Shown: positions 1 to 39,227 of the stretch, in pieces
How the letters are laid out: each line of letters begins with the position of its first letter
How positions within the stretch are numbered: position 1 is the first letter of the stretch
Assembly: GCA_030149525.1 (NCBI GenBank)
Contig: JASBRJ010000256.1
Coordinates: 1 to 39,227, forward strand
DNA from: a bacterium
Lineage (GTDB): Bacteria > Vulcanimicrobiota > Xenobia > Xenobiales > JADMJV01
DNA: 39,227 bases
Direction: 5' to 3'
Translations under genes and position numbers: made by a program
Notes under the pieces: generated by a model
Databases searched by the model: none
The model's input: only the letters and a program-made list of their open reading frames with translations
What the model was told of the DNA's origin: nothing

Positions 1-593
1 TATTGGGAAAGATAGGCCGTTCGCGGGCTCAACGCTCGACGTTCGCCCACCCGGTAGATGAAAAAGTTATCGTTGAAGTTCGCCGCCGTGGCCACGGTGT
101 ACTCCGTCTCGCCCGGCTGAGTGGGTGGCTCCGACAGCTGAGTCCAGGCCCCACCGACGCTATCTTGATGAAAGAGATCGGACTGCAAGGTCGACAGATC
201 GAGATTGCGCGAATAAGCCGAGTGGTTGAGGCGTGGCCGTTCTTGCACGACTCGTGTGTAAGTGGATTCTCCCACGGTAGCCTGAAGCCGATAGACCTCG
301 GGATGAGCGGTGTCTTGAGTCAGAGTGGCGGTGTAAGGAACTGAGAAGAGCGTTCCGTTAACCGGGACTCCTAAATTGCTCACATCACCCACAACGTTGA
401 AATTGTTAACCAGGACAGCTGTGACGGAACGGGCCACGGCCATCTCCTGGGTCCGTGACTGCGCCCAGATGCTCTCTTTTTGCTTGGCGCGCATGGCGGC
501 AAGAGTTGCGGTAGAAAAAACCATGGCGCACGCTACGACCAGGAGACCCACCACGACCAGGTAGCCTTTATCCCGTAACCCTCTTCGTTTCAC
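1..593 (-). CDS. Partial CDS (N-terminal ~197 aa; C-terminus beyond window start). Membrane-anchored hypothetical, possibly pseudopilin/GspK-like (no Glu+5). Hand-translated; not in the ORF track
   Basis: The reverse-strand frame is open from a GTG at ~593 to position 1 with no stop. N-terminus MKRRGLRDKGYLVVVGLLVVACAMVF has a basic n-region followed by a TM helix. Composition downstream is Thr/Ser/Asn/Val-rich and pilin-like. Divergent from the GspF-like gene at 662. Confidence 0.45.
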   Translation of the reverse strand, partial: MKRRGLRDKGYLVVVGLLVVACAMVFSTATLAAMRAKQKESIWAQSRTQEMAVARSVTAVLVNNFNVVGDVSNLGVPVNGTLFSVPYTATLTQDTAHPEVYRLQATVGESTYTRVVQERPRLNHSAYSRNLDLSTLQSDLFHQDSVGGAWTQLSEPPTQPGETEYTVATAANFNDNFFIYRVGERRALSPRTAYLSQ

Positions 594-661
594 TCCATGA
601 GTATACACAAGACCTGAGGGGTCTACCAGGTAACCCAAGCGTTTAAGGAAAAACCTTTGGA

Positions 662-1675
662 GTGGATCTGCGCCACCAGCATAATTTTTTCTGCCAGTTG
701 GACCTCTTGATCAAAACCGGGACGCCTATCAGTCAAGCTTTAGAGCTAGTGGCAGACTCGCCCGATCCGGAGAGCGCAGAGGCCGGACAAAAGCTTCTGA
801 GACGACTGGAGACAGGCGTTCCGTTATCGGCCAGTTTCGGAGAAGTCTTCGGGCCCGTAACGGGTGGCCTCTTAGGAATTGCCGAACGGACCGGCAGCCT
901 GGTCCAGACCCTGCAAGGGATAGCCTCTCGATGCTCCGATCAGATTCGACGCCAGGACGAAGTTCGCAATGCCGTTGTGTATCCGCTGGGGGTGCTTTTG
1001 CTGTCTATGGTCGTGGGCGCCACTATTATCGTCCTCCTTCTCCCCCAACTTCTTCCTTTTGTTACGAGCTTAGGAGTGCCGCTCCCCTGGCCCACCAGAG
1101 TCCTGGTCGTTATCAATCAATGGAGTTGGGTTTGGGCTAACCTGCTTTTTCTTCCTCTCTCCGCCCTGGCGGTGATGTCGCGGACCCACCCGGAAAGACT
1201 TGAGAGTCTCAAGCTTTGGCTCAGAGAGAGCACACCGCTTTTAGCTCCCATTCTTCGCCAACTCGATCTGGCTCACGCTTGTCAGGATCTCCGTCTGTGC
1301 ATAACGGCAGGCCTCGGTTTTCACGAAGCTTTGAAACTCCTGAGCCGAACCTGTCCCAGTCCCAGTCTTGCCAGGGAATTTACATCCCTCTCCAAGGCCA
1401 TCTTCCAGGGAGAGGAATTGGAAGTCTATTTTCAACAAAACGACGAATTGAAGGGGATGTTCGGCACTGCGGTCGTTCTAGGTCAGGAAGCCGGTAAGCT
1501 CCCGGAGATGTTGAACTGCGCGGCTCGGATCTTGCAAGACAATGCGGAGTTTCAGCTTCGAAGCCTAATAACCCTGATCGAACCGGCAGCCATGGCAACC
1601 GTAAGCCTCACGGTGGGCTTTCTCGCGGTAGCGGGCCTCATGCCGATCTATCAGGTGGTCACCGCGCCTTTCTAA
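662..1675 (+). CDS. Type II secretion / type IV pilus platform protein, GspF/PilC family (two T2SSF-like repeats, compact 337 aa)
   Basis: GTG start. Two T2SSF-type segments, each followed by hydrophobic TM stretches (VVYPLGVLLLSMVVGATIIVLLLP; IEPAAMATVSLTVGFLAVAGLMPIY). This is the typical GspF C-terminal motif arrangement. Confidence 0.7.
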   Translation: MDLRHQHNFFCQLDLLIKTGTPISQALELVADSPDPESAEAGQKLLRRLETGVPLSASFGEVFGPVTGGLLGIAERTGSLVQTLQGIASRCSDQIRRQDEVRNAVVYPLGVLLLSMVVGATIIVLLLPQLLPFVTSLGVPLPWPTRVLVVINQWSWVWANLLFLPLSALAVMSRTHPERLESLKLWLRESTPLLAPILRQLDLAHACQDLRLCITAGLGFHEALKLLSRTCPSPSLAREFTSLSKAIFQGEELEVYFQQNDELKGMFGTAVVLGQEAGKLPEMLNCAARILQDNAEFQLRSLITLIEPAAMATVSLTVGFLAVAGLMPIYQVVTAPF

Positions 1676-1693
1676 CCTCTGCGCCGCTGGGTC

Positions 1694-2797
1694 CTACCGG
1701 TGCGGGACCGTTTGTCCGCCCTCGACTCGATAACGATAACTCGAACTGAAAATCCCGGCGGCCCGATCAGTCCAGCCTGACTCGGTGTCTTCGGTATGAC
1801 TTAAACTGGAGGAAAAGATCCCTCCATCCTTCACAGTGTACTCCGGATGACCGGTCTCTCGACCCACCACAATACGAGAGGTCACCCAGCCGTTGTCGCG
1901 GCGCTCTAGTTCTTGAGAATCGTAAGTGAACGTGGTGTCTCCGGAGAACCAACCCGGATACTCGATAGTGGTCGAGCCGGGTGTATTGGAGATATGCCAG
2001 GTTGCTCCCCCGAAGAATCCGCTCACTTCAAGGTCGGCATGATCGCCGTGCTTGTAGAGGTCGTAATCTTGTCCATAGCGACTGTTGATGCGAGTAGTTT
2101 CACCACGATTCTCAACTTCGAAGGTCCAGGAACTTCCGAAAAAACCACGCTCTCCGACTTCCACGGTGTTCTTGGACACATCGATGTCGTAGTTTCCGAA
2201 AAGACTCCCACTCGTGCGATAATCACCGTCGCGCTCTCTCTCCAGACGACCGCGACTGCCGAAAGGTCCTCGCACCTCCACGTAAGAGGGATTCACCACA
2301 GCCTCTCCGGGTGCCCCGCGGGCGACAAGTTGGGGAGCCACGAAAAGGTTTCCATTGAGGTCTCTGGCTACGCCCTCCCCCGCATGAATGGCTACCGGGT
2401 GGTAAGCTACTTCTTCGTCGTGGCAAACCGTCTGGCCCTGAGAGTCCGTGTCGCACTCTCGCTCTGTCTTTCGCTCAAGGTCCACTCGCTGAATAGAACT
2501 GGAGAGGACCACCACCTCCGGAGCGTCGATTTCCACCTGAATCTCTGGAGCGGGTGGCGCTGCCGCCGCAGTCCCGGCTGAACCAAGAAGAGCACCACAG
2601 GCCATGCCCACTCCTGCGGCCACTTTAGCCCAGGAAACGTCGCTTTTCTCCTCATATCGGGCAGCGCTCAAGTCGGCTTGAGGCTTGAGCGATTGTGGCC
2701 CCTCTCGATTCAGACGAGGCGGGGCGGCGAATCGACGACGCAGGGGCGAGCTTTTCAACAGGGACATATATACTCCAAATCTTTCAAGGCGGAGCAT
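1694..2797 (-). CDS. Hypothetical exported protein (Gly/Ser/Thr/Asp/Tyr-rich, probable signal peptide; true start may be internal)
   Basis: 367-aa ORF. Hydrophobic segment WAKVAAGVGMACGALLGSAGTAAAA follows a long N-region. The mature part is rich in G, S, T, D, E, Y with repeated GxFG / SSS motifs. Convergent with the GspF-like gene. Confidence 0.5.
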   Translation of the reverse strand: MLRLERFGVYMSLLKSSPLRRRFAAPPRLNREGPQSLKPQADLSAARYEEKSDVSWAKVAAGVGMACGALLGSAGTAAAAPPAPEIQVEIDAPEVVVLSSSIQRVDLERKTERECDTDSQGQTVCHDEEVAYHPVAIHAGEGVARDLNGNLFVAPQLVARGAPGEAVVNPSYVEVRGPFGSRGRLERERDGDYRTSGSLFGNYDIDVSKNTVEVGERGFFGSSWTFEVENRGETTRINSRYGQDYDLYKHGDHADLEVSGFFGGATWHISNTPGSTTIEYPGWFSGDTTFTYDSQELERRDNGWVTSRIVVGRETGHPEYTVKDGGIFSSSLSHTEDTESGWTDRAAGIFSSSYRYRVEGGQTVPHR

Positions 2798-2838
2798 ATT
2801 CCTGAGGTCGGTGAGGATTGTTAACGAAAGGTTTCCGT

Positions 2839-4302
2839 TCAGAAAAGATCGGGATGGGAGCGAGGAAAATGAAGCACGAAACTGGTGCCACGACCCGCCT
2901 TACTTTCCACTTCAATTCTTCCACCGTGAGCCTCCAACAGTCGGCGCACGCTAAAAAGACCAAGCCCGGTACCACGGATCTGGCGATGAGGCTCCAGTCG
3001 AACGAACGGATCGAAAAGCCGGCTCAACCCCTCCTCGGAAATACCCAGGCCTGTATCGGAGATGGTGAGTTTGTCCCAGTATTCCCCGCCCACGAGCGCG
3101 ACTGTCACCTTCCCTCCGTCGGGACTGTACTTGAGAGCGTTGTCTATCAGATTACAAATGATCTGACAAACGCGATCATTGTCTCCCAAGAGACGGGCGT
3201 TGTCCTCGATATCAATTTGGATGTCAAAGCTTTCCTGGCGCTGGGGACTGAGTTGCTCCAGCGCCATCTTCACCTCTCGCTCAACCATATCTCGGATGGG
3301 GATCCAGCAATAACGAAGATCGAGAGTCTGGCCACTCTCAAGCTTCTGGACATCGAGGTAAAGACCCACCAATCGAGTCGCCCTTTCCACCGCCGTATCA
3401 AGCCCCTCCAACACCTGTCGATGGGTGTTCTCCGGCAGCGGCCTTCGCAGCAAGGAAAGTCCTGTGCGCATCACAGTGAGAGGAGACTTCAAGTCGTGGG
3501 ATGCGATAGCCAAGAAAGCCGACAGCGTCTCTCGGTGAGCCTTGAGCTCACGATTCTGCGCGATCTCGGCAAACTGCCGCTGGGCTGCTGCCTCCCGTTC
3601 GGCCTGCAGCTTCATATTCTGGAGACAGATAGCCGCCTGAGCTGCAAGCCCCGGCATAAGATCAAGATCTTGGGAACCAAATTGATTGGACCGATGAGAA
3701 TCGACGTAGAGGACACCGAGAACTCGATTGCCCAGGATCAGTGGTTCACAAAGGACCGAACGAACTCCCGACATTCGAGTGTTCTCTCCGCTCCAATTCT
3801 CGCTCCTGTGGCCCACGGACCCCACGGTTCTGCGTTCACGCATAGCCGTTACGATGGCCGTGCGGGAAGCACGAAAAGCATCTTTACTCAACTCGTCGGC
3901 CGAGAGTCGATAGGTGGCTGCCACCACCAGTCCGCCCATAGGCTTACTAAGACTCGCTTGCCGTCGCCCCTGGAGAAGGAGATATCCTCTCTCGGCCTTG
4001 GTCAGTTCAACCGCTGAATTCACGATCATCTGAAAAAGCGAGGCGGGTTCATTTTCCGCCGTGAGCGAACGAGTGATTTCCAGAAGCCGTTTCAGCCTGG
4101 CGGCGCTGGCACCTCGGGTGCCGAATTCAAGACTTCCACTATTGCCCGTGGGTGGAGAAGTGGCCTGAGTGGGTTCGACCGTATGACGTCTGACGGAGTG
4201 GGAGAGAGACTGCTCGGCCACGGCGTTGTGATAAAGAGAAGCCGCATCGAAGGGGAGTTGCGCCTTTTCAGGCACTTTCTCTGGGCCGTAAGAAAAGAGC
4301 AT
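2839..4302 (-). CDS. Sensor histidine kinase with N-terminal GAF domain (GAF-HisKA-HATPase_c)
   Basis: H-box AIASHDLKSPLTVM. N/G boxes NLIDNALKYSPDGG and ISDTGLGISEEGLSRLFDPF...GTGLGLFSVRRLLEAHGG. A GAF-like region lies N-terminal to the H-box. Confidence 0.85.
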   Translation of the reverse strand: MLFSYGPEKVPEKAQLPFDAASLYHNAVAEQSLSHSVRRHTVEPTQATSPPTGNSGSLEFGTRGASAARLKRLLEITRSLTAENEPASLFQMIVNSAVELTKAERGYLLLQGRRQASLSKPMGGLVVAATYRLSADELSKDAFRASRTAIVTAMRERRTVGSVGHRSENWSGENTRMSGVRSVLCEPLILGNRVLGVLYVDSHRSNQFGSQDLDLMPGLAAQAAICLQNMKLQAEREAAAQRQFAEIAQNRELKAHRETLSAFLAIASHDLKSPLTVMRTGLSLLRRPLPENTHRQVLEGLDTAVERATRLVGLYLDVQKLESGQTLDLRYCWIPIRDMVEREVKMALEQLSPQRQESFDIQIDIEDNARLLGDNDRVCQIICNLIDNALKYSPDGGKVTVALVGGEYWDKLTISDTGLGISEEGLSRLFDPFVRLEPHRQIRGTGLGLFSVRRLLEAHGGRIEVESKAGRGTSFVLHFPRSHPDLF

Positions 4303-4346
4303 GCTTATAGTTTATTTGAACTACCTAAAAAACACTGTGATCCAGT

Positions 4347-4718
4347 TCACAGACGACGCTGAATCCTCGCCACTCTGGTTTCCAGAGACCAGCGGCCTGA
4401 GGGAAAGACGGCTTCGCAACGGATGCTCTTGACTTTGACCGGGGTGGCACTCTCGGGAGTCACTTTCACGCGAATAAGGTAGTCCGTGTTATCCACCTTC
4501 ACCGACCGACTGCTGTCCACCACAGACTCAAAGGGCGCGCCCCTGATAGCCTCTACTTGACTCAAAACCAGCCTCTGGGCGGTCATTTTCTGCCACGCCT
4601 TTCGGTCGGCTTTGTGGGAAAACGGAAAGACGGCAGCAACCACTACCAGTGTCATAACCAAAAGACCGAGTGCCAGCAGAACCTCGGCCAGCAAGCCCCC
4701 TGATCTTTTACACCTCAT
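4347..4718 (-). CDS. Prepilin-type pseudopilin (GspG/GspI-like minor pseudopilin)
   Basis: N-terminus MRCKRSG|GLLAEVLLALGLLVMTLVVV is a class III signal: short basic leader, Gly, Glu at +5, then a hydrophobic helix. It is 123 aa. The start overlaps the STPK stop by 11 nt. Confidence 0.7.
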   Translation of the reverse strand: MRCKRSGGLLAEVLLALGLLVMTLVVVAAVFPFSHKADRKAWQKMTAQRLVLSQVEAIRGAPFESVVDSSRSVKVDNTDYLIRVKVTPESATPVKVKSIRCEAVFPSGRWSLETRVARIQRRL

Positions 4719-6048
4719 CCTTCACCTCAGCCAGGATTTGTTGGATAACTGCTGGGTCGGAGAGTCTCTCCGAGGGTCTTTTTCTAAGCAGGGCATCCAC
4801 CATTTCAGCCAGTTTCTCGGGAACACCGGTCACCCGGGGCGGCTTTTTGAAAGCGTGTTGGGACAAGACCTCCATGGAGGTGCGCCCGGTGAAGGGCGGC
4901 ATGCCCTCCAGCATTTCAAACAAGATAACTCCCGCCGCGTAATAGTCGCACTCTATCCCTGCGGTGGCTTGGATCTGCTCCGGACTCATGTAGAGAGGCG
5001 TCCCCATGGATTGACCGGTCCTGGTCAGCTTCTGCTCCGACTCGATGACCCGCGCTAATCCGAAGTCCAGAATTTTTAGCGTTTGCCGATCGGTGACAAA
5101 GAGGTTGGCAGGCTTGATATCGCGATGCACAATTCCCCGGGAATGGGCAAAAGCGAGCCCATCGATCAGTTGCTCAAAGAGCGAGACCACCTGCTTTTTT
5201 TTCAAAAGCGGCTGTGCCTTGAGCACTTTGTCCAAAGGCTTTCCGGGAACGAACTCGCTCACCAGGTAAGTCGACTCATTCAGCACACCGAAGGCATAAA
5301 GCTTGACGATATTGGGGTGCTTCAACCGGCCACCGATCTCGATCTCACGCTTCACCCGTTGAGCAACTTCGCCATCATCCTCTATCGGTTTCAAGAGCTT
5401 AATAGCGACGGTTTCCTCGCTGCCTTCTCTGCGAGCTTTATAGACGGTCGAGTAAGTTCCGACTCCTAGTTGATCCAGGATTTCGTAGTCGTCGAGCAGG
5501 TCTCCGGGCTTGAGAGTGCCCCCTTCCCTGAGCCGGCTTCTCAGAAGCTCCATCTCCTCGACCGCCGAGGCGAGAACCCTCTTGGTATCCTGCCGAGCCC
5601 TGTCAGCCTCATTACGATATCGCCAAAAACCTAGGGCGAACCCTCCGGCAAGAACCGAGAGCCCTAGAGTGACGCTGATCGGATAAAGAAACCAGATGGT
5701 GCGACACAAAGGAAGAAAGGCTTCCGGGCGGAGGTTTCTTTCCAACCTCCACAGGCCCGGACTCACGGCTTGCCCTTGAGTCAACTTCACCTGGCCCTCG
5801 TAGGTCTCAAATCCTGGGGCCAGAATCCTGACTCTGAACTGAAGAAGCTCAGGCTTTACAGGGACTTCTCGATGATTAGGAAGCAGATCTCCCTCCGGAG
5901 GGCTACCCGGCCAAAAGGCACGCACCTGGGCTTCCGGGGGAAAAATATCAAAGAAAACACGCTTACTTACAGCCTCTCCGAGAGTGGCAACAGAAAGCAT
6001 CAGCACCAGGGCTAGGAGGAAAGGAGACTTCACCGGAGTTGCGCCCAA
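4708..6048 (-). CDS. Hanks-type serine/threonine protein kinase, membrane-anchored with extracytoplasmic N-terminal domain and C-terminal kinase domain
   Basis: Kinase motifs LGVGTYSTVYKA (Gly loop), VAIKLLK, HRDIKPANLF, DFGLAR, GTPLYMSPE. N-terminal signal/TM (FLLALVLMLSVATLG), a ~95-aa extracytoplasmic segment, a second TM (IWFLYPISVTLGLSVLAGGFALGFW), then the kinase. Confidence 0.9.
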   Translation of the reverse strand: MGATPVKSPFLLALVLMLSVATLGEAVSKRVFFDIFPPEAQVRAFWPGSPPEGDLLPNHREVPVKPELLQFRVRILAPGFETYEGQVKLTQGQAVSPGLWRLERNLRPEAFLPLCRTIWFLYPISVTLGLSVLAGGFALGFWRYRNEADRARQDTKRVLASAVEEMELLRSRLREGGTLKPGDLLDDYEILDQLGVGTYSTVYKARREGSEETVAIKLLKPIEDDGEVAQRVKREIEIGGRLKHPNIVKLYAFGVLNESTYLVSEFVPGKPLDKVLKAQPLLKKKQVVSLFEQLIDGLAFAHSRGIVHRDIKPANLFVTDRQTLKILDFGLARVIESEQKLTRTGQSMGTPLYMSPEQIQATAGIECDYYAAGVILFEMLEGMPPFTGRTSMEVLSQHAFKKPPRVTGVPEKLAEMVDALLRKRPSERLSDPAVIQQILAEVKDEV

Positions 6049-7280
6049 TACACTCGAACCGCGTTACTCTGACCGTTGGCTGCTAGGTAGGAACTGGCAA
6101 AAGCGGTGAAGTCGGAAAGATGGACGACCCGAGAACCCAGACCCAGATTCACATTTCCGAGAGCCGGTTGGGTTGTGTTGACGGCATAGACGGCCCCCAG
6201 GACGGTGACGGCAAATAGGGGCCCGCCGTTCACGTTGCCATGGGTGTAAAGCACTCCCTGAAAAACACTAGGCAAAAGTATGTTGATATCGCCTCCGCTA
6301 AAAAGCGTCAGGCGATCGTTACCGGACAGATTCACGGCCGAAAGAAAGTTCGTTTCTCCCTCCACGAAGAGAGTTCCGGTGCCGGCGATCACACCGTTCA
6401 CTGTGAGATCTCCTTTGACATAGATCTCTGCGTTCACCATGGTCACCGCGCCGGTGAAGGTCACCGAATCGTCGTAATACACCTGGCCCGTCAGAATAGG
6501 AGTTATGTTGACCCCTCCCGGAAGAAGACTGACTCCTGGCTTCCCATCATTCACAAAATCTGTGATAACAAGGTCCGGGAGAGACTCGGGGGACTGATTT
6601 TCCTCAATATCTCCCAAGACATTGGAGGCGCCTCCTACCGTCACGCCCCCCACAGACCGGGCATCGCCGGTCACCCGACTCAGCCCCCCAAGCTCCAGGG
6701 AATTGAGGCCTGGAGCTCCCGAATAAACACTCCCGTCGAGGTCCGGAGAACCGGCTTGTGATAGAGATCTTGCTGCGGTGGCTGTGACGGTGTTCAGGTT
6801 CAGACGACCGGTCCCAGCGATGGCGTAAGGGATAGCCTCCAAGCGAACCAGTCCTTCTACCACCGCGACCTCACCGGAAGGGCTACTCCCTTTGGAGATG
6901 ACGTTGGCGTGATAGGGTGGGACGGTGCGCCCGTTATAGCCCGGGACGCCGGCCTGACCGGCGAGATTGTTCACCGAATAAAAAGAAGCGCTCGAAGGAC
7001 CAAAAGTAACTTCGTAGCGACTCTTGTCGGGCAACGTTAGGGTGAAGCTCTCGTTGCCGAGACCGACACCGGGATCGCGGGCAAGCTCTCCGGTGATCTG
7101 CTCCAATCCGGCTTCTGCCGCCGCCAGGGCAAGGGCTCGTTGCTGGGCTCGATTGACCGTTCTAAGATCGAAGGTCGCTAGATTCACCAACGTGAGTCCA
7201 AAGATCACTAGAAACATCATTACCAGGAAGGTGGCGGCAAGCGCCCCGCCCATGGGTCGAGAATAAAGCGACCGCCGCAC
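6030..7280 (-). CDS. Large pseudopilin, GspK-like (N-terminal pseudopilin helix + beta-rich C-terminal domain)
   Basis: Proposed GTG start at 7280 (MRRSLYSRPMGGALAATFLVMMFLVIFGLTLVNLATFDL...AAAEAGLEQ), preceded by AAGGAG about 10 nt upstream. GspK-type motif AxxEAGL with no Glu+5. The track ORF reaches 7382 but the upstream extension lacks an RBS. The start overlaps the preceding stop (TAGTG). Confidence 0.6.
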   Translation of the reverse strand: MRRSLYSRPMGGALAATFLVMMFLVIFGLTLVNLATFDLRTVNRAQQRALALAAAEAGLEQITGELARDPGVGLGNESFTLTLPDKSRYEVTFGPSSASFYSVNNLAGQAGVPGYNGRTVPPYHANVISKGSSPSGEVAVVEGLVRLEAIPYAIAGTGRLNLNTVTATAARSLSQAGSPDLDGSVYSGAPGLNSLELGGLSRVTGDARSVGGVTVGGASNVLGDIEENQSPESLPDLVITDFVNDGKPGVSLLPGGVNITPILTGQVYYDDSVTFTGAVTMVNAEIYVKGDLTVNGVIAGTGTLFVEGETNFLSAVNLSGNDRLTLFSGGDINILLPSVFQGVLYTHGNVNGGPLFAVTVLGAVYAVNTTQPALGNVNLGLGSRVVHLSDFTAFASSYLAANGQSNAVRVYWAQLR

Positions 7281-7976
7281 TACTCGTTCTCTCCTTGAAT
7301 TCGAGGGGTCAAGAGAAACTCTCGTCGAGCCACAATCCGGCCTTGAGGCGAGTCGGTGGTAAAGGTGAGAACAAAATTCCATTGCCTCTCTTCACTTGTC
7401 GGGGTCACTTCAAAGGTCTCGAGGTGGCCGGCCCAACGCTCTTCGACAATCCCTGAGGAGCAGGCGGCTATAAGCTCCGTCTGAGTGAACGCGAAAGGGT
7501 CGGTTGTGGGCAGAGGGGGCTTCTTCCATCTCAACCGAACCAATCGCCTTTTGGCCGAGTCGAGCTTCAGTATGGTGACGGTTCGCCAGAACGTCCGTCC
7601 GGAAACCGGATCGAAACTGGCAACAGAGTCGCTTCCTTCATGAGTTAAGAAGCTGACCGCCGAAAGAGTGGGCTGATTGACGCTGGTGACTGAATCCGGA
7701 GTGGAAGGGAGAAAGGCCGTTCTAATCCTGGCTTCGGCCAGAAGGGCCGCTTGCTCGATCTCAGCCCTGGCCCGAGTCTGCTTCCAGATTTGGAACCCGG
7801 GGAGTAGCACCTGGGCGATAATAGATAACAGAACTCCTATGAGCCCAAGAGCGATCAGACTCTCAAGGAGAGATAGTCCGGCGGTGCTATTCTGAGTTCT
7901 AGAGAAAATTTTGCACCATCCGAACCAACGGCAAGAGACAGGCCAGGGCGACCAGGCCCACCAGGAGACCGACAAC
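7280..7976 (-). CDS. Prepilin-type pseudopilin (GspJ-like size), start codon uncertain
   Basis: Class III signal ...NSTAG|LSLLESLIALGLIGVLLSIIA with Glu+5. There is no ATG/GTG/TTG within 25 codons upstream of the Gly. The candidate TTG starts at 7976 or 8035 overlap the 3' end of the GAF-GspF gene. The upstream extension is Trp-rich, which is an antisense artefact. Confidence 0.55.
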
Positions 7977-9572
7977 GGCCATAATGAGTGGTTCCACGAG
8001 GCCCTGGGCAGTCTCAACCGCCTCCTCCAGTTCAAAATTCAGGAGCCGCTCGATCACTCTGCACATTTCCGGCACCCTGCCGGTTTCTTCTCCTACCGCA
8101 ATGAACTCTGTGAGGAGTGGCGGAAAGAATGAAGAGCGTCGCAGTGCAAACTCGAGAGTATTACCGTTCATAACACGGGTTATGACCCGCTCCATCTCCT
8201 CCCGAACCGTTTCCGAGCCGGAGGCGATTCCGGCCAACCGCAGGCTGGCGTCCAAATAGAGGCCGGCTTCCAACTGCAGCCCCAGCGCCCTCACTAAACG
8301 GGTTGTGAGAAGCGTCTTGTAGATAGAGCTTGCAAGCGGGAGCCCCAGCAGCCAATTTTCGAAACGTCGACTCCGCAGAATGGGAGCAGCGACAGGCCTT
8401 GCCACTGCGGCTATAGCAAAGACTACCAGGACGGTGACAGGCTGAGAGAGCAGCCAAGAACCCGCCATGACCACTTGGCTCAACCAAGGTAGTTCCACGC
8501 CACTTTGAGTCAAGTTCTCGAAGAAGTCGTTCAGAAAGAGTGGTGGAGCGGCCAAGATAAGAATCAGACAGAAGACAAAAATGACGGTTGGATAGAGCAG
8601 TGCTGAAATCAATCGACCGCGGGTCTGAACCTCGCTTTCCACAGCTCTTGCGATAGTTTCAGCCGTGGTGTCGAGCGTTCCGGAGTTCTCTCCGACCTTG
8701 ATAAGTTTTCGTTCGTGGAGAGGAAAGAGTAGATGAAAGCGGCTCATGGCTCTGGAGAGGGGGCACCCTTTCTCCACATCCTCCAGGAGCTGGGCGGAGA
8801 AGGGAGCAAACCTGTTCTCGCTCTCAGAAAGGAGCTGAAGCGACCTGTGCACCGGAAAGCCTGAAGCGAGCATGCAGGCTAAAGCTCGGTAAAAGACGGC
8901 CTTATCGGATAAGCTCGGTCGAGGTCGTCGCCTGAGGTGAGGCGGCGCCTTCAGAATCTCCTCCGTTGCCCGCGGTTGGAGATCTGCTCCGCTCGCCCCT
9001 GTGGTTCTCCGGGCTTCCGCCGATACCGGTTCCTCGAGAGGGGGCTCCTGATGCCTTTCCAGCCGGGCCAGTGCTCTGGCTAAAGCCGTAGCCAATCTGA
9101 TGGCCCAACGAAGCTCCTCCAGATTGAACGCGTTGATGAGGGAGGCGCTATCGATGTAGATAAGACCCTTAGTGTTGCCTCCCATAATGACTGGAGCACA
9201 TAAAACGCTTCTCTGACCGATCCTCTTGACACTATGACTGGCTTGAAATTCGGCCTCGTTAAGGGCGTCGCCTATAACAATGGCCCTATTGGTGCGGCGG
9301 ACCCGACGAATGATGGCGCGACTGATCTCTTCGGTGGTGACAACGAAGGCGGCTTTGTTCCCGTAGCACGCTCTCACCGCCAAAGCACGATGCTCTTGAT
9401 GGAGTAGGAGAATGCGATCAGCGAAGGAGAAACGCTCCCGACAGAGTGAAAGCGCCTCCTCGAAAAGACTCTCGGGAGTCGTGGAGACAAGCTCTACCGG
9501 ATCCTGGCCGATCGGAAGAACGTCGCCGTCGGGTTCGCTTCCCGGACGGTCTAACTGACAAGAGTCAGCCAA
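7899..9572 (-). CDS. GAF domain fused to GspF/PilC-type secretion platform protein (557 aa)
   Basis: A ~180-aa N-terminal GAF-like fold (…VLCAPVIMGGNTKGLIYIDSASLINAFN…) and a basic linker (RRRPRPS). Two T2SSF repeats follow with three TM segments (LLYPTVIFVFCLILILAAPPLF; VVMAGSWLLSQPVTVLVVFAIAAV; LIMAVVGLLVGLVALACLLPLV). TTG start. Confidence 0.75.
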   Translation of the reverse strand: MADSCQLDRPGSEPDGDVLPIGQDPVELVSTTPESLFEEALSLCRERFSFADRILLLHQEHRALAVRACYGNKAAFVVTTEEISRAIIRRVRRTNRAIVIGDALNEAEFQASHSVKRIGQRSVLCAPVIMGGNTKGLIYIDSASLINAFNLEELRWAIRLATALARALARLERHQEPPLEEPVSAEARRTTGASGADLQPRATEEILKAPPHLRRRPRPSLSDKAVFYRALACMLASGFPVHRSLQLLSESENRFAPFSAQLLEDVEKGCPLSRAMSRFHLLFPLHERKLIKVGENSGTLDTTAETIARAVESEVQTRGRLISALLYPTVIFVFCLILILAAPPLFLNDFFENLTQSGVELPWLSQVVMAGSWLLSQPVTVLVVFAIAAVARPVAAPILRSRRFENWLLGLPLASSIYKTLLTTRLVRALGLQLEAGLYLDASLRLAGIASGSETVREEMERVITRVMNGNTLEFALRRSSFFPPLLTEFIAVGEETGRVPEMCRVIERLLNFELEEAVETAQGLVEPLIMAVVGLLVGLVALACLLPLVRMVQNFL

Positions 9573-9659
9573 TATATTTTCCGTAAAAAAGTATCATTTG
9601 CGCCCGTCAAACACAGACGCCCACCAACTCGTTCAGGATAAACTATTTTGGAGCGTTTG

Positions 9660-10742
9660 TCAGATAGGAGTTTGCGATTCGAATCGCGTGGAGGGCAGGG
9701 GGCGGGGCAAAAAGTCAGGCGTCACAGGCCTCTCCTCCATGGGGATGTGGAACACGGGAGTGGCCCCACCTGAGAGCGGCGGAACGATCCAGGACCAGTT
9801 AGCATTGACTCTGCGGGAAGCTTTCTCTTCCAGCTCCATGTATTTCAAGAATTGTCTTGAAGCGGTGTGATGATCCACGATGGTCACTCCGGCGCGTTGG
9901 AAAGAGTGAAGCACAGCCCTGTTGAGTTCTACCAGAGTCTGATCTCGCCACAGAGTTCTTTCGTCGCTGATGTCATACCCGAATCGCCAGGCCAACTTGG
10001 GCAGCAGATTATAGCGATGAGGGTCGGCCAGATTTCTGGCCCCGATCTCCGTCCCCATGTACCACCCACTGAAGCAACAGGGAAAATGCAATCCGCCCAC
10101 CTCCAGCAAGTTGTTACTAATCACCGGAAGAGCGTGCCAACGGAGTCCGAGCCCCTTGAACCAGGCTTTCTCAGGATGCTCCAACTCCACCTCGAGGACC
10201 GCCTCCGATGGAAGTTCAAAAAGCTCCACTCGAGGGCCGTTTTGGATGGCCAGCGGAAGAACCTGAAACGGCTTACCCGTCGGCTCCCATCCCAAAGCTC
10301 GGAGCCGTGCCACAAACTCGGCCTGCTCAGGGTCGTCGGCATATCGGATAAGTTGGGAATTCAAAACGGTGGGAGTGTCGGGCCCGAAGACGGTGAGAAT
10401 CGGCTTTATGAGCCCGCCGTTCGTCGATTCCACCAGATGCTCGACACAGCTTTCGAATGTCTCCCTTGAACTTCGAAGGTGCCGAAAATCTCTGACCTCC
10501 AGTTGACGCCACACCAGACGGCCGATACAGCGAGCGTTGTTCCGCCAGGCTAGCTTCCCCCCAAAATCGAGTTCACTGGGACTAAGAGTATAGGTTCCTG
10601 TGGCCAGGAATTCTGCTTCTATAGCTTTCCATCGCTCAGATTTCTCCGCTGGAGAGAGAAGCTGTTCCTCGACCAATTCCTGGAGAAAGGCATGCACCGA
10701 CTCCCGGAGAGCCGGTGGAACGTTCTTTTGAAGACGAGGCAT
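9660..10742 (-). CDS. nos: Bacterial nitric-oxide synthase, oxygenase domain only (bNOS)
   Basis: Signature motifs AWRNNARCIGRLVW (heme-thiolate Cys), FSGWYMGTEIGARN and NWSWIVPP. The 360-aa length with no reductase or Zn-hook N-terminus matches bacterial NOS (e.g. Bacillus, Deinococcus). Confidence 0.9.
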   Translation of the reverse strand: MPRLQKNVPPALRESVHAFLQELVEEQLLSPAEKSERWKAIEAEFLATGTYTLSPSELDFGGKLAWRNNARCIGRLVWRQLEVRDFRHLRSSRETFESCVEHLVESTNGGLIKPILTVFGPDTPTVLNSQLIRYADDPEQAEFVARLRALGWEPTGKPFQVLPLAIQNGPRVELFELPSEAVLEVELEHPEKAWFKGLGLRWHALPVISNNLLEVGGLHFPCCFSGWYMGTEIGARNLADPHRYNLLPKLAWRFGYDISDERTLWRDQTLVELNRAVLHSFQRAGVTIVDHHTASRQFLKYMELEEKASRRVNANWSWIVPPLSGGATPVFHIPMEERPVTPDFLPRPLPSTRFESQTPI

Positions 10743-10770
10743 ATCAGCCCATTCCCCCCCGCGGGGAGAT

Positions 10771-12003
10771 CTACACCCTGGGTTGAATGATGGTTTCCAC
10801 TGCGCCGTCCGCTGTTACGGTGAGAAATCTCCCCTGATGGAAAGCTGTGGGCTGAAAGTCTTCCAGCCGGCAGAGCATAGCTCCGGTCTTTATGTCCCAA
10901 ATCGTTGTTCCGCCAAGTGGAGAGACGGCGTAGAGCACTTCGTGAAAAGCAAGCCAACCTTGATTGTCGACCTCGGGCCCGGGAAACCAGTCCACCTCCC
11001 GTCCACTGGAGACATCAAATATTCTAATGGCGGGGAAAAGAGATTTGTCATCCACCCCTCCCCCCCAAACGGCCAGACGCTGATCATTGAGCCAAACCAG
11101 AGGCGTGTCCCAAACATACTCCCGATGACAGAACTCTTTAACACTTTCTCCGTCGTCGGACTCATAAGGGTTTTCAGAGAGCCAGGGGTCTATATCCCAG
11201 GTGCGCACCGTACCGAGGGGATGCCACATCCATCCGTTCTCAGCCAGTCGACTCTGCTCAGGCGAGGGCACGAGTCGACAGTGAAAATAGTCCAGCCGCT
11301 GATAATCGGCTCGTTCGGTGAGCACTTCCAAAGTCTTGAGATCGGTAACCTGCAGCATATTCCAATCGGTGGCGTGGACAAGGCAGAGGCGATTTCTGTT
11401 GGAGATCAGGGCCGCCGGGAAAGAACAGTGGCGAAGGTGATATCCGCCTCGCTGAAATCTGAGGACGACCTCTCCGCTGCTCACGGAATAGACATAACCT
11501 TTGTTATGAAAGTCGTTGACCAGGAGCGCGAAGTCACCTAAAACCTGAAACTGAAACGGTTTGTGGAAGTCCACTTTACAGTGGATGAGAGCCGCTCCCG
11601 GCTCCTGGCCCAGCCAGACGAACTCCTTCCGAGGAGTGATGCCCAGCCAACCCTTCGAGGTCCCCGTTACGGCCAACAGGCCTTCGCTATGAAGCACCTG
11701 CTCTTGCCGCTCGAAGGTGACCTCTGCCTTGGCCGTTTCAGGTCGACCCGTGATCTGACCAAGGGTCGCGAGTTTTTCAATTCGCTCAAACTGTTCGGGC
11801 GTCACATTCTGAAGATGCTCTCGGCAGCAATCCAGACAATGCAGTTCGTAATCTTTTCCCTGACCGGTGTAGTGCTTAAGATAGTCCAGGTTATCGTTCA
11901 AATCGTCGTCGGTGGCGGAGCAGAGCATGGCGCATGCTCGGTTCTGAAGTTTTTCCTTGAGTTGCATGGTGAGCATCCATTTATCTATTGATAGCTCTTT
12001 CAT
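10771..12003 (-). CDS. Hypothetical protein, Cys/His-rich N-terminus (HCLDCCREH) + probable beta-propeller (WD40-like) body; immediately upstream of nos
   Basis: 410-aa ORF with repeating beta-strand motifs (IWDIKTG, IFDVSSG, VTDLKT) and an N-terminal C/H cluster. A 28-nt gap to nos suggests co-transcription. Confidence 0.6.
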   Translation of the reverse strand: MKELSIDKWMLTMQLKEKLQNRACAMLCSATDDDLNDNLDYLKHYTGQGKDYELHCLDCCREHLQNVTPEQFERIEKLATLGQITGRPETAKAEVTFERQEQVLHSEGLLAVTGTSKGWLGITPRKEFVWLGQEPGAALIHCKVDFHKPFQFQVLGDFALLVNDFHNKGYVYSVSSGEVVLRFQRGGYHLRHCSFPAALISNRNRLCLVHATDWNMLQVTDLKTLEVLTERADYQRLDYFHCRLVPSPEQSRLAENGWMWHPLGTVRTWDIDPWLSENPYESDDGESVKEFCHREYVWDTPLVWLNDQRLAVWGGGVDDKSLFPAIRIFDVSSGREVDWFPGPEVDNQGWLAFHEVLYAVSPLGGTTIWDIKTGAMLCRLEDFQPTAFHQGRFLTVTADGAVETIIQPRV

Positions 12004-12014
12004 TATACTTCAAG

Positions 12015-12050
12015 AAAAAAGAAAAAGGCGAGGGGTTCCTCGCCTTTTTT
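12015..12050 (-). terminator. Intrinsic (rho-independent) terminator hairpin between flotillin gene and downstream gene; bidirectional in form
   Basis: GGCGAGG-ggtt-CCTCGCC stem-loop (12027-12044) flanked by an A-tract on one side and a T-tract on the other. On the minus strand it is followed by TTTTTCTTTTTTC. Confidence 0.6.
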
Positions 12051-12053
12051 GGC

Positions 12054-13706
12054 CTAACTGGCCTTATTTTTGTCCAGGTGACTCATAAGTCGCTCGGCCC
12101 CCTTGTCGGACAAGAGTCCAGGAGCCTGTTCGAGCAGCTTGGAGAGCCCTTCGCGCATCCCGGCCGGCAAGCCCGCCGAGAGTCCTTGAGCCGCTACGCC
12201 CAAGGCCATACCTTGATTCCAGGAAGCACTCATACTGGCCAACGTGTCGGGTCCGCCAAAGACCTGGACGTTGGCCTCGGACCAGGCAAGCCCCATGGCT
12301 TCGGCCCGAGCGATTTCGACTCTGGCTTCAGCTTCGATGCGATGCTTGGCCAACTCAAAAGCCAGTAGCTCCGGGGTGTAGGCTTCAGCGCGCTTTCTGA
12401 GGCCCTCCGCTTCAGCGGCAAGCTTTGCAGCAGTCGCCTCGGCTTCATTAAGGGCCTTCTGACGAGCAAGCTCGATCTTGCGGGCCTCCACTTCAAGGCG
12501 ACGCTCCTCGAGTTCCACCGCGGCGAGCCCGTCCACCATGGCCTGAGCCTTTGCGCCTTCGGCTAGAAGCTTCTGCTCCTTAGCTCGAGCATCGGCTTTA
12601 GTGGCCAGCGCCTGGGCCTCTTGCTCAGCAGCCTTCACCTTGGCCTGGGCTTCGATGAGCAGAACTTCTTCTGCTTTCTCGGCATCGATTCTGGCCAGTG
12701 TTCGGACTCGCTCGGCCTCCTTTACCGCTTCGAATTCGAGCTTCTCCGCTTCAATTCGAGTGGACTCCATCTGCGCAAACTCACGCAGTTGGAGTTCCTT
12801 CTCCTGAACATTGCGGTCAGCTTCGAGAAGGGCTTGCTTCTTCTCACGATCGGCAAGTTCCAACTCGCGCGCCTTCGCTCGGCGAGCCAACTCCAGGCTC
12901 TGATTGCGCTCCTGAAGCTCCAGCTCTTTTTCGATCTTGGCCACCGAAAGCTCATGCTCTTTGGAGAGCTGAACCCGCTCTTTCTCCTTGCCTCGACCAA
13001 AAAGAGCCTCATCTTTGGCTATATCCATCTCCTGGATAGAGCGCTCGGTGAGCTTCTTCTCTTCAGCCTGACTTCGGGTCTCCTTCTCTACCGTGCGAGT
13101 CTTGGCTGTCTTTTCAGCCTCGATAGCTTCGGTAATCTCCCTGTCCTTATGAGCTTCACGCTCGGCAATGAGAGACTGAACGACTTCGCCGCCGATGTTG
13201 GTGATTTTGACACTGATCAGATCGAAGCCCAGACTTCTGGCAACGGCGTTCATTCCTGGAGAGCTCTGCTCAGCAAGACAGTCTTTCGCTCTCATGATCT
13301 CGTCCAGAGGAAGGGTTACCGAGGCGCTTCTTAACTCGGCTTCCGCGACTTTGGAGATCTCGCTTGTCAGAAGCTCAATATCTTCACCGATAAGACGGGC
13401 CGCCACCCCCGGCTCCGCAAGCTTAATGATAGCTATGGCCGAGATGGTGAAAGGCGTGTTGTCGGAATCGCGCACATGGAGTTCTTCCAGATTGACCGGA
13501 ATAGCTTTGGTGCTGAGCTTGAAAACTTGAGTCCAGCGGGTCTTCCAGTAGGACGTATCACCATCGGCTTGATGGATTCGCTGACCGTCTTTTTTGTTAA
13601 CGACATGGACTTCATCCGGTGGGACGACAATTTTACGCGGAATCAGTCCAACTTTATCTTCTCCGCTCACATAGCGGGAAATCTCTTCATGAAGGTGAGG
13701 ATGCAT
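12054..13706 (-). CDS. Flotillin-like SPFH/band-7 domain protein with long Glu/Ala/Lys/Arg-rich coiled-coil (FloT/YqiK-like)
   Basis: N-terminal SPFH domain, then about 300 aa of EA-repeat coiled coil (…EAEKLEFEAVKEAERVRTLARIDAEKAEE…), characteristic of flotillins. Confidence 0.85.
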   Translation of the reverse strand: MHPHLHEEISRYVSGEDKVGLIPRKIVVPPDEVHVVNKKDGQRIHQADGDTSYWKTRWTQVFKLSTKAIPVNLEELHVRDSDNTPFTISAIAIIKLAEPGVAARLIGEDIELLTSEISKVAEAELRSASVTLPLDEIMRAKDCLAEQSSPGMNAVARSLGFDLISVKITNIGGEVVQSLIAEREAHKDREITEAIEAEKTAKTRTVEKETRSQAEEKKLTERSIQEMDIAKDEALFGRGKEKERVQLSKEHELSVAKIEKELELQERNQSLELARRAKARELELADREKKQALLEADRNVQEKELQLREFAQMESTRIEAEKLEFEAVKEAERVRTLARIDAEKAEEVLLIEAQAKVKAAEQEAQALATKADARAKEQKLLAEGAKAQAMVDGLAAVELEERRLEVEARKIELARQKALNEAEATAAKLAAEAEGLRKRAEAYTPELLAFELAKHRIEAEARVEIARAEAMGLAWSEANVQVFGGPDTLASMSASWNQGMALGVAAQGLSAGLPAGMREGLSKLLEQAPGLLSDKGAERLMSHLDKNKAS

Positions 13707-13967
13707 GGGAAACTGCCTTTCTCTGGTTGAAAAACGAACACTTGGGAACGACTAGAACCGTCGGGATCCACGAACACCACCACCTTTCTCTTGTTTCAAT
13801 AGGTCAAATCATACTAGAGACTTTTTCTTTTTGTCAATATTTTTTTACTAATTTTCTCTTTAGGAAACCTTCTTGCGTCTCCATTCTGCTCGAAGGCTTC
13901 CATACCGCAGCCTCGTACTTAACGAACGGCTCATTAGTGAGCAAATATCCATCCCGCGGAGGCCGTC

Positions 13968-15224
13968 GTGCCCGATATAGACCATTTCCTAAAATCAGAA
14001 TCTGTTCATGGCCGCTATCAAGACTCGGGCGACTTTACGGTCTCGCCGGAAAAAGCTCTTGAAAAGGTTCGGGAATTCAACTTCGCTCGTCCCTATGACT
14101 GGGTCCTGGCTCTCATTCAAGCCGGTCATCTTGTGCTTGGAGGAGCCAGAAGAATGGACATCTCAGGGTCCCGGAAAGGGATCGAAATTCACCTCCACGG
14201 GGTCGAACCCGACACCCTGAAAGCCTTGTATCCGATCCTCTTATCGTTTGAAAAGACGACGCCCGCCTTGGAAGCGTTTCGCCGATGCGCCTGGGGTTTG
14301 CTCAACACTTCTCGATTCACCCTTCGTCAGGGTGATTTGATCGTGCACTGGGCCGAGGAGTCACTCACGACCGAGACAGCAGCGCCGAAAAAGAAAGTGG
14401 GCGATTGGAACCTTGTTTGGGAGGTCTACGACAAAGGTGTCGAGCAACAAAGTTGGCGAAAACAATCGGCCTTACGAGCTCGAATTCTTCTGGACATCAA
14501 ATCCGCTGTCGAAGAAAAAGCCTACCACAGCACCGTCCCCGTGCTGCTGGATCTAAGAAGCATACGAACGTCTCCCAACTTAGGGGGAAACTCACCCTGT
14601 TCCCCTCTCGTCGTAGCGCGCGGAAAGCCTGGATTGAACACAGGTCAATTGGTCAAGCAACCCTGGAACGAATTCCGACTCCTCCATTCCGAGCCACTCT
14701 TTGAGTTTGAGCAAAGGCACGCTTCTCTGACCCTGCTCTACTGTTGTCGACTCGATCTGAAGCCGGCCGGTCCGGGATACTCGCTCAAGCGCCCGAGTCT
14801 CGAACCGTCGCGCTCCAGCCTGCGACTCAATAAGAACGGTGTCGTTGTGTACCAAAAACCGGCGTCGACACCGACCCCCGTCTCCTGTCACATCATCGCC
14901 GACTGCAACAACCTGCAGACGGATATCACCGGCTTGGCGGCAAGAGAGGAAGACGCCCTACGATTTCTGGCAAATCTTGAGAGTCAATATGGCTCCTCGC
15001 TCAACGAGATAGCCCTCAAGCTCTGGAAAGACATCAACCGAGCCATCTCTACCAAGCCGTTCATATTCGATCAACTCTCCCACCCCACCGATCCCGAGGA
15101 GGAAGCCAAAAGCCAGGGGGTTCTCTCCTGGATTTTCACTCCGTTGACTTCTAGTTCAGGTAGCGTATTAGGCCCGCTGGTGCTCCGTGCCGTTAGGGAA
15201 ACGAAAGACTTTTATCTTCACTGA
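13968..15224 (+). CDS. Hypothetical protein (418 aa), no recognised domain
   Basis: Long ORF with protein-like composition, divergent from the flotillin gene across an AT-rich intergenic region (13707-13967). Confidence 0.5.
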   Translation: MPDIDHFLKSESVHGRYQDSGDFTVSPEKALEKVREFNFARPYDWVLALIQAGHLVLGGARRMDISGSRKGIEIHLHGVEPDTLKALYPILLSFEKTTPALEAFRRCAWGLLNTSRFTLRQGDLIVHWAEESLTTETAAPKKKVGDWNLVWEVYDKGVEQQSWRKQSALRARILLDIKSAVEEKAYHSTVPVLLDLRSIRTSPNLGGNSPCSPLVVARGKPGLNTGQLVKQPWNEFRLLHSEPLFEFEQRHASLTLLYCCRLDLKPAGPGYSLKRPSLEPSRSSLRLNKNGVVVYQKPASTPTPVSCHIIADCNNLQTDITGLAAREEDALRFLANLESQYGSSLNEIALKLWKDINRAISTKPFIFDQLSHPTDPEEEAKSQGVLSWIFTPLTSSSGSVLGPLVLRAVRETKDFYLH

Positions 15225-15568
15225 ACATCTAGGCCGGCCTCAGAGCTCCGGGAACAGAGCAAGGCCTGCTCCAGCCACTCCAGGTTGAGCGGCAACTCAA
15301 TCCCTAGCTCCACATGCCCGGTCCGTGGATTCTGTCCTTGCCAAACGACTTTGCCGAGACAGGTTTGAGAGCTTGAGGTGTCGGATTGCGTAAGAGCCGA
15401 CAACTTAATGGACTTGCCGACTTTTCGAGAAGGCCGACAGGACAAACGAACTCCCCCCTGACTGACGTCGGTTAAGATACCGAGACCGCCCTGATTATAG
15501 GCGTCGTAGTGGACCAGAATACGACAAAGGTGACGTTGATGAATACGGTGGTTGCTGAGGGTGTTCAT
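15218..15568 (-). CDS. PilZ-domain protein (putative c-di-GMP receptor), ~116 aa from internal ATG
   Basis: PilZ signature QRHLCR (RxxxR) followed 21 aa later by DVSQGG (DxSxGG). The ATG at 15568 overlaps the stop of the upstream 88-aa ORF (ATGA). Confidence 0.6.
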   Translation of the reverse strand: MNTLSNHRIHQRHLCRILVHYDAYNQGGLGILTDVSQGGVRLSCRPSRKVGKSIKLSALTQSDTSSSQTCLGKVVWQGQNPRTGHVELGIELPLNLEWLEQALLCSRSSEAGLDVQ

Positions 15569-15831
15569 GGCGTCTGCGCCCCCTCGAAATAGGTATCGAG
15601 ATGTCGTGGCTGCATCTCTTCGGGTAACGATACATTGGTACCGACTCCGAGGGAGAACGACTCCAGGGGAGCATAGAAATCGCGCTGGCTTCGCTCCCAC
15701 TCCTCGTCGAGGACTCGAAGGTTGTTGATAATGTGTAAAGCTCGGTAGACAGCTTCAGTGGCACTGGGAGTCGGCTGCTCGTTCATGCAGCTTTCCAGGA
15801 GTGCCTCCCAAGATAGGTCGGTCTTTGACAT
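15565..15831 (-). CDS. Small hypothetical protein (88 aa) translationally coupled to PilZ gene
   Basis: ORF ending in an ATGA overlap with the PilZ start. Acidic, protein-like composition. No homolog recognised. Confidence 0.4.
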   Translation of the reverse strand: MSKTDLSWEALLESCMNEQPTPSATEAVYRALHIINNLRVLDEEWERSQRDFYAPLESFSLGVGTNVSLPEEMQPRHLDTYFEGAQTP

Positions 15832-15982
15832 AGAATCCTCCCTTTGGTGCAGGTTATTGGGTCGGAGGCAGTCGTTCTTGTCGATGAGATTGTTGTGCGA
15901 GAGTCGGGCCCGAAAAGACGGGCGAGAGATTCTAACTTCCCACTTGTACTTACCCGAATCTTAGATAGTCCAAACGTACCAC

Positions 15983-16004
15983 GTTCAAGACAGACTTCTT
16001 GAAC
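15983..16004. promoter_or_regulatory. Inverted repeat GTTCAAG-n8-CTTGAAC in divergent promoter region upstream of EF-hand gene; possible operator
   Basis: 7-bp perfect arms, with a third TTCAAG half-site 2 nt downstream. It lies in the AT-rich 15832-16113 intergenic region. Confidence 0.3.
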
Positions 16005-16113
16005 ATTCAAGTTTTACATTTTGTTAAAAAACATGCCCTAGTCGGAGAGACAGAGAGCGGGATACCAAAATTGTAAGACATTAACTCACTTGAAGTATTG
16101 AAGGGCTACTCAA

Positions 16114-16743
16114 ATGAACATCAACATCAATTTTGGATATCAAACTCGTGGATGCTGGGGAGGCGGCTGGAGACCTTCACCTGTGTATCGCCCGGTCAAC
16201 TCAAACCACGGTAACCTCGACGGCGCTGTTGTCGGCAACCGACACTGGTTTTGGGGCGGTGGCGCACCGGTGCGGGGCTATGGCGTCGATCTGAACAACA
16301 ACGGACGCTACGACCGCGGACAAGACGGAGTCCTCGCCTTCGACTTCAACCGCGACGGCAAACTCGGCCGCAAAGAGATCACCCAGTCGCGCGAAATGTT
16401 GAGAGCTTTCGGTGGATGCGACGATATCAACGGCGACGGCAAAGTCAGCTTTTCCGAAAGAAACAAAGCCCGCAGATACCGAGCCCGAATGCAACGAATG
16501 GACCTCAATCGCGACGGCAAACTCAGCACCTACGAACTCGCGCGAGGCGGTGCCCTGGTCGGTGTGGACCATAACCGCAACGGTAAGTTTGGCCGCCATG
16601 AAACTTACAGCCCCTACAACATTCCTACTCCTGGTTTCGGACGTGGACGCCTCGACTTCGTGGACCCTTCGCGAGGATACAGCCAGGTTAATCACGGATG
16701 GGCCTGGAGTTTTCCTCCTCACTATGGCTGCTGCTGCCGATAG
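16114..16743 (+). CDS. EF-hand calcium-binding protein (4-5 canonical 12-residue loops), Gly/Trp-rich N-terminus, C-terminal CCC
   Basis: Loops DFNRDGKLGRKE, DINGDGKVSFSE, DLNRDGKLSTYE, DHNRNGKFGRHE (DxNxDG…E) plus a degenerate DLNNNGRYDRGQ. SD-like GAAGGG 9 nt upstream of the ATG. Confidence 0.75.
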   Translation: MNININFGYQTRGCWGGGWRPSPVYRPVNSNHGNLDGAVVGNRHWFWGGGAPVRGYGVDLNNNGRYDRGQDGVLAFDFNRDGKLGRKEITQSREMLRAFGGCDDINGDGKVSFSERNKARRYRARMQRMDLNRDGKLSTYELARGGALVGVDHNRNGKFGRHETYSPYNIPTPGFGRGRLDFVDPSRGYSQVNHGWAWSFPPHYGCCCR

Positions 16744-16797
16744 CTTACGCTCTTACACCAGGCAAAAATGAGAAGCCTCTGATTTCAGGGGCTTCTT

Positions 16798-18144
16798 TCA
16801 TACTGTTTTACGAACGACTCGACACTCTCCACAACTCAGGCTTCCGCCCTCGTTGAGAAAGCCACAGAGACTACAAGTCCACGGGCCAGGCTCTCCCTGC
16901 ACTGCCTGGCGAGTTTCCACGGCATCATACATGAACCAGACGGCCGCAATCATGGCCTCTGTGTCTCCCTCGTTCACAAAGAGGGAAAAAGCTTCCAAGG
17001 CCTCTTGAGAGAGAGGATACCTGCTGAGTAGCTCCACCAGGGCAGCATCGGGCACCGTGCCGGCCAAAATACCTCGAGCGGCCTCGAAAACATGGCGCTC
17101 AGGGCTGCCCTCGGGGAAGGTATCCGGCTTGAGAGTTAACTCTTCCAGTGTGGAAAAGGAGTCGCTCACCCACTCCAGAGCCTCGGAGAGACTCTCCAAA
17201 AGTTCCTCATCCTCACCTTCTTTCTCCTTGAGGGCTGCCACCGCAATTTTGAGCGCCTCCATGGATTGGTCAACGCTCTCAAAGACCTCGGCTCTCTCCT
17301 CCGGCACCACGAAAAGGTGAGGTTTCACGGAAGCCCAGAACTCATCCAACTGAGGGAAGAGCTCCTCCTCGGTCGACTTCGCTCCCCGTCTCCACTTTCG
17401 TCGCTCGACGGCCCGCGCACTTTCATAAGCGATCTCGAGCTCCGCTCCGACGACCGGAATATTGAAACGCGAATACTGTTTTTTGAGGCGTTGTCGCTCG
17501 TTGCGGTCCCACTCCAGCAAGAACTCCGTCAGACTCGCCCCCTCCTTGAGGTCGGCAAGGCCGTCTTGAGTTGGAGCTTTTGCGGGCAATCCGTTATGAA
17601 CGGCTCTCACACCGGCTTCCATCAAATCGAAGCCTTCTCGCAAAGCGGCTTGGACATGCTCTGGAAGTCGATACTGTTGCTCAAAAAAGAGGCCTCGCAA
17701 GTTATCGATACACTCGGACAGAAGAGGCAATCTATCCCTCACCCCTTGCGCCGTCCCTCGGTCCATACAGAAAGCAGCACCTGCTAAGAGAATTTCGTTC
17801 ACCGCGGGTATAGGCGAGTGATGTGGGAACTTGCGGTCTTCATTGAGCTGCTCCATGATGGCTACCGTCTCATAAACGGGACGAGCGAGGCTCTCGAAGT
17901 CGATATCCTCTCCGTCGAGTTGACCTTGAACACTCTCCCAGAGCAAGACAAAATTATCCAGGTCGCGCTGCTCCGTATCGTTCACGCTGTAGGCACCATG
18001 AAAGGTATGCCAGTCCTTAACCGACTTCCAGGTGTCGAGAAACGCCTCTAACTCTTCTTCAAATTCCTCGCTCCCCCAGTAGAGCGCGTTCAAAAGACCA
18101 ACGAGGCCAGGTGGTAGATGAGTGATCACAGCCGTTTGTTGCAC
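16798..18144 (-). CDS. Hypothetical acidic helical protein (448 aa) with C-terminal RanBP2-type zinc finger
   Basis: The C-terminus WTCSLCGFLNEGGSLSCGEC fits W-x-C-x2-C-x3-N-x6-C-x2-C. The rest is Glu/Leu-rich and helical. Confidence 0.6.
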   Translation of the reverse strand: MQQTAVITHLPPGLVGLLNALYWGSEEFEEELEAFLDTWKSVKDWHTFHGAYSVNDTEQRDLDNFVLLWESVQGQLDGEDIDFESLARPVYETVAIMEQLNEDRKFPHHSPIPAVNEILLAGAAFCMDRGTAQGVRDRLPLLSECIDNLRGLFFEQQYRLPEHVQAALREGFDLMEAGVRAVHNGLPAKAPTQDGLADLKEGASLTEFLLEWDRNERQRLKKQYSRFNIPVVGAELEIAYESARAVERRKWRRGAKSTEEELFPQLDEFWASVKPHLFVVPEERAEVFESVDQSMEALKIAVAALKEKEGEDEELLESLSEALEWVSDSFSTLEELTLKPDTFPEGSPERHVFEAARGILAGTVPDAALVELLSRYPLSQEALEAFSLFVNEGDTEAMIAAVWFMYDAVETRQAVQGEPGPWTCSLCGFLNEGGSLSCGECRVVRKTV

Positions 18145-18246
18145 ATCAAACGATTCTTGAACCGGTCATCAGGCCCTCCCCTCGGACTTCTCTTGAGGCC
18201 AGGACTCGAAAGGACACCTGACCGGAACCCATAATCCTCGGGGAGT

Positions 18247-21200
18247 TTGCGGCCCTATAGAGACATATTTCTCCTTGGCGTCTTCTTTCTGGCACTGGAT
18301 TTTGGGCTTAGATACCCTATCATCTTCGACCCCGCAGTAGGCTTGCTCACTGTAGCGATTCTCGTCTGGGGGAGGAAAACCGCACCACTCTTTGTGGTCC
18401 TCGCTCTTGCCGTCAATCTCTACACTGGCCAGAGTTGGCTCCCCGCTTTACTTCTCGCGTGCGCCGACGTTGCACTATCGGGAGGGGTCGCCTGGCTGGT
18501 CACAAGACTCCTGAGCCAGGAAGGCCGGTTGAGCACAATCCGGGACCTGGTACTCTTCATGAGCGTGGTATGTCCCGTTGTAGGTGTGATTGGCGCTCTG
18601 GCCCGTTATCAAATTCTTCTTCTCAGCGGTTCTCCCATGATACCCACGGGCTTCCTCTATCTGGTTGTGGAAACGCTCGCCCTCTTATTCGGCTTAGCGC
18701 TTGGCGTACCGCTGGGACTGGCTCTTTTCGACGTCAAGCCGCCCTGGCAGAACCGGCTACAATTGGTAGGACTGCCGACGCTCTTTCTCATCCTTTTTAC
18801 CTTTTTCGGACGGGAGGTCATTCAAAGCAACTATGAGCGAAGCGCCGGTATGCTCGTTCAAACTCAAGCTCGTCTGATGGCGGACCGCACCCAGGAAGAG
18901 CTTCTCTTCTACGAGCGCTTGCTTCGCACCATCGCAGCCTACTTGAGGTCGCACCCCAACACTACTCAGGATGAGTTCGAGAAATTTGCAGCAAGCCTCA
19001 CAGAGCGCGGCAGCATGCTGATAGCCCTGCAATGGATTCCGCGAAGCCAAACCGAGTCCGATTCTCTCTTCCTCTACCAGGCTATTCCCGGCTCGGGGGC
19101 ACCTGGAGAGTCTCTTCAAAGAGAAGGTGGATGGCAGAAAGAGGTCACAGCCAAAGACGCTATCACCGTCAAATTTCCCGCGCGGGAAAGCGACGATGCG
19201 GTGAGGGGTCGCTTCTACATGATTCTGCCTCTGGATTTTCCCAACGCCGGTTACGTCATAGGTGAGTTCTCAACCAGGGCGCTGGTCGAGACCAGTAGGA
19301 AGGAAGTGAAAGACTCCCGCCTCATGGCTGCCGAGGTTTATGGCGCCGAAGGTGTCCAACCTGAGAATCTGCTGTTCCGCTTCGGGAAGCCCTGGAAGCC
19401 GAACCTTCAGACCTTCTCCGAGACCATCGCCGTAGGTGACTCCCGCTGGACTTTACGGATACCCGTTGTCATCGATCCCGACTCCCGGCCAAAGTTCGCT
19501 TTACCCATGGGGCTCTTCATACTGACTGCTGTACAATTCTTTTTGGTCCTTGTGAGTGACGGCCAGAACCGGATCAAACAGCTCAATACCGAAGTTCAAG
19601 AAAGAGCGCTCCGACTGGAACGATTAAACGAAGAACTGGCGGAGGCACGGGATTCAGCTCAGTCTGCCAACGAGGCAAAAAGTCTTTTTCTGGCCAATAT
19701 GAGCCATGAGATCCGGACTCCCATGAACGGGATTCTCGGCCTCATCCGACTCTTGCTTGAAAGCGAGCTTCGCCCGGCTCAGGAAGAACAACTCCATCAT
19801 GTTCTCTCTTCTGCCGACTCCTTGATGGCCGTCCTGGACGAAATCCTGGACTTTTCGAAAGCCAAAGGCGGAGCCCTCAAAGCCGAACCTGCCGACCATA
19901 ACCTGGCATCGTTGCTGGAGCGTGCCGTAAGAACGATGATTCTTGCCGCAGAAGAAAAGGGTCTCACTCTGCTGCTTTCTGCCCCCGTAGAACTCCCCGA
20001 GAACGTCACTCTAGACGGAGACAAACTGTATCAGGTTCTCCTCAATTTACTTGGAAACGCCATCAAATTCACCGACACGGGCGAAGTGGAGTTGAAAGTT
20101 GAAGTTGAGCCCGCCGAAGGGTCAAAATCTCACTTCGTCTTTTCAGTCCGTGACACCGGTCCAGGCATCCCCTCCGACCAACAAGCGAAAATATTCGAAG
20201 CCTTCACTCAGGTCTCCAGTCCCGACCATGCCGACCCTCGAGGCGCAGGTCTGGGACTTGCCATCTCTCAACGATTGGTTGAGTTGATGGGGGGGAAACT
20301 TGCCGTCACAAGCTCGGTGAATCAGGGCGCCACCTTTAGCTTCTCCCTACTCTGTGAGTCCAGCCCGTTGGTAGAATCAAGCATAGAGCGCGAAATCAAC
20401 GCTTCAGATTACCCGACTCACATAGCCTTGAACTCGCAAGCACTCAGCCGAAATCTGGAAGAACTCTTTCGCCACTGGGGCTTTCCCGTCGTTTCCGACA
20501 AGTCGAAAGCAAAACTCCTGGTGGGCGATGATCGGCTGCTCACTCTGAACTCTCCTGAGTCTGTCGGTACCATCATCTGCCTGGACGCCTCCCGATTCGT
20601 TCAGCTGTACGACTCTTGTCTTTCCAAAGGAGCCATCGCCCTGGCTCAGCCGATCAGCACCCGAGTTATCCAGGAAGCCATCGAGACCGCTCTTCTCGGT
20701 CGAGAGACCGCGGTTGAAGAGCAGCAGCCGAAGGCCGCCCCTTGCAGGGACTTTTCAGGACTGACGGCACTCGTTGCCGACGACAACTATACCAATCGAC
20801 TTCTAGCCTCACTTCTACTCAAGCGGCAAGGATTCGAAGTGATTCTAGCCGAGGATGGACAGGAAGCGGTGGAAACCACCAGGCGAATGCAGCCCGACGT
20901 GATCCTCATGGATATTCGCATGCCCAAGCTCAACGGGTACGAAGCGGCTCAAAAGCTGCGGAATCTGAATTACTCCGTTCCCGTGATTGCCGCTACCGCC
21001 CACACACTGGAAGCCTCCGACCCGAAATTGAAAGAAGCGGGTTTGAACGGATTGGTCAAAAAGCCGTTGAACGAGGAGAAACTTCGGTCCGTATTATATC
21101 GTGTGATGCTGCAACAGAAGCCCTACTCACTCTCAGCGCTTATGCACTCGGTAGGCCAGAGTCCGTCTTCTGCAAAGGCTGTCATCGAAGGATTCCTCAA

Positions 21201-21432
21201 GGAGGCCAATGAGTTGAGCAAGGCACTTGCCGACGCTTCCGACGAAGACCAACTCTCGGCCGTCCTTCACGCCATACGCGGAACAGTCAGCATCTTCGAG
21301 GCCGAAGCCCTACTGAACGCCATCGACCGACTTGAAACTGAAGGCTTTGAGAAAAGCACCAAGCATAACGTTCAGGAGAGACTCACGGATTTAACAGAGC
21401 TACTCAAAAAGGAGAGCCTGAGTCTGAGTTAG
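18247..21432 (+). CDS. Hybrid sensor histidine kinase: polytopic N-terminal membrane domain + periplasmic sensor (CHASE-like, inferred) - HisKA - HATPase_c - REC - HPt
   Basis: H-box ANMSHEIRTPMNGILG. N/G boxes LLNLLGNAIKFT, DTGPGIP, GAGLGLAISQRLVELMGG. REC domain with LMDIRMPKLNG. C-terminal HPt LHAIRGTVSIFEAEAL. There are more than six N-terminal TM helices. Confidence 0.9.
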   Translation: MRPYRDIFLLGVFFLALDFGLRYPIIFDPAVGLLTVAILVWGRKTAPLFVVLALAVNLYTGQSWLPALLLACADVALSGGVAWLVTRLLSQEGRLSTIRDLVLFMSVVCPVVGVIGALARYQILLLSGSPMIPTGFLYLVVETLALLFGLALGVPLGLALFDVKPPWQNRLQLVGLPTLFLILFTFFGREVIQSNYERSAGMLVQTQARLMADRTQEELLFYERLLRTIAAYLRSHPNTTQDEFEKFAASLTERGSMLIALQWIPRSQTESDSLFLYQAIPGSGAPGESLQREGGWQKEVTAKDAITVKFPARESDDAVRGRFYMILPLDFPNAGYVIGEFSTRALVETSRKEVKDSRLMAAEVYGAEGVQPENLLFRFGKPWKPNLQTFSETIAVGDSRWTLRIPVVIDPDSRPKFALPMGLFILTAVQFFLVLVSDGQNRIKQLNTEVQERALRLERLNEELAEARDSAQSANEAKSLFLANMSHEIRTPMNGILGLIRLLLESELRPAQEEQLHHVLSSADSLMAVLDEILDFSKAKGGALKAEPADHNLASLLERAVRTMILAAEEKGLTLLLSAPVELPENVTLDGDKLYQVLLNLLGNAIKFTDTGEVELKVEVEPAEGSKSHFVFSVRDTGPGIPSDQQAKIFEAFTQVSSPDHADPRGAGLGLAISQRLVELMGGKLAVTSSVNQGATFSFSLLCESSPLVESSIEREINASDYPTHIALNSQALSRNLEELFRHWGFPVVSDKSKAKLLVGDDRLLTLNSPESVGTIICLDASRFVQLYDSCLSKGAIALAQPISTRVIQEAIETALLGRETAVEEQQPKAAPCRDFSGLTALVADDNYTNRLLASLLLKRQGFEVILAEDGQEAVETTRRMQPDVILMDIRMPKLNGYEAAQKLRNLNYSVPVIAATAHTLEASDPKLKEAGLNGLVKKPLNEEKLRSVLYRVMLQQKPYSLSALMHSVGQSPSSAKAVIEGFLKEANELSKALADASDEDQLSAVLHAIRGTVSIFEAEALLNAIDRLETEGFEKSTKHNVQERLTDLTELLKKESLSLS

Positions 21433-22505
21433 TTCATAAGAGTGGGAAAAGAAATGACGAACTCGCTACCTCCGTCATCTCTGGGGGCAAAGCGAACCGA
21501 ACCGCCGTGGGCCTCCATGACCCGACTTACAATCAGAAGGCCAAGGCCTGTACCTCTCACCGCACCTGACGTTCTGGAGCTTCGATAGAATCTCTCAAAA
21601 ATTCTTGACTGCTCTTTCTCCTCGATTCCCACTCCCCGATCCTTGACACTCAGAACCAAACGTTCACCGCGACAAATCTCCAGGTCAATGGAACAGCCTT
21701 CCGGTGAGTATTTGACGGCGTTGTTCAGAAGGTTCTCGACGGCCCGACTCATCCAATCCCAATCAAAAGAAGCCGGGTACTCCTCCAGTTCACAACGAAG
21801 CCGAAGCTCCTGGCCCTTCTCTTTCGCGACGGGAGTCGCACCGAGAATCACCTCTTCCACCAACTCGCGAAAACAATTGTCTTCCCTATGAAGCGGAAAC
21901 TCTCCATCCTCAATCCGGATGAAGTCGAGATACTTGTCGAGTCTCGCGAACAATTTTTCAAGAGAGCGGGTGGCAAGATCTAGAGCCTCTTGGTTGCCAC
22001 TTCCTCGAAAAGATTGGAGAGCCATACTGGCACAAGCTGCCGGACTCCGAAGATCATGCACCAAAAGGGTGCGAATCTCGTCCTTAAGGAAGCTTAGCTC
22101 CTCCTCCCGCTGGACCGACCGCCGATTGGCTAGAGCCTTCTCTAGAGCGGCCCCAAGAGCAAGGGGTCCCTCCTTAAAATAGGCTTTATCGAGATAACCG
22201 TCCGCACCCTCGGCGATAGCATCTACAGGAGTATGCAACTCCCCCTTACCGGTGATGACCACCACGGCCGTTTTTCGACAACGGTCCCTGATCTCTTTGA
22301 GCAGAGCTATTCCGTCCCCGTCGGGGAGTCGATAGTCCAGAAGAACGAGATCATACTTTTGCTGGCTGAGAGCCTCTCGACCCTCTCCGGCGGTGGATGT
22401 CGTCTGAAGCTCTATGTCGTGATGTTTCAACAGCTCTCCAACTAGAGCTCGTGTTGTGGTGGAATCGTCCACCAGCAAGACCTTACAGCCGTGAATTGTT
22501 TGCAT
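21429..22505 (-). CDS. Response-regulator receiver fused to histidine kinase (REC-HisKA-HATPase_c)
   Basis: REC motifs VLLVDD, LVLLDYRLPDGDG, VVVITGKGE. H-box LVHDLRSPAA. HATPase LLNNAVKYSPEG, DRGVGIE, GTGLGLLIVSRVMEAHGG. The 3' end overlaps the hybrid HK stop by 4 nt (convergent). Confidence 0.85.
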   Translation of the reverse strand: MQTIHGCKVLLVDDSTTTRALVGELLKHHDIELQTTSTAGEGREALSQQKYDLVLLDYRLPDGDGIALLKEIRDRCRKTAVVVITGKGELHTPVDAIAEGADGYLDKAYFKEGPLALGAALEKALANRRSVQREEELSFLKDEIRTLLVHDLRSPAACASMALQSFRGSGNQEALDLATRSLEKLFARLDKYLDFIRIEDGEFPLHREDNCFRELVEEVILGATPVAKEKGQELRLRCELEEYPASFDWDWMSRAVENLLNNAVKYSPEGCSIDLEICRGERLVLSVKDRGVGIEEKEQSRIFERFYRSSRTSGAVRGTGLGLLIVSRVMEAHGGSVRFAPRDDGGSEFVISFPTLMN

Positions 22506-22612
22506 AATTCTTCGAACTCATTCCGGAAGAATCGAGTGCGCCCCCCCGCCTAATACTATACTACTATGCAAAGGTCCGCCGGAGTCTCCTTTCGAAACAT
22601 TCTCGTCCGAAG

Positions 22613-23311
22613 ATGACGCAACCCCCAAAGATCCTGATTGTCGACGACGACAAAGACCTGCAAAGGGTGCTCCAGCTGGAACTTGAGACCTTCAGCTACA
22701 ACGTTTGTTTTGCCCAAGACGGCATCGAAGCCCGGGCCAAATCTCGCTCTGAAAATCCCGATCTCATCATTCTCGATGTGAATCTGCCAGGCATGGACGG
22801 TCTTGAAGTGTGTCGAAAGGTTCGCTCCGAGTCCAACGTCCCGATTCTCATGCTCAGTGCCCTCAGAGAAGACTACGACCGTATTGTGGGCTTGGAAGTC
22901 GGTGCCGACGACTATCTGGGGAAACCTTGCAATCCCAGGGAGTTGCTGGCCCGAGTACGTGCTCTACTTCGTCGCTCACGAATGACGAAAAGCAGCGAGC
23001 CGAATTCCGATCACGAACTCAGGATTGGCGAACTCTTTCTGAACACCGAAAGCCACCAGGCATGGCAAAAAGAAGAGCCGCTCTCTCTCACACCTATTGA
23101 ATTTTCTCTCTTGGAACAGTTGATGGCAAATCATCAAAAAGTTTTGTCACGCGAAGAACTCATCGAGTCGATCTGGGGCAGCGACTTCGTCAGCAGCCCG
23201 CGGATTCTAGATACTCACATTCGCAATTTGCGACGCAAACTTGATCCTGCCGGTCCAGCCATAGACGTGGTCAGAGGCATAGGCTTCAAACTTTCTTTAT
23301 TAAATCAGTAA
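22613..23311 (+). CDS. OmpR/PhoB-family response regulator (REC + winged-helix DNA-binding domain)
   Basis: ILIVDDD, LIILDVNLPGMDG and ADDYLGKP receiver motifs. C-terminal LTPIEFSLLEQLMAN…LDTHIRNLRRKL trans_reg_C. Confidence 0.9.
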   Translation: MTQPPKILIVDDDKDLQRVLQLELETFSYNVCFAQDGIEARAKSRSENPDLIILDVNLPGMDGLEVCRKVRSESNVPILMLSALREDYDRIVGLEVGADDYLGKPCNPRELLARVRALLRRSRMTKSSEPNSDHELRIGELFLNTESHQAWQKEEPLSLTPIEFSLLEQLMANHQKVLSREELIESIWGSDFVSSPRILDTHIRNLRRKLDPAGPAIDVVRGIGFKLSLLNQ

Positions 23312-23462
23312 CGCCCGACCACGAAAACCCTAAAAACTCCTAGCAATCTCCCGACAATCTCCTATTTACCATTCCAGGTTGCCCCCATTGGCCCGTGAAA
23401 TTTAGGGGCCAGAATTTTGCCCCGAGAGCTCTTTCTCGAGTTCTTGGCCACGGGAGGCATAC

Positions 23463-23942
23463 ATGTCAAAATATCACATTCGCGAGGAGCTTGTTGCAGC
23501 TCAAGTCGGCGATGAGCTCGTCGTCTATGACTCAAAACTTCAAGCGGCCCACAGCTTATCTGCTGATGCCGCCGAACTCTTTCAGAGACTCAAAGAGGGA
23601 AAAGAACTCGAGCACAGCGAGGCAAATCTCGCGATTCTTTCACTCTTCGCAGAAAAAAATTTCCTCGAGGAGTCCGATGACTGGAGTCGTCGAGACTTTC
23701 TATCCGGTGCCATCAAAGCCGCCACCGTCCCCCTCATCGCAAGCGTTGCCCTCCCCGTTCCGGCGGCAGCCCAGTCCGGCGCCGGCGTGTCGGAGGCTGA
23801 CTGCGAACTCAGCGGAGGGGCATCCTGCGGTCAACCCTGCACCGGCTTCCCTATCGGCACGCGAGTCTGTGGCTCCGTGAGCGGAGTGCCGGGCGGGGCA
23901 TGTGGGTGTGTGCCGACTCCGGCAGCCTGCAGTTGCACCTAA
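23463..23942 (+). CDS. Hypothetical protein: PqqD/RRE-like N-terminal domain (~70 aa) + internal twin-arginine-like signal/TM segment + 8-Cys C-terminal tail
   Basis: Strong SD GGGAGG 5 nt before the ATG. Residues 15-70 (DELVVYDSKLQAAHSLSADAAELFQRLKEGKELEHSEANLAILSLF) follow the PqqD/RRE pattern. SRRDFLSGAIKAATVPLIASVALPVPAAAQS resembles a Tat signal with an AxA site. The tail is CELSGGASCGQPCTGFPIGTRVCGSVSGVPGGACGCVPTPAACSCT. A 6-nt gap separates it from the next gene. Confidence 0.6.
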   Translation: MSKYHIREELVAAQVGDELVVYDSKLQAAHSLSADAAELFQRLKEGKELEHSEANLAILSLFAEKNFLEESDDWSRRDFLSGAIKAATVPLIASVALPVPAAAQSGAGVSEADCELSGGASCGQPCTGFPIGTRVCGSVSGVPGGACGCVPTPAACSCT

Positions 23943-23978
23943 ACTAGATTGCCTACGGACACAATTTGGAGCAGAGAC

Positions 23979-26900
23979 ATGAGATTATCCTGGAAACAAC
24001 CCGCCATAGCTTTGGTGGCTTTAATAAACTTCGGCTGTGGTGCCGTGGAAACCGGATTCACGGCCAACCCCACCTCACCCGGCACACCCATCGCGGCCAA
24101 CACCACGGAAGCCGTAGCAGGCTCACCCGGGGCCGCCGAGTTTCTGGCTCGTAACGCGGCCCAGGGCTTTGCCTCGGTAGAAGACCGCAGTGTGGGCCAG
24201 AACCGCTTTCTGGTCTTCACCAGTCGTGGAGACCTCATCGCCGCCGATACCAACGGACGACGGGATATCTATCTAAGAGATCTTCGTACCGGTGAAATGA
24301 GGTTGGTCAGTGTGGCCACCAACGGCACCCAGGGTAACGGTGACTCCACTCAAGCCTCCATTTCCGCCGACGGGCGTTTCGTGGTCTTCCGCTCGGCCGC
24401 TACCAACCTGGTGACAGGCGACGGTAACGGTGTGACCGATATCTTTCTTCATGAGATCGCCACCGGGACCACCACTCGAGTGAGCACCGCCACCGGTGGA
24501 GCAGAAGTAAGCGGCGCCAGCCTGACGCCTGCCGTCTCGGCCAACGGACGCTACGTGGTGTTTGCTTCTTCTGCAACAAACCTGGTGGCTACCGACAGCA
24601 ACGGCGCTCAAGATATCTTCTTAAAAGACGTCACCACCAACACCACAACCCTGGTGAGCAGCAACTCGGCCCAAACAGATTCGGCCAACGGCAACTCCTA
24701 CGACCCCGCCATCACCGCCGGAACCACCACCGAAGGAGAGTTCATCGCCTTCTCCACCGAGGCCACCGACATCGTGGCAGGCGGTCTTAACGGACAGCGC
24801 CAGGTGGTCCGTATCGAACGAGCCACCCCCGCAAACCGGGTTCTGGTGAGTCAGAGCGCCGGGGCCGTGCAAGCCGACGGTCCGTGCTACGAACCCAGCC
24901 TCTCTAACGACGGTAACACCGTGGCCTTCTTCACCCTGGCCACCAACCTCGGCGCGGTGGCCGACGGCAACGGCTTCTTCGATGTTTACACCAGAAATAT
25001 TTCCGGAAATACCACCACCAACCAGAGTGTGAACACCGGTGGCAACCCCTCCGACGGTCACAGCGGCTATCCCAGTCTCTCCGCCAACGGTTCGGTTGTG
25101 GCTTTTGGAAGTCTCGCCACAGACCTTGTAGCAGGTGACTCCAACGGACGATTCGACGTTTTTCGACGAGAGAGCGGGTCCACGAGCCTGGCCAGCCAGG
25201 CCACCGACAGCACCGCCGGAAACTCCGATTCCGATCTTCCCGGCATATCGCTTGACGGTCGCTATGTGGCGTTCCGCTCGGCGGCCTCCACGCTTTCCAG
25301 TAACGATAGCACTACTGATGATGACATTTTTCTGAGAGATTCCCTCACCCCGGCAACGGTGCTGCAGAGCATCGCATGTCGCATTCTAGCGACTTTTGCC
25401 GGGGTTTCCGGTTCCTCGTTCACCACCGGGCTGAATCCTATTGACACAGCAGTCGCTGACTTCGATGGCGACGGCAACCTAGATGTGGCAACAGCAGATA
25501 GAGGCGACAACACCGTCTCTGTCCTGCTCGGCAACGGGAGCGGAGGCCTAGGGACCGCCTCAAGTTTCGCTGTTGGGACGACCCCTGTTCCTATTCTGGC
25601 TCGAGACTTTAACGGCGACGATAACGTCGATCTTGCCGTAGCGAACTATGCCAGCGGGAACGTCTCCATCCTCATAGGAGACGGGACCGGGGGATTCGCA
25701 GCCGCCGCCAACTTTATGGTAGGAGCCGCAGGGGGCGCAAATCCCCTCGCTATGGTTACCGCCGACTTCAATGGCGACAACAACCTGGATCTGGCTGTTG
25801 CTAACGACAGCACGGACGATACGACGATTCTTTTAGGTAACGGAGCCGGCGGTTTTACGCTCGCGGCGAACCTCGACCATGGGTTCGTCGCTGTAAGAGA
25901 TATCGCCCAGGGCGACTTCAACGGCGATACCTTTCCCGACCTGGCGGTCTTGAAATCAGACAGTGAATTTCGTCTCTTTTTCGGAGATGGTACGGGAGCT
26001 TTCGGACCGTCAACCTCAATTTCAACAGAGAGCAGTCCCGCGGCCATCACGACCACTGATTTCAACGGCGACGGGAACCTGGATATCGCGACACTCCACA
26101 CGTTTAATGACGTTCAAGTCTTCTTGGGAGATGGCACAGGGGGCTTTTCAGCCCCGACCGGCTTCCCTCCAGCTGTCGGTGGCTCCAGCGGGGGTGCACA
26201 GAGAGCGAAAATCCTTCCCGTGGATCTGGACGGAGACGGGAATCTGGATCTCATCTCGACCGGGGGATCGCGAGGTCTCTCTTTTCTACCAGGAAACGGG
26301 GACGGTACATTCGGAGCCGCGACAGAAATCGACGAGCCAGGGCGTTCCCTGAGTGTCGGAGACTTTGACAATGATGGATACCTCGATCTTGTAGCGACGG
26401 ATTCATCTCCTCCCAACGACGATCAAGTTCTCATCCTCCTCAACCAACGCCCCGACTGGCCCGGTCTCGGTTCCAAGACAGATTACTCTACTAGTTCCCG
26501 TCCCGAAAATCTCGCCATGGGAGACTTGGACGGCGACGGAGACCTCGACTTCGTGGTCAAGAGCAGCGATAGTGACAATCTGTCCATCAGACTCAACAAC
26601 GGCTCGGGAGTCTTCTCCGGTTCGGACATCGCTCCGGTCTCCGGCTTGAATTCAGCGGTGGTAAGACTGGCCGACTTCAACAACGATGGATATCTCGACA
26701 TCTTGCTCCTGGCCAGTGGAGACTACGCGCTCCTCACCAATGACGGTCAGGGAGGGTTCAGCGTCAACGCCGTCTCGTTCTTATCCGGCGGTGGACCCAA
26801 AGTGGCTGTAGCCGATATGAACGGGGACGGATTCTTAGATTTCGTGGTGGGAGCGTCAAGCTCTACGGTGACTCGAACCTTCTTTAACGACACAGCCGGC

Positions 26901-27494
26901 GGCTTCACCCCGGTGAGCCTGTCGGCCAACGCTACAAGCGACATACTCCTGGGAGATATCGACGGAGACGGAGATGCCGATATTGTGCGAACTCGCGCCG
27001 ATCTTGGTTCGCCTCGAAGTTTCCAGGTTCGCTTTAACGACGGCTCCGGAAACTTCGGCGCAGAAAGCGCTCGGGGAAACCAGTACAACAGAGGACGAGG
27101 CGCCCTCGCCGATGTGGACGGCGACGGAGACCTGGATTTCGTCAACAGTCTCCGCACTTCAAACAACGTCGCCGTGTCTCTCAACGACGGGACCGGCACC
27201 TTTAGTGCGGACGTCCTGTATCCCGTGGGTTCGCTTCCTCAAAAACCAGCCCTCGCCGACGTCGATGGAGACGGAGACCTGGATATCGTCGTGGCCAACG
27301 ACAGCGACAATACACTTTCTGTCTTGCTCGGAAATGGAAGAGGAGCCTTCGCCCCAGCACGGACTTTCACCGTGGGAGACACGCCGAATGACCTGGACCT
27401 GGGCGATCTAGACGGCGACGGAGACCCGGACATCGCTTGCCCCAACAATCTGGATTCCAACGTCTCTGTCTTTTTGAATCAAGCTTGCCCTTAA
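23979..27494 (+). CDS. Large surface lipoprotein: lipobox signal, PD40/TolB-like beta-propeller N-half, FG-GAP/VCBS repeat C-half (paralog 1)
   Basis: MRLSWKQPAIALVALINFGC lipoprotein signal (ATG 23979 with GGAG SD; the track ORF starts at TTG 23949). Repeats of the type NG.RDIYLRDL.TGE and SADGRFVVF. About 12 FG-GAP-like units with DxDGDGxLD motifs. Ends …LNQACP. Confidence 0.8.
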   Translation: MRLSWKQPAIALVALINFGCGAVETGFTANPTSPGTPIAANTTEAVAGSPGAAEFLARNAAQGFASVEDRSVGQNRFLVFTSRGDLIAADTNGRRDIYLRDLRTGEMRLVSVATNGTQGNGDSTQASISADGRFVVFRSAATNLVTGDGNGVTDIFLHEIATGTTTRVSTATGGAEVSGASLTPAVSANGRYVVFASSATNLVATDSNGAQDIFLKDVTTNTTTLVSSNSAQTDSANGNSYDPAITAGTTTEGEFIAFSTEATDIVAGGLNGQRQVVRIERATPANRVLVSQSAGAVQADGPCYEPSLSNDGNTVAFFTLATNLGAVADGNGFFDVYTRNISGNTTTNQSVNTGGNPSDGHSGYPSLSANGSVVAFGSLATDLVAGDSNGRFDVFRRESGSTSLASQATDSTAGNSDSDLPGISLDGRYVAFRSAASTLSSNDSTTDDDIFLRDSLTPATVLQSIACRILATFAGVSGSSFTTGLNPIDTAVADFDGDGNLDVATADRGDNTVSVLLGNGSGGLGTASSFAVGTTPVPILARDFNGDDNVDLAVANYASGNVSILIGDGTGGFAAAANFMVGAAGGANPLAMVTADFNGDNNLDLAVANDSTDDTTILLGNGAGGFTLAANLDHGFVAVRDIAQGDFNGDTFPDLAVLKSDSEFRLFFGDGTGAFGPSTSISTESSPAAITTTDFNGDGNLDIATLHTFNDVQVFLGDGTGGFSAPTGFPPAVGGSSGGAQRAKILPVDLDGDGNLDLISTGGSRGLSFLPGNGDGTFGAATEIDEPGRSLSVGDFDNDGYLDLVATDSSPPNDDQVLILLNQRPDWPGLGSKTDYSTSSRPENLAMGDLDGDGDLDFVVKSSDSDNLSIRLNNGSGVFSGSDIAPVSGLNSAVVRLADFNNDGYLDILLLASGDYALLTNDGQGGFSVNAVSFLSGGGPKVAVADMNGDGFLDFVVGASSSTVTRTFFNDTAGGFTPVSLSANATSDILLGDIDGDGDADIVRTRADLGSPRSFQVRFNDGSGNFGAESARGNQYNRGRGALADVDGDGDLDFVNSLRTSNNVAVSLNDGTGTFSADVLYPVGSLPQKPALADVDGDGDLDIVVANDSDNTLSVLLGNGRGAFAPARTFTVGDTPNDLDLGDLDGDGDPDIACPNNLDSNVSVFLNQACP
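24040..25305. repeat. Direct repeat copy A (~1.27 kb, ~93-95% nt identity to 27568-28833); 5' halves of tandem paralogous lipoprotein genes
   Basis: Long identical runs, e.g. gccaacaccacggaagccgtagcaggctc and ctggctcgtaacgcggcccagggctttgcctcggtagaagacc, occur in both copies. The proteins are about 95% identical over ~440 aa without indels. Confidence 0.8.
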
Positions 27495-27506
27495 GGAGAA
27501 CACGCT

Positions 27507-30500
27507 GTGAAACTATCTTGGAAGATACCCGCTGCCACTCTTGTGGCACTCCTCAACTTCGGCTGCGGCGGAGTGGAAACCGGCCTCTCAGCCGGTCCCA
27601 CCTCACCCGGCGCCCCCATCGCGGCCAACACCACGGAAGCCGTAGCAGGCTCGCCCAGAGCCGCCGAGTTTCTGGCTCGTAACGCGGCCCAGGGCTTTGC
27701 CTCGGTAGAAGACCGGAGCGTGGGGCAGAACCGCTTCCTGGTCTTCACCAGTCGTGGAGATCTCATCCCCGCTGATACCAATGGAGTGCGCGATGTCTAT
27801 CTGAGAGATCTTCGTACAGGTGAGATGCGTCTGATAAGTGTGGCCACCAACGGCACTCAAGGAAACGGTGACTCCACTCAAGGCTCCATCTCCGCCGACG
27901 GGCGCTTCGTGGTCTTCCGCTCGGCCGCCACCAACCTGGTGACAGGCGACGGTAACGGTGTGACCGATATCTTTCTTCATGAGGTCGCCACAGGCACCAC
28001 CACTCGGGTGAGCACCGCCACCGGTGGAACAGAAGTGAGTGGCGCCAGCCTGACCCCTGCCATCTCGGCCAACGGACGCTACGTGGTCTTTGCTTCTTCT
28101 GCTACAAACCTGGTGGCCACCGACAGCAACGGCGCTCAAGATATCTTCTTAAAAGACGTCACCACCAACACCACAACTCTGGTGACCAGCAACTCGGCCC
28201 AGACCGATTCGGCCAACGGTGCATCTTTTGACCCCGCCATCACCGCAGGAACCACCACCGAAGGAGAGTTCATCGCCTTCTCCACCGAGGCCACCGACAT
28301 TGTGGCAGGCGGTCTTAACGGACAGCGCCAGGTGGTGCGCATCGAACGAGCCACTCCGGGGACCAGAGTTTTGGTCAGCCAGAGCGCCGGGGCCGTGCAA
28401 GCCGACGGTCCGTGCTACGAACCCAGTCTCTCCAACGACGGTAACACCGTAGCTTTCTTCACTCTCGCCACCAATCTCGGTGCGGTGGCCGACGGCAACG
28501 GCTTCTTCGATGTCTACACCAGAAATATTTCCGGTAATACCACCACCAACCAGAGCGTGAACACCGGGGGCAACCCCTCCGACGGCCACAGCGGCTATCC
28601 CAGTCTCTCCGCCGACGGTTCAGTTGTGGCTTTCGGAAGTCTCGCCACCGACCTTTTGGCAGGTGACTCCAACGGACGATTCGACGTCTTCCGACGAGAG
28701 AGCGGGTCCACGAGCCTGGCCAGCCAGGCCACCGACACCACCGCCGGAAACTCCGATTCCGATCTTCCCGGTATCTCACTTGATGGTCGCTATGTGGCGT
28801 TCCGCTCGGCGGCCTCCACCCTTTCCAGCCACGACAGCACCACCGACGACGACATCTTCGTGAGAGACAGCAGCCTCGCCACCACCTTCTGGAGCACTGT
28901 GAGTTGCCTCTTCCCGGGTGTTTGGCCCGGTACGAACGGCTTGCCCGCCAGTCGGACCATTGTAGGGATTGATGGCCCTTATGATGTGGACGCAGCCGAC
29001 GTGGACGGTGACGGTGATATCGATCTGATTGGCGGCAGTCGAAACGGTGATTCGGTCTCTGTCCTCCTCAACTCAGACGGCCTTGGCACCTACACACTTG
29101 CCGCTACTCTTGCGGTGGGCGACGCTCCCGTAGGTGTTCTCTGGGCCGATTTGAACGGAGACGGCAATCTGGACATCGCCACAGCCAACGTCACCAGTAC
29201 CAACGTATCCATTCTGCTCGCCACCGACGGCACCGGCACCAACTATTCCGCAGCCACGAATTTCACCACCACCGACAGTCCGTACAACATTTACGCGGGG
29301 GACCTCGACGGAGATGGAGACCTCGATCTTGTCACCGCCAACTTCAGCAGTTCCTCGATCTCCGTTCTGCTCAACAACGGCACGGGAGGCTTTTCCGCTC
29401 CTACCGTCCTGTCTGGTGGGTTAGACTTCAACGAACACCTGGCCTTGGGAGACCTGGATGGAGACAGCGACCTGGACATCGTCACGGCCAACAGTCTTGA
29501 CACCACCATCTCGATTTTCCCAAACTCCGGCTCCGGAACCTTCGGCGGGCGTACCGATATTGTGGTAGGGGGTGGACCCATTGGAATCGATGTGGCTGAT
29601 TTGGACGGAGATATGGACCTGGATATTGTGACCAGCAATAGAGATGACGGCAACGTCTCTGTCCTCATCAACAACGGCAGTGGAAGCTTTACCGCACCGG
29701 TCAACTATCCAGTGGGTAGCAGTCCCAACGCTTTGCGTCTCTCCGATGCCAACGGCGATGATGTCCCGGACCTCTTCGTTATCAACAGGACTGAGGACAG
29801 CGTGGGCGTGCTTCTCAATTCTGGAACGGGAACCTTCGGCGCTATGACGACCACCACGGTGGGAGACGCCTCCAGCAACCTCGTGGTGGCGGATGTGGAC
29901 GGCGAAATGGATAGGGACATTGTCGTACCGAGTATCAACGACGACAAGATCTCCATCCGTCTCAATCAAAACGGCCTGGGTAGCTACGAAACACCTGTTT
30001 CCATCGCTACGCTGAATGAACCACTTTCGGTTTCCCTGGGAGACTTTGACGGCGATGGAGACATCGATTGCGCCGTTGCTGAAGACACCTCCAACGTCAG
30101 GGTGCTCTTGAACACAGACGGAGCAGGCACACTTGGGAGCCCTTCCAATTTCGCCGCAAACGGTAGTCCTAGAGGCCTGGCCCAGGGCGATATCGACGGA
30201 GACGGCGATCTCGATTTGGTGGCTTCTAATACAACCGGCAGTATGCTCTCGGTCTTTACGAATTCCGGACTCGGTGTGTTCAGCGGCCCCACCAGCTTCG
30301 CGGTGAATATACGAAGCCAGCATGTGGCCCTGGGGGACCTCGACGGAGACGGTGATCTCGATCTGGTGACGGCGGCCGGTACTAGCGACGGACTTTCCGT
30401 CCTGTTCAACTCCGACGGTATGGGCACATTCTCCGGATTGACGACCTACAACCAGCCCGGTCGATCCTTCTGGGTAAGCCTGGGCGATGTGGACGGTGAC

Positions 30501-31019
30501 GGGGATCTTGATATGGTCGTCGTCAACTCCGATATCGACATGATAACGGTCTATCTCAACTCTGACGGAATGGGAACCTTTGTCAATGATTCTACTTACT
30601 CTGTAGGGAACCAACCTGAAAGTTTGGCTTTTGGTGACATCGACAACGATGGGGACCTCGATATAGTGGTCTCCGACCGGTTCGACAATACCGTGTCCCT
30701 ACTCAGGAACTCCGGCACAGGCTCCTTTGCGGCCGCCGTGACCACACCAACCGGCCACCGACCTCAAACCGTTCACCTGGGTGACTACGACGGCGACGGA
30801 GACCTCGACATCGCCACGGTCGATGGGGGAAATAGCCTGAGCGTTCTGCTGAACTCCGATGGCTCGGGAGGCAGCTTCTCCTCATCCCTCATTCCCGTCG
30901 GCGCGGGTTCTCTCTACCTGGATGCCGCCGATCTCAACAGCGACGGAGACCTCGACTTTGTGGTCAGTAGCTTTAGCAGCAACGGTCTCAGCGTTCTGCT
31001 CAACCAGGCATGTCCGTAA
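27507..31019 (+). CDS. Large surface lipoprotein, paralog 2 (PD40-like N-half nearly identical to paralog 1; divergent FG-GAP/VCBS C-half)
   Basis: GTG start with AAGGAG SD. MKLSWKIPAATLVALLNFGC lipobox. More than 12 FG-GAP-like units (DLDGDGDLD…). Ends …LNQACP. Confidence 0.8.
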   Translation: MKLSWKIPAATLVALLNFGCGGVETGLSAGPTSPGAPIAANTTEAVAGSPRAAEFLARNAAQGFASVEDRSVGQNRFLVFTSRGDLIPADTNGVRDVYLRDLRTGEMRLISVATNGTQGNGDSTQGSISADGRFVVFRSAATNLVTGDGNGVTDIFLHEVATGTTTRVSTATGGTEVSGASLTPAISANGRYVVFASSATNLVATDSNGAQDIFLKDVTTNTTTLVTSNSAQTDSANGASFDPAITAGTTTEGEFIAFSTEATDIVAGGLNGQRQVVRIERATPGTRVLVSQSAGAVQADGPCYEPSLSNDGNTVAFFTLATNLGAVADGNGFFDVYTRNISGNTTTNQSVNTGGNPSDGHSGYPSLSADGSVVAFGSLATDLLAGDSNGRFDVFRRESGSTSLASQATDTTAGNSDSDLPGISLDGRYVAFRSAASTLSSHDSTTDDDIFVRDSSLATTFWSTVSCLFPGVWPGTNGLPASRTIVGIDGPYDVDAADVDGDGDIDLIGGSRNGDSVSVLLNSDGLGTYTLAATLAVGDAPVGVLWADLNGDGNLDIATANVTSTNVSILLATDGTGTNYSAATNFTTTDSPYNIYAGDLDGDGDLDLVTANFSSSSISVLLNNGTGGFSAPTVLSGGLDFNEHLALGDLDGDSDLDIVTANSLDTTISIFPNSGSGTFGGRTDIVVGGGPIGIDVADLDGDMDLDIVTSNRDDGNVSVLINNGSGSFTAPVNYPVGSSPNALRLSDANGDDVPDLFVINRTEDSVGVLLNSGTGTFGAMTTTTVGDASSNLVVADVDGEMDRDIVVPSINDDKISIRLNQNGLGSYETPVSIATLNEPLSVSLGDFDGDGDIDCAVAEDTSNVRVLLNTDGAGTLGSPSNFAANGSPRGLAQGDIDGDGDLDLVASNTTGSMLSVFTNSGLGVFSGPTSFAVNIRSQHVALGDLDGDGDLDLVTAAGTSDGLSVLFNSDGMGTFSGLTTYNQPGRSFWVSLGDVDGDGDLDMVVVNSDIDMITVYLNSDGMGTFVNDSTYSVGNQPESLAFGDIDNDGDLDIVVSDRFDNTVSLLRNSGTGSFAAAVTTPTGHRPQTVHLGDYDGDGDLDIATVDGGNSLSVLLNSDGSGGSFSSSLIPVGAGSLYLDAADLNSDGDLDFVVSSFSSNGLSVLLNQACP
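27568..28833. repeat. Direct repeat copy B (pair of 24040-25305)
   Basis: See copy A. The offset of 3528 nt is constant across the repeat. Confidence 0.8.
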
Positions 31020-31045
31020 GCAAATCCCTCAAGGAAAGAAAAATC

Positions 31046-32557
31046 ATGAAAATCACCTGGAAACACTCCATCATAAGCCTCCTCTCACTCATAACCTTCG
31101 GTTGCGGAGGTGGTGGCGGCACAGATATCGTGGCCGGCCCTGTGACCGGCAAGCCTACGGGGCAGCCCAGCACCCCGGCGCCCAATCCCATCCCCAACCC
31201 GGGGACCCCGCCGGTTCTCAGCCCCGACGGTGTTGTCTTCTTTCAGAGCAACGCCTCCGCCGGTGGCGACGGGTCGGCCACCTCCCCCTTTAACGATTTC
31301 GCAACCGCTCTCGCCTCCACACCCGCCGGAGAGACGCTCTTTCTCTACGCCGGAAGCGGCCCGATTCCGTTCAGCGGTACCATCCCTGGAAATATTCGCA
31401 TTCTGGGTGAGGGACTGGGATTCACCACAACAGGTTTCTCGGTCACAGCCGGAGCGTTCCCTCGCCTTCAAGGTCAGATCACCCTGGCCGACGGCGCGGT
31501 GGTTCAGGGGGTCCAGTTCGAGAACCCCACAGGTCACGGTGCCACTGCCGCCAACGTCACCAGTTTGACTCTCGACTCCAACCGCTTCACCAACATCTCA
31601 GGCGATGCACTTCATATCGAGCGGGCCAACGGAACTCTGAGGCTCACCAACAACGCCATCGTCGACGACTCCCTCGATCCCACCGACGGAGTCGACGTCA
31701 CCGTGGCAGGCTCGGACAACCTGAACCTCACTTTCAACTCCAACACCTTCAGCACGCCGTCGCGAGCCAACTCCTTCGACAACGGCCTGAAGCTGACCGC
31801 CCAGGGCAGCTCCCAACTCACCCTCAACGCCCAAAGCAACACCTTCGACGTGCAGGGGCGCGGCGTTCAAATTCAGGTCTCGGAGACCTCCGTCTTCAAC
31901 GGCACTCTCACCCAAAACACCTTCACCCAGACGCCTCTGGAAGGCATTTCCCTAACCACGGGCCTTGCTACCACCGACACCGCCCAGGCCACCATAGTGG
32001 TCGACAATAACACTTTCAATCAACCCCTCGGTCCGGGAGTGTCTCTTTTGGCCGGAGGAGCCACCACCAACAATTGGACGGTACAAAACAACACCGTGAA
32101 CGCCGGTGGAAACTTCGGCCTCCTGCTAGTGCGCGGCGACAGCGCCTTCGCTCGCAGCAGCGTGAGCAACAATCAGATCTCCAACGCCCAACAGGTGGGA
32201 TTTCAGTACACCAGCGGCACCGCTTCCGGCGGATTCACCGTGCCTCTAGCCGGCGAAGACCGGATCACCGTGAGCGGCAATCAGGTCACAGGTTCCGGCG
32301 TCTCCAGCATGAATTTGAATCTGGTGAGCCAAACTCACGCCGCCCTTCTCACCGGTAATACCACGGGAGGGCCGGTGGTGATGTTGGCCCGGGCGACCAA
32401 CGCTTGCGCCGGTGCCGGAAGCAACAACGTGGGCGGTGCCTTCGCCATCAATGTAGAGAACGGATTCTCCCTCATCTTCGACAACCGTGGCCAAACTACA
32501 CCGGCCGTCTCCTTTCCCGGGGCCGGTACCGTGACACCGGGGGCCTGCATCCCTTGA
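31046..32557 (+). CDS. Lipoprotein with right-handed parallel beta-helix repeats (pectin-lyase-fold-like), ~503 aa
   Basis: MKITWKHSIISLLSLITFGCGGGGG signal related to the two upstream lipoproteins (ATG 31046 with AAGGA SD; the track ORF starts at 31010 inside the preceding gene). Many Asn/Thr-rich ~22-aa turns (NNxI, TLDSNRFTN, TLNAQSNTF). Ends …GACIP. Confidence 0.7.
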   Translation: MKITWKHSIISLLSLITFGCGGGGGTDIVAGPVTGKPTGQPSTPAPNPIPNPGTPPVLSPDGVVFFQSNASAGGDGSATSPFNDFATALASTPAGETLFLYAGSGPIPFSGTIPGNIRILGEGLGFTTTGFSVTAGAFPRLQGQITLADGAVVQGVQFENPTGHGATAANVTSLTLDSNRFTNISGDALHIERANGTLRLTNNAIVDDSLDPTDGVDVTVAGSDNLNLTFNSNTFSTPSRANSFDNGLKLTAQGSSQLTLNAQSNTFDVQGRGVQIQVSETSVFNGTLTQNTFTQTPLEGISLTTGLATTDTAQATIVVDNNTFNQPLGPGVSLLAGGATTNNWTVQNNTVNAGGNFGLLLVRGDSAFARSSVSNNQISNAQQVGFQYTSGTASGGFTVPLAGEDRITVSGNQVTGSGVSSMNLNLVSQTHAALLTGNTTGGPVVMLARATNACAGAGSNNVGGAFAINVENGFSLIFDNRGQTTPAVSFPGAGTVTPGACIP

Positions 32558-32904
32558 GGAGAGGTCGTCGGGAGGTCCGAGAAGCGGCTTTCATTACCCT
32601 GATTGCCTTTCTCATCTTCGGTTGGTACGTGCTGGTAACACGCTTGGACTCGCCCCCTACTCAGGCCGTGCCCGAACCGAAGGCTGCGGCGGTCAGCTCA
32701 AGAGGCGGAAGTTTTTCGAGCGCCCCAGCCACCGCTCAAACGACGGCACAGATATCCGTGCGCTACGTTAGCCAGAGAAAAATAGATTATCTCCTCAGGA
32801 GTCATCCGGCGAGATGCTACAGCACAGGCAAGAATACGGTCACCTACGACGAATGGCACTGCGTGAAAATCAGCGACGACGAATGGCGCTGCGACCGCTT
32901 CTGA
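32554..32904 (+). CDS. Possible small membrane protein (~116 aa, TTG start overlapping preceding stop); low confidence
   Basis: Basic N-terminus RRGRREVRE, then TM FITLIAFLIFGWYVLV, then a soluble tail with 3 Cys. No clear RBS. The start was inferred only from the overlap with the upstream stop. Confidence 0.25.
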   Translation: MRRGRREVREAAFITLIAFLIFGWYVLVTRLDSPPTQAVPEPKAAAVSSRGGSFSSAPATAQTTAQISVRYVSQRKIDYLLRSHPARCYSTGKNTVTYDEWHCVKISDDEWRCDRF

Positions 32905-32988
32905 TCCATTGGTAGATGGGCTTTCCATCCCTTTGATCCCCGCGCAACAGTGCGGAGTGCGATACGGTAGTATTCTAAGGAGATTTCC

Positions 32989-33423
32989 ATGAAGAACATA
33001 TTACCAATCGTACTTGCCTCGGCCGTTGCAGCGCCACTCTTTCTGAGCGCTCCGGCTCAAGCCCAGTCCTACGACGACATTCAGCGTCTAGAAGAGCGGG
33101 TTCAAGATGCCAGATACCGAGGGAATTGGTCCCAAGCGCGGCAGCTCGAGCGCCAACTCAACAGGGAGCGCTTGCAATATCAACGTCGAACCGGTCAAGG
33201 AGAGTATCGCAACCGCGGATACAACTACAATCGTGGTTACCGAAATTATAACTACGACTACGGAAACAACTATGACCGCAGCGGTCCCGCAAGCGCTATT
33301 CTACCCTTCGCTATCGACGCCTTGCAGGGCGTGCTTCGCGACAACAACAACGATCGCTACTATCGCGACAATCGTTACCAAGGCGGCTATTACGACCGTC
33401 GCGGAAATTGGCGTTCCTATTAA
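32989..33423 (+). CDS. Secreted low-complexity Tyr/Arg/Asn/Gly-rich protein (144 aa)
   Basis: Strong SD AAGGAG. Signal peptide MKNILPIVLASAVAAPLFLSAPAQA|QS. The mature region has YNYNRGYRNYNYDYGNNYDR and RYYRDNRYQGGYYDRRGNWRSY repeats. Confidence 0.55.
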   Translation: MKNILPIVLASAVAAPLFLSAPAQAQSYDDIQRLEERVQDARYRGNWSQARQLERQLNRERLQYQRRTGQGEYRNRGYNYNRGYRNYNYDYGNNYDRSGPASAILPFAIDALQGVLRDNNNDRYYRDNRYQGGYYDRRGNWRSY

Positions 33424-33464
33424 CGCTCGCTAGAAGGTAGCGCCTAATCAATCAGCTCGACCTG

Positions 33465-34106
33465 ATGAAAGACCTGCAGTGTCTTTCGGGTCGAGTTTCT
33501 CTATGTCCGCCACTCATTGCCCTTTGCCACGGAGGCCCACCGCCGAGGAAGAGGAATGGATCGAATCATGGAAAGGTTGGGTTAGTGGTGTATTGCCTGG
33601 TGCTGGAAGAACAGTTCTTCGAATTTCCCGAAGCTGTCGAATATCTCCATGTGAGTTATATCAGTGAAGCCGAGGCCAGTCTGTACGAAATCCTGGTTCA
33701 CACGGAAGCCGCTTTGGAACAGATGAGAGACTCAGGCTCCGTGATCATCCTCGGCCCGGAGTTAACCCAACTGCTCAATTGCGCCAAAATGTATCCCCCC
33801 GCCTGGGTCCTGGCTCTCGAAGCGGCTTCCACCGGAACCCAAAAAGCGGAAGACCTCGAGAGCATTCTCATCGGCAATCTGAGAAAGCATCTCGCCGGTC
33901 AGCACTTCGCTCCTTACTTCTTGGCAAAAGCGATGTCCACCCACGACGACGTCATTCAAGGCCTCTACTACTGGATCATCGAGCATAATCCGAAAACGGC
34001 CGAGGTGAATTTTGTCTCAGGCGATTATCAAAGCGTATGGGCCAAGGCCGACCTCTTCAACTTGCCTCGCCACGCCTTGGACAAGGTTCGAAGAGACCCG
34101 GTCTAA
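33465..34106 (+). CDS. Hypothetical protein (start uncertain; possible GTG ~33585)
   Basis: 213-aa ORF convergent with carB, overlapping it by 4 nt. No recognisable domain. Confidence 0.4.
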
Positions 34107-37100
34107 ACCGTCACCGCCATCCAATCTTGAACCGCGCGCACTCCATAATCTCCAGCCTTCAGTGACCGAATCCCTTCCACGGCTGCCAGAGCCGCCGAGG
34201 TGGTCGTGATCAGCGGCACGTCCTTTTCGATGGCCGCGCGACGAATATTCGCTCCCGCTTCATAGCTGGCTCCAAGAAGCGGGGTGTTGATCACCAGATC
34301 GATAGTGTCGTCGAGGATTCTTTGGGTGATCTCGCCGGACTCATTGAGTTTATGAATCAACTCCACCTCAAGACCGTGGCTGCGCAAGAATTCTGCCGTG
34401 CCTTGCGTCCCCATGAGCTCAAAGCCCATCTCCACTAGCGCCTTGGCCACCGGAAGTATGGTGGGTTTGTCGTTGTCGTTGACGGTGATAAGAGCCGTGC
34501 CGGTCTCAGGCAACGGACATCCTGCCCCCACCTGAGATTTGGAAAAAGCGTTTCCAAAATTCTTGCCCTGCCCCATCACCTCTCCGGTGGATCGCATCTC
34601 CGGACCGAGCAAGGTGTCGCAGCCGGGGAAACGCCTGAACGGTATCATAGCCTCTTTGACGAAGACCCCTTCAACTTCAGGTTCCTCGGTGAAGCCCAAC
34701 TCAGCGAGCGTGCTGCCCAACATGAGGTGAGTGGCCATTCGAGCAAAGGGTCGACCGGTGGCTTTGGCCAGGAACGGCGCAGTTCGCGAAGCCCTCGGAT
34801 TAACTTCGATGACATACACGACATCATCTTTGATGGCAAACTGCACGTTCATAAGCCCCACCAACTTCAGCGCTTGGCCAAGTTTTGTGGTGATGCTTCT
34901 AATGGTGTTCAAGTGCTCGTCGGATATTTTGAACGGCGGGATAACGCAAGCCGAATCACCGGAGTGAACACCCGCCTCTTCGATGTGCTGGAGGATCCCT
35001 GCGATACAAACCTCTTCCCCGTCTCCCAGACAATCCACATCGGCTTCGATGGCGTCTTCTAAGAACTTATCGATAAGAAGCTTGCCCTGACTGGACACTT
35101 CCAGCGCCTCTTTGCCAAACCTCGCCAAACAGGAGTCGTCGTGAAGTATGGCCATGGCTCTTCCACCCAGAACGTAGGAGGGTCGGAGAAGAACGGGATA
35201 GCCAAGCTTCTGAGCCAATTCTTTAGCCTGGTCCAGATTGTCGGCCACGGCACCTGCCGGTTGAGCGATGTCCAAGGAGACTAGAAGTTGGTGAAACTGT
35301 TCTCGATCCTCGCACAACTCGATGGCCTCAAGGCCGTTACCCAACAAAGGCACGCCCGCTGCCGCCAATTCACCGGCAAGTTTGAGGGGAGTCTGTCCGC
35401 CCAGTTGTACGATGACACCCAACAGCTTGCCGCTCTTTTTCTCGGTGCGGATGACCTGCATGACATCTTCGAAGGTGAGAGGCTCGAAGTAAAGTCTATC
35501 GGAAGTGTCGTAGTCGGTGCTCACCGTTTCAGGATTGCAGTTGATCATCACACTCTCGATGTTTCGCTCAGCCAGAGCTTGGGCCGCGTGAACACAACAG
35601 TAGTCGAACTCGATCCCCTGACCGATTCGGTTGGGCCCGCTCCCCAGGATGATCACCTTGTCCCGGTCGCTGACCTCGGCTTCACACTCAGTGGCTCGAT
35701 AGCTAGAGTAAAGGTAAGGAGTGTGAGCTTCGAACTCAGCAGCACATGTATCGACTCTCTGATAACAGGGATGGATATCCCACTCTTGTCGCAGGGCCAG
35801 AACCTCGGCCGGCGTGCGGCCGGAAAGCCTGGCCAGAACTTCATCGCTAAAGCCTGTCCTTTTGGCTTTGCTCAAAAGCTCCGCCGTCCAAGACTGCTCT
35901 TTGACCTCGTATTCTGTCTCAGCCAGGGTGGCCAGCTGATCCAAGAACCAGGGATCGATTCGAGTGAGGTCGTGGAGATGTTGCAGGCATTTATCGGGAA
36001 CTCTCCCTTCCTCAAGACTCTCTCTCATAATCGTCATAACTGCCGAGAGTCGATGAGGTGACGGTTTGAGAGCATCACTCAAATCCGCCGGGTTCACAAC
36101 AACGGAGGGAAGTCCGTCAAGGCCTGCCTCAAGCGAGCGAAACGCCTTCTGCAGCGCCTCGGTAAAAGAGCGACCGATAGACATGACCTCCCCCACCGAC
36201 TTCATGGAAGGGCCAAGCTTTGACTCAGCCCCGGGAAACTTGGCGAAATCCCACCTGGGAACTTTCACCACCACATAGTCGAGAGCGGGCTCAAATGAAC
36301 AAGGTGTGGTCCCGGTGATCTCGTTGCCCAATTCGTCTAAGGTGTAGCCGACGGCCAAACGAGCCGCCACTTTGGCAATGGGAAATCCTGTGGCTTTGGA
36401 GGCCAGTGCCGAGGACCGAGAGACCCGAGGGTTCATCTCGATGACGATCAGTCGACCATCCTCCGGATTGACCGCGAACTGAACATTGGAGCCACCGGTC
36501 TCAACACCCACGATGTTCATGATCTTGCGAGACCAGTCTCGGATTCGTTGATACTCGGGGTCGGTGAGAGTGATAGCCGGAGCCACCGTAATACTGTCCC
36601 CGGTGTGAATACCCATGGGATCGAGGTTCTCGATGCTACAGACCACCACGAAGTTGTCGGCCTTGTCACGCACCACCTCAACTTCATACTCTTTCCAACC
36701 GGAGATAGACTCTTCCACCAAGACCTGGTTGACCGGAGAGGCCTGAATGCCGGCCGCCGCCACACTCTTGAGCTCCTCCAAGTCATGGGCGAAACCGCCA
36801 CCTGACCCGCCCAAGGTGAACGAGGGACGAACGATCACCGGAAAGCCCACCTCGGTTGCAAATTCGCAAGCAGCCGCCACTGTGGTCACCGTGGTAGAGG
36901 CAGGCACGTCGAGACCGGCTTCAATCATAGCTTCGCGGAATTTTTGTCGATCCTCAGCCAGAGCGATGGAGTCCAGACTTGCCCCCAAAAGTTCCACCCC
37001 GAACTCCTCCAGAACCCCTTGCTCGGACAGGGCGATGGCAAGGTTCAGAGCCGTTTGTCCACCCACCGTGGGCAAGATGGCGCAAGGGCGTTCCTTGGCC

Positions 37101-37333
37101 AGAATTCGCCTTAAGGTAGGGACAGAGAGCGGTTCGATGTAGGTCCGATCGGATAGCTCCGGGTCGGTCATAATGGTCGCGGGATTACTGTTGACTAGAA
37201 CCACTTCATAACCGTCGGCCTTCAGAGCGCGTACCGCTTGGGTTCCTGAGTAGTCGAATTCACAAGCTTGTCCGATGACAATTCCACCGGAACCGAGGAC
37301 CAGGATTTTTTTGAGATCATCTCTTTTAGGCAT
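34103..37333 (-). CDS. carB: Carbamoyl-phosphate synthase large subunit
   Basis: [33 protein letters not shown]… Two ATP-grasp repeats and an MGS-like C-terminus. Full length ~1076 aa. The ATG at 37333 is preferred over the track's TTG at 37342. Confidence 0.95.
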
Positions 37334-38402
37334 GACAACCAACCTCCAGATTGGCCACGAATCTTTCGAATAGATAACGGGAGTCGTGAGGGCCTGGGGC
37401 GTTCTCAGGGTGATACTGAACGGAAAACGCGCGATACTTATCGGTTTTCAAGCCTTCGCAGGTCCCGTCGTTCAGATTCACGTGGGTCACTTCGACCCCC
37501 TCGGGAAGACTCTCGGGAACGACTGCAAAACCGTGGTTCTGAGTAGTGATCTCCACTCGACCAGTGGCCAGATCTTTGACCGGGTGATTGGTTCCGTGGT
37601 GACCGAACTTGAGCTTGAAGGTGCGAGCCCCCAGAGCCTGGGCCAGAAGCTGGTGACCCAGACAGATACCGAAGATGGGGACCTCGCCTAGCAACGCTTT
37701 GATCTCCTCCACCACAGGTTGCAGCGCTGCCGGGTCTCCCGGTCCGTTGCTTAAAAAGACTCCATCCGGCTTCAACTCCAGAACCTCTTGGGCGCTTGTC
37801 TGAGCGGGTACGCGGGTCACCTTCAAACCGTGATGCTGAAGAAGGTTGACCATATAGTTCTTCATACCGAAGTCGAAAGCCACCACATGTTTTCCCGCTG
37901 TTCCGTGGACCTCAGCTTGCAAGCTGGTCACCTCACGAACAAGATCCCGGCCTTCTAGATGAGGCGAGCTCAGCACCTGCTCCAAAAGATCGGTGGGCTC
38001 GGAACCGGCGCACACCACGCCTCGCATAGAGCCCGATTGACGCAACCGTTTCACAATAGCTCGGGTATCCACATCACAGATGCCCACCACACCCTGCTCT
38101 TCGAGCCAGACTGAGAGGCCCTGACGTGCCCGCCAGTTGCTGTACCGACGCGGTGTATCCTGAACCACGAACCCCGACAACCAGGCACGGCGGCTCTCAT
38201 GATCTCCGTCGTTGATCCCCACATTGCCCACATGAGCCAGGGTGGAGACCAGAATTTGTCCCCGGTAGGACGGGTCGGTGAGGAGTTCCTGATATCCGGT
38301 CATGGAAGTGCTAAAAATCACTTCGCCAAAGCGGATGCCCCGAGCTCCCAAGACTCGACCCTCAAACTTGGAACCGTCTTCCAACAACAAACAGGCTTTC
38401 AT
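37326..38402 (-). CDS. carA: Carbamoyl-phosphate synthase small subunit (glutamine amidotransferase)
   Basis: N-terminal CPSase_sm domain ([15 protein letters not shown]…TGYQE). GATase catalytic GICLGHQLL and HGFAV motifs. Overlaps the carB start. Confidence 0.95.
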
Positions 38403-38420
38403 TTCATTTCTCCACTCAGA

Positions 38421-38873
38421 CTAGAAGAACTCGCTCAAGGCGGCTTCCACGCGCTCTCTATCCTTCTGCCTTTTTATCAACACTAAAACAAGATCGTCGC
38501 CGGCCAGAGTACCTGCCACTTCGTCTAACTCCAACTCATCGATAGTCACGGCCACCATCATCGCTCGCCCGGGCAAGGTATTGAGGACACAAAACGCCTC
38601 CACCTGAGAAAACCCGGTTACGAAAGACCCCAAACTAAAACGCCGAGCGGCCCGTGAACGACTCACCGGAACGGAGTAGCGAAATCCGCCCCCGGGAAGT
38701 GGCTTCTTAACCAGGCCGAGTCGTCTGACTTCTCGTGAGACAGTGGCTTGAGTGACATCGAATCCGCTCTCATTGAGAGCATCCACCAATTCAGCCTGAG
38801 TTCCGATGGTGCGATTATCGATGAGGTTGAAAATCGCTTGTTCTCGTCGTTCTTTTTCGTTCATTTCCGGCAT
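38421..38873 (-). CDS. argR: Arginine repressor
   Basis: MPEMNEKERREQAIFNLIDNRTIGTQAELVDALNESGFDVTQATVSREVRRLGLVK winged-helix N-domain plus the C-terminal oligomerisation domain (GTLAGDDLVLVL). An internal start was chosen to avoid overlap with argD. AAGAGGGG SD upstream. Confidence 0.8.
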   Translation of the reverse strand: MPEMNEKERREQAIFNLIDNRTIGTQAELVDALNESGFDVTQATVSREVRRLGLVKKPLPGGGFRYSVPVSRSRAARRFSLGSFVTGFSQVEAFCVLNTLPGRAMMVAVTIDELELDEVAGTLAGDDLVLVLIKRQKDRERVEAALSEFF

Positions 38874-38892
38874 AGGATCTAAGCGCCCCTCT

Positions 38893-39227
38893 TTAGATAG
38901 CAGCACGAGCCCTCCCCTCATCGGGAGATTTCGCAGCAAGGATCGGCTTGAGCTTCTCGATGGCTTCTGAGATCTGAGACTCCGTCACGATCAAAGGTGG
39001 CACAAGACGTATGGCCGTAGGCCTCACCGCGTTCACCAAGAGCCCGGCTTGAAAAGCTTCCTGAGCAACTTCACCGGCCGGGCGCTCGGTTACGACGGCC
39101 GACATCAAACCGACGCCTCTGACCTCAGCCACACCGTCAAGCTTCGCCAACTCCTGACGCAGCTTCTCACCCATCGCCTTCACATTCTCCAGCAAGCCCT
39201 CTTCTTCAATCACTTCCAACACTGTGA
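38893..39227 (-). CDS. argD: Acetylornithine/succinyl-ornithine aminotransferase, C-terminal fragment (N-terminus beyond window end)
   Basis: C-terminal class-III aminotransferase sequence …VRGVGLMSAVV…AGLLVNAVRPTAIRLVPPLIVTESQISEAIEKL. Confidence 0.8.
   Translation of the reverse strand, partial: TVLEVIEEEGLLENVKAMGEKLRQELAKLDGVAEVRGVGLMSAVVTERPAGEVAQEAFQAGLLVNAVRPTAIRLVPPLIVTESQISEAIEKLKPILAAKSPDEGRARAAI

Follow-up and report, generated by a model that had tools for sequence, protein, structure and literature searches.

A GAF domain on a secretion platform

The window analysed here, a 39,227-nucleotide stretch of Xenobia (Vulcanimicrobiota) DNA, encodes a genuine inner-membrane platform protein of the GspF/PilC type that carries an N-terminal GAF domain (positions 7899 to 9572, stop codon included, minus strand; TTG start, 557 residues). 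Such a fusion is unusual among platform proteins. Three parts can be distinguished, all on the minus strand: the GAF domain, predicted to be cytoplasmic (residues ~31-175; 9048 to 9482); a variable, disordered linker (residues ~176-220; 8913 to 9047); and the platform core, with two T2SSF repeats and three transmembrane helices (7902 to 8912).

The platform part matches Pfam T2SSF (PF00482) in two stretches, with 134 bits. Three hydropathy segments (319-352, 367-400 and 521-557) mark the transmembrane helices, in agreement with the AlphaFold2 model, which is confident for the platform, and homology to other platform proteins predicts a cytoplasmic N-terminus. The best full-length match in the PDB is Myxococcus xanthus PilC (3jc8; E 1e-24), and the first cytoplasmic domain superposes on those of OutF, EpsF and Thermus thermophilus PilC with TM scores of 0.83-0.90 and rmsd of 1.1-1.7 Å (Foldseek). 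The protein falls short of the NCBIfam equivalog cut-offs for GspF (187.8 versus 424), PilC (163 versus 700), HofC (162 versus 401), and ComGB (118 versus 240).

The two T2SSF repeats and three transmembrane helices are shared with canonical GspF, PilC, EpsF and OutF of type II secretion systems and type IVa pili; the difference lies at the N-terminus. Fusion residues 213-554 align with positions 54-399 of the NCBIfam GspF profile (TIGR02120). Because this alignment starts at profile position 54, the GAF domain and linker stand in place of the ~55-residue N-terminus of an ordinary GspF. Where canonical GspF and PilC proteins have N-terminal segments of ~55-80 residues, the fusion has a GAF region of ~175 residues followed by a disordered linker of ~45. 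The linker is rich in proline, serine, threonine and basic residues, and residues 178-199 are disordered in the AlphaFold model (pLDDT below 50). Among homologs it ranges from 39 to 101 residues in length and is poorly conserved, with identities of 13-19% versus 29-59% in the flanking domains; the GAF and platform parts themselves are conserved to about equal degree.

A preliminary description of this DNA had proposed the fusion and had read its N-terminal region as a GAF-type sensor of small molecules or cyclic nucleotides. The fusion and the fold are both borne out. Residues 31-168 match Pfam GAF_2 (PF13185; 39.6 bits against a gathering score of 28.6) and GAF (PF01590; 32.6 bits against 22.4). 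The AlphaFold2 model, confident in this region (pLDDT 80-88), has the GAF topology: helix 33-47; strands 53-60 and 63-70; helix 85-94; strands 98-100, 122-130 and 133-142; and helix 151-175. The best 50 Foldseek matches in the PDB are all GAF domains (TM scores up to 0.74-0.77). Across the family, the domain bears the signature R53, G71, S84, S114, (R/Q)S.LC125.P127 and G136..Y139.D141, within which R53, S84, S114, C125, Y139 and D141 show little or no variation among 41 sequences that reach down to 23% identity.

The cyclic-nucleotide part of that reading fared less well. The best PDB match by sequence is indeed the cAMP-binding GAF-B domain of PDE10A (E 1e-4), but in this alignment the NK of the NKFDE motif, typical of cyclic nucleotide-binding GAF domains of the PDE2/5/10 and CyaB type, corresponds to D141-S142, and D141 does not vary within the tight family and hardly varies in the broad one. 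The platform GAF does not have a canonical cyclic nucleotide site. Other relatives are regulatory: the NifA profile (NCBIfam TIGR01817) matches the domain at E 5e-5, and the best Foldseek match is the regulatory GAF of Nlh2, in a structure whose depositors' title describes an inactive state. Foldseek matches are evenly distributed among ligand-free, bilin, cAMP and enzyme GAF domains. Neither sequence nor fold points to a particular ligand class.

A widespread family

Clustered at 50% identity, the proteins with the GAF plus T2SSF architecture form at least 55 clusters, and a GAF domain was matched in 55 of 73 long homologs. Most of these clusters come from Vulcanimicrobiota or Candidatus Xenobia metagenome-assembled genomes (MAGs), along with a few MAGs bearing other labels; all of the data were drawn from MAGs and metagenomes. 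That a GAF protein gene and a GspF gene were fused by sequencing or assembly error, a concern already raised in the preliminary description and favoured only by the poorly conserved linker, is practically out of the question: the 99% identical form of the protein is encoded by the same unbroken reading frame on 17-18 contigs, and independent projects have yielded the architecture in dozens of divergent clusters, spread over many separate contigs and assemblies and reaching down to 23% identity. Literature searches for GAF-PilC, GAF-GspF and GAF-T2SSF found no paper, and the papers on Xenobia do not discuss pili.

A conserved five-gene cassette

The fusion gene is the hallmark of a conserved cassette of the Xenobia (Vulcanimicrobiota) that is often present in several copies and comprises the GAF-platform gene, a gene for a membrane Hanks-type Ser/Thr kinase, and three prepilin-like genes. 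All five genes were found, in several orders, in 14 of 14 independent loci with enough flanking sequence (L001, L003, L004, L008, L009, L010, L019, L021, L022, L023, L024, and L027-L029; the count leaves out L011, which is partial, and L026, which shares 93% identity with L019). In five of the 14 loci (L003, L019, L022, L023 and L024), an overlap of 1-4 nt joins the kinase and platform genes. One assembly contains four complete cassettes, and another contains two. Gene adjacency points to functional linkage, the direction of which does not follow from adjacency. A promoter and terminator scan gave totals at chance level, so that cassette boundaries are only weakly hinted at. We considered and rejected an anti-phage defence system, since PADLOC matches the generic kinase domain only and no other cassette protein. 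The preliminary description had overlooked both the adjacent kinase gene and the three pilin-like genes.

The kinase (4708 to 6048, minus strand; 441-446 residues) scores 201.6 bits with the Pfam Pkinase profile, and its orthologs align over their full length in every cassette. Its layout is an N-terminal hydrophobic segment; an ectodomain of ~90 residues, weakly PEGA-like (16 bits, under the gathering score of 20.8); a transmembrane helix; and the kinase domain. Residues K217, E235, HRD308-310, N315 and D328-(F)-G330 are invariant in 10 cassette kinases. With every catalytic residue intact, the kinase is predicted to be active.

The three pilin-like proteins differ in size (~125, ~205 and 410-570 residues across cassettes). 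The small and mid-size proteins carry a class III signal of the type G/[FL][ST]L[LIV]E in all loci. In the window, the small protein (4347 to 4718, minus strand; 123 residues) has the N-terminal signal ...RSG/GLLAEVLLALGLL, and its orthologs have RG/FSLLE-type N-termini. The mid-size protein (7280 to 7909, minus strand; ~209 residues) has the class III signal ...STAG/LSLLESLIALGL, and its orthologs have G/F(S/T)L(V/I)E in all cassettes; its start codon is ambiguous (ATT at 7909 or TTG at 7975). It scores below threshold with the N_methyl profile (16.3 bits versus 21.2), which is recorded for orthologs of the prepilin-like proteins of the window. The large protein (6030 to 7280, minus strand; 416 residues) has a GTG start that overlaps the preceding stop codon (TAGTG), and a hydrophobic, PilX_N-type N-terminus without Glu+5, in GspK style. 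The PilX_N match is weak here, and is recorded for the orthologs in L001, L003 and L004. Its Gly-rich repeat region looks β-helix-like by eye; the PDB match to gp5 is not significant (E 0.17).

None of the three pilin-like proteins has a Pfam match to T2SSI, T2SSJ or T2SSK at E<=1, and in PDB profile searches their matches are confined to the pilin N-terminal helix. We therefore do not equate them with GspI/J/K or PilV/W/X: homology of the globular domains is undetectable, and the likeness is one of size and order only.

Lineage-specific neighbours

Three further genes near the cassette proved to be local companions. A bacterial NO synthase oxygenase domain (9660 to 10742, minus strand; PF02898, 410 bits) is encoded 87 bp upstream of the fusion, and adjoins the cassette only in close relatives (L014-L018; identity at least 79%). 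It was rejected as a functional partner, being missing beside the cassette in all distant loci. A GAF-HisKA-HATPase histidine kinase (2839 to 4302, minus strand; Pfam) begins 44 bp downstream of the final gene of the cassette, with a weak terminator-like hairpin in between. Its GAF domain is 27% identical to the platform GAF, and the two have the RSVLC.P motif in common. Finally, a compact, orphan GspF paralog of ComGB size (662 to 1675, plus strand; 337 residues, two T2SSF repeats) is convergent and monocistronic, and shares 25% identity with the fusion's platform part. The preliminary description had given weight to these last two genes. Both are there, and the compact GspF is, as had been said, a second platform protein without a GAF domain; both are, however, missing from distant loci, and neither counts as a cassette member.

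The rest of the machine

No family for a T2SSE ATPase, secretin, GspL/M or PilMNOP, major pilin or prepilin peptidase was found in the window. A Walker-A motif scan for GspE/PilB ATPases, covering 483 kb of cassette loci and six further loci, detected the control (locus L012) and revealed none within 10 kb of any cassette; none lies in the ~2 kb past the left end of the window either. The fusion gene differs in this respect from a complete type II secretion or type IV pilus locus, with a GspE/PilB ATPase gene never adjacent in the loci examined. With partner ATPase, major pilin, peptidase and secretin none of them seen around the cassettes, the machine that the cassette serves is hypothetical.

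A proposed gated platform and its alternatives

The combination of a GAF-bearing platform, a receptor-like kinase and a set of pilin-like proteins suggests a model, to which as a whole we assign a probability of roughly 55%: a signal-gated platform and pilus-initiation module, with a tethered regulatory GAF domain and an external ATPase and major pilin. The three pilin-like proteins would come together on their dedicated GAF-platform as an initiation or tip complex, and assembly of the filament or pseudopilus would be driven by components whose genes lie elsewhere: a GspE/PilB-type ATPase, a major pilin and a prepilin peptidase. The GAF domain would be a regulatory module on a flexible tether, gating events such as ATPase docking at the platform's cytoplasmic face. 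It might respond to a ligand, to the co-encoded kinase (which would phosphorylate or bind it), or to both. Because the linker is long, disordered and variable, rigid allosteric transmission is disfavoured. The domain architecture, the folds, their conservation, the cassette and the lack of an ATPase gene nearby are observations; from them we infer what the pilin-like proteins do, the coupling of kinase to GAF, and the gating itself.

The model can be carried further, into territory that we regard as speculative and on balance unlikely. Each cassette would be a self-contained, signal-specific initiation unit, and the several units in a genome would be rivals for a common ATPase and major pilin. 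Each unit would combine a receptor kinase whose ectodomain senses the envelope or environment, a platform gated through its GAF domain, and a tip complex of its own. The cell could then pick the tip, be it adhesin or cargo, according to which of the alternative platforms is phosphorylated or gated by ligand. We know of no description of kinase-dependent switching between alternative filaments at the level of the platform.

An account along the lines of the preliminary description would have the GAF domain act alone and independently of the kinase: it would sense a small molecule or cyclic nucleotide in the classical way and put platform activity under direct ligand control. The bona fide fold and conserved core would suit such a sensor, as would the sequence match to PDE10A GAF-B and the presence of the cAMP GAF of Lcd1 among the top fold matches. 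Nonetheless, this account seems rather unlikely: the invariant D141 occupies, with S142, the place of the NK pair; the fold matches show no preference for cAMP-binding over ligand-free, bilin or enzyme GAF domains; a disordered linker of variable length is ill-suited to helix-mediated allostery; and the obligate kinase partner goes unexplained.

Alternatively, the GAF domain might be a structural, non-sensing module, such as a dimerisation, scaffold or kinase-docking domain. Many GAF domains have no known ligand, the Nlh2 structure is titled as an inactive state, and the domain is closed by a long C-terminal helix (151-175). Moreover, its conserved residues are mostly typical GAF_2 fold determinants, found also in the GAF domain of the neighbouring histidine kinase. 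Against this stands the near-invariance of the polar set R53, S84, S114, C125, Y139 and D141, which exceeds the usual need of a scaffold; this is not decisive, but we consider a purely structural role quite improbable.

A last possibility, that the GAF domain senses NO or redox state and so brings pili or secretion under the influence of the neighbouring NO synthase, is very improbable. The synthase gene lies close by on the same strand and is retained in relatives at 79% identity; C125 and D141 are near-invariant, and the RSVLC.P motif recurs in the neighbouring GAF kinase. Distant loci, however, have no NO synthase beside the cassette. A tentative hhalign comparison, made with a provisional sequence of the iron-binding GAF domain of NorR (ligand set R75, D96, D99, C113 and D131), gave a probability of 5%; in this alignment, D141 alone falls at a ligand position (D131), and the cysteine is out of register.

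Relation to known systems

Regulation of type IV pili and type II secretion is known mainly at the level of the ATPase or of transcription. Second messengers control type IV filament motors at the ATPase, through the N-terminal c-di-GMP sites of MshE and PilB and through FimX-PilZ-PilB. As in the fusion, a regulatory module there sits on a core motor component rather than working through transcription; in the fusion, the module is a GAF domain and the component is the platform. In the σ54 activators NifA, Nlh1/Nlh2 and NorR, an N-terminal GAF domain controls an ATPase-dependent output. These proteins are among the closest relatives of the platform GAF in sequence and fold, but their output is an AAA+ domain, whereas that of the fusion would be a membrane platform reached through a disordered linker.

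The kinase also has counterparts. Threonine phosphorylation controls secretion and motility machines through PpkA-PppA-Fha1 (the H1 type VI secretion system of Pseudomonas aeruginosa) and ArnC/ArnD (the archaellum). The likeness consists in a membrane Hanks-type kinase with an extracytoplasmic domain that is encoded within the gene cluster of the machine, an arrangement that implies post-translational gating of assembly. The cassette differs in having a type IV filament platform instead of a type VI secretion system or archaellum, and in lacking an FHA domain and a phosphatase.

Minor pilin or pseudopilin initiation complexes include GspH/I/J/K and FimU-PilVWXE-PilY1, and M. xanthus has multiple minor-pilin clusters. 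The cassettes resemble these in having pilin-like proteins of three sizes (small, mid-size and large), of which the largest is without Glu+5, as is GspK, and in the presence of several paralogous sets per genome; they differ in globular parts without detectable sequence homology. To our knowledge, no known system has been described in which such a set comes with its own platform and kinase.

How the platform couples the ATPase to pilin extraction is among the least understood steps of type IV pilus assembly and type II secretion. If the gating model holds, a sensor-bearing platform tied to a receptor kinase and private minor pilins would be a natural experiment on the platform as a control point, an interest strengthened by the multi-copy layout of the cassettes. 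The GAF ligand and the kinase substrate offer testable handles in a phylum known almost solely through metagenomes. The cassette is also a readily recognised marker, hidden at present by generic annotation: database entries for these fusions read merely "T2SS F family protein" or "GAF domain-containing protein".

A five-gene cassette

The principal new result is a fixed set of neighbours around the fusion of a GAF domain to a GspF/PilC-type platform protein (557 aa, TTG start; 7899–9572, minus strand). According to tblastn searches with the window's proteins and the gene calls of the loci, the same four genes accompany the fusion, in several orders, in every independent locus with enough flank (n = 14): a Ser/Thr kinase of about 440 aa, and pilin-like proteins of about 125 (small), about 205 (mid), and 410–570 aa (large). 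These loci are L001, L003, L004, L008, L009, and L010 from the tight family (close homologues, above 450 bits; the partial L011 was left out); L019 and L021–L024 from the broad family of remoter homologues; and the further paralogs L027–L029 from one assembly, where L026 repeats the L019 cassette at 93% identity.

The window and its nearer relatives share the gene order platform, mid, large, kinase, small. The four partner genes of the window lie on the minus strand at 7280–7909 or 7975 (mid), 6030–7280 (large), 4708–6048 (kinase), and 4347–4718 (small), where each overlaps or directly adjoins the next. Elsewhere the kinase gene immediately precedes the platform gene, with overlaps of 1–4 nt in L003, L019, L022, L023, and L024. 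A terminator-like hairpin (4352–4335) just past the small pilin gene and, in the gap between the NO synthase and platform genes, a weak promoter-like site (9663–9635) coincide with the cassette borders, but are a hint only, because the scan totals lie at chance level.

A single genome can carry several copies: assembly JAANMU01 contains four complete cassettes, each on its own contig (L026–L029), and GCA_016199555.1 contains two (L021, L022). Platform identities between cassettes of a single assembly are 41–93%; such divergence implies paralogous expansion. None of the copies has a local ATPase: a search for the Walker-A motif G[PS]TGSGK[ST] in the sequence of all loci found it only in the control locus L012, a canonical GspE–GspF pair from Nomurabacteria, and in no cassette locus. 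The cassette therefore is always separate from its presumed motor. The window shows no recognisable GspE/PilB-type ATPase, secretin, major pilin, or prepilin peptidase, and the locus falls short of a full type II secretion or type IV pilus system. The real setting of the fusion is this conserved cassette, present in several copies, in which a kinase, the GAF-platform, and three pilin-like proteins occur together but an ATPase does not.

The GAF-platform protein

The preliminary description, made by a model from sequence alone, proposed a GAF domain fused to a secretion platform, and both assignments hold. Residues 31–168 match Pfam GAF_2 (39.6 bits; cut-off 28.6) and GAF (32.6 bits; cut-off 22.4). 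AlphaFold gives residues 1–178 a classical GAF topology (pLDDT 80, pTM 0.77), and the best 50 Foldseek matches of this model in the PDB are all GAF domains. The amino-terminal domain is a true GAF. The remainder contains two T2SSF repeats (134 bits); a first cytoplasmic domain that superposes on OutF, EpsF, and Thermus PilC (TM 0.83–0.90); sequence similarity to Myxococcus xanthus PilC (E 1e-24); and three hydrophobic segments (319–352, 367–400, and 521–557) in the canonical three-transmembrane layout, which by homology places the GAF in the cytoplasm. Repeats, topology, and fold thus place the fusion in the GspF/PilC superfamily, but its scores, all far under the NCBIfam cut-offs, rule it out as an equivalog of GspF, PilC, HofC, or ComGB. 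The NCBIfam GspF model aligns residues 213–554 with profile positions 54–399, so the GAF and linker occupy the place of the roughly 55 amino-terminal residues of an ordinary GspF.

In the full-length model (pLDDT 87.7), the GAF (30–175) and platform (220–557) are confident and residues 178–199 are disordered. Across homologues the disordered linker spans 39–101 aa and is rich in Ser and Thr. Tight-family identity is 56% in the GAF and 52–59% in the platform repeats, but 19% in the linker; the broad-family values are 29%, 34%, and 13%. Homologues of as little as 23% identity retain a GAF signature: R53, G71, S84, S114, (R/Q)S.LC125.P127, and G136..Y139.D141. The protein thus joins its platform to a conserved GAF, folded and cytoplasmic, through a disordered tether whose length varies.

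The amino-terminal tail (residues 1–30; 9483–9572) and those of homologues in the broad-family alignment often contain a 'DS' motif, frequently as (S/T)DS(G/S). It is enriched in this otherwise unconserved region (17 of 41 sequences, whereas shuffles average 5.3 and never exceed 13). Another subset of tails has 'SLGS'. Both are possible phospho-acceptor or docking motifs.

Pilin-like proteins and kinase

Class III prepilin amino termini, in which G|[FL][ST]L[LIV]E leads into a hydrophobic helix, mark the small and mid proteins; the amino terminus of the large protein is PilX_N/GspK-style and lacks Glu+5. Because their globular parts have no detectable homologues in Pfam or the PDB, the likeness to GspI/J/K or PilV/W/X is one of size, order, and amino-terminal chemistry rather than demonstrated membership.

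The mid gene lacks a canonical start codon near the platform stop (7899–7975, minus strand). It could begin at ATT 7909 (11-aa leader) or at TTG 7975 (33-aa leader, 77-nt overlap), and gene calls differ among near-identical contigs: L014 has none, L015 a truncated one, and L017 one that starts upstream.

The kinase is orthologous along its whole length in ten cassettes, with all catalytic residues invariant. An amino-terminal hydrophobic segment is followed by an ectodomain of about 90 aa, which matches PEGA weakly (16 bits against a cut-off of 20.8), and then by one transmembrane helix and the kinase domain. Genetically, the fusion is tightly linked to three prepilin-like proteins and to a receptor-type Hanks kinase that, from its residues, is predicted to be active.

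A proposed model for platform control

These features suggest a model, to which we assign a probability of about 0.55, in which each cassette would equip a type IV filament or pseudopilus with a platform of its own and with an initiation or tip complex. The ATPase, the major pilin, and the peptidase would come from genes that lie elsewhere and are probably shared. The GAF likely controls access to the cytoplasmic face of the platform. A variable, disordered linker argues against rigid transmission through a signalling helix, and speaks for a tethered domain able to bind or occlude some partner, which could be the ATPase, the kinase, or the first cytoplasmic domain of the platform itself. Since the kinase is invariably present, the most economical coupling would be for it to phosphorylate, or to bind, a putative site in the GAF-linker region.

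Type IV filament motors are regulated directly at the ATPase through c-di-GMP sites in MshE and PilB. The fusion may functionally resemble this direct regulation by a sensor domain, known there for ATPases. Hanks kinases gate the type VI secretion system (PpkA/Fha1) and the archaellum (ArnC/D), and the cassette may be functionally analogous. GAF domains also control sigma-54 activators, which are among the nearest GAF relatives of the fusion by profile and fold. The arrangement, recorded in metagenomic sequence from which we infer the mechanism, should surprise specialists in type IV filaments and is directly testable.

The preliminary description envisaged a classical ligand sensor acting alone on the platform. 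We consider such direct ligand control doubtful though conceivable: no ligand class is indicated; the positions of the cNMP 'NK' residues are D141-S142 in an alignment with PDE10A; and the GAFs nearest in fold include ligand-free, bilin, cAMP, and enzymatic ones. A GAF with a purely structural or dimerising role appears unlikely.

Lineage-specific neighbours

A nitric oxide synthase oxygenase-domain gene (9660–10742, minus strand; PF02898, 410 bits) lies 87 bp upstream of the platform gene, preceded by a 410-aa gene of no assigned family (10771–12003) and an SPFH/Band7 gene (12054–13706). This adjacency makes an NO or redox sensor locally attractive. Such a role is nevertheless very improbable: the three-gene arrangement is kept in relatives at 79–99% identity but absent from distant cassette loci, and comparison with the iron GAF of NorR gave no clear likeness.

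Relatives at 79% identity or more keep the SPFH and synthase genes, the GAF histidine kinase downstream (2839–4302, minus strand), and a compact GspF in company with the cassette; no others do. The compact paralog noted earlier (662–1675, plus strand) is indeed present, 25% identical to the platform part of the fusion. It is a convergent, monocistronic, ComGB-sized orphan, flanked in the window, L013, and L014 by opposite-strand genes, with no adjoining ATPase or pilin. The histidine-kinase GAF is 27% identical to the platform GAF (9048–9482, minus strand; E 6e-10), and both contain G.RSVLC.P...G..Y.DS; from this similarity, the two might read the same signal.

The window also encodes an EF-hand protein (16114–16743); two tandem giant FG-GAP/VCBS-repeat proteins of 1181 and 1170 aa (23949–31019, plus strand), followed by a beta-helix protein (31010–32557); and a carAB-argR block (34103–38939).

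Distribution

A word-indexed search found 15 clusters with GAF and T2SSF domains at 38–99% full-length identity; the 99% cluster alone spans 17–18 contigs. An exhaustive HMM search of 1.84 billion representatives delimited the tight family (above 450 bits) and, beyond it, dozens of 500–550-aa proteins matching the profile end to end at 250–345 bits. Among the best 150 HMM matches, 73 proteins exceed 450 aa, and Pfam detects a GAF domain in 55 of them. That two genes were joined by error is scarcely credible, given the same architecture on these contigs and in many divergent homologues.

Public annotations read 'type II secretion system F family protein' or 'GAF domain-containing protein'. Full-text literature searches yielded no paper on a GAF-PilC, GAF-GspF, or GAF-T2SSF protein or on the cassette, and papers on Xenobia discuss neither. 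Named sources are metagenome-assembled genomes (MAGs) of Candidatus Xenobia and Vulcanimicrobiota, with a few labelled Armatimonadota, 'CPR1', Selenomonadaceae, and Burkholderiales. Cassettes likewise occur on MAG contigs labelled Selenomonadaceae (L009), Burkholderiales (L011, partial), and Armatimonadota (L021, L022). These labels may reflect mis-binning, outdated naming, or a really wider distribution.

PilZ-domain genes recur within 2–6 kb of cassettes in three unrelated loci (window 15218–15700, minus strand; L001 7080–7793; L021 16964–17698), and may signify c-di-GMP involvement or coincidence.

Some longer platform proteins have amino-terminal extensions of 250–480 aa: P0140 (755 aa), P0179 (860 aa), P0165 (612 aa), and P0116 (604 aa). 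P0140 and P0179, checked individually, contain T2SSF only and no Pfam-detectable amino-terminal domain; further unrecognised fusions may exist among platform proteins. In precomputed Pfam lists, PF28597 occurs in most canonical GspF matches and in none of the GAF-fused proteins, and may represent the ordinary GspF amino terminus.

Follow-up and report, generated by a model that had tools for sequence, protein, structure and literature searches.

RiPP-recognition-element (RRE) domains are the principal feature by which RiPP pathways of any class are discovered, and they bind RiPP leader peptides as an added strand beside beta-3. Discrete forms, including PqqD (PF05402) and the lasso B1 proteins TbiB1 and TfuB1, bind a separate precursor. 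The NCBIfam 'HPr-rel-A system' comprises HprK-related kinase A (TIGR04352), the PqqD-like protein PqqD_rel_X (TIGR04353) and TIGR04355. Twin-arginine (Tat) signals are normally N-terminal and poorly conserved in sequence. Tat is a route for cofactor-loaded proteins, disulfide-rich proteins are atypical Tat cargo, and the Tat proofreading (REMP) chaperones TorD, DmsD and NapD mask signals in trans. Kinase-type lasso-peptide clusters combine an RRE with an HprK-related kinase and NTP_transf_5, and provide a precedent for the modification of lasso precursors by the latter two enzymes (PMC9266682). According to a recent RRE survey, 21% of PF05402 proteins are over-length without other annotation (PMC12710340).

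In this study, a gene was analysed together with its surroundings (the window, a contig of 39,227 nt) that encodes a 159-aa protein (23463..23942, plus strand; stop codon 23940-23942) with an RRE/PqqD-like domain, an internal twin-arginine-type signal and a tail carrying eight cysteines. This architecture seems to be undescribed in the literature searched: publications on PqqD with twin-arginine and RiPP, on a fused RRE and signal peptide, and on HprK-related kinases or PF14907 did not describe it, and no Tat substrate was described there with an internal signal, a conserved h- or c-region or an RRE chaperone in cis. Several readings had been offered in the initial annotation, the best supported of which is that of a self-chaperoned, Tat-exported, disulfide-rich peptide. 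With moderate confidence we regard the protein as a precursor that gives rise to a small, disulfide-rich exported peptide; in its composite leader, a cytoplasmic RRE would dock the conserved signal of the same protein in cis.

Architecture and conservation of the putative precursor gene

The ORF is preceded at 5 nt by a Shine-Dalgarno sequence (GGGAGG, 23452..23457, plus strand), read from the sequence as had been noted before, and inspection of the 159-aa ORF revealed no in-frame internal start. The three parts recognised initially, which make up an RRE-Tat leader and an eight-cysteine tail, are all present and conserved; homologues at 92-34% identity retain RRE, signal and tail, and none of them begins at the RR motif. 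Relative to a Tara homologue, the dN/dS of the whole ORF was 0.20; it was lowest in the tail (0.08), followed by the N-domain (0.19) and the signal (0.36). An artefact or a fused gene call was ruled out by this conservation and by the dN/dS values.

The arrangement, at first taken for a unique and unrecognised case, belongs to a large family of many phyla. The leader, composed of an RRE, SRRxFLK and P-x-P-A-x-A-x-S, recurs in more than 200 relatives (protein clusters) spread over at least eight phyla, which databases label only as 'PqqD family protein' or 'hypothetical'. The family would account for part of the over-length PF05402 fraction. Its tails are hypervariable (1-344 aa). Most are cysteine-rich peptides with an even number of cysteines, but repeats also occur, as does an MsrA enzyme domain (PF01625, 3.5e-59), and in some members an entire folded enzyme or domain (200-340 aa) forms the tail. 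Of the 181 proteins compared, 135 have an even number of cysteines in the tail and 11 an odd number; 35 have none. Judged from these sequences, the same leader appears to carry many different exported tails, and because they range from an MsrA domain to repeats and cysteine-rich peptides, it would be an export leader with interchangeable cargo. The family suggests that bacteria export a large, so far unexplored set of cystine-rich peptides, some of them built on a defensin-like cysteine framework. Pattern searches with one alignment recovered no relative from genome contigs (107 pattern matches) or from metagenome contigs, and a degenerate tail pattern gave four chance matches in the metagenome contigs, in low-complexity or unrelated DNA.

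The RRE-like domain and the internal signal

The N-terminal domain (residues 1-70; 23463..23672, plus strand) is formed by beta-strands 11-15, 18-23 and 28-32 and helices 34-44 and 53-64, a three-stranded sheet followed by helices as in the winged-helix fold. Its initial assignment to PqqD/RRE was borne out by matches to RRE structures. Across the family, PF05402 matches 43 of 105 relatives at E<0.01 (best 2.6e-10), TIGR04353 is the model most similar to the RRE (52 of 105 members; best E 4.9e-7), and the closest RREs are the lasso B1 proteins. The window protein itself gave no Pfam match at E<=10 and scored 18.7 bits with TIGR04353, below the equivalog threshold of 35 bits. Its domain is shortened by about 20 aa in comparison with the family, in which the median RR position is residue 95 as opposed to 76 here. 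It seems to be without one RRE helix and, being short by about that much, may no longer bind peptide. Compared with TbiB1, TfuB1 and PqqD, the domain is not only shorter and under every curated cut-off but also joined in cis to a signal and an exported tail, which follow it, and it is not accompanied by B2 protease, C cyclase or PQQ genes. Neither a transglutaminase-like gene (lasso B2 leader peptidase) nor an Asn-synthase-like gene (C lasso cyclase) was detected by Pfam in most large ORFs of the window, including all flanking genes, and no B2/C-type gene was found among the called genes of loci L001-L019 or L071.

The twin-arginine-type signal (residues 75-103; 23685..23771, plus strand) consists of S75-R-R-D-F-L-S, the h-region AIKAATVPLIASVALPVP and A-A-A, with a predicted signal-peptidase site between A103 and Q104 (A101-A-A↓Q-S). 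The Tat pattern of S/T-R-R-x-F-L-K, h-region and AxA c-region is recognisable in the window protein, which shares with Tat signals the S-R-R-x-F-L motif, the moderately hydrophobic h-region and AxA. The consensus of 181 family proteins is S/T-R-R-x-[LVF]-L-[KR], with a median of 29 aa from RR to AxA. Matches of the family profile to the PDB included the known Tat signals of MelC, AioB and NirK. TIGR01409 matched 16 of 105 family members; for the window protein the matches to TIGR01409 and TIGR02811 were weak (E 0.19). In contrast to Tat substrates, the signal is internal, behind a folded domain of 70-95 aa; in the window protein RR occupies residues 76-77, and the domain upstream is under purifying selection. 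The h- and c-region sequence is also conserved across phyla, again unlike that of Tat substrates, with columns of 2.3-2.8 bits versus 2.3 bits for the RRE sheet. No tat genes are present within the 39-kb window.

The family alignment revealed a motif, P-[LV]-[IV]-x-[ST]-[IV]-x-x-P, within the h-region (residues 90-98; 23730..23756, plus strand), in which P90 is found in 66 of 93 sequences, [VI]92 in 84, S/T94 in 88 and P98 in 84. Residues 92-96 were predicted by AF2 as a beta-strand in the full-length and the leader-only models, at a pLDDT of only 56-69; the strand thus persists when the tail is left out, in a model that has no sheet other than that of the RRE. Since the h- and c-regions are as conserved as the RRE sheet and the strand appears in both models, we infer docking in cis. 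As modelled, residues 92-96 would dock on the RRE sheet as a strand, and the RRE would thus bind the motif of its own signal and mask or gate it. The proposed masking by a binding domain parallels that by TorD, DmsD and NapD, although the putative chaperone is here an RRE fold fused in cis. After release, the signal would enter the membrane in N-in orientation, most probably via Tat, and the tail would be carried across the membrane; signal peptidase would cut after A-A-A103 to give a 56-aa peptide (QSGAGVSEADC...CSCT), the RRE and signal remnant staying behind. An RRE placed in cis before a sequence-conserved Tat-type signal suggests a new export control, that is, a built-in signal-peptide chaperone.

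The same segment could belong to an uncleaved type II (N-in/C-out) single-pass protein. The RR and the hydrophobic segment would then be a signal-anchor inserted via SRP/Sec or YidC, the cysteine tail an extracytoplasmic redox or ligand sensor comparable to ToxR, CadC or an anti-sigma factor, and the winged-helix domain, in the cytoplasm, would have a signalling role or interact with DNA or a partner. The topology fits, with the hydrophobic segment being internal, and since disulfide-rich proteins are atypical Tat cargo, SRP/Sec is a possible route through such an anchor. The RRE fold is also that of wHTH DNA-binding domains, some family members weakly match MarR, IclR and ArsR HTH models, and the gene comes after two-component genes. 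However, the window protein has neither an anti-sigma domain nor an OmpR-type DNA-binding domain with an adjacent partner sigma factor. The anti-sigma-like topology suggested at the outset was rejected as the main explanation, and we consider the type II reading unlikely.

The eight-cysteine tail

The predicted mature peptide (residues 104-159; 23772..23939, plus strand) has a net charge of -2 and eight cysteines, at positions 114, 122, 126, 136, 147, 149, 156 and 158 (C-x7-C-x3-C-x9-C-x10-C-x-C-x6-C-x-C). Across 21 relatives, with identities as low as 34%, seven of them do not vary and C156 is kept in about 90%; the cysteine positions are thus conserved, a point on which the initial annotation had made its reading depend. 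Under the exported-peptide reading, the eight cysteines would form four disulfides outside the cytoplasm. Disulfides are suggested by the mostly even cysteine counts of the tails and by a MauE/MauD-like fusion that is a recurrent neighbour of family genes.

The AF2 model of the tail (pLDDT 82-92) contains a beta-hairpin (134-138/147-151) that bears C136 and C147/C149, and no helix across C-G-Q-P-C. A Pfam scan of the tail gave nothing meaningful. When the tail profile was compared with the PDB, all 22 matches were CS-alpha/beta toxins or defensins, though weak ones (best E 0.0028). A six-cysteine regular expression that we take to describe CS-alpha/beta defensins (C..CxxxC..GxC/xxC..CxC) matches the window tail from C114 to C149, as do 1.3% of shuffles; it matches 20 eight-cysteine members, the window protein included, versus 2 of about 140 other cysteine-rich relatives. 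The tail is thus weakly similar to CS-alpha/beta defensins. It has in common with these (cis-)defensins and with scorpion toxins the framework C...CxxxC...C...CxC and a GxC ahead of CxC, but differs from the defensins in an extra CxC pair, in its charge and in the lack of a modelled helix over C-G-Q-P-C. The negative charge argues against a classical antimicrobial defensin. Described bacterial defensins have N-terminal Sec signals, whereas the leader found here is entirely different. A survey of bacterial defensins was restricted to proteins of 30-130 aa that had a signal peptide at the N-terminus and lacked transmembrane segments (PMC11561630); the window protein would be excluded by this selection.

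The cysteines could alternatively be metal ligands. The product would then be a Tat-exported peptide whose eight cysteines, with their two CxC pairs, bind Cu(I), Zn or Fe-S in the cytoplasm, the RRE serving as a REMP-type proofreading chaperone until loading. Cytoplasmic loading would explain the need for Tat, which carries cofactor-loaded proteins, and masking of the signal in cis would be what TorD, DmsD and NapD do in trans; CxC is metallothionein-like, and one relative (L062) has a tail of (CSCP)n. We nevertheless regard this reading as very improbable. The even cysteine counts are often 6, 10 or 14 and not multiples of 4, no His/Met ligands are present, no metal-handling genes lie near the family gene, and disulfide machinery of the MauE/MauD type recurs in the neighbourhoods. 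The cysteine spacing also fits a disulfide scaffold, because all the PDB matches are CS-alpha/beta.

Gene neighbourhoods in the wider family and in the window

Of 46 genome loci, 32 have an HprK-related-kinase-A-like gene next to the family gene, in most cases immediately upstream of it (HprK_rel_A-like matches at E 1e-16 to 1e-18), and about 24 also contain an NTP_transf_5 (PF14907) gene; a GC3 filter was used in neighbour clustering against spurious antisense ORFs in high-GC loci. The family is a fused variant of the HPr-rel-A system, although all matches fall under the curated cut-offs (59-66 vs 200 bits; 18.7-24 vs 35 bits). Both in that system and in the kinase/NT-type lasso clusters (PadeK, ThcoK, PsmK, PsmN) the PqqD-like protein differs from the one described here, which bears a Tat-type signal and a tail. 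The window differs further in having neither enzyme: no HprK-related kinase was found in it by tblastn, and no kinase, nucleotidyltransferase, rSAM, YcaO, lasso B2/C or other tailoring enzyme was detected in the 39 kb, where Pfam scans covered most large ORFs. The sister loci L005 and L071 encode a P-loop-less HprK homologue, a pseudokinase. A kinase HMM made from 17 sequences misses both of these, which pairwise BLAST detects, and because the L005 homologue is also missed, this model is uninformative for the window. As far as gene content indicates, the eight-cysteine subfamily has lost the kinase and the nucleotidyltransferase, with a pseudokinase in some loci only.

In the wider family, the HprK-related kinase and NTP_transf_5 would presumably modify or license the precursor; because the window is without both enzymes, this ancestral mechanism may not apply there. 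The earlier suggestion of a novel RiPP-like precursor is therefore supported only in the wider family, by its kinase and NTP_transf_5 neighbours, and not in the window. Such a RiPP-type precursor would have a built-in recognition element, the RRE recruiting in cis a kinase, a nucleotidyltransferase or other enzymes that modify a cysteine-rich core before export. The RRE indeed resembles lasso B1 proteins most, the pairing of a conserved leader and a hypervariable core is the hallmark of RiPPs, and lasso precursors are modified by the same pair of enzymes that is conserved beside the wider family (PMC9266682). Aryl-sulfotransferase and PCMT genes flank the family gene in L017, and S105 is 87% conserved in the family with no evident export role. 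Whole folded enzymes as tails, the lack of any tailoring enzyme in the window, the P-loop-less state of the only kinase homologues kept in sister loci, and family C-termini without the conserved Ser of kinase-type lasso precursors all speak against it, and we hold this reading to be rather unlikely. It would mean a new precursor type bearing its own recognition element.

Returning to the exported-peptide reading, a broader form of it may be put forward only tentatively, and we would sooner doubt it than adopt it. The RRE and Tat-signal module could be an unrecognised, phylum-spanning, self-chaperoned secretion leader, in which release of the signal awaits modification or licensing of the precursor by an HprK-like kinase and a nucleotidyltransferase, and which delivers hypervariable disulfide-rich peptides including a new CS-alpha/beta defensin-like class, represented by this gene. 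If true, this would tie RiPP recognition logic to Tat export and reveal a large reservoir of bacterial cystine-stabilised peptides. The HprK-related kinase A-like proteins and NTP_transf_5 are both orphan enzyme families, and these neighbourhoods place them in a setting that can be tested.

A fusion of MauE (1.5e-29) with a MauD-like thiol-disulfide oxidoreductase (4e-10) recurs beside family genes in actinobacterial loci. It recalls the small subunit of methylamine dehydrogenase (MauA, with MauE and MauD), since in both cases an exported, very disulfide-rich small protein is associated with MauE/MauD-type accessories. However, the window has no MauE/MauD gene, the tail is unlike MauA, and the link lies only in the neighbourhood of distant relatives.

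In the window, the gene immediately upstream (22613..23311, plus strand; 151-nt gap) encodes an OmpR-type response regulator, as had been proposed and as Pfam matches now confirm (Response_reg 2.6e-29, Trans_reg_C 3.1e-23). The same order of response regulator and family gene was found in L001-L004 and in L016, which has a 42%-identical member. Downstream lies the first of two giant FG-GAP/PD40 probable lipoproteins (23979..27494, plus strand; FG-GAP_3 5.6e-94). The gap of 6 nt reported for it rests on a TTG start at 23949; the gap is more likely 36 nt, because the ATG at 23979, which has a GGAG Shine-Dalgarno sequence at 23968-23971, yields the 1171-aa product called in homologous contigs such as L001, and is the likely start. 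A second, paralogous FG-GAP/PD40 probable lipoprotein (27507..31019, plus strand; FG-GAP_3 2e-97) and a right-handed beta-helix probable lipoprotein with a lipobox-like motif, LITFGC (31010..32557, plus strand; Beta_helix 1.7e-15), follow.

Co-occurrence with FG-GAP lipoproteins was supported by homologues in other loci: the pair is also present in L001 and L071, and in L016 (56% identity) as well as in L071 the family gene is followed by an FG-GAP homologue. Linkage of the eight-cysteine subfamily to this operon extends over the window with L001 and over L016, L005 and L071. Judged from these gene orders, the subfamily gene appears to be a fixed component of a surface-lipoprotein operon made up of the beta-helix gene and the two FG-GAP giants, and the mature peptide probably works at the cell surface with these lipoproteins. 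In this uncultured marine lineage, a conserved operon of beta-helix and FG-GAP surface lipoproteins would thereby have a small secreted peptide as its constant companion. For CarB, the nearest named match was only 60% identical and came from a Vulcanimicrobiota MAG, so that the taxonomic placement is tentative. Among the operon genes, the beta-helix gene shows the most consistent linkage to the subfamily; its homologue lies two genes upstream of the family gene in L071 (52% identity) and directly downstream of it in L005 (47% identity). A 213-aa gene downstream in L005 had been considered as a relative of the 213-aa ORF at 33465 of the window; the two are unrelated, and the L005 gene is the beta-helix homologue.

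Gene model and family membership

The ORF at 23463-23942 (+) encodes 159 aa and is preceded at 5 nt by a Shine-Dalgarno sequence (GGGAGG), in agreement with the good ribosome-binding site claimed by the initial annotation; it is a real gene. The proposed split into N-domain, Tat-like signal and 8-Cys tail was confirmed from the ORF sequence: the N-domain occupies residues 1-70, S75-R-R-D-F-L-S opens a hydrophobic stretch closed by P-V-P-A-A-A103|Q-S, and the tail Cys lie at 114, 122, 126, 136, 147, 149, 156, and 158. No start codon lies in frame close to the RR motif. With a Tara Oceans homologue of 87% identity as reference, dN/dS values were 0.19 (N-domain), 0.36 (signal), and 0.08 (tail). 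The 6-nt distance reported to the first giant lipoprotein gene needs correction to 36 nt, because that gene more probably begins at ATG 23979 (GGAG Shine-Dalgarno at 23968-23971) than at TTG 23949; the ATG yields a 1171-aa product, as called in homologous contigs. An alternative-frame ORF of 161 aa (23395-23880, +) covers most of the family gene and has no support as a gene.

The window protein had no match in a Pfam scan, and its NCBIfam matches to PqqD_rel_X (TIGR04353; E 0.0025, residues 15-49) and a Tat model (E 0.19) were sub-threshold. When 1.84 billion representatives were searched exhaustively with phmmer, 101 relatives emerged at E<=1e-3. All those examined, other than one repetitive 1989-aa match judged spurious and left out, share a common plan: an N-domain with a PqqD-like core (G-D-E-L-x-V-Y-D...A-H-x-L), an RR motif ([ST]-R-R-x-[FLV]-L-[KR]), a hydrophobic segment, P-x-P-A-x-A-x-S, and a hypervariable tail of 1-344 aa. 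Pfam PqqD was matched by 43/105 family members, TIGR04353 by 52/105, and the Tat signal model TIGR01409 by 16/105. The family profile matched the lasso RREs TbiB1 (E 8.7e-7) and TfuB1, while its signal segment matched Tat signals of MelC, AioB, and NirK. Judged from sequence, the RRE/PqqD and Tat-signal assignments are solid at family level, which bears out the suggested nature of the N-domain. In the AlphaFold2 model built with the family alignment, pLDDT is ~90 over residues 1-70 and 82-92 over the tail. The window N-domain is ~20 aa below the family norm in length and seems to be without one RRE helix.

Database labels for family proteins are "hypothetical" or "PqqD family protein", and in a 2025 survey over-length proteins with no other domain made up 21% of PF05402 (PMC12710340). 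Neither fusion of an RRE to a Tat-type signal nor linkage to a kinase and nucleotidyltransferase is described in the RRE surveys (PMC7470986, PMC12710340) or other literature searched. All components are of known kinds; the arrangement noted as unfamiliar is undescribed as a combination in that literature, but belongs to a family of many relatives rather than to an isolated protein. Tandem or paired paralogous family genes were seen within single loci (L041 868-2138, L026, L057) and in Vicinamibacteria (ABI672_02185 and ABI672_02190; proteins P0187 and P0077), and some paralogous copies (L041, L050, L056) are apparently frameshifted.

The conserved signal and the HPr-rel-A link

Among 181 family proteins the n-region consensus, [LMIV]-S/T-R-R-x-[LVF]-L-[KR]-[RK], reads as a textbook Tat motif, with a median RR-to-AxA spacing of 29 aa. 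Unlike ordinary signal peptides, the family keeps its h- and c-region sequence across phyla (P90 in 66/93, [VI]92 in 84/93, S/T94 in 88/93, P98 in 84/93), at a mean information of 2.3-2.8 bits/column, the level of the RRE beta-sheet; this stretch is therefore likely to be specifically recognized by something. Residues 92-96 form a beta-strand of moderate pLDDT (56-69) in the full-length AF2 model. The strand recurs when the leader is modelled alone, with only the RRE sheet available for pairing. From these models we infer cis-docking: the RRE probably acts as a chaperone or gate in cis by binding P-[LV]-[IV]-x-[ST]-[IV]-x-x-P in the signal of the same protein.

The reading best supported is a precursor from which a 56-aa peptide with four disulfides is exported, the cytoplasmic RRE and Tat-type signal serving as leader. 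The RRE would stay inside on export, and signal peptidase would cleave after A103; conservation here is 76/93 for A101, 88/93 for A103, and 81/93 for S105. It is unlikely that the protein instead stays uncleaved in the membrane, in type II topology, with a role in signalling.

Searching GTDB species genomes with a degenerate nucleotide pattern of the RRE core gave 46 loci, from Solirubrobacterales and Thermoleophilia, Conexibacter sp. S30A1, Acidobacteriota, Gemmatimonadota, Planctomycetota, Armatimonadota, Methylomirabilota, Eremiobacterota, and others. Clustering of neighbours defined by GC3-filtered ORF calling revealed three that recur. A HprK-related-kinase-A-like gene (TIGR04352, E 1e-16 to 1e-18, under cut-off) was present in 32/46 loci, mostly immediately upstream of the family gene. 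A PF14907 NTP_transf_5 nucleotidyltransferase (up to 6.6e-62) occurred in ~24/46, and in L011 and L019 too. The third, in ~10 actinobacterial loci, is a fusion of membrane protein MauE with a MauD/TlpA-like thioredoxin; it adjoins the cassette of kinase, family gene, and nucleotidyltransferase in Solirubrobacterales and Thermoleophilia (L040 1584-2639, +, with homologues in L021, L029, L034, L042, L045, L055, L058, and L061). By these matches the cassette is a fused variant of the NCBIfam HPr-rel-A system. Presumably the precursor, while bound by the RRE, is a substrate of the ancestral kinase and nucleotidyltransferase or is licensed by them; the candidate modification site is the Ser two residues past AxA (87% conserved).

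RRE, HPr-kinase-like, and nucleotidyltransferase-like components co-occur in kinase-type lasso clusters, where the kinase phosphorylates the Ser at the precursor C-terminus and the resulting phosphoserine is decorated by PsmN (PMC9266682). A RiPP precursor whose modifying enzymes are encoded elsewhere is nevertheless quite improbable: lasso B2 and C genes were absent from the window genes scanned and from the called genes of L001-L019 and L071, and family C-termini are without a conserved Ser. In locus L017 (8585-11327) an aryl-sulfotransferase (PF14269, 6.9e-21) and a PCMT-type protein O-methyltransferase flank the family gene in place of kinase and nucleotidyltransferase, with a T2SSE ATPase upstream.

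Tails and their cysteines

Of the 181 proteins, 135 have an even number of tail Cys, 11 an odd number, and 35 none; even counts would be expected of extracytoplasmic, fully disulfide-paired domains. Other tails consist of Gly/Thr/Pro repeats, Ig-like domains, or a (CSCP)n run, and in a betaproteobacterial MAG (L022 2494-3510, -) the leader is fused to an entire MsrA domain (peptide methionine sulfoxide reductase; PF01625, 3.5e-59). Since such diversity extends to a whole enzyme, the leader appears to behave as a portable export module. The (CSCP)n tail (L062 1496-1960, -) is a metallothionein-like simple repeat; simple-repeat tails in L044, L057, and L046 include a (GPT)n collagen-like and a poly-Ser run. 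For the window gene, a Tat-exported metal-binding peptide is very unlikely.

The window tail defines a subfamily of ~20 clusters, in which the proposed Cys positions proved conserved (seven invariant, the eighth ~90%) and R134 is nearly invariant. Against the PDB its profile gave 22 matches (best E 0.0028), all CS-alpha/beta scorpion toxins or plant defensin-like proteins. A CS-alpha/beta defensin regular expression fits the window tail and 19 relatives, compared with 2 of the remaining ~140 Cys-rich members and 1.3% of shuffled sequences. Unlike these defensins, however, the tail has no AF2 helix over C-G-Q-P-C, carries an extra CxC pair, and has a net charge of -2, so that "defensin-like" is a lead. 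A survey of bacterial defensins retained only proteins of 30-130 aa that have a signal peptide at the N-terminus and lack transmembrane segments (PMC11561630), and would therefore miss an RRE with an internal signal.

The window as a derived case

No kinase or nucleotidyltransferase gene was found in the 39-kb window. A kinase homologue lies immediately upstream of the family gene in two loci of more distant 8-Cys members, L005 (48% identity) and L071 (42%); unrelated residues replace its P-loop (GRTLSGKT), making it a pseudokinase. The ~231-244-aa product (L005 7228-7962; L071 9263-9958; L066 1-285) matched nothing in Pfam or NCBIfam, and a trace also lies upstream of the gene for family protein P0007. 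The kinase/nucleotidyltransferase layer thus appears decayed in the 8-Cys subfamily, of which the window is a derived case.

The surroundings that are conserved instead encode probable surface lipoproteins: a pair of giant FG-GAP/PD40 proteins (23979-27494 and 27507-31019, +; also in L001, L016, and L071) and a right-handed beta-helix protein (31010-32557, +; also in L005, 47% identity, and L071, 52% identity). An OmpR-type regulator lies upstream of the family gene in the window and L016. The beta-helix and second FG-GAP genes overlap by 10 nt. A lipobox-like, non-canonical L-I-[NT]-F-G-C occurs near the start of the first FG-GAP and beta-helix proteins, and the FG-GAP proteins carry many DxDxDG-type Ca-binding repeats. 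A hybrid histidine kinase (1061 aa, 18247-21432, +) overlaps a convergent receiver-HATPase gene (21429-22505, -) by 4 nt at the 3' end; in Tara contigs and in L016 both genes, together with that of the OmpR regulator, are syntenic with the 8-Cys gene. A small EF-hand calcium-binding protein (16114-16743, +) is syntenic with the family-gene locus in Tara contig L002.

Elsewhere in the window, a T2SSF gene (type II secretion/type IV pilus platform) with a fused N-terminal GAF domain was found at 7899-9572 (-), and a second, plain T2SSF gene at the window start (662-1675, +). Among named sequences, the best match to CarB has 60% identity and belongs to a Vulcanimicrobiota (Eremiobacterota) MAG. 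A bacterial nitric-oxide synthase oxygenase-domain gene of this uncultured marine lineage is located at 9660-10742 (-; PF02898, E 8.4e-123).

Follow-up and report, generated by a model that had tools for sequence, protein, structure and literature searches.

Short conserved C-terminal motifs, some of them containing cysteine, have been described on surface proteins, including MYXO-CTERM, CGP-CTERM, PEP-CTERM, GlyGly-CTERM, LPXTG and the T9SS CTD. In all of these except the T9SS CTD, the motif is followed by a transmembrane helix and basic residues (NCBIfam/TIGRFAM models), and all the described sortase, exosortase, rhombosortase and archaeosortase signals continue past the motif with a hydrophobic or basic segment. 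The T9SS CTD is itself a folded domain, ~80-100 aa long. Among eukaryotic proteins, the J chain is a small joining chain with eight cysteines. In the IgA/IgM secretory tailpiece, inter-chain disulfides are made by a penultimate cysteine at the extreme end of a large secreted protein (PMC3896607). In Salmonella, the Braun-lipoprotein paralog LppB has Cys57 as its penultimate residue, next to the C-terminal Lys58, and inter-chain disulfides formed in vivo link it into oligomers (bioRxiv 10.1101/2025.11.13.688167).

Here, an operon within a bacterial DNA window of 39,227 nucleotides is compared with these systems. Two giant lipoproteins and a beta-helix lipoprotein of the operon end in a cysteine followed, directly or after one residue, by a terminal proline. 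On balance, we consider it probable from their sequences that this cysteine forms a disulfide and is capped by the proline, serving as a staple in the beta-helix protein and as a candidate inter-chain link in the FG-GAP proteins, and that the ending is not a sorting signal. The likeness to LppB lies in a lone penultimate cysteine on an N-terminally lipidated envelope protein. However, LppB is a non-homologous 58-residue coiled coil whose terminal lysine is cross-linked to peptidoglycan, whereas the operon proteins are a 1170-aa propeller or a 503-aa beta-helix ending in proline, and the disulfide is experimental in LppB but inferred here. The IgA/IgM tailpiece and J chain are eukaryotic, unrelated in fold and lack a lipid anchor, and thus offer an analogy only.

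Organisation of the operon

The initial annotation reported four consecutive operon proteins with cysteine-containing C-termini, and the open reading frames, all on the + strand, confirmed the four endings (Table 1). The products would form a two-component-regulated set of cell-envelope proteins in a rare marine lineage, possibly Candidatus Eremiobacterota (class Xenobia), comprising two giant lipoproteins (lipo1 and lipo2), one beta-helix lipoprotein, and a small RRE-like/Tat-like/8-Cys protein. The upstream OmpR-type gene is, by context, the probable regulator of the operon, and a neighbourhood of hybrid kinase, kinase-receiver and regulator genes is found again in a distant locus (L009). 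The membership of a possible fifth gene, a 116-aa ORF, is uncertain; it is conserved at positions 1634-1981 of locus L013, no counterpart was called in L012, L014 or L015, and it had no Pfam match.

Table 1. Features of the operon and of its cysteine-containing C-termini (window positions).
Feature	Position	Strand	Remarks
OmpR-type response regulator	22613..23311	+	Directly 5' of operon; Response_reg and Trans_reg_C on the orthologous gene in L001-L006
159-aa protein gene	23463-23942	+	C-terminus PAACSCT
Lipoprotein 1 (lipo1), 1171 aa	23979..27494	+	Alternative start 23949; C-terminus FLNQACP
lipo1 terminal codons A1169-C1170-P1171	27483..27491	+	GCT TGC CCT; stop 27492-27494
Lipoprotein 2 (lipo2), 1170 aa, lipo1 paralog	27507..31019	+	C-terminus LLNQACP
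lipo2 terminal A-C-P codons	31008-31016	+	GCA TGT CCG
Beta-helix lipoprotein, 503 aa	31046..32557	+	Alternative start 31010; C-terminus TPGACIP
Cys454 of beta-helix lipoprotein	32405-32407	+	Invariant
Tail pattern G499-x-C501-x-P503 of beta-helix lipoprotein	32540-32554	+	Invariant
Possible fifth gene, 116 aa	32554..32904	+	TTG start overlapping beta-helix stop; one TM helix; three Cys near C-terminus

Shine-Dalgarno-like sequences support starts at MRLSWK (23979) for lipo1, GTG-KLSWK (27507) for lipo2 and MKITWK (31046) for the beta-helix protein, so that the lipobox cysteine is residue 20 in all three lipoproteins. The proposed common signal, MK[LI][ST]WK...FGCG, is real on these three proteins but lineage-specific, given that more distant orthologs carry ordinary lipoprotein signals (e.g., LLAGC, LLSGC, LVAC). 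The coding DNA is only 57-68% identical; thus, the likeness arose without recent gene conversion.

Behind its lipobox signal, lipo1 consists of a PD40 beta-propeller (~55-455) and 14 FG-GAP blades (461-1171), which are interpreted as two 7-bladed propellers (Pfam FG-GAP_3, E 2.4e-94 over 14 stretches, with FG-GAP and PD40 matches too). The architecture of lipo2 is the same (FG-GAP_3, E 2e-97). The FG-GAP/VCBS (integrin-alpha-like) propellers of CRTAC1 (9etn), Psathyrella lectin PVL (2bwm) and TcdB/YenB belong to the same repeat family, with the calcium loop D-x-D-x-D-G and 7-blade units, and the matches to these solved structures had E-values of only 1e-7 to 1e-12. We know of no solved FG-GAP relative with a penultimate Cys-Pro end or with a PD40 propeller fused behind a lipobox. 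The 503-aa protein is a right-handed beta-helix (Pfam Beta_helix, E 4.9e-15), for which Foldseek returned only weak matches to the GH28, GH87, PL6 and tailspike beta-helices.

Conservation of the Cys-Pro ending

Selection on the extreme C-terminus, as first suggested from the window, is borne out by homologs of ~40-60% identity. Of 16 complete PD40+FG-GAP lipoproteins, 11 have the x-C-P ending, nine of ten beta-helix lipoproteins have C-(x)-P, and one form or the other is conserved across homologs and loci L002 and L008-L012. Within 103 crude gene calls from the window and seven related loci, C-x0-1-P is confined to these two families; none of the 108 generic PD40 homologs or of ~85 neighbouring genes on the sampled contigs carries it. 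The ending is commoner than chance in these families. A terminal proline as such occurs commonly among proteins of this class (23 of the 108 generic homologs).

Being paralogs, lipo1 and lipo2 were counted as one observation of the ending. They are 92.6% identical at residues 1-460 and 39% identical beyond; their last 50 residues share 38% identity while the last six, LNQACP, are indeed the same, as had been noted. The two sets of codons (TTG AAT CAA GCT TGC CCT in lipo1, CTC AAC CAG GCA TGT CCG in lipo2) differ synonymously in six of six codons, which rules out gene conversion as the source of the shared ending. In addition, the Shine-Dalgarno sequence of lipo2 begins at the lipo1 stop codon (TAAGGAG), and the A-C-P codons of lipo1 are therefore free of this constraint. 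In beta-helix alleles ~98% identical, tail positions 498, 500 and 502 account for three of ten substitutions, with G499, C501 and P503 fixed.

It is hardly credible that the endings lack specific function and are historical accidents of paralogy and close relatedness. The two giant lipoproteins are paralogous, part of their shared ending is a repeat feature, a final proline is frequent in such proteins, and some members lack the cysteine. However, accident would not account for an ending kept down to ~40% identity, through full turnover of synonymous sites and beside fast-changing tail positions, nor for its absence from the generic homologs.

The proposal of one A-C-(x)-P/T tag common to all four proteins did not hold. 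The C-x-C-[TIV] ending of the small protein's family belongs to a separate 8-Cys domain, and the spacing differs between the FG-GAP proteins (x-C-P) and the beta-helix protein (C-x-P). 'LNQ' occurs at blades 7 and 14 of both lipo1 and lipo2 and so marks each 7-bladed propeller's closing blade. The additional DIACP of lipo1 (residues 1151-1155, Cys1154) exists but is missing from relatives such as P0007 and is therefore incidental. The shared element is one conserved cysteine, one to two residues ahead of a terminal proline.

This ending might still be recognised as a new kind of C-terminal tag, directing sorting, cleavage, lipidation or some other chemistry, with its enzyme encoded elsewhere in the genome. 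Such a tag would suit a near-terminal cysteine and final proline common to two unrelated folds of one operon, kept across lineages, fixed amid varying tail residues and, in the FG-GAP proteins, seemingly without a partner in the same chain. We nevertheless regard it as very unlikely. The chains stop one to two residues after the cysteine, inside an FG-GAP blade or beta-helix cap, and no transmembrane helix, hydrophobic segment, basic tail or CTD domain follows. NCBIfam and Pfam scans matched no C-terminal sorting-domain model, the window holds no sortase-, exosortase- or rhombosortase-like gene, and no candidate enzyme was found in the window or related loci. Furthermore, the cysteine has been lost in several family members with all else kept, and the restriction of the ending to two families also speaks against such a tag.

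Candidate disulfide partners

The lipoproteins are exported, and the terminal cysteine is therefore most likely disulfide-forming; the terminal proline would merely cap the chain. In the beta-helix protein, the mature chain contains exactly two cysteines, Cys454 and Cys501, both invariant in eight homologs. These counts and this conservation suggest that the two probably pair as a C-terminal staple. In the AF2 model (mean pLDDT 82.5), the C-terminal 60 residues score 84-91 by block, which indicates an ordered rather than floppy tail, and the alternation of fixed and variable positions is consistent with a tail in extended form, one face of which packs on the body. Counting against the staple, Cys454 and Cys501 lie ~two rungs apart by helix periodicity, so that pairing would require the tail to depart from the regular helix.

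The FG-GAP lipoproteins have three cysteines of interest: (i) Cys-A, in GPCYEPS, (ii) Cys-B, just after the PD40 domain, and (iii) Cys-Z, the penultimate cysteine. Cys-A replaces the canonical serine of the PD40 motif only in this protein family, save for two unrelated matches. Cys-B is present in every member with both Cys-A and an FG-GAP domain; one PD40-only relative has no Cys-B and a different extra cysteine 44 residues before Cys-A. In this small sample (~17 sequences), the co-occurrence of A, B and Z largely reflects common ancestry. Cys-Z is lost, with A and B kept, in P0041, P0058, P0111 and the L011 protein (AAP, ARP and other endings). In the lipoX proteins of L002 and L012 and in P0100, A, B and Z are the sole cysteines of the mature chain, an odd count. 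In the FG-GAP region, most of the other cysteines occupy hydrophobic core positions of strand 2 (e.g., D[IL]xC).

From these counts and conservation, we infer that Cys-A pairs with Cys-B. Cys-Z would then have no obligatory partner in its own chain and becomes a candidate inter-chain link, either between paralogs or to another operon product. An intermolecular disulfide for complex assembly, one of the roles first proposed, is thus viable for the FG-GAP proteins. Parity is imperfect, with an odd number of mature-chain cysteines in P0131 and in the second beta-helix protein of L011. P0081, with Z, adjoins P0111, without Z, on one contig, and a Z-Z heterodimer is therefore not universal.

Alternatively, all of the terminal cysteines could be intramolecular structural staples. 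Cys-Z would then lock the last propeller's ring closure by bonding with Cys-B or with a variable cysteine close by. In the last blade, the FG-GAP chain stops immediately past strand 3, and the fourth strand must therefore be supplied from elsewhere; in P0015 the Cys-B motif (TTFWASISCAFPAVWPG) directly precedes the last 7-blade propeller rather than standing directly behind the PD40 domain. A further group of giant FG-GAP proteins, independent of these and 1400-2900 aa long, maybe one family (P0157, P0242, P0245, P0250, P0278, P0279, P0290, P0295 and others), likewise ends just past strand 3, with a terminal cysteine two residues after LL[QN] (...LL[QNK]xC) in ~9-11 of 12, which points to a fold-linked role. 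These multi-propeller proteins have the cysteine last and no proline, and no consistent partner cysteine was seen in them. Against such closure, B has persisted through at least three losses of Z, members in which A, B and Z are the sole cysteines leave one free regardless, and a register estimate would place B several residues along the strand, off the loop of Z. We therefore consider purely intramolecular stapling unlikely, though a serious contender, and retain the inter-chain link as the candidate role of Cys-Z.

The small cysteine-rich protein

The 159-aa protein comprises an RRE/PqqD-like domain (1-74), an internal twin-arginine-type signal (75-103; SRRDFL, a hydrophobic stretch, then AAA/QS) and an 8-Cys domain (104-159) that has two C-x-C pairs and ends C-S-C-T. 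The RR, AAAQS and eight cysteines are conserved in homologs. The eight cysteines of the J chain echo this domain, which is co-encoded with the lipoproteins.

It has to be considered whether the terminal thiol of the lipoproteins works as a free cysteine, for example by binding metal or sensing redox state, possibly in concert with the 8-Cys domain. A Tat-type signal combined with C-x-C pairs would be in keeping with cytoplasmic loading of a cofactor, and Cys-Z is apparently unpaired. This role is highly improbable, as Pfam and NCBIfam scans matched no metal-binding family and a lone cysteine followed by proline is by itself a poor metal site; the AF2 model of the 8-Cys domain (pLDDT 29-41) is uninformative.

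No RiPP-modifying enzyme is encoded in the operon, and RRE sequence scores stay under family cutoffs (NCBIfam PqqD_rel_X, E 0.002-0.006 in three homologs). Despite these weak sequence signals, the N-terminal 70-85 residues have the same fold as RiPP recognition elements (PqqD-like, TbiB1), although here a twin-arginine-type signal and a Cys-rich domain follow it in the same chain. The AF2 model of this domain (pLDDT 73-84) has the order beta-beta-beta-alpha-alpha, and its best Foldseek matches were RRE proteins, among them the lasso-peptide RRE TbiB1 (5v1u; prob 1.00, TMt 0.67, rmsd 2.9). The middle segment of the protein aligns to the Tat transit peptide of PsbQ'.

Domain content and N-terminal signals of the operon

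The four genes of the operon run in the same direction, are closely spaced and encode a small protein, two paralogous giant lipoproteins (lipo1 and lipo2) and a beta-helix lipoprotein. According to Pfam, each giant protein contains a PD40 beta-propeller with 13-14 FG-GAP repeats behind it (E about 1e-94). The PD40 / TolB-like propeller (PF07676) scores 34-36 bits against a gathering cutoff of 20.9, and residues 1-460 align to more than 100 PD40-annotated homologs. FG-GAP / VCBS repeats (PF13517, PF01839), defined as tandem repeats of ~50 aa with a calcium-loop motif that score above the Pfam gathering threshold, reach 310-320 bits against a cutoff of 26.9 in 13-14 stretches. Each giant protein has 14 calcium loops, and cutting the FG-GAP part at these loops gives 14 blades, which can be read as two 7-bladed propellers. 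Both chains end directly after strand 3 of blade 14.

Coordinates of the operon genes and of other features discussed in the text (L003 to L015 are related loci)
Feature	Location	Strand	C-terminal ending
T2SS-F/PilC-like platform protein	window 662-1675	+	
T2SS-F/PilC-like platform protein	window 7899-9572	-	
Nitric-oxide synthase oxygenase domain	window 9660-10742	-	
EF-hand protein, 209 aa	window 16114-16743	+	YGCCCR
EF-hand protein ortholog	L003 2622-3251		
Small protein, 159 aa	window 23463-23942	+	PAACSCT
Lipo1, 1171 aa	window 23979-27494	+	FLNQACP
Lipo1, first 460 codons	window 23979-25358		
Lipo2, 1170 aa	window 27507-31019	+	LLNQACP
Lipo2, first 460 codons	window 27507-28886		
Beta-helix lipoprotein, 503 aa	window 31046-32557	+	TPGACIP
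Possible membrane protein, 116 aa	window 32554-32904	+	
Membrane protein counterpart	L013 1634-1981		
Small protein homolog	L007 7959-8441		
Small protein homolog	L008 12730-13194		
Small protein homolog	L009 8766-9254		
Conserved ~230-aa protein	L007 7228-7962		
Conserved ~230-aa protein	L008 11992-12687		
Conserved ~230-aa protein	L009 9331-9999		
Third FG-GAP paralog remnant, 115 aa	L012 6087-6434		SLSVLLNQACP
Third FG-GAP paralog remnant, 115 aa	L015 2422-2769		SLSVLLNQACP

The beta-helix lipoprotein matches the Pfam right-handed parallel beta-helix (PF13229) with 55.9 bits against a cutoff of 25.9. Its AF2 model consists of regular three-strand rungs (mean pLDDT 82.5), and the values of 84-91 over the last 60 residues suggest that the tail is ordered. 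Structural neighbours found by Foldseek are only beta-helix enzymes and tailspikes (glycoside hydrolases, lyases), all of them weak matches. A possible 116-aa membrane protein with one TM helix follows, its TTG start overlapping the beta-helix stop codon. It has three Cys near its C-terminus; some strains have the gene, and in others it is uncalled.

Lipidation of lipo1, lipo2 and the beta-helix protein is likely, judging from their N-termini. Substrates of Lgt and LspA have a basic n-region, a hydrophobic h-region and a lipobox [LVI][ASTVI][GAS]-C within ~35 residues. The starts MRLSWK, (GTG)KLSWK and MKITWK are backed by Shine-Dalgarno-like sequences, and given those starts all three large proteins have Cys at residue 20, as part of F-G-C at residues 18-20 after MK or MR and a hydrophobic stretch. 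Of the residues before the Cys, Gly at -1 conforms to the lipobox, and Phe (-2) and Asn/Thr (-3) are unusual. Orthologs carry the canonical LAGC, LSGC or VAC at the same position. The distinctive signal that the initial annotation ascribed to these proteins, MK[LI][ST]WK...[NT]FGC, is a genuine likeness within this lineage but does not extend to more distant orthologs, which have ordinary lipoprotein signals. Among FG-GAP signals, the one most like the beta-helix signal belongs to a remnant of a third paralog at L012 (MKISWKRSII...).

Conservation of the C-terminal ending

Relatives of the operon proteins are rare: among 5.8 billion clusters the small protein has six homologs and the beta-helix protein nine, and the PD40+FG-GAP architecture is common to about a dozen proteins. 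A beta-helix profile search of GTDB representatives found no relative. The homologs come from marine metagenomes (Tara and others), and one distant contig bears the label Xenobiales (a class of Candidatus Eremiobacterota); a marine family of Eremiobacterota has been reported (PMC9259500). The gene set recurs in shuffled order at L002, L008, L009, L011 and L012, usually alongside a two-component system, and partially at L007 and L010.

Comparison of these sequences confirms that the C-terminal ending of the lipoproteins is under selection, as the initial annotation had proposed from the four endings, which it had read correctly. The FG-GAP family mostly retains Cys-Pro: NQACP ends P0007, P0015 and the L012 remnant, NLACP ends P0081 and lipoX (the FG-GAP lipoprotein of L002 and L012), NATCP ends P0026, and NQVCP, NQICP and NQLCP end P0098, P0100 and P0114. 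Several members have lost the Cys, namely P0041 (NQAAP), P0058 (NQARP), P0111, P0035 and the L011 protein (RLW[IV]P). The beta-helix ending is G-x-C-x-P or G-x-C-P in the window protein and eight of its nine homologs (P0133 has GFCTF), and a second Cys ~47 residues upstream is retained in all. Among beta-helix alleles ~98% identical to that of the window, three of ten differences fall at residues 498, 500 and 502, with G499, C501 and P503 fixed; the chance of at least three of ten substitutions falling within one given 6-residue window is estimated at about 2e-4.

None of the 108 PD40 proteins used as background ends in C-x0-1-P, with 23 ending in Pro and five having Cys among the last three residues. 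The window and seven related loci together give 103 crude gene calls, ten of which carry the ending, all in the FG-GAP and beta-helix families. DNA scans for 'DG..D-x15-N(Q)xCP-stop', which covered TAA or TGA stops and a fixed 29-residue geometry and were not exhaustive, matched once in GTDB representatives and four times in JGI metagenomes, each time by chance outside FG-GAP genes.

Identity between the two giant paralogs is 92.6% over residues 1-460 and 39% beyond. At the DNA level the first 460 codons are 89% identical, which suggests that only the PD40 halves are under concerted evolution. The last 50 residues are 38% identical, and the last six are the same. These six are encoded by TTG AAT CAA GCT TGC CCT in lipo1 and CTC AAC CAG GCA TGT CCG in lipo2, with a synonymous difference in every codon, so identity is held at the amino-acid level and does not reflect recent DNA exchange. 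Gene conversion as the source of the identical LNQACP was ruled out on the same six codons, the signal-coding DNA being only 57-68% identical. Constraint from an overlapping ribosome-binding site was also ruled out, because the Shine-Dalgarno sequence of the following gene begins at the stop codon. Within LNQACP, 'LNQ' is found in blades 7 and 14 of both proteins and in no other blade, the rest having LLN[SDNT]G; it thus marks the blade that closes a propeller, which leaves 'x-C-P' as the part specific to the terminus. DIACP, listed earlier as a further feature of lipo1, was set aside, as it is not conserved and occupies a strand-2 core position.

The 115-aa remnant of a third FG-GAP paralog consists of the signal peptide and first ~85 residues fused directly to the last 30 residues, and retains both the lipobox and the terminal NQACP. 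This fusion indicates that the paralog array recombines.

A sorting or processing tag had been among the first explanations offered for the ending. To our knowledge, every described sortase-type signal has a hydrophobic helix and basic residues after its motif. In T9SS substrates the signal is itself a folded domain, a C-terminal beta-sandwich of about 80-100 aa. The three lipoproteins end only one or two residues past the Cys (...NQACP, ...NQACP, ...GACIP), within a regular blade or helix cap. They have no PEP-CTERM, LPXTG, GlyGly-CTERM, MYXO-CTERM or CGP-CTERM signature with TM segment and basic cluster, and no NCBIfam or Pfam model of this kind matches. The last 30 residues form a normal FG-GAP blade and not a T9SS domain, the sole T9SS-related match being to internal FG-GAP repeats (30 bits vs a cutoff of 600). 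Tags of the sortase type are typically shared by numerous unrelated proteins in a genome with its own sortase-like enzyme. Among about 100 genes on eight contigs the ending is confined to two operon families, and no sortase-like gene was found in the window or the related loci sampled; the other window genes encode T2SS-F-like, SPFH, PilZ, EF-hand and arginine-pathway proteins, kinases and a NO synthase. A new sorting tag is therefore unlikely. A match of lipo2 to the NCBIfam 'Cys-Cys-COOH protein SaoC' was rejected (16.9 bits vs a cutoff of 80, on internal FG-GAP repeats).

The small protein and its eight-cysteine domain

The small protein is the least ordinary component of the operon and belongs to no Pfam family. 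Its first 70 residues (AF2 pLDDT 73-84) are modelled as three strands followed by helices (E-E-E-H-H), the three-stranded sheet and winged helix-turn-helix of an RRE fold. The best PDB match is TbiB1 (5v1u; probability 1.00, TM 0.67, rmsd 2.9 A), and the further matches (lasso B1, TigE, ThcOx, MccB and SuiB) all contain an RRE. Weak sequence matches also point to an RRE, below the PqqD/RRE cutoffs: TIGR04353 gives 17.6-18.8 bits vs 35, and PF05402 gives 12.9 bits (E 0.14) vs 23.4 in one homolog only. No RiPP-modifying enzyme is encoded in the operon.

Residues 75-103 comprise SRRDFL, 20 hydrophobic residues and AAA/QS, with an invariant RR; they align to the PsbQ' transit peptide and are, by their sequence, a twin-arginine-type signal. 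Tat signals (S/T-R-R-x-F-L-K, a hydrophobic region and an A-x-A cleavage site) sit at the N-terminus of the precursor, whereas this motif begins at residue 75, behind a folded domain. Residues 104-159 contain eight Cys, conserved in all full-length homologs. The C-x-C-[TIV] ending comprises the last two of these and is thus unrelated to the near-terminal Cys of the lipoproteins. The endings first read as one motif thus separate into three things: a near-terminal Cys with Pro on the two lipoprotein families, LNQ as part of the closing blade, and the 8-Cys domain of the small protein.

No described family was found to combine an RRE/PqqD-like fold, an internal twin-arginine-type signal and an 8-Cys domain. 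In its predicted layout the small protein resembles a precursor with a folded leader, the modifying enzyme being absent nearby. In three distant lineages its gene is adjoined or overlapped by that of a conserved ~230-aa protein (LLYSLR...GRRN[FY]HLLY motif). Searches of Pfam, NCBIfam and PDB gave no match for this protein, and tblastn found no copy of it in the window.

Proposed cysteine pairing and probable role of the terminal cysteine

Beyond the lipobox, FG-GAP lipoproteins have three family-specific Cys: (i) Cys-A, inside GPCYEPS, where generic PD40 repeats have Ser; (ii) Cys-B, inside [ST][ILV]xC[RLKIMA]F, directly after the PD40 domain; and (iii) Cys-Z, the penultimate residue. Cys-B is present in every member with Cys-A and an FG-GAP domain, and a PD40-only relative (L011) lacks Cys-B and has another Cys 44 residues before Cys-A. 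Cys-Z has been lost at least three times with Cys-A and Cys-B kept, and lipoX and P0100 contain only these three. Most other Cys occupy hydrophobic positions of strand 2 (D[IL]xC), where they are probably buried. Read most simply, this inventory points to an A-B disulfide, with Cys-Z having no obligatory partner in the same chain.

The mature beta-helix protein of the window contains exactly two Cys, C454 and C501, both invariant. The alternation of conserved positions in its tail is what would be expected if the tail were extended with one face against the body, an arrangement that favours a C454-C501 staple inside the chain. By helix periodicity the two residues lie about two rungs apart, so that a staple would need the tail to leave the regular helix. 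The mature chains of P0131 and of the second beta-helix protein of L011 have an odd number of Cys.

A disulfide role is the best-supported explanation of the near-terminal Cys. The proteins are predicted to be exported and lipid-anchored, so a conserved Cys near the terminus would most plausibly be in a disulfide. The terminal Pro may cap the chain, and the apparently unpaired Cys-Z of the FG-GAP pair could link the paralogs to each other or to a further product of the operon. In Salmonella, the lipoprotein LppB forms inter-chain disulfides in vivo through its penultimate Cys (bioRxiv 10.1101/2025.11.13.688167). The position is the same in lipo1 and lipo2; the inter-chain bond, experimental for LppB, is proposed here from Cys counts and conservation. 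The IgA/IgM tailpiece (PMC3896607) is a eukaryotic analogue of such a terminal-Cys linkage. A universal Z-Z link is disfavoured, since P0081, which has Cys-Z, shares a contig with P0111, which lacks it.

A role of the terminal Cys in the fold of propellers that end a chain is also suggested, because independent giant FG-GAP proteins likewise stop after strand 3, with an ...LL[QNK]xC ending in about 9-11 of 12. However, no consistent partner Cys is visible in this group, which came from a search of representatives (P0157, P0242, P0245, P0250, P0278, P0279, P0290, P0295, P0220 and P0281). That search used a single-propeller profile, and the best 150 of its 246,866 matches were giant multi-propeller proteins; it added no members to the family and brought out the ...LLQTC-ending group. 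Propellers at the end of a polypeptide may more widely carry a Cys at the chain terminus.

It is conceivable, though we consider it improbable, that the operon builds a covalent surface complex, or else that an undescribed C-terminal modification has Cys-(x)-Pro-COOH as its recognition site. In such a complex the 8-Cys domain would be freed from its unusual 'RRE domain + Tat signal' leader to become a joining piece. It would then be disulfide-bonded to the lone penultimate Cys of lipo1 and lipo2, and perhaps to the beta-helix protein, in the manner of a J chain.

If the penultimate Cys of the preferred disulfide reading links chains, it would be a simple mark, readable from sequence, of surface lipoprotein complexes that are assembled through disulfides in a marine lineage about which little is known. 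The recent LppB finding, made on a tiny coiled coil, would then also apply to giant propeller proteins. If the Cys form only internal staples, they would be an ordinary feature of protein structure in an operon that is uncharacterised.

Elsewhere in the window, the EF-hand protein has another Cys-rich C-terminus, which is conserved in its L003 ortholog. A bacterial nitric-oxide synthase oxygenase domain (PF02898, E 8e-123) is also encoded, as are two T2SS-F/PilC-like platform proteins, of which one begins with a GAF domain, near genes for a GAF histidine kinase, a Ser/Thr kinase and a PilZ protein.
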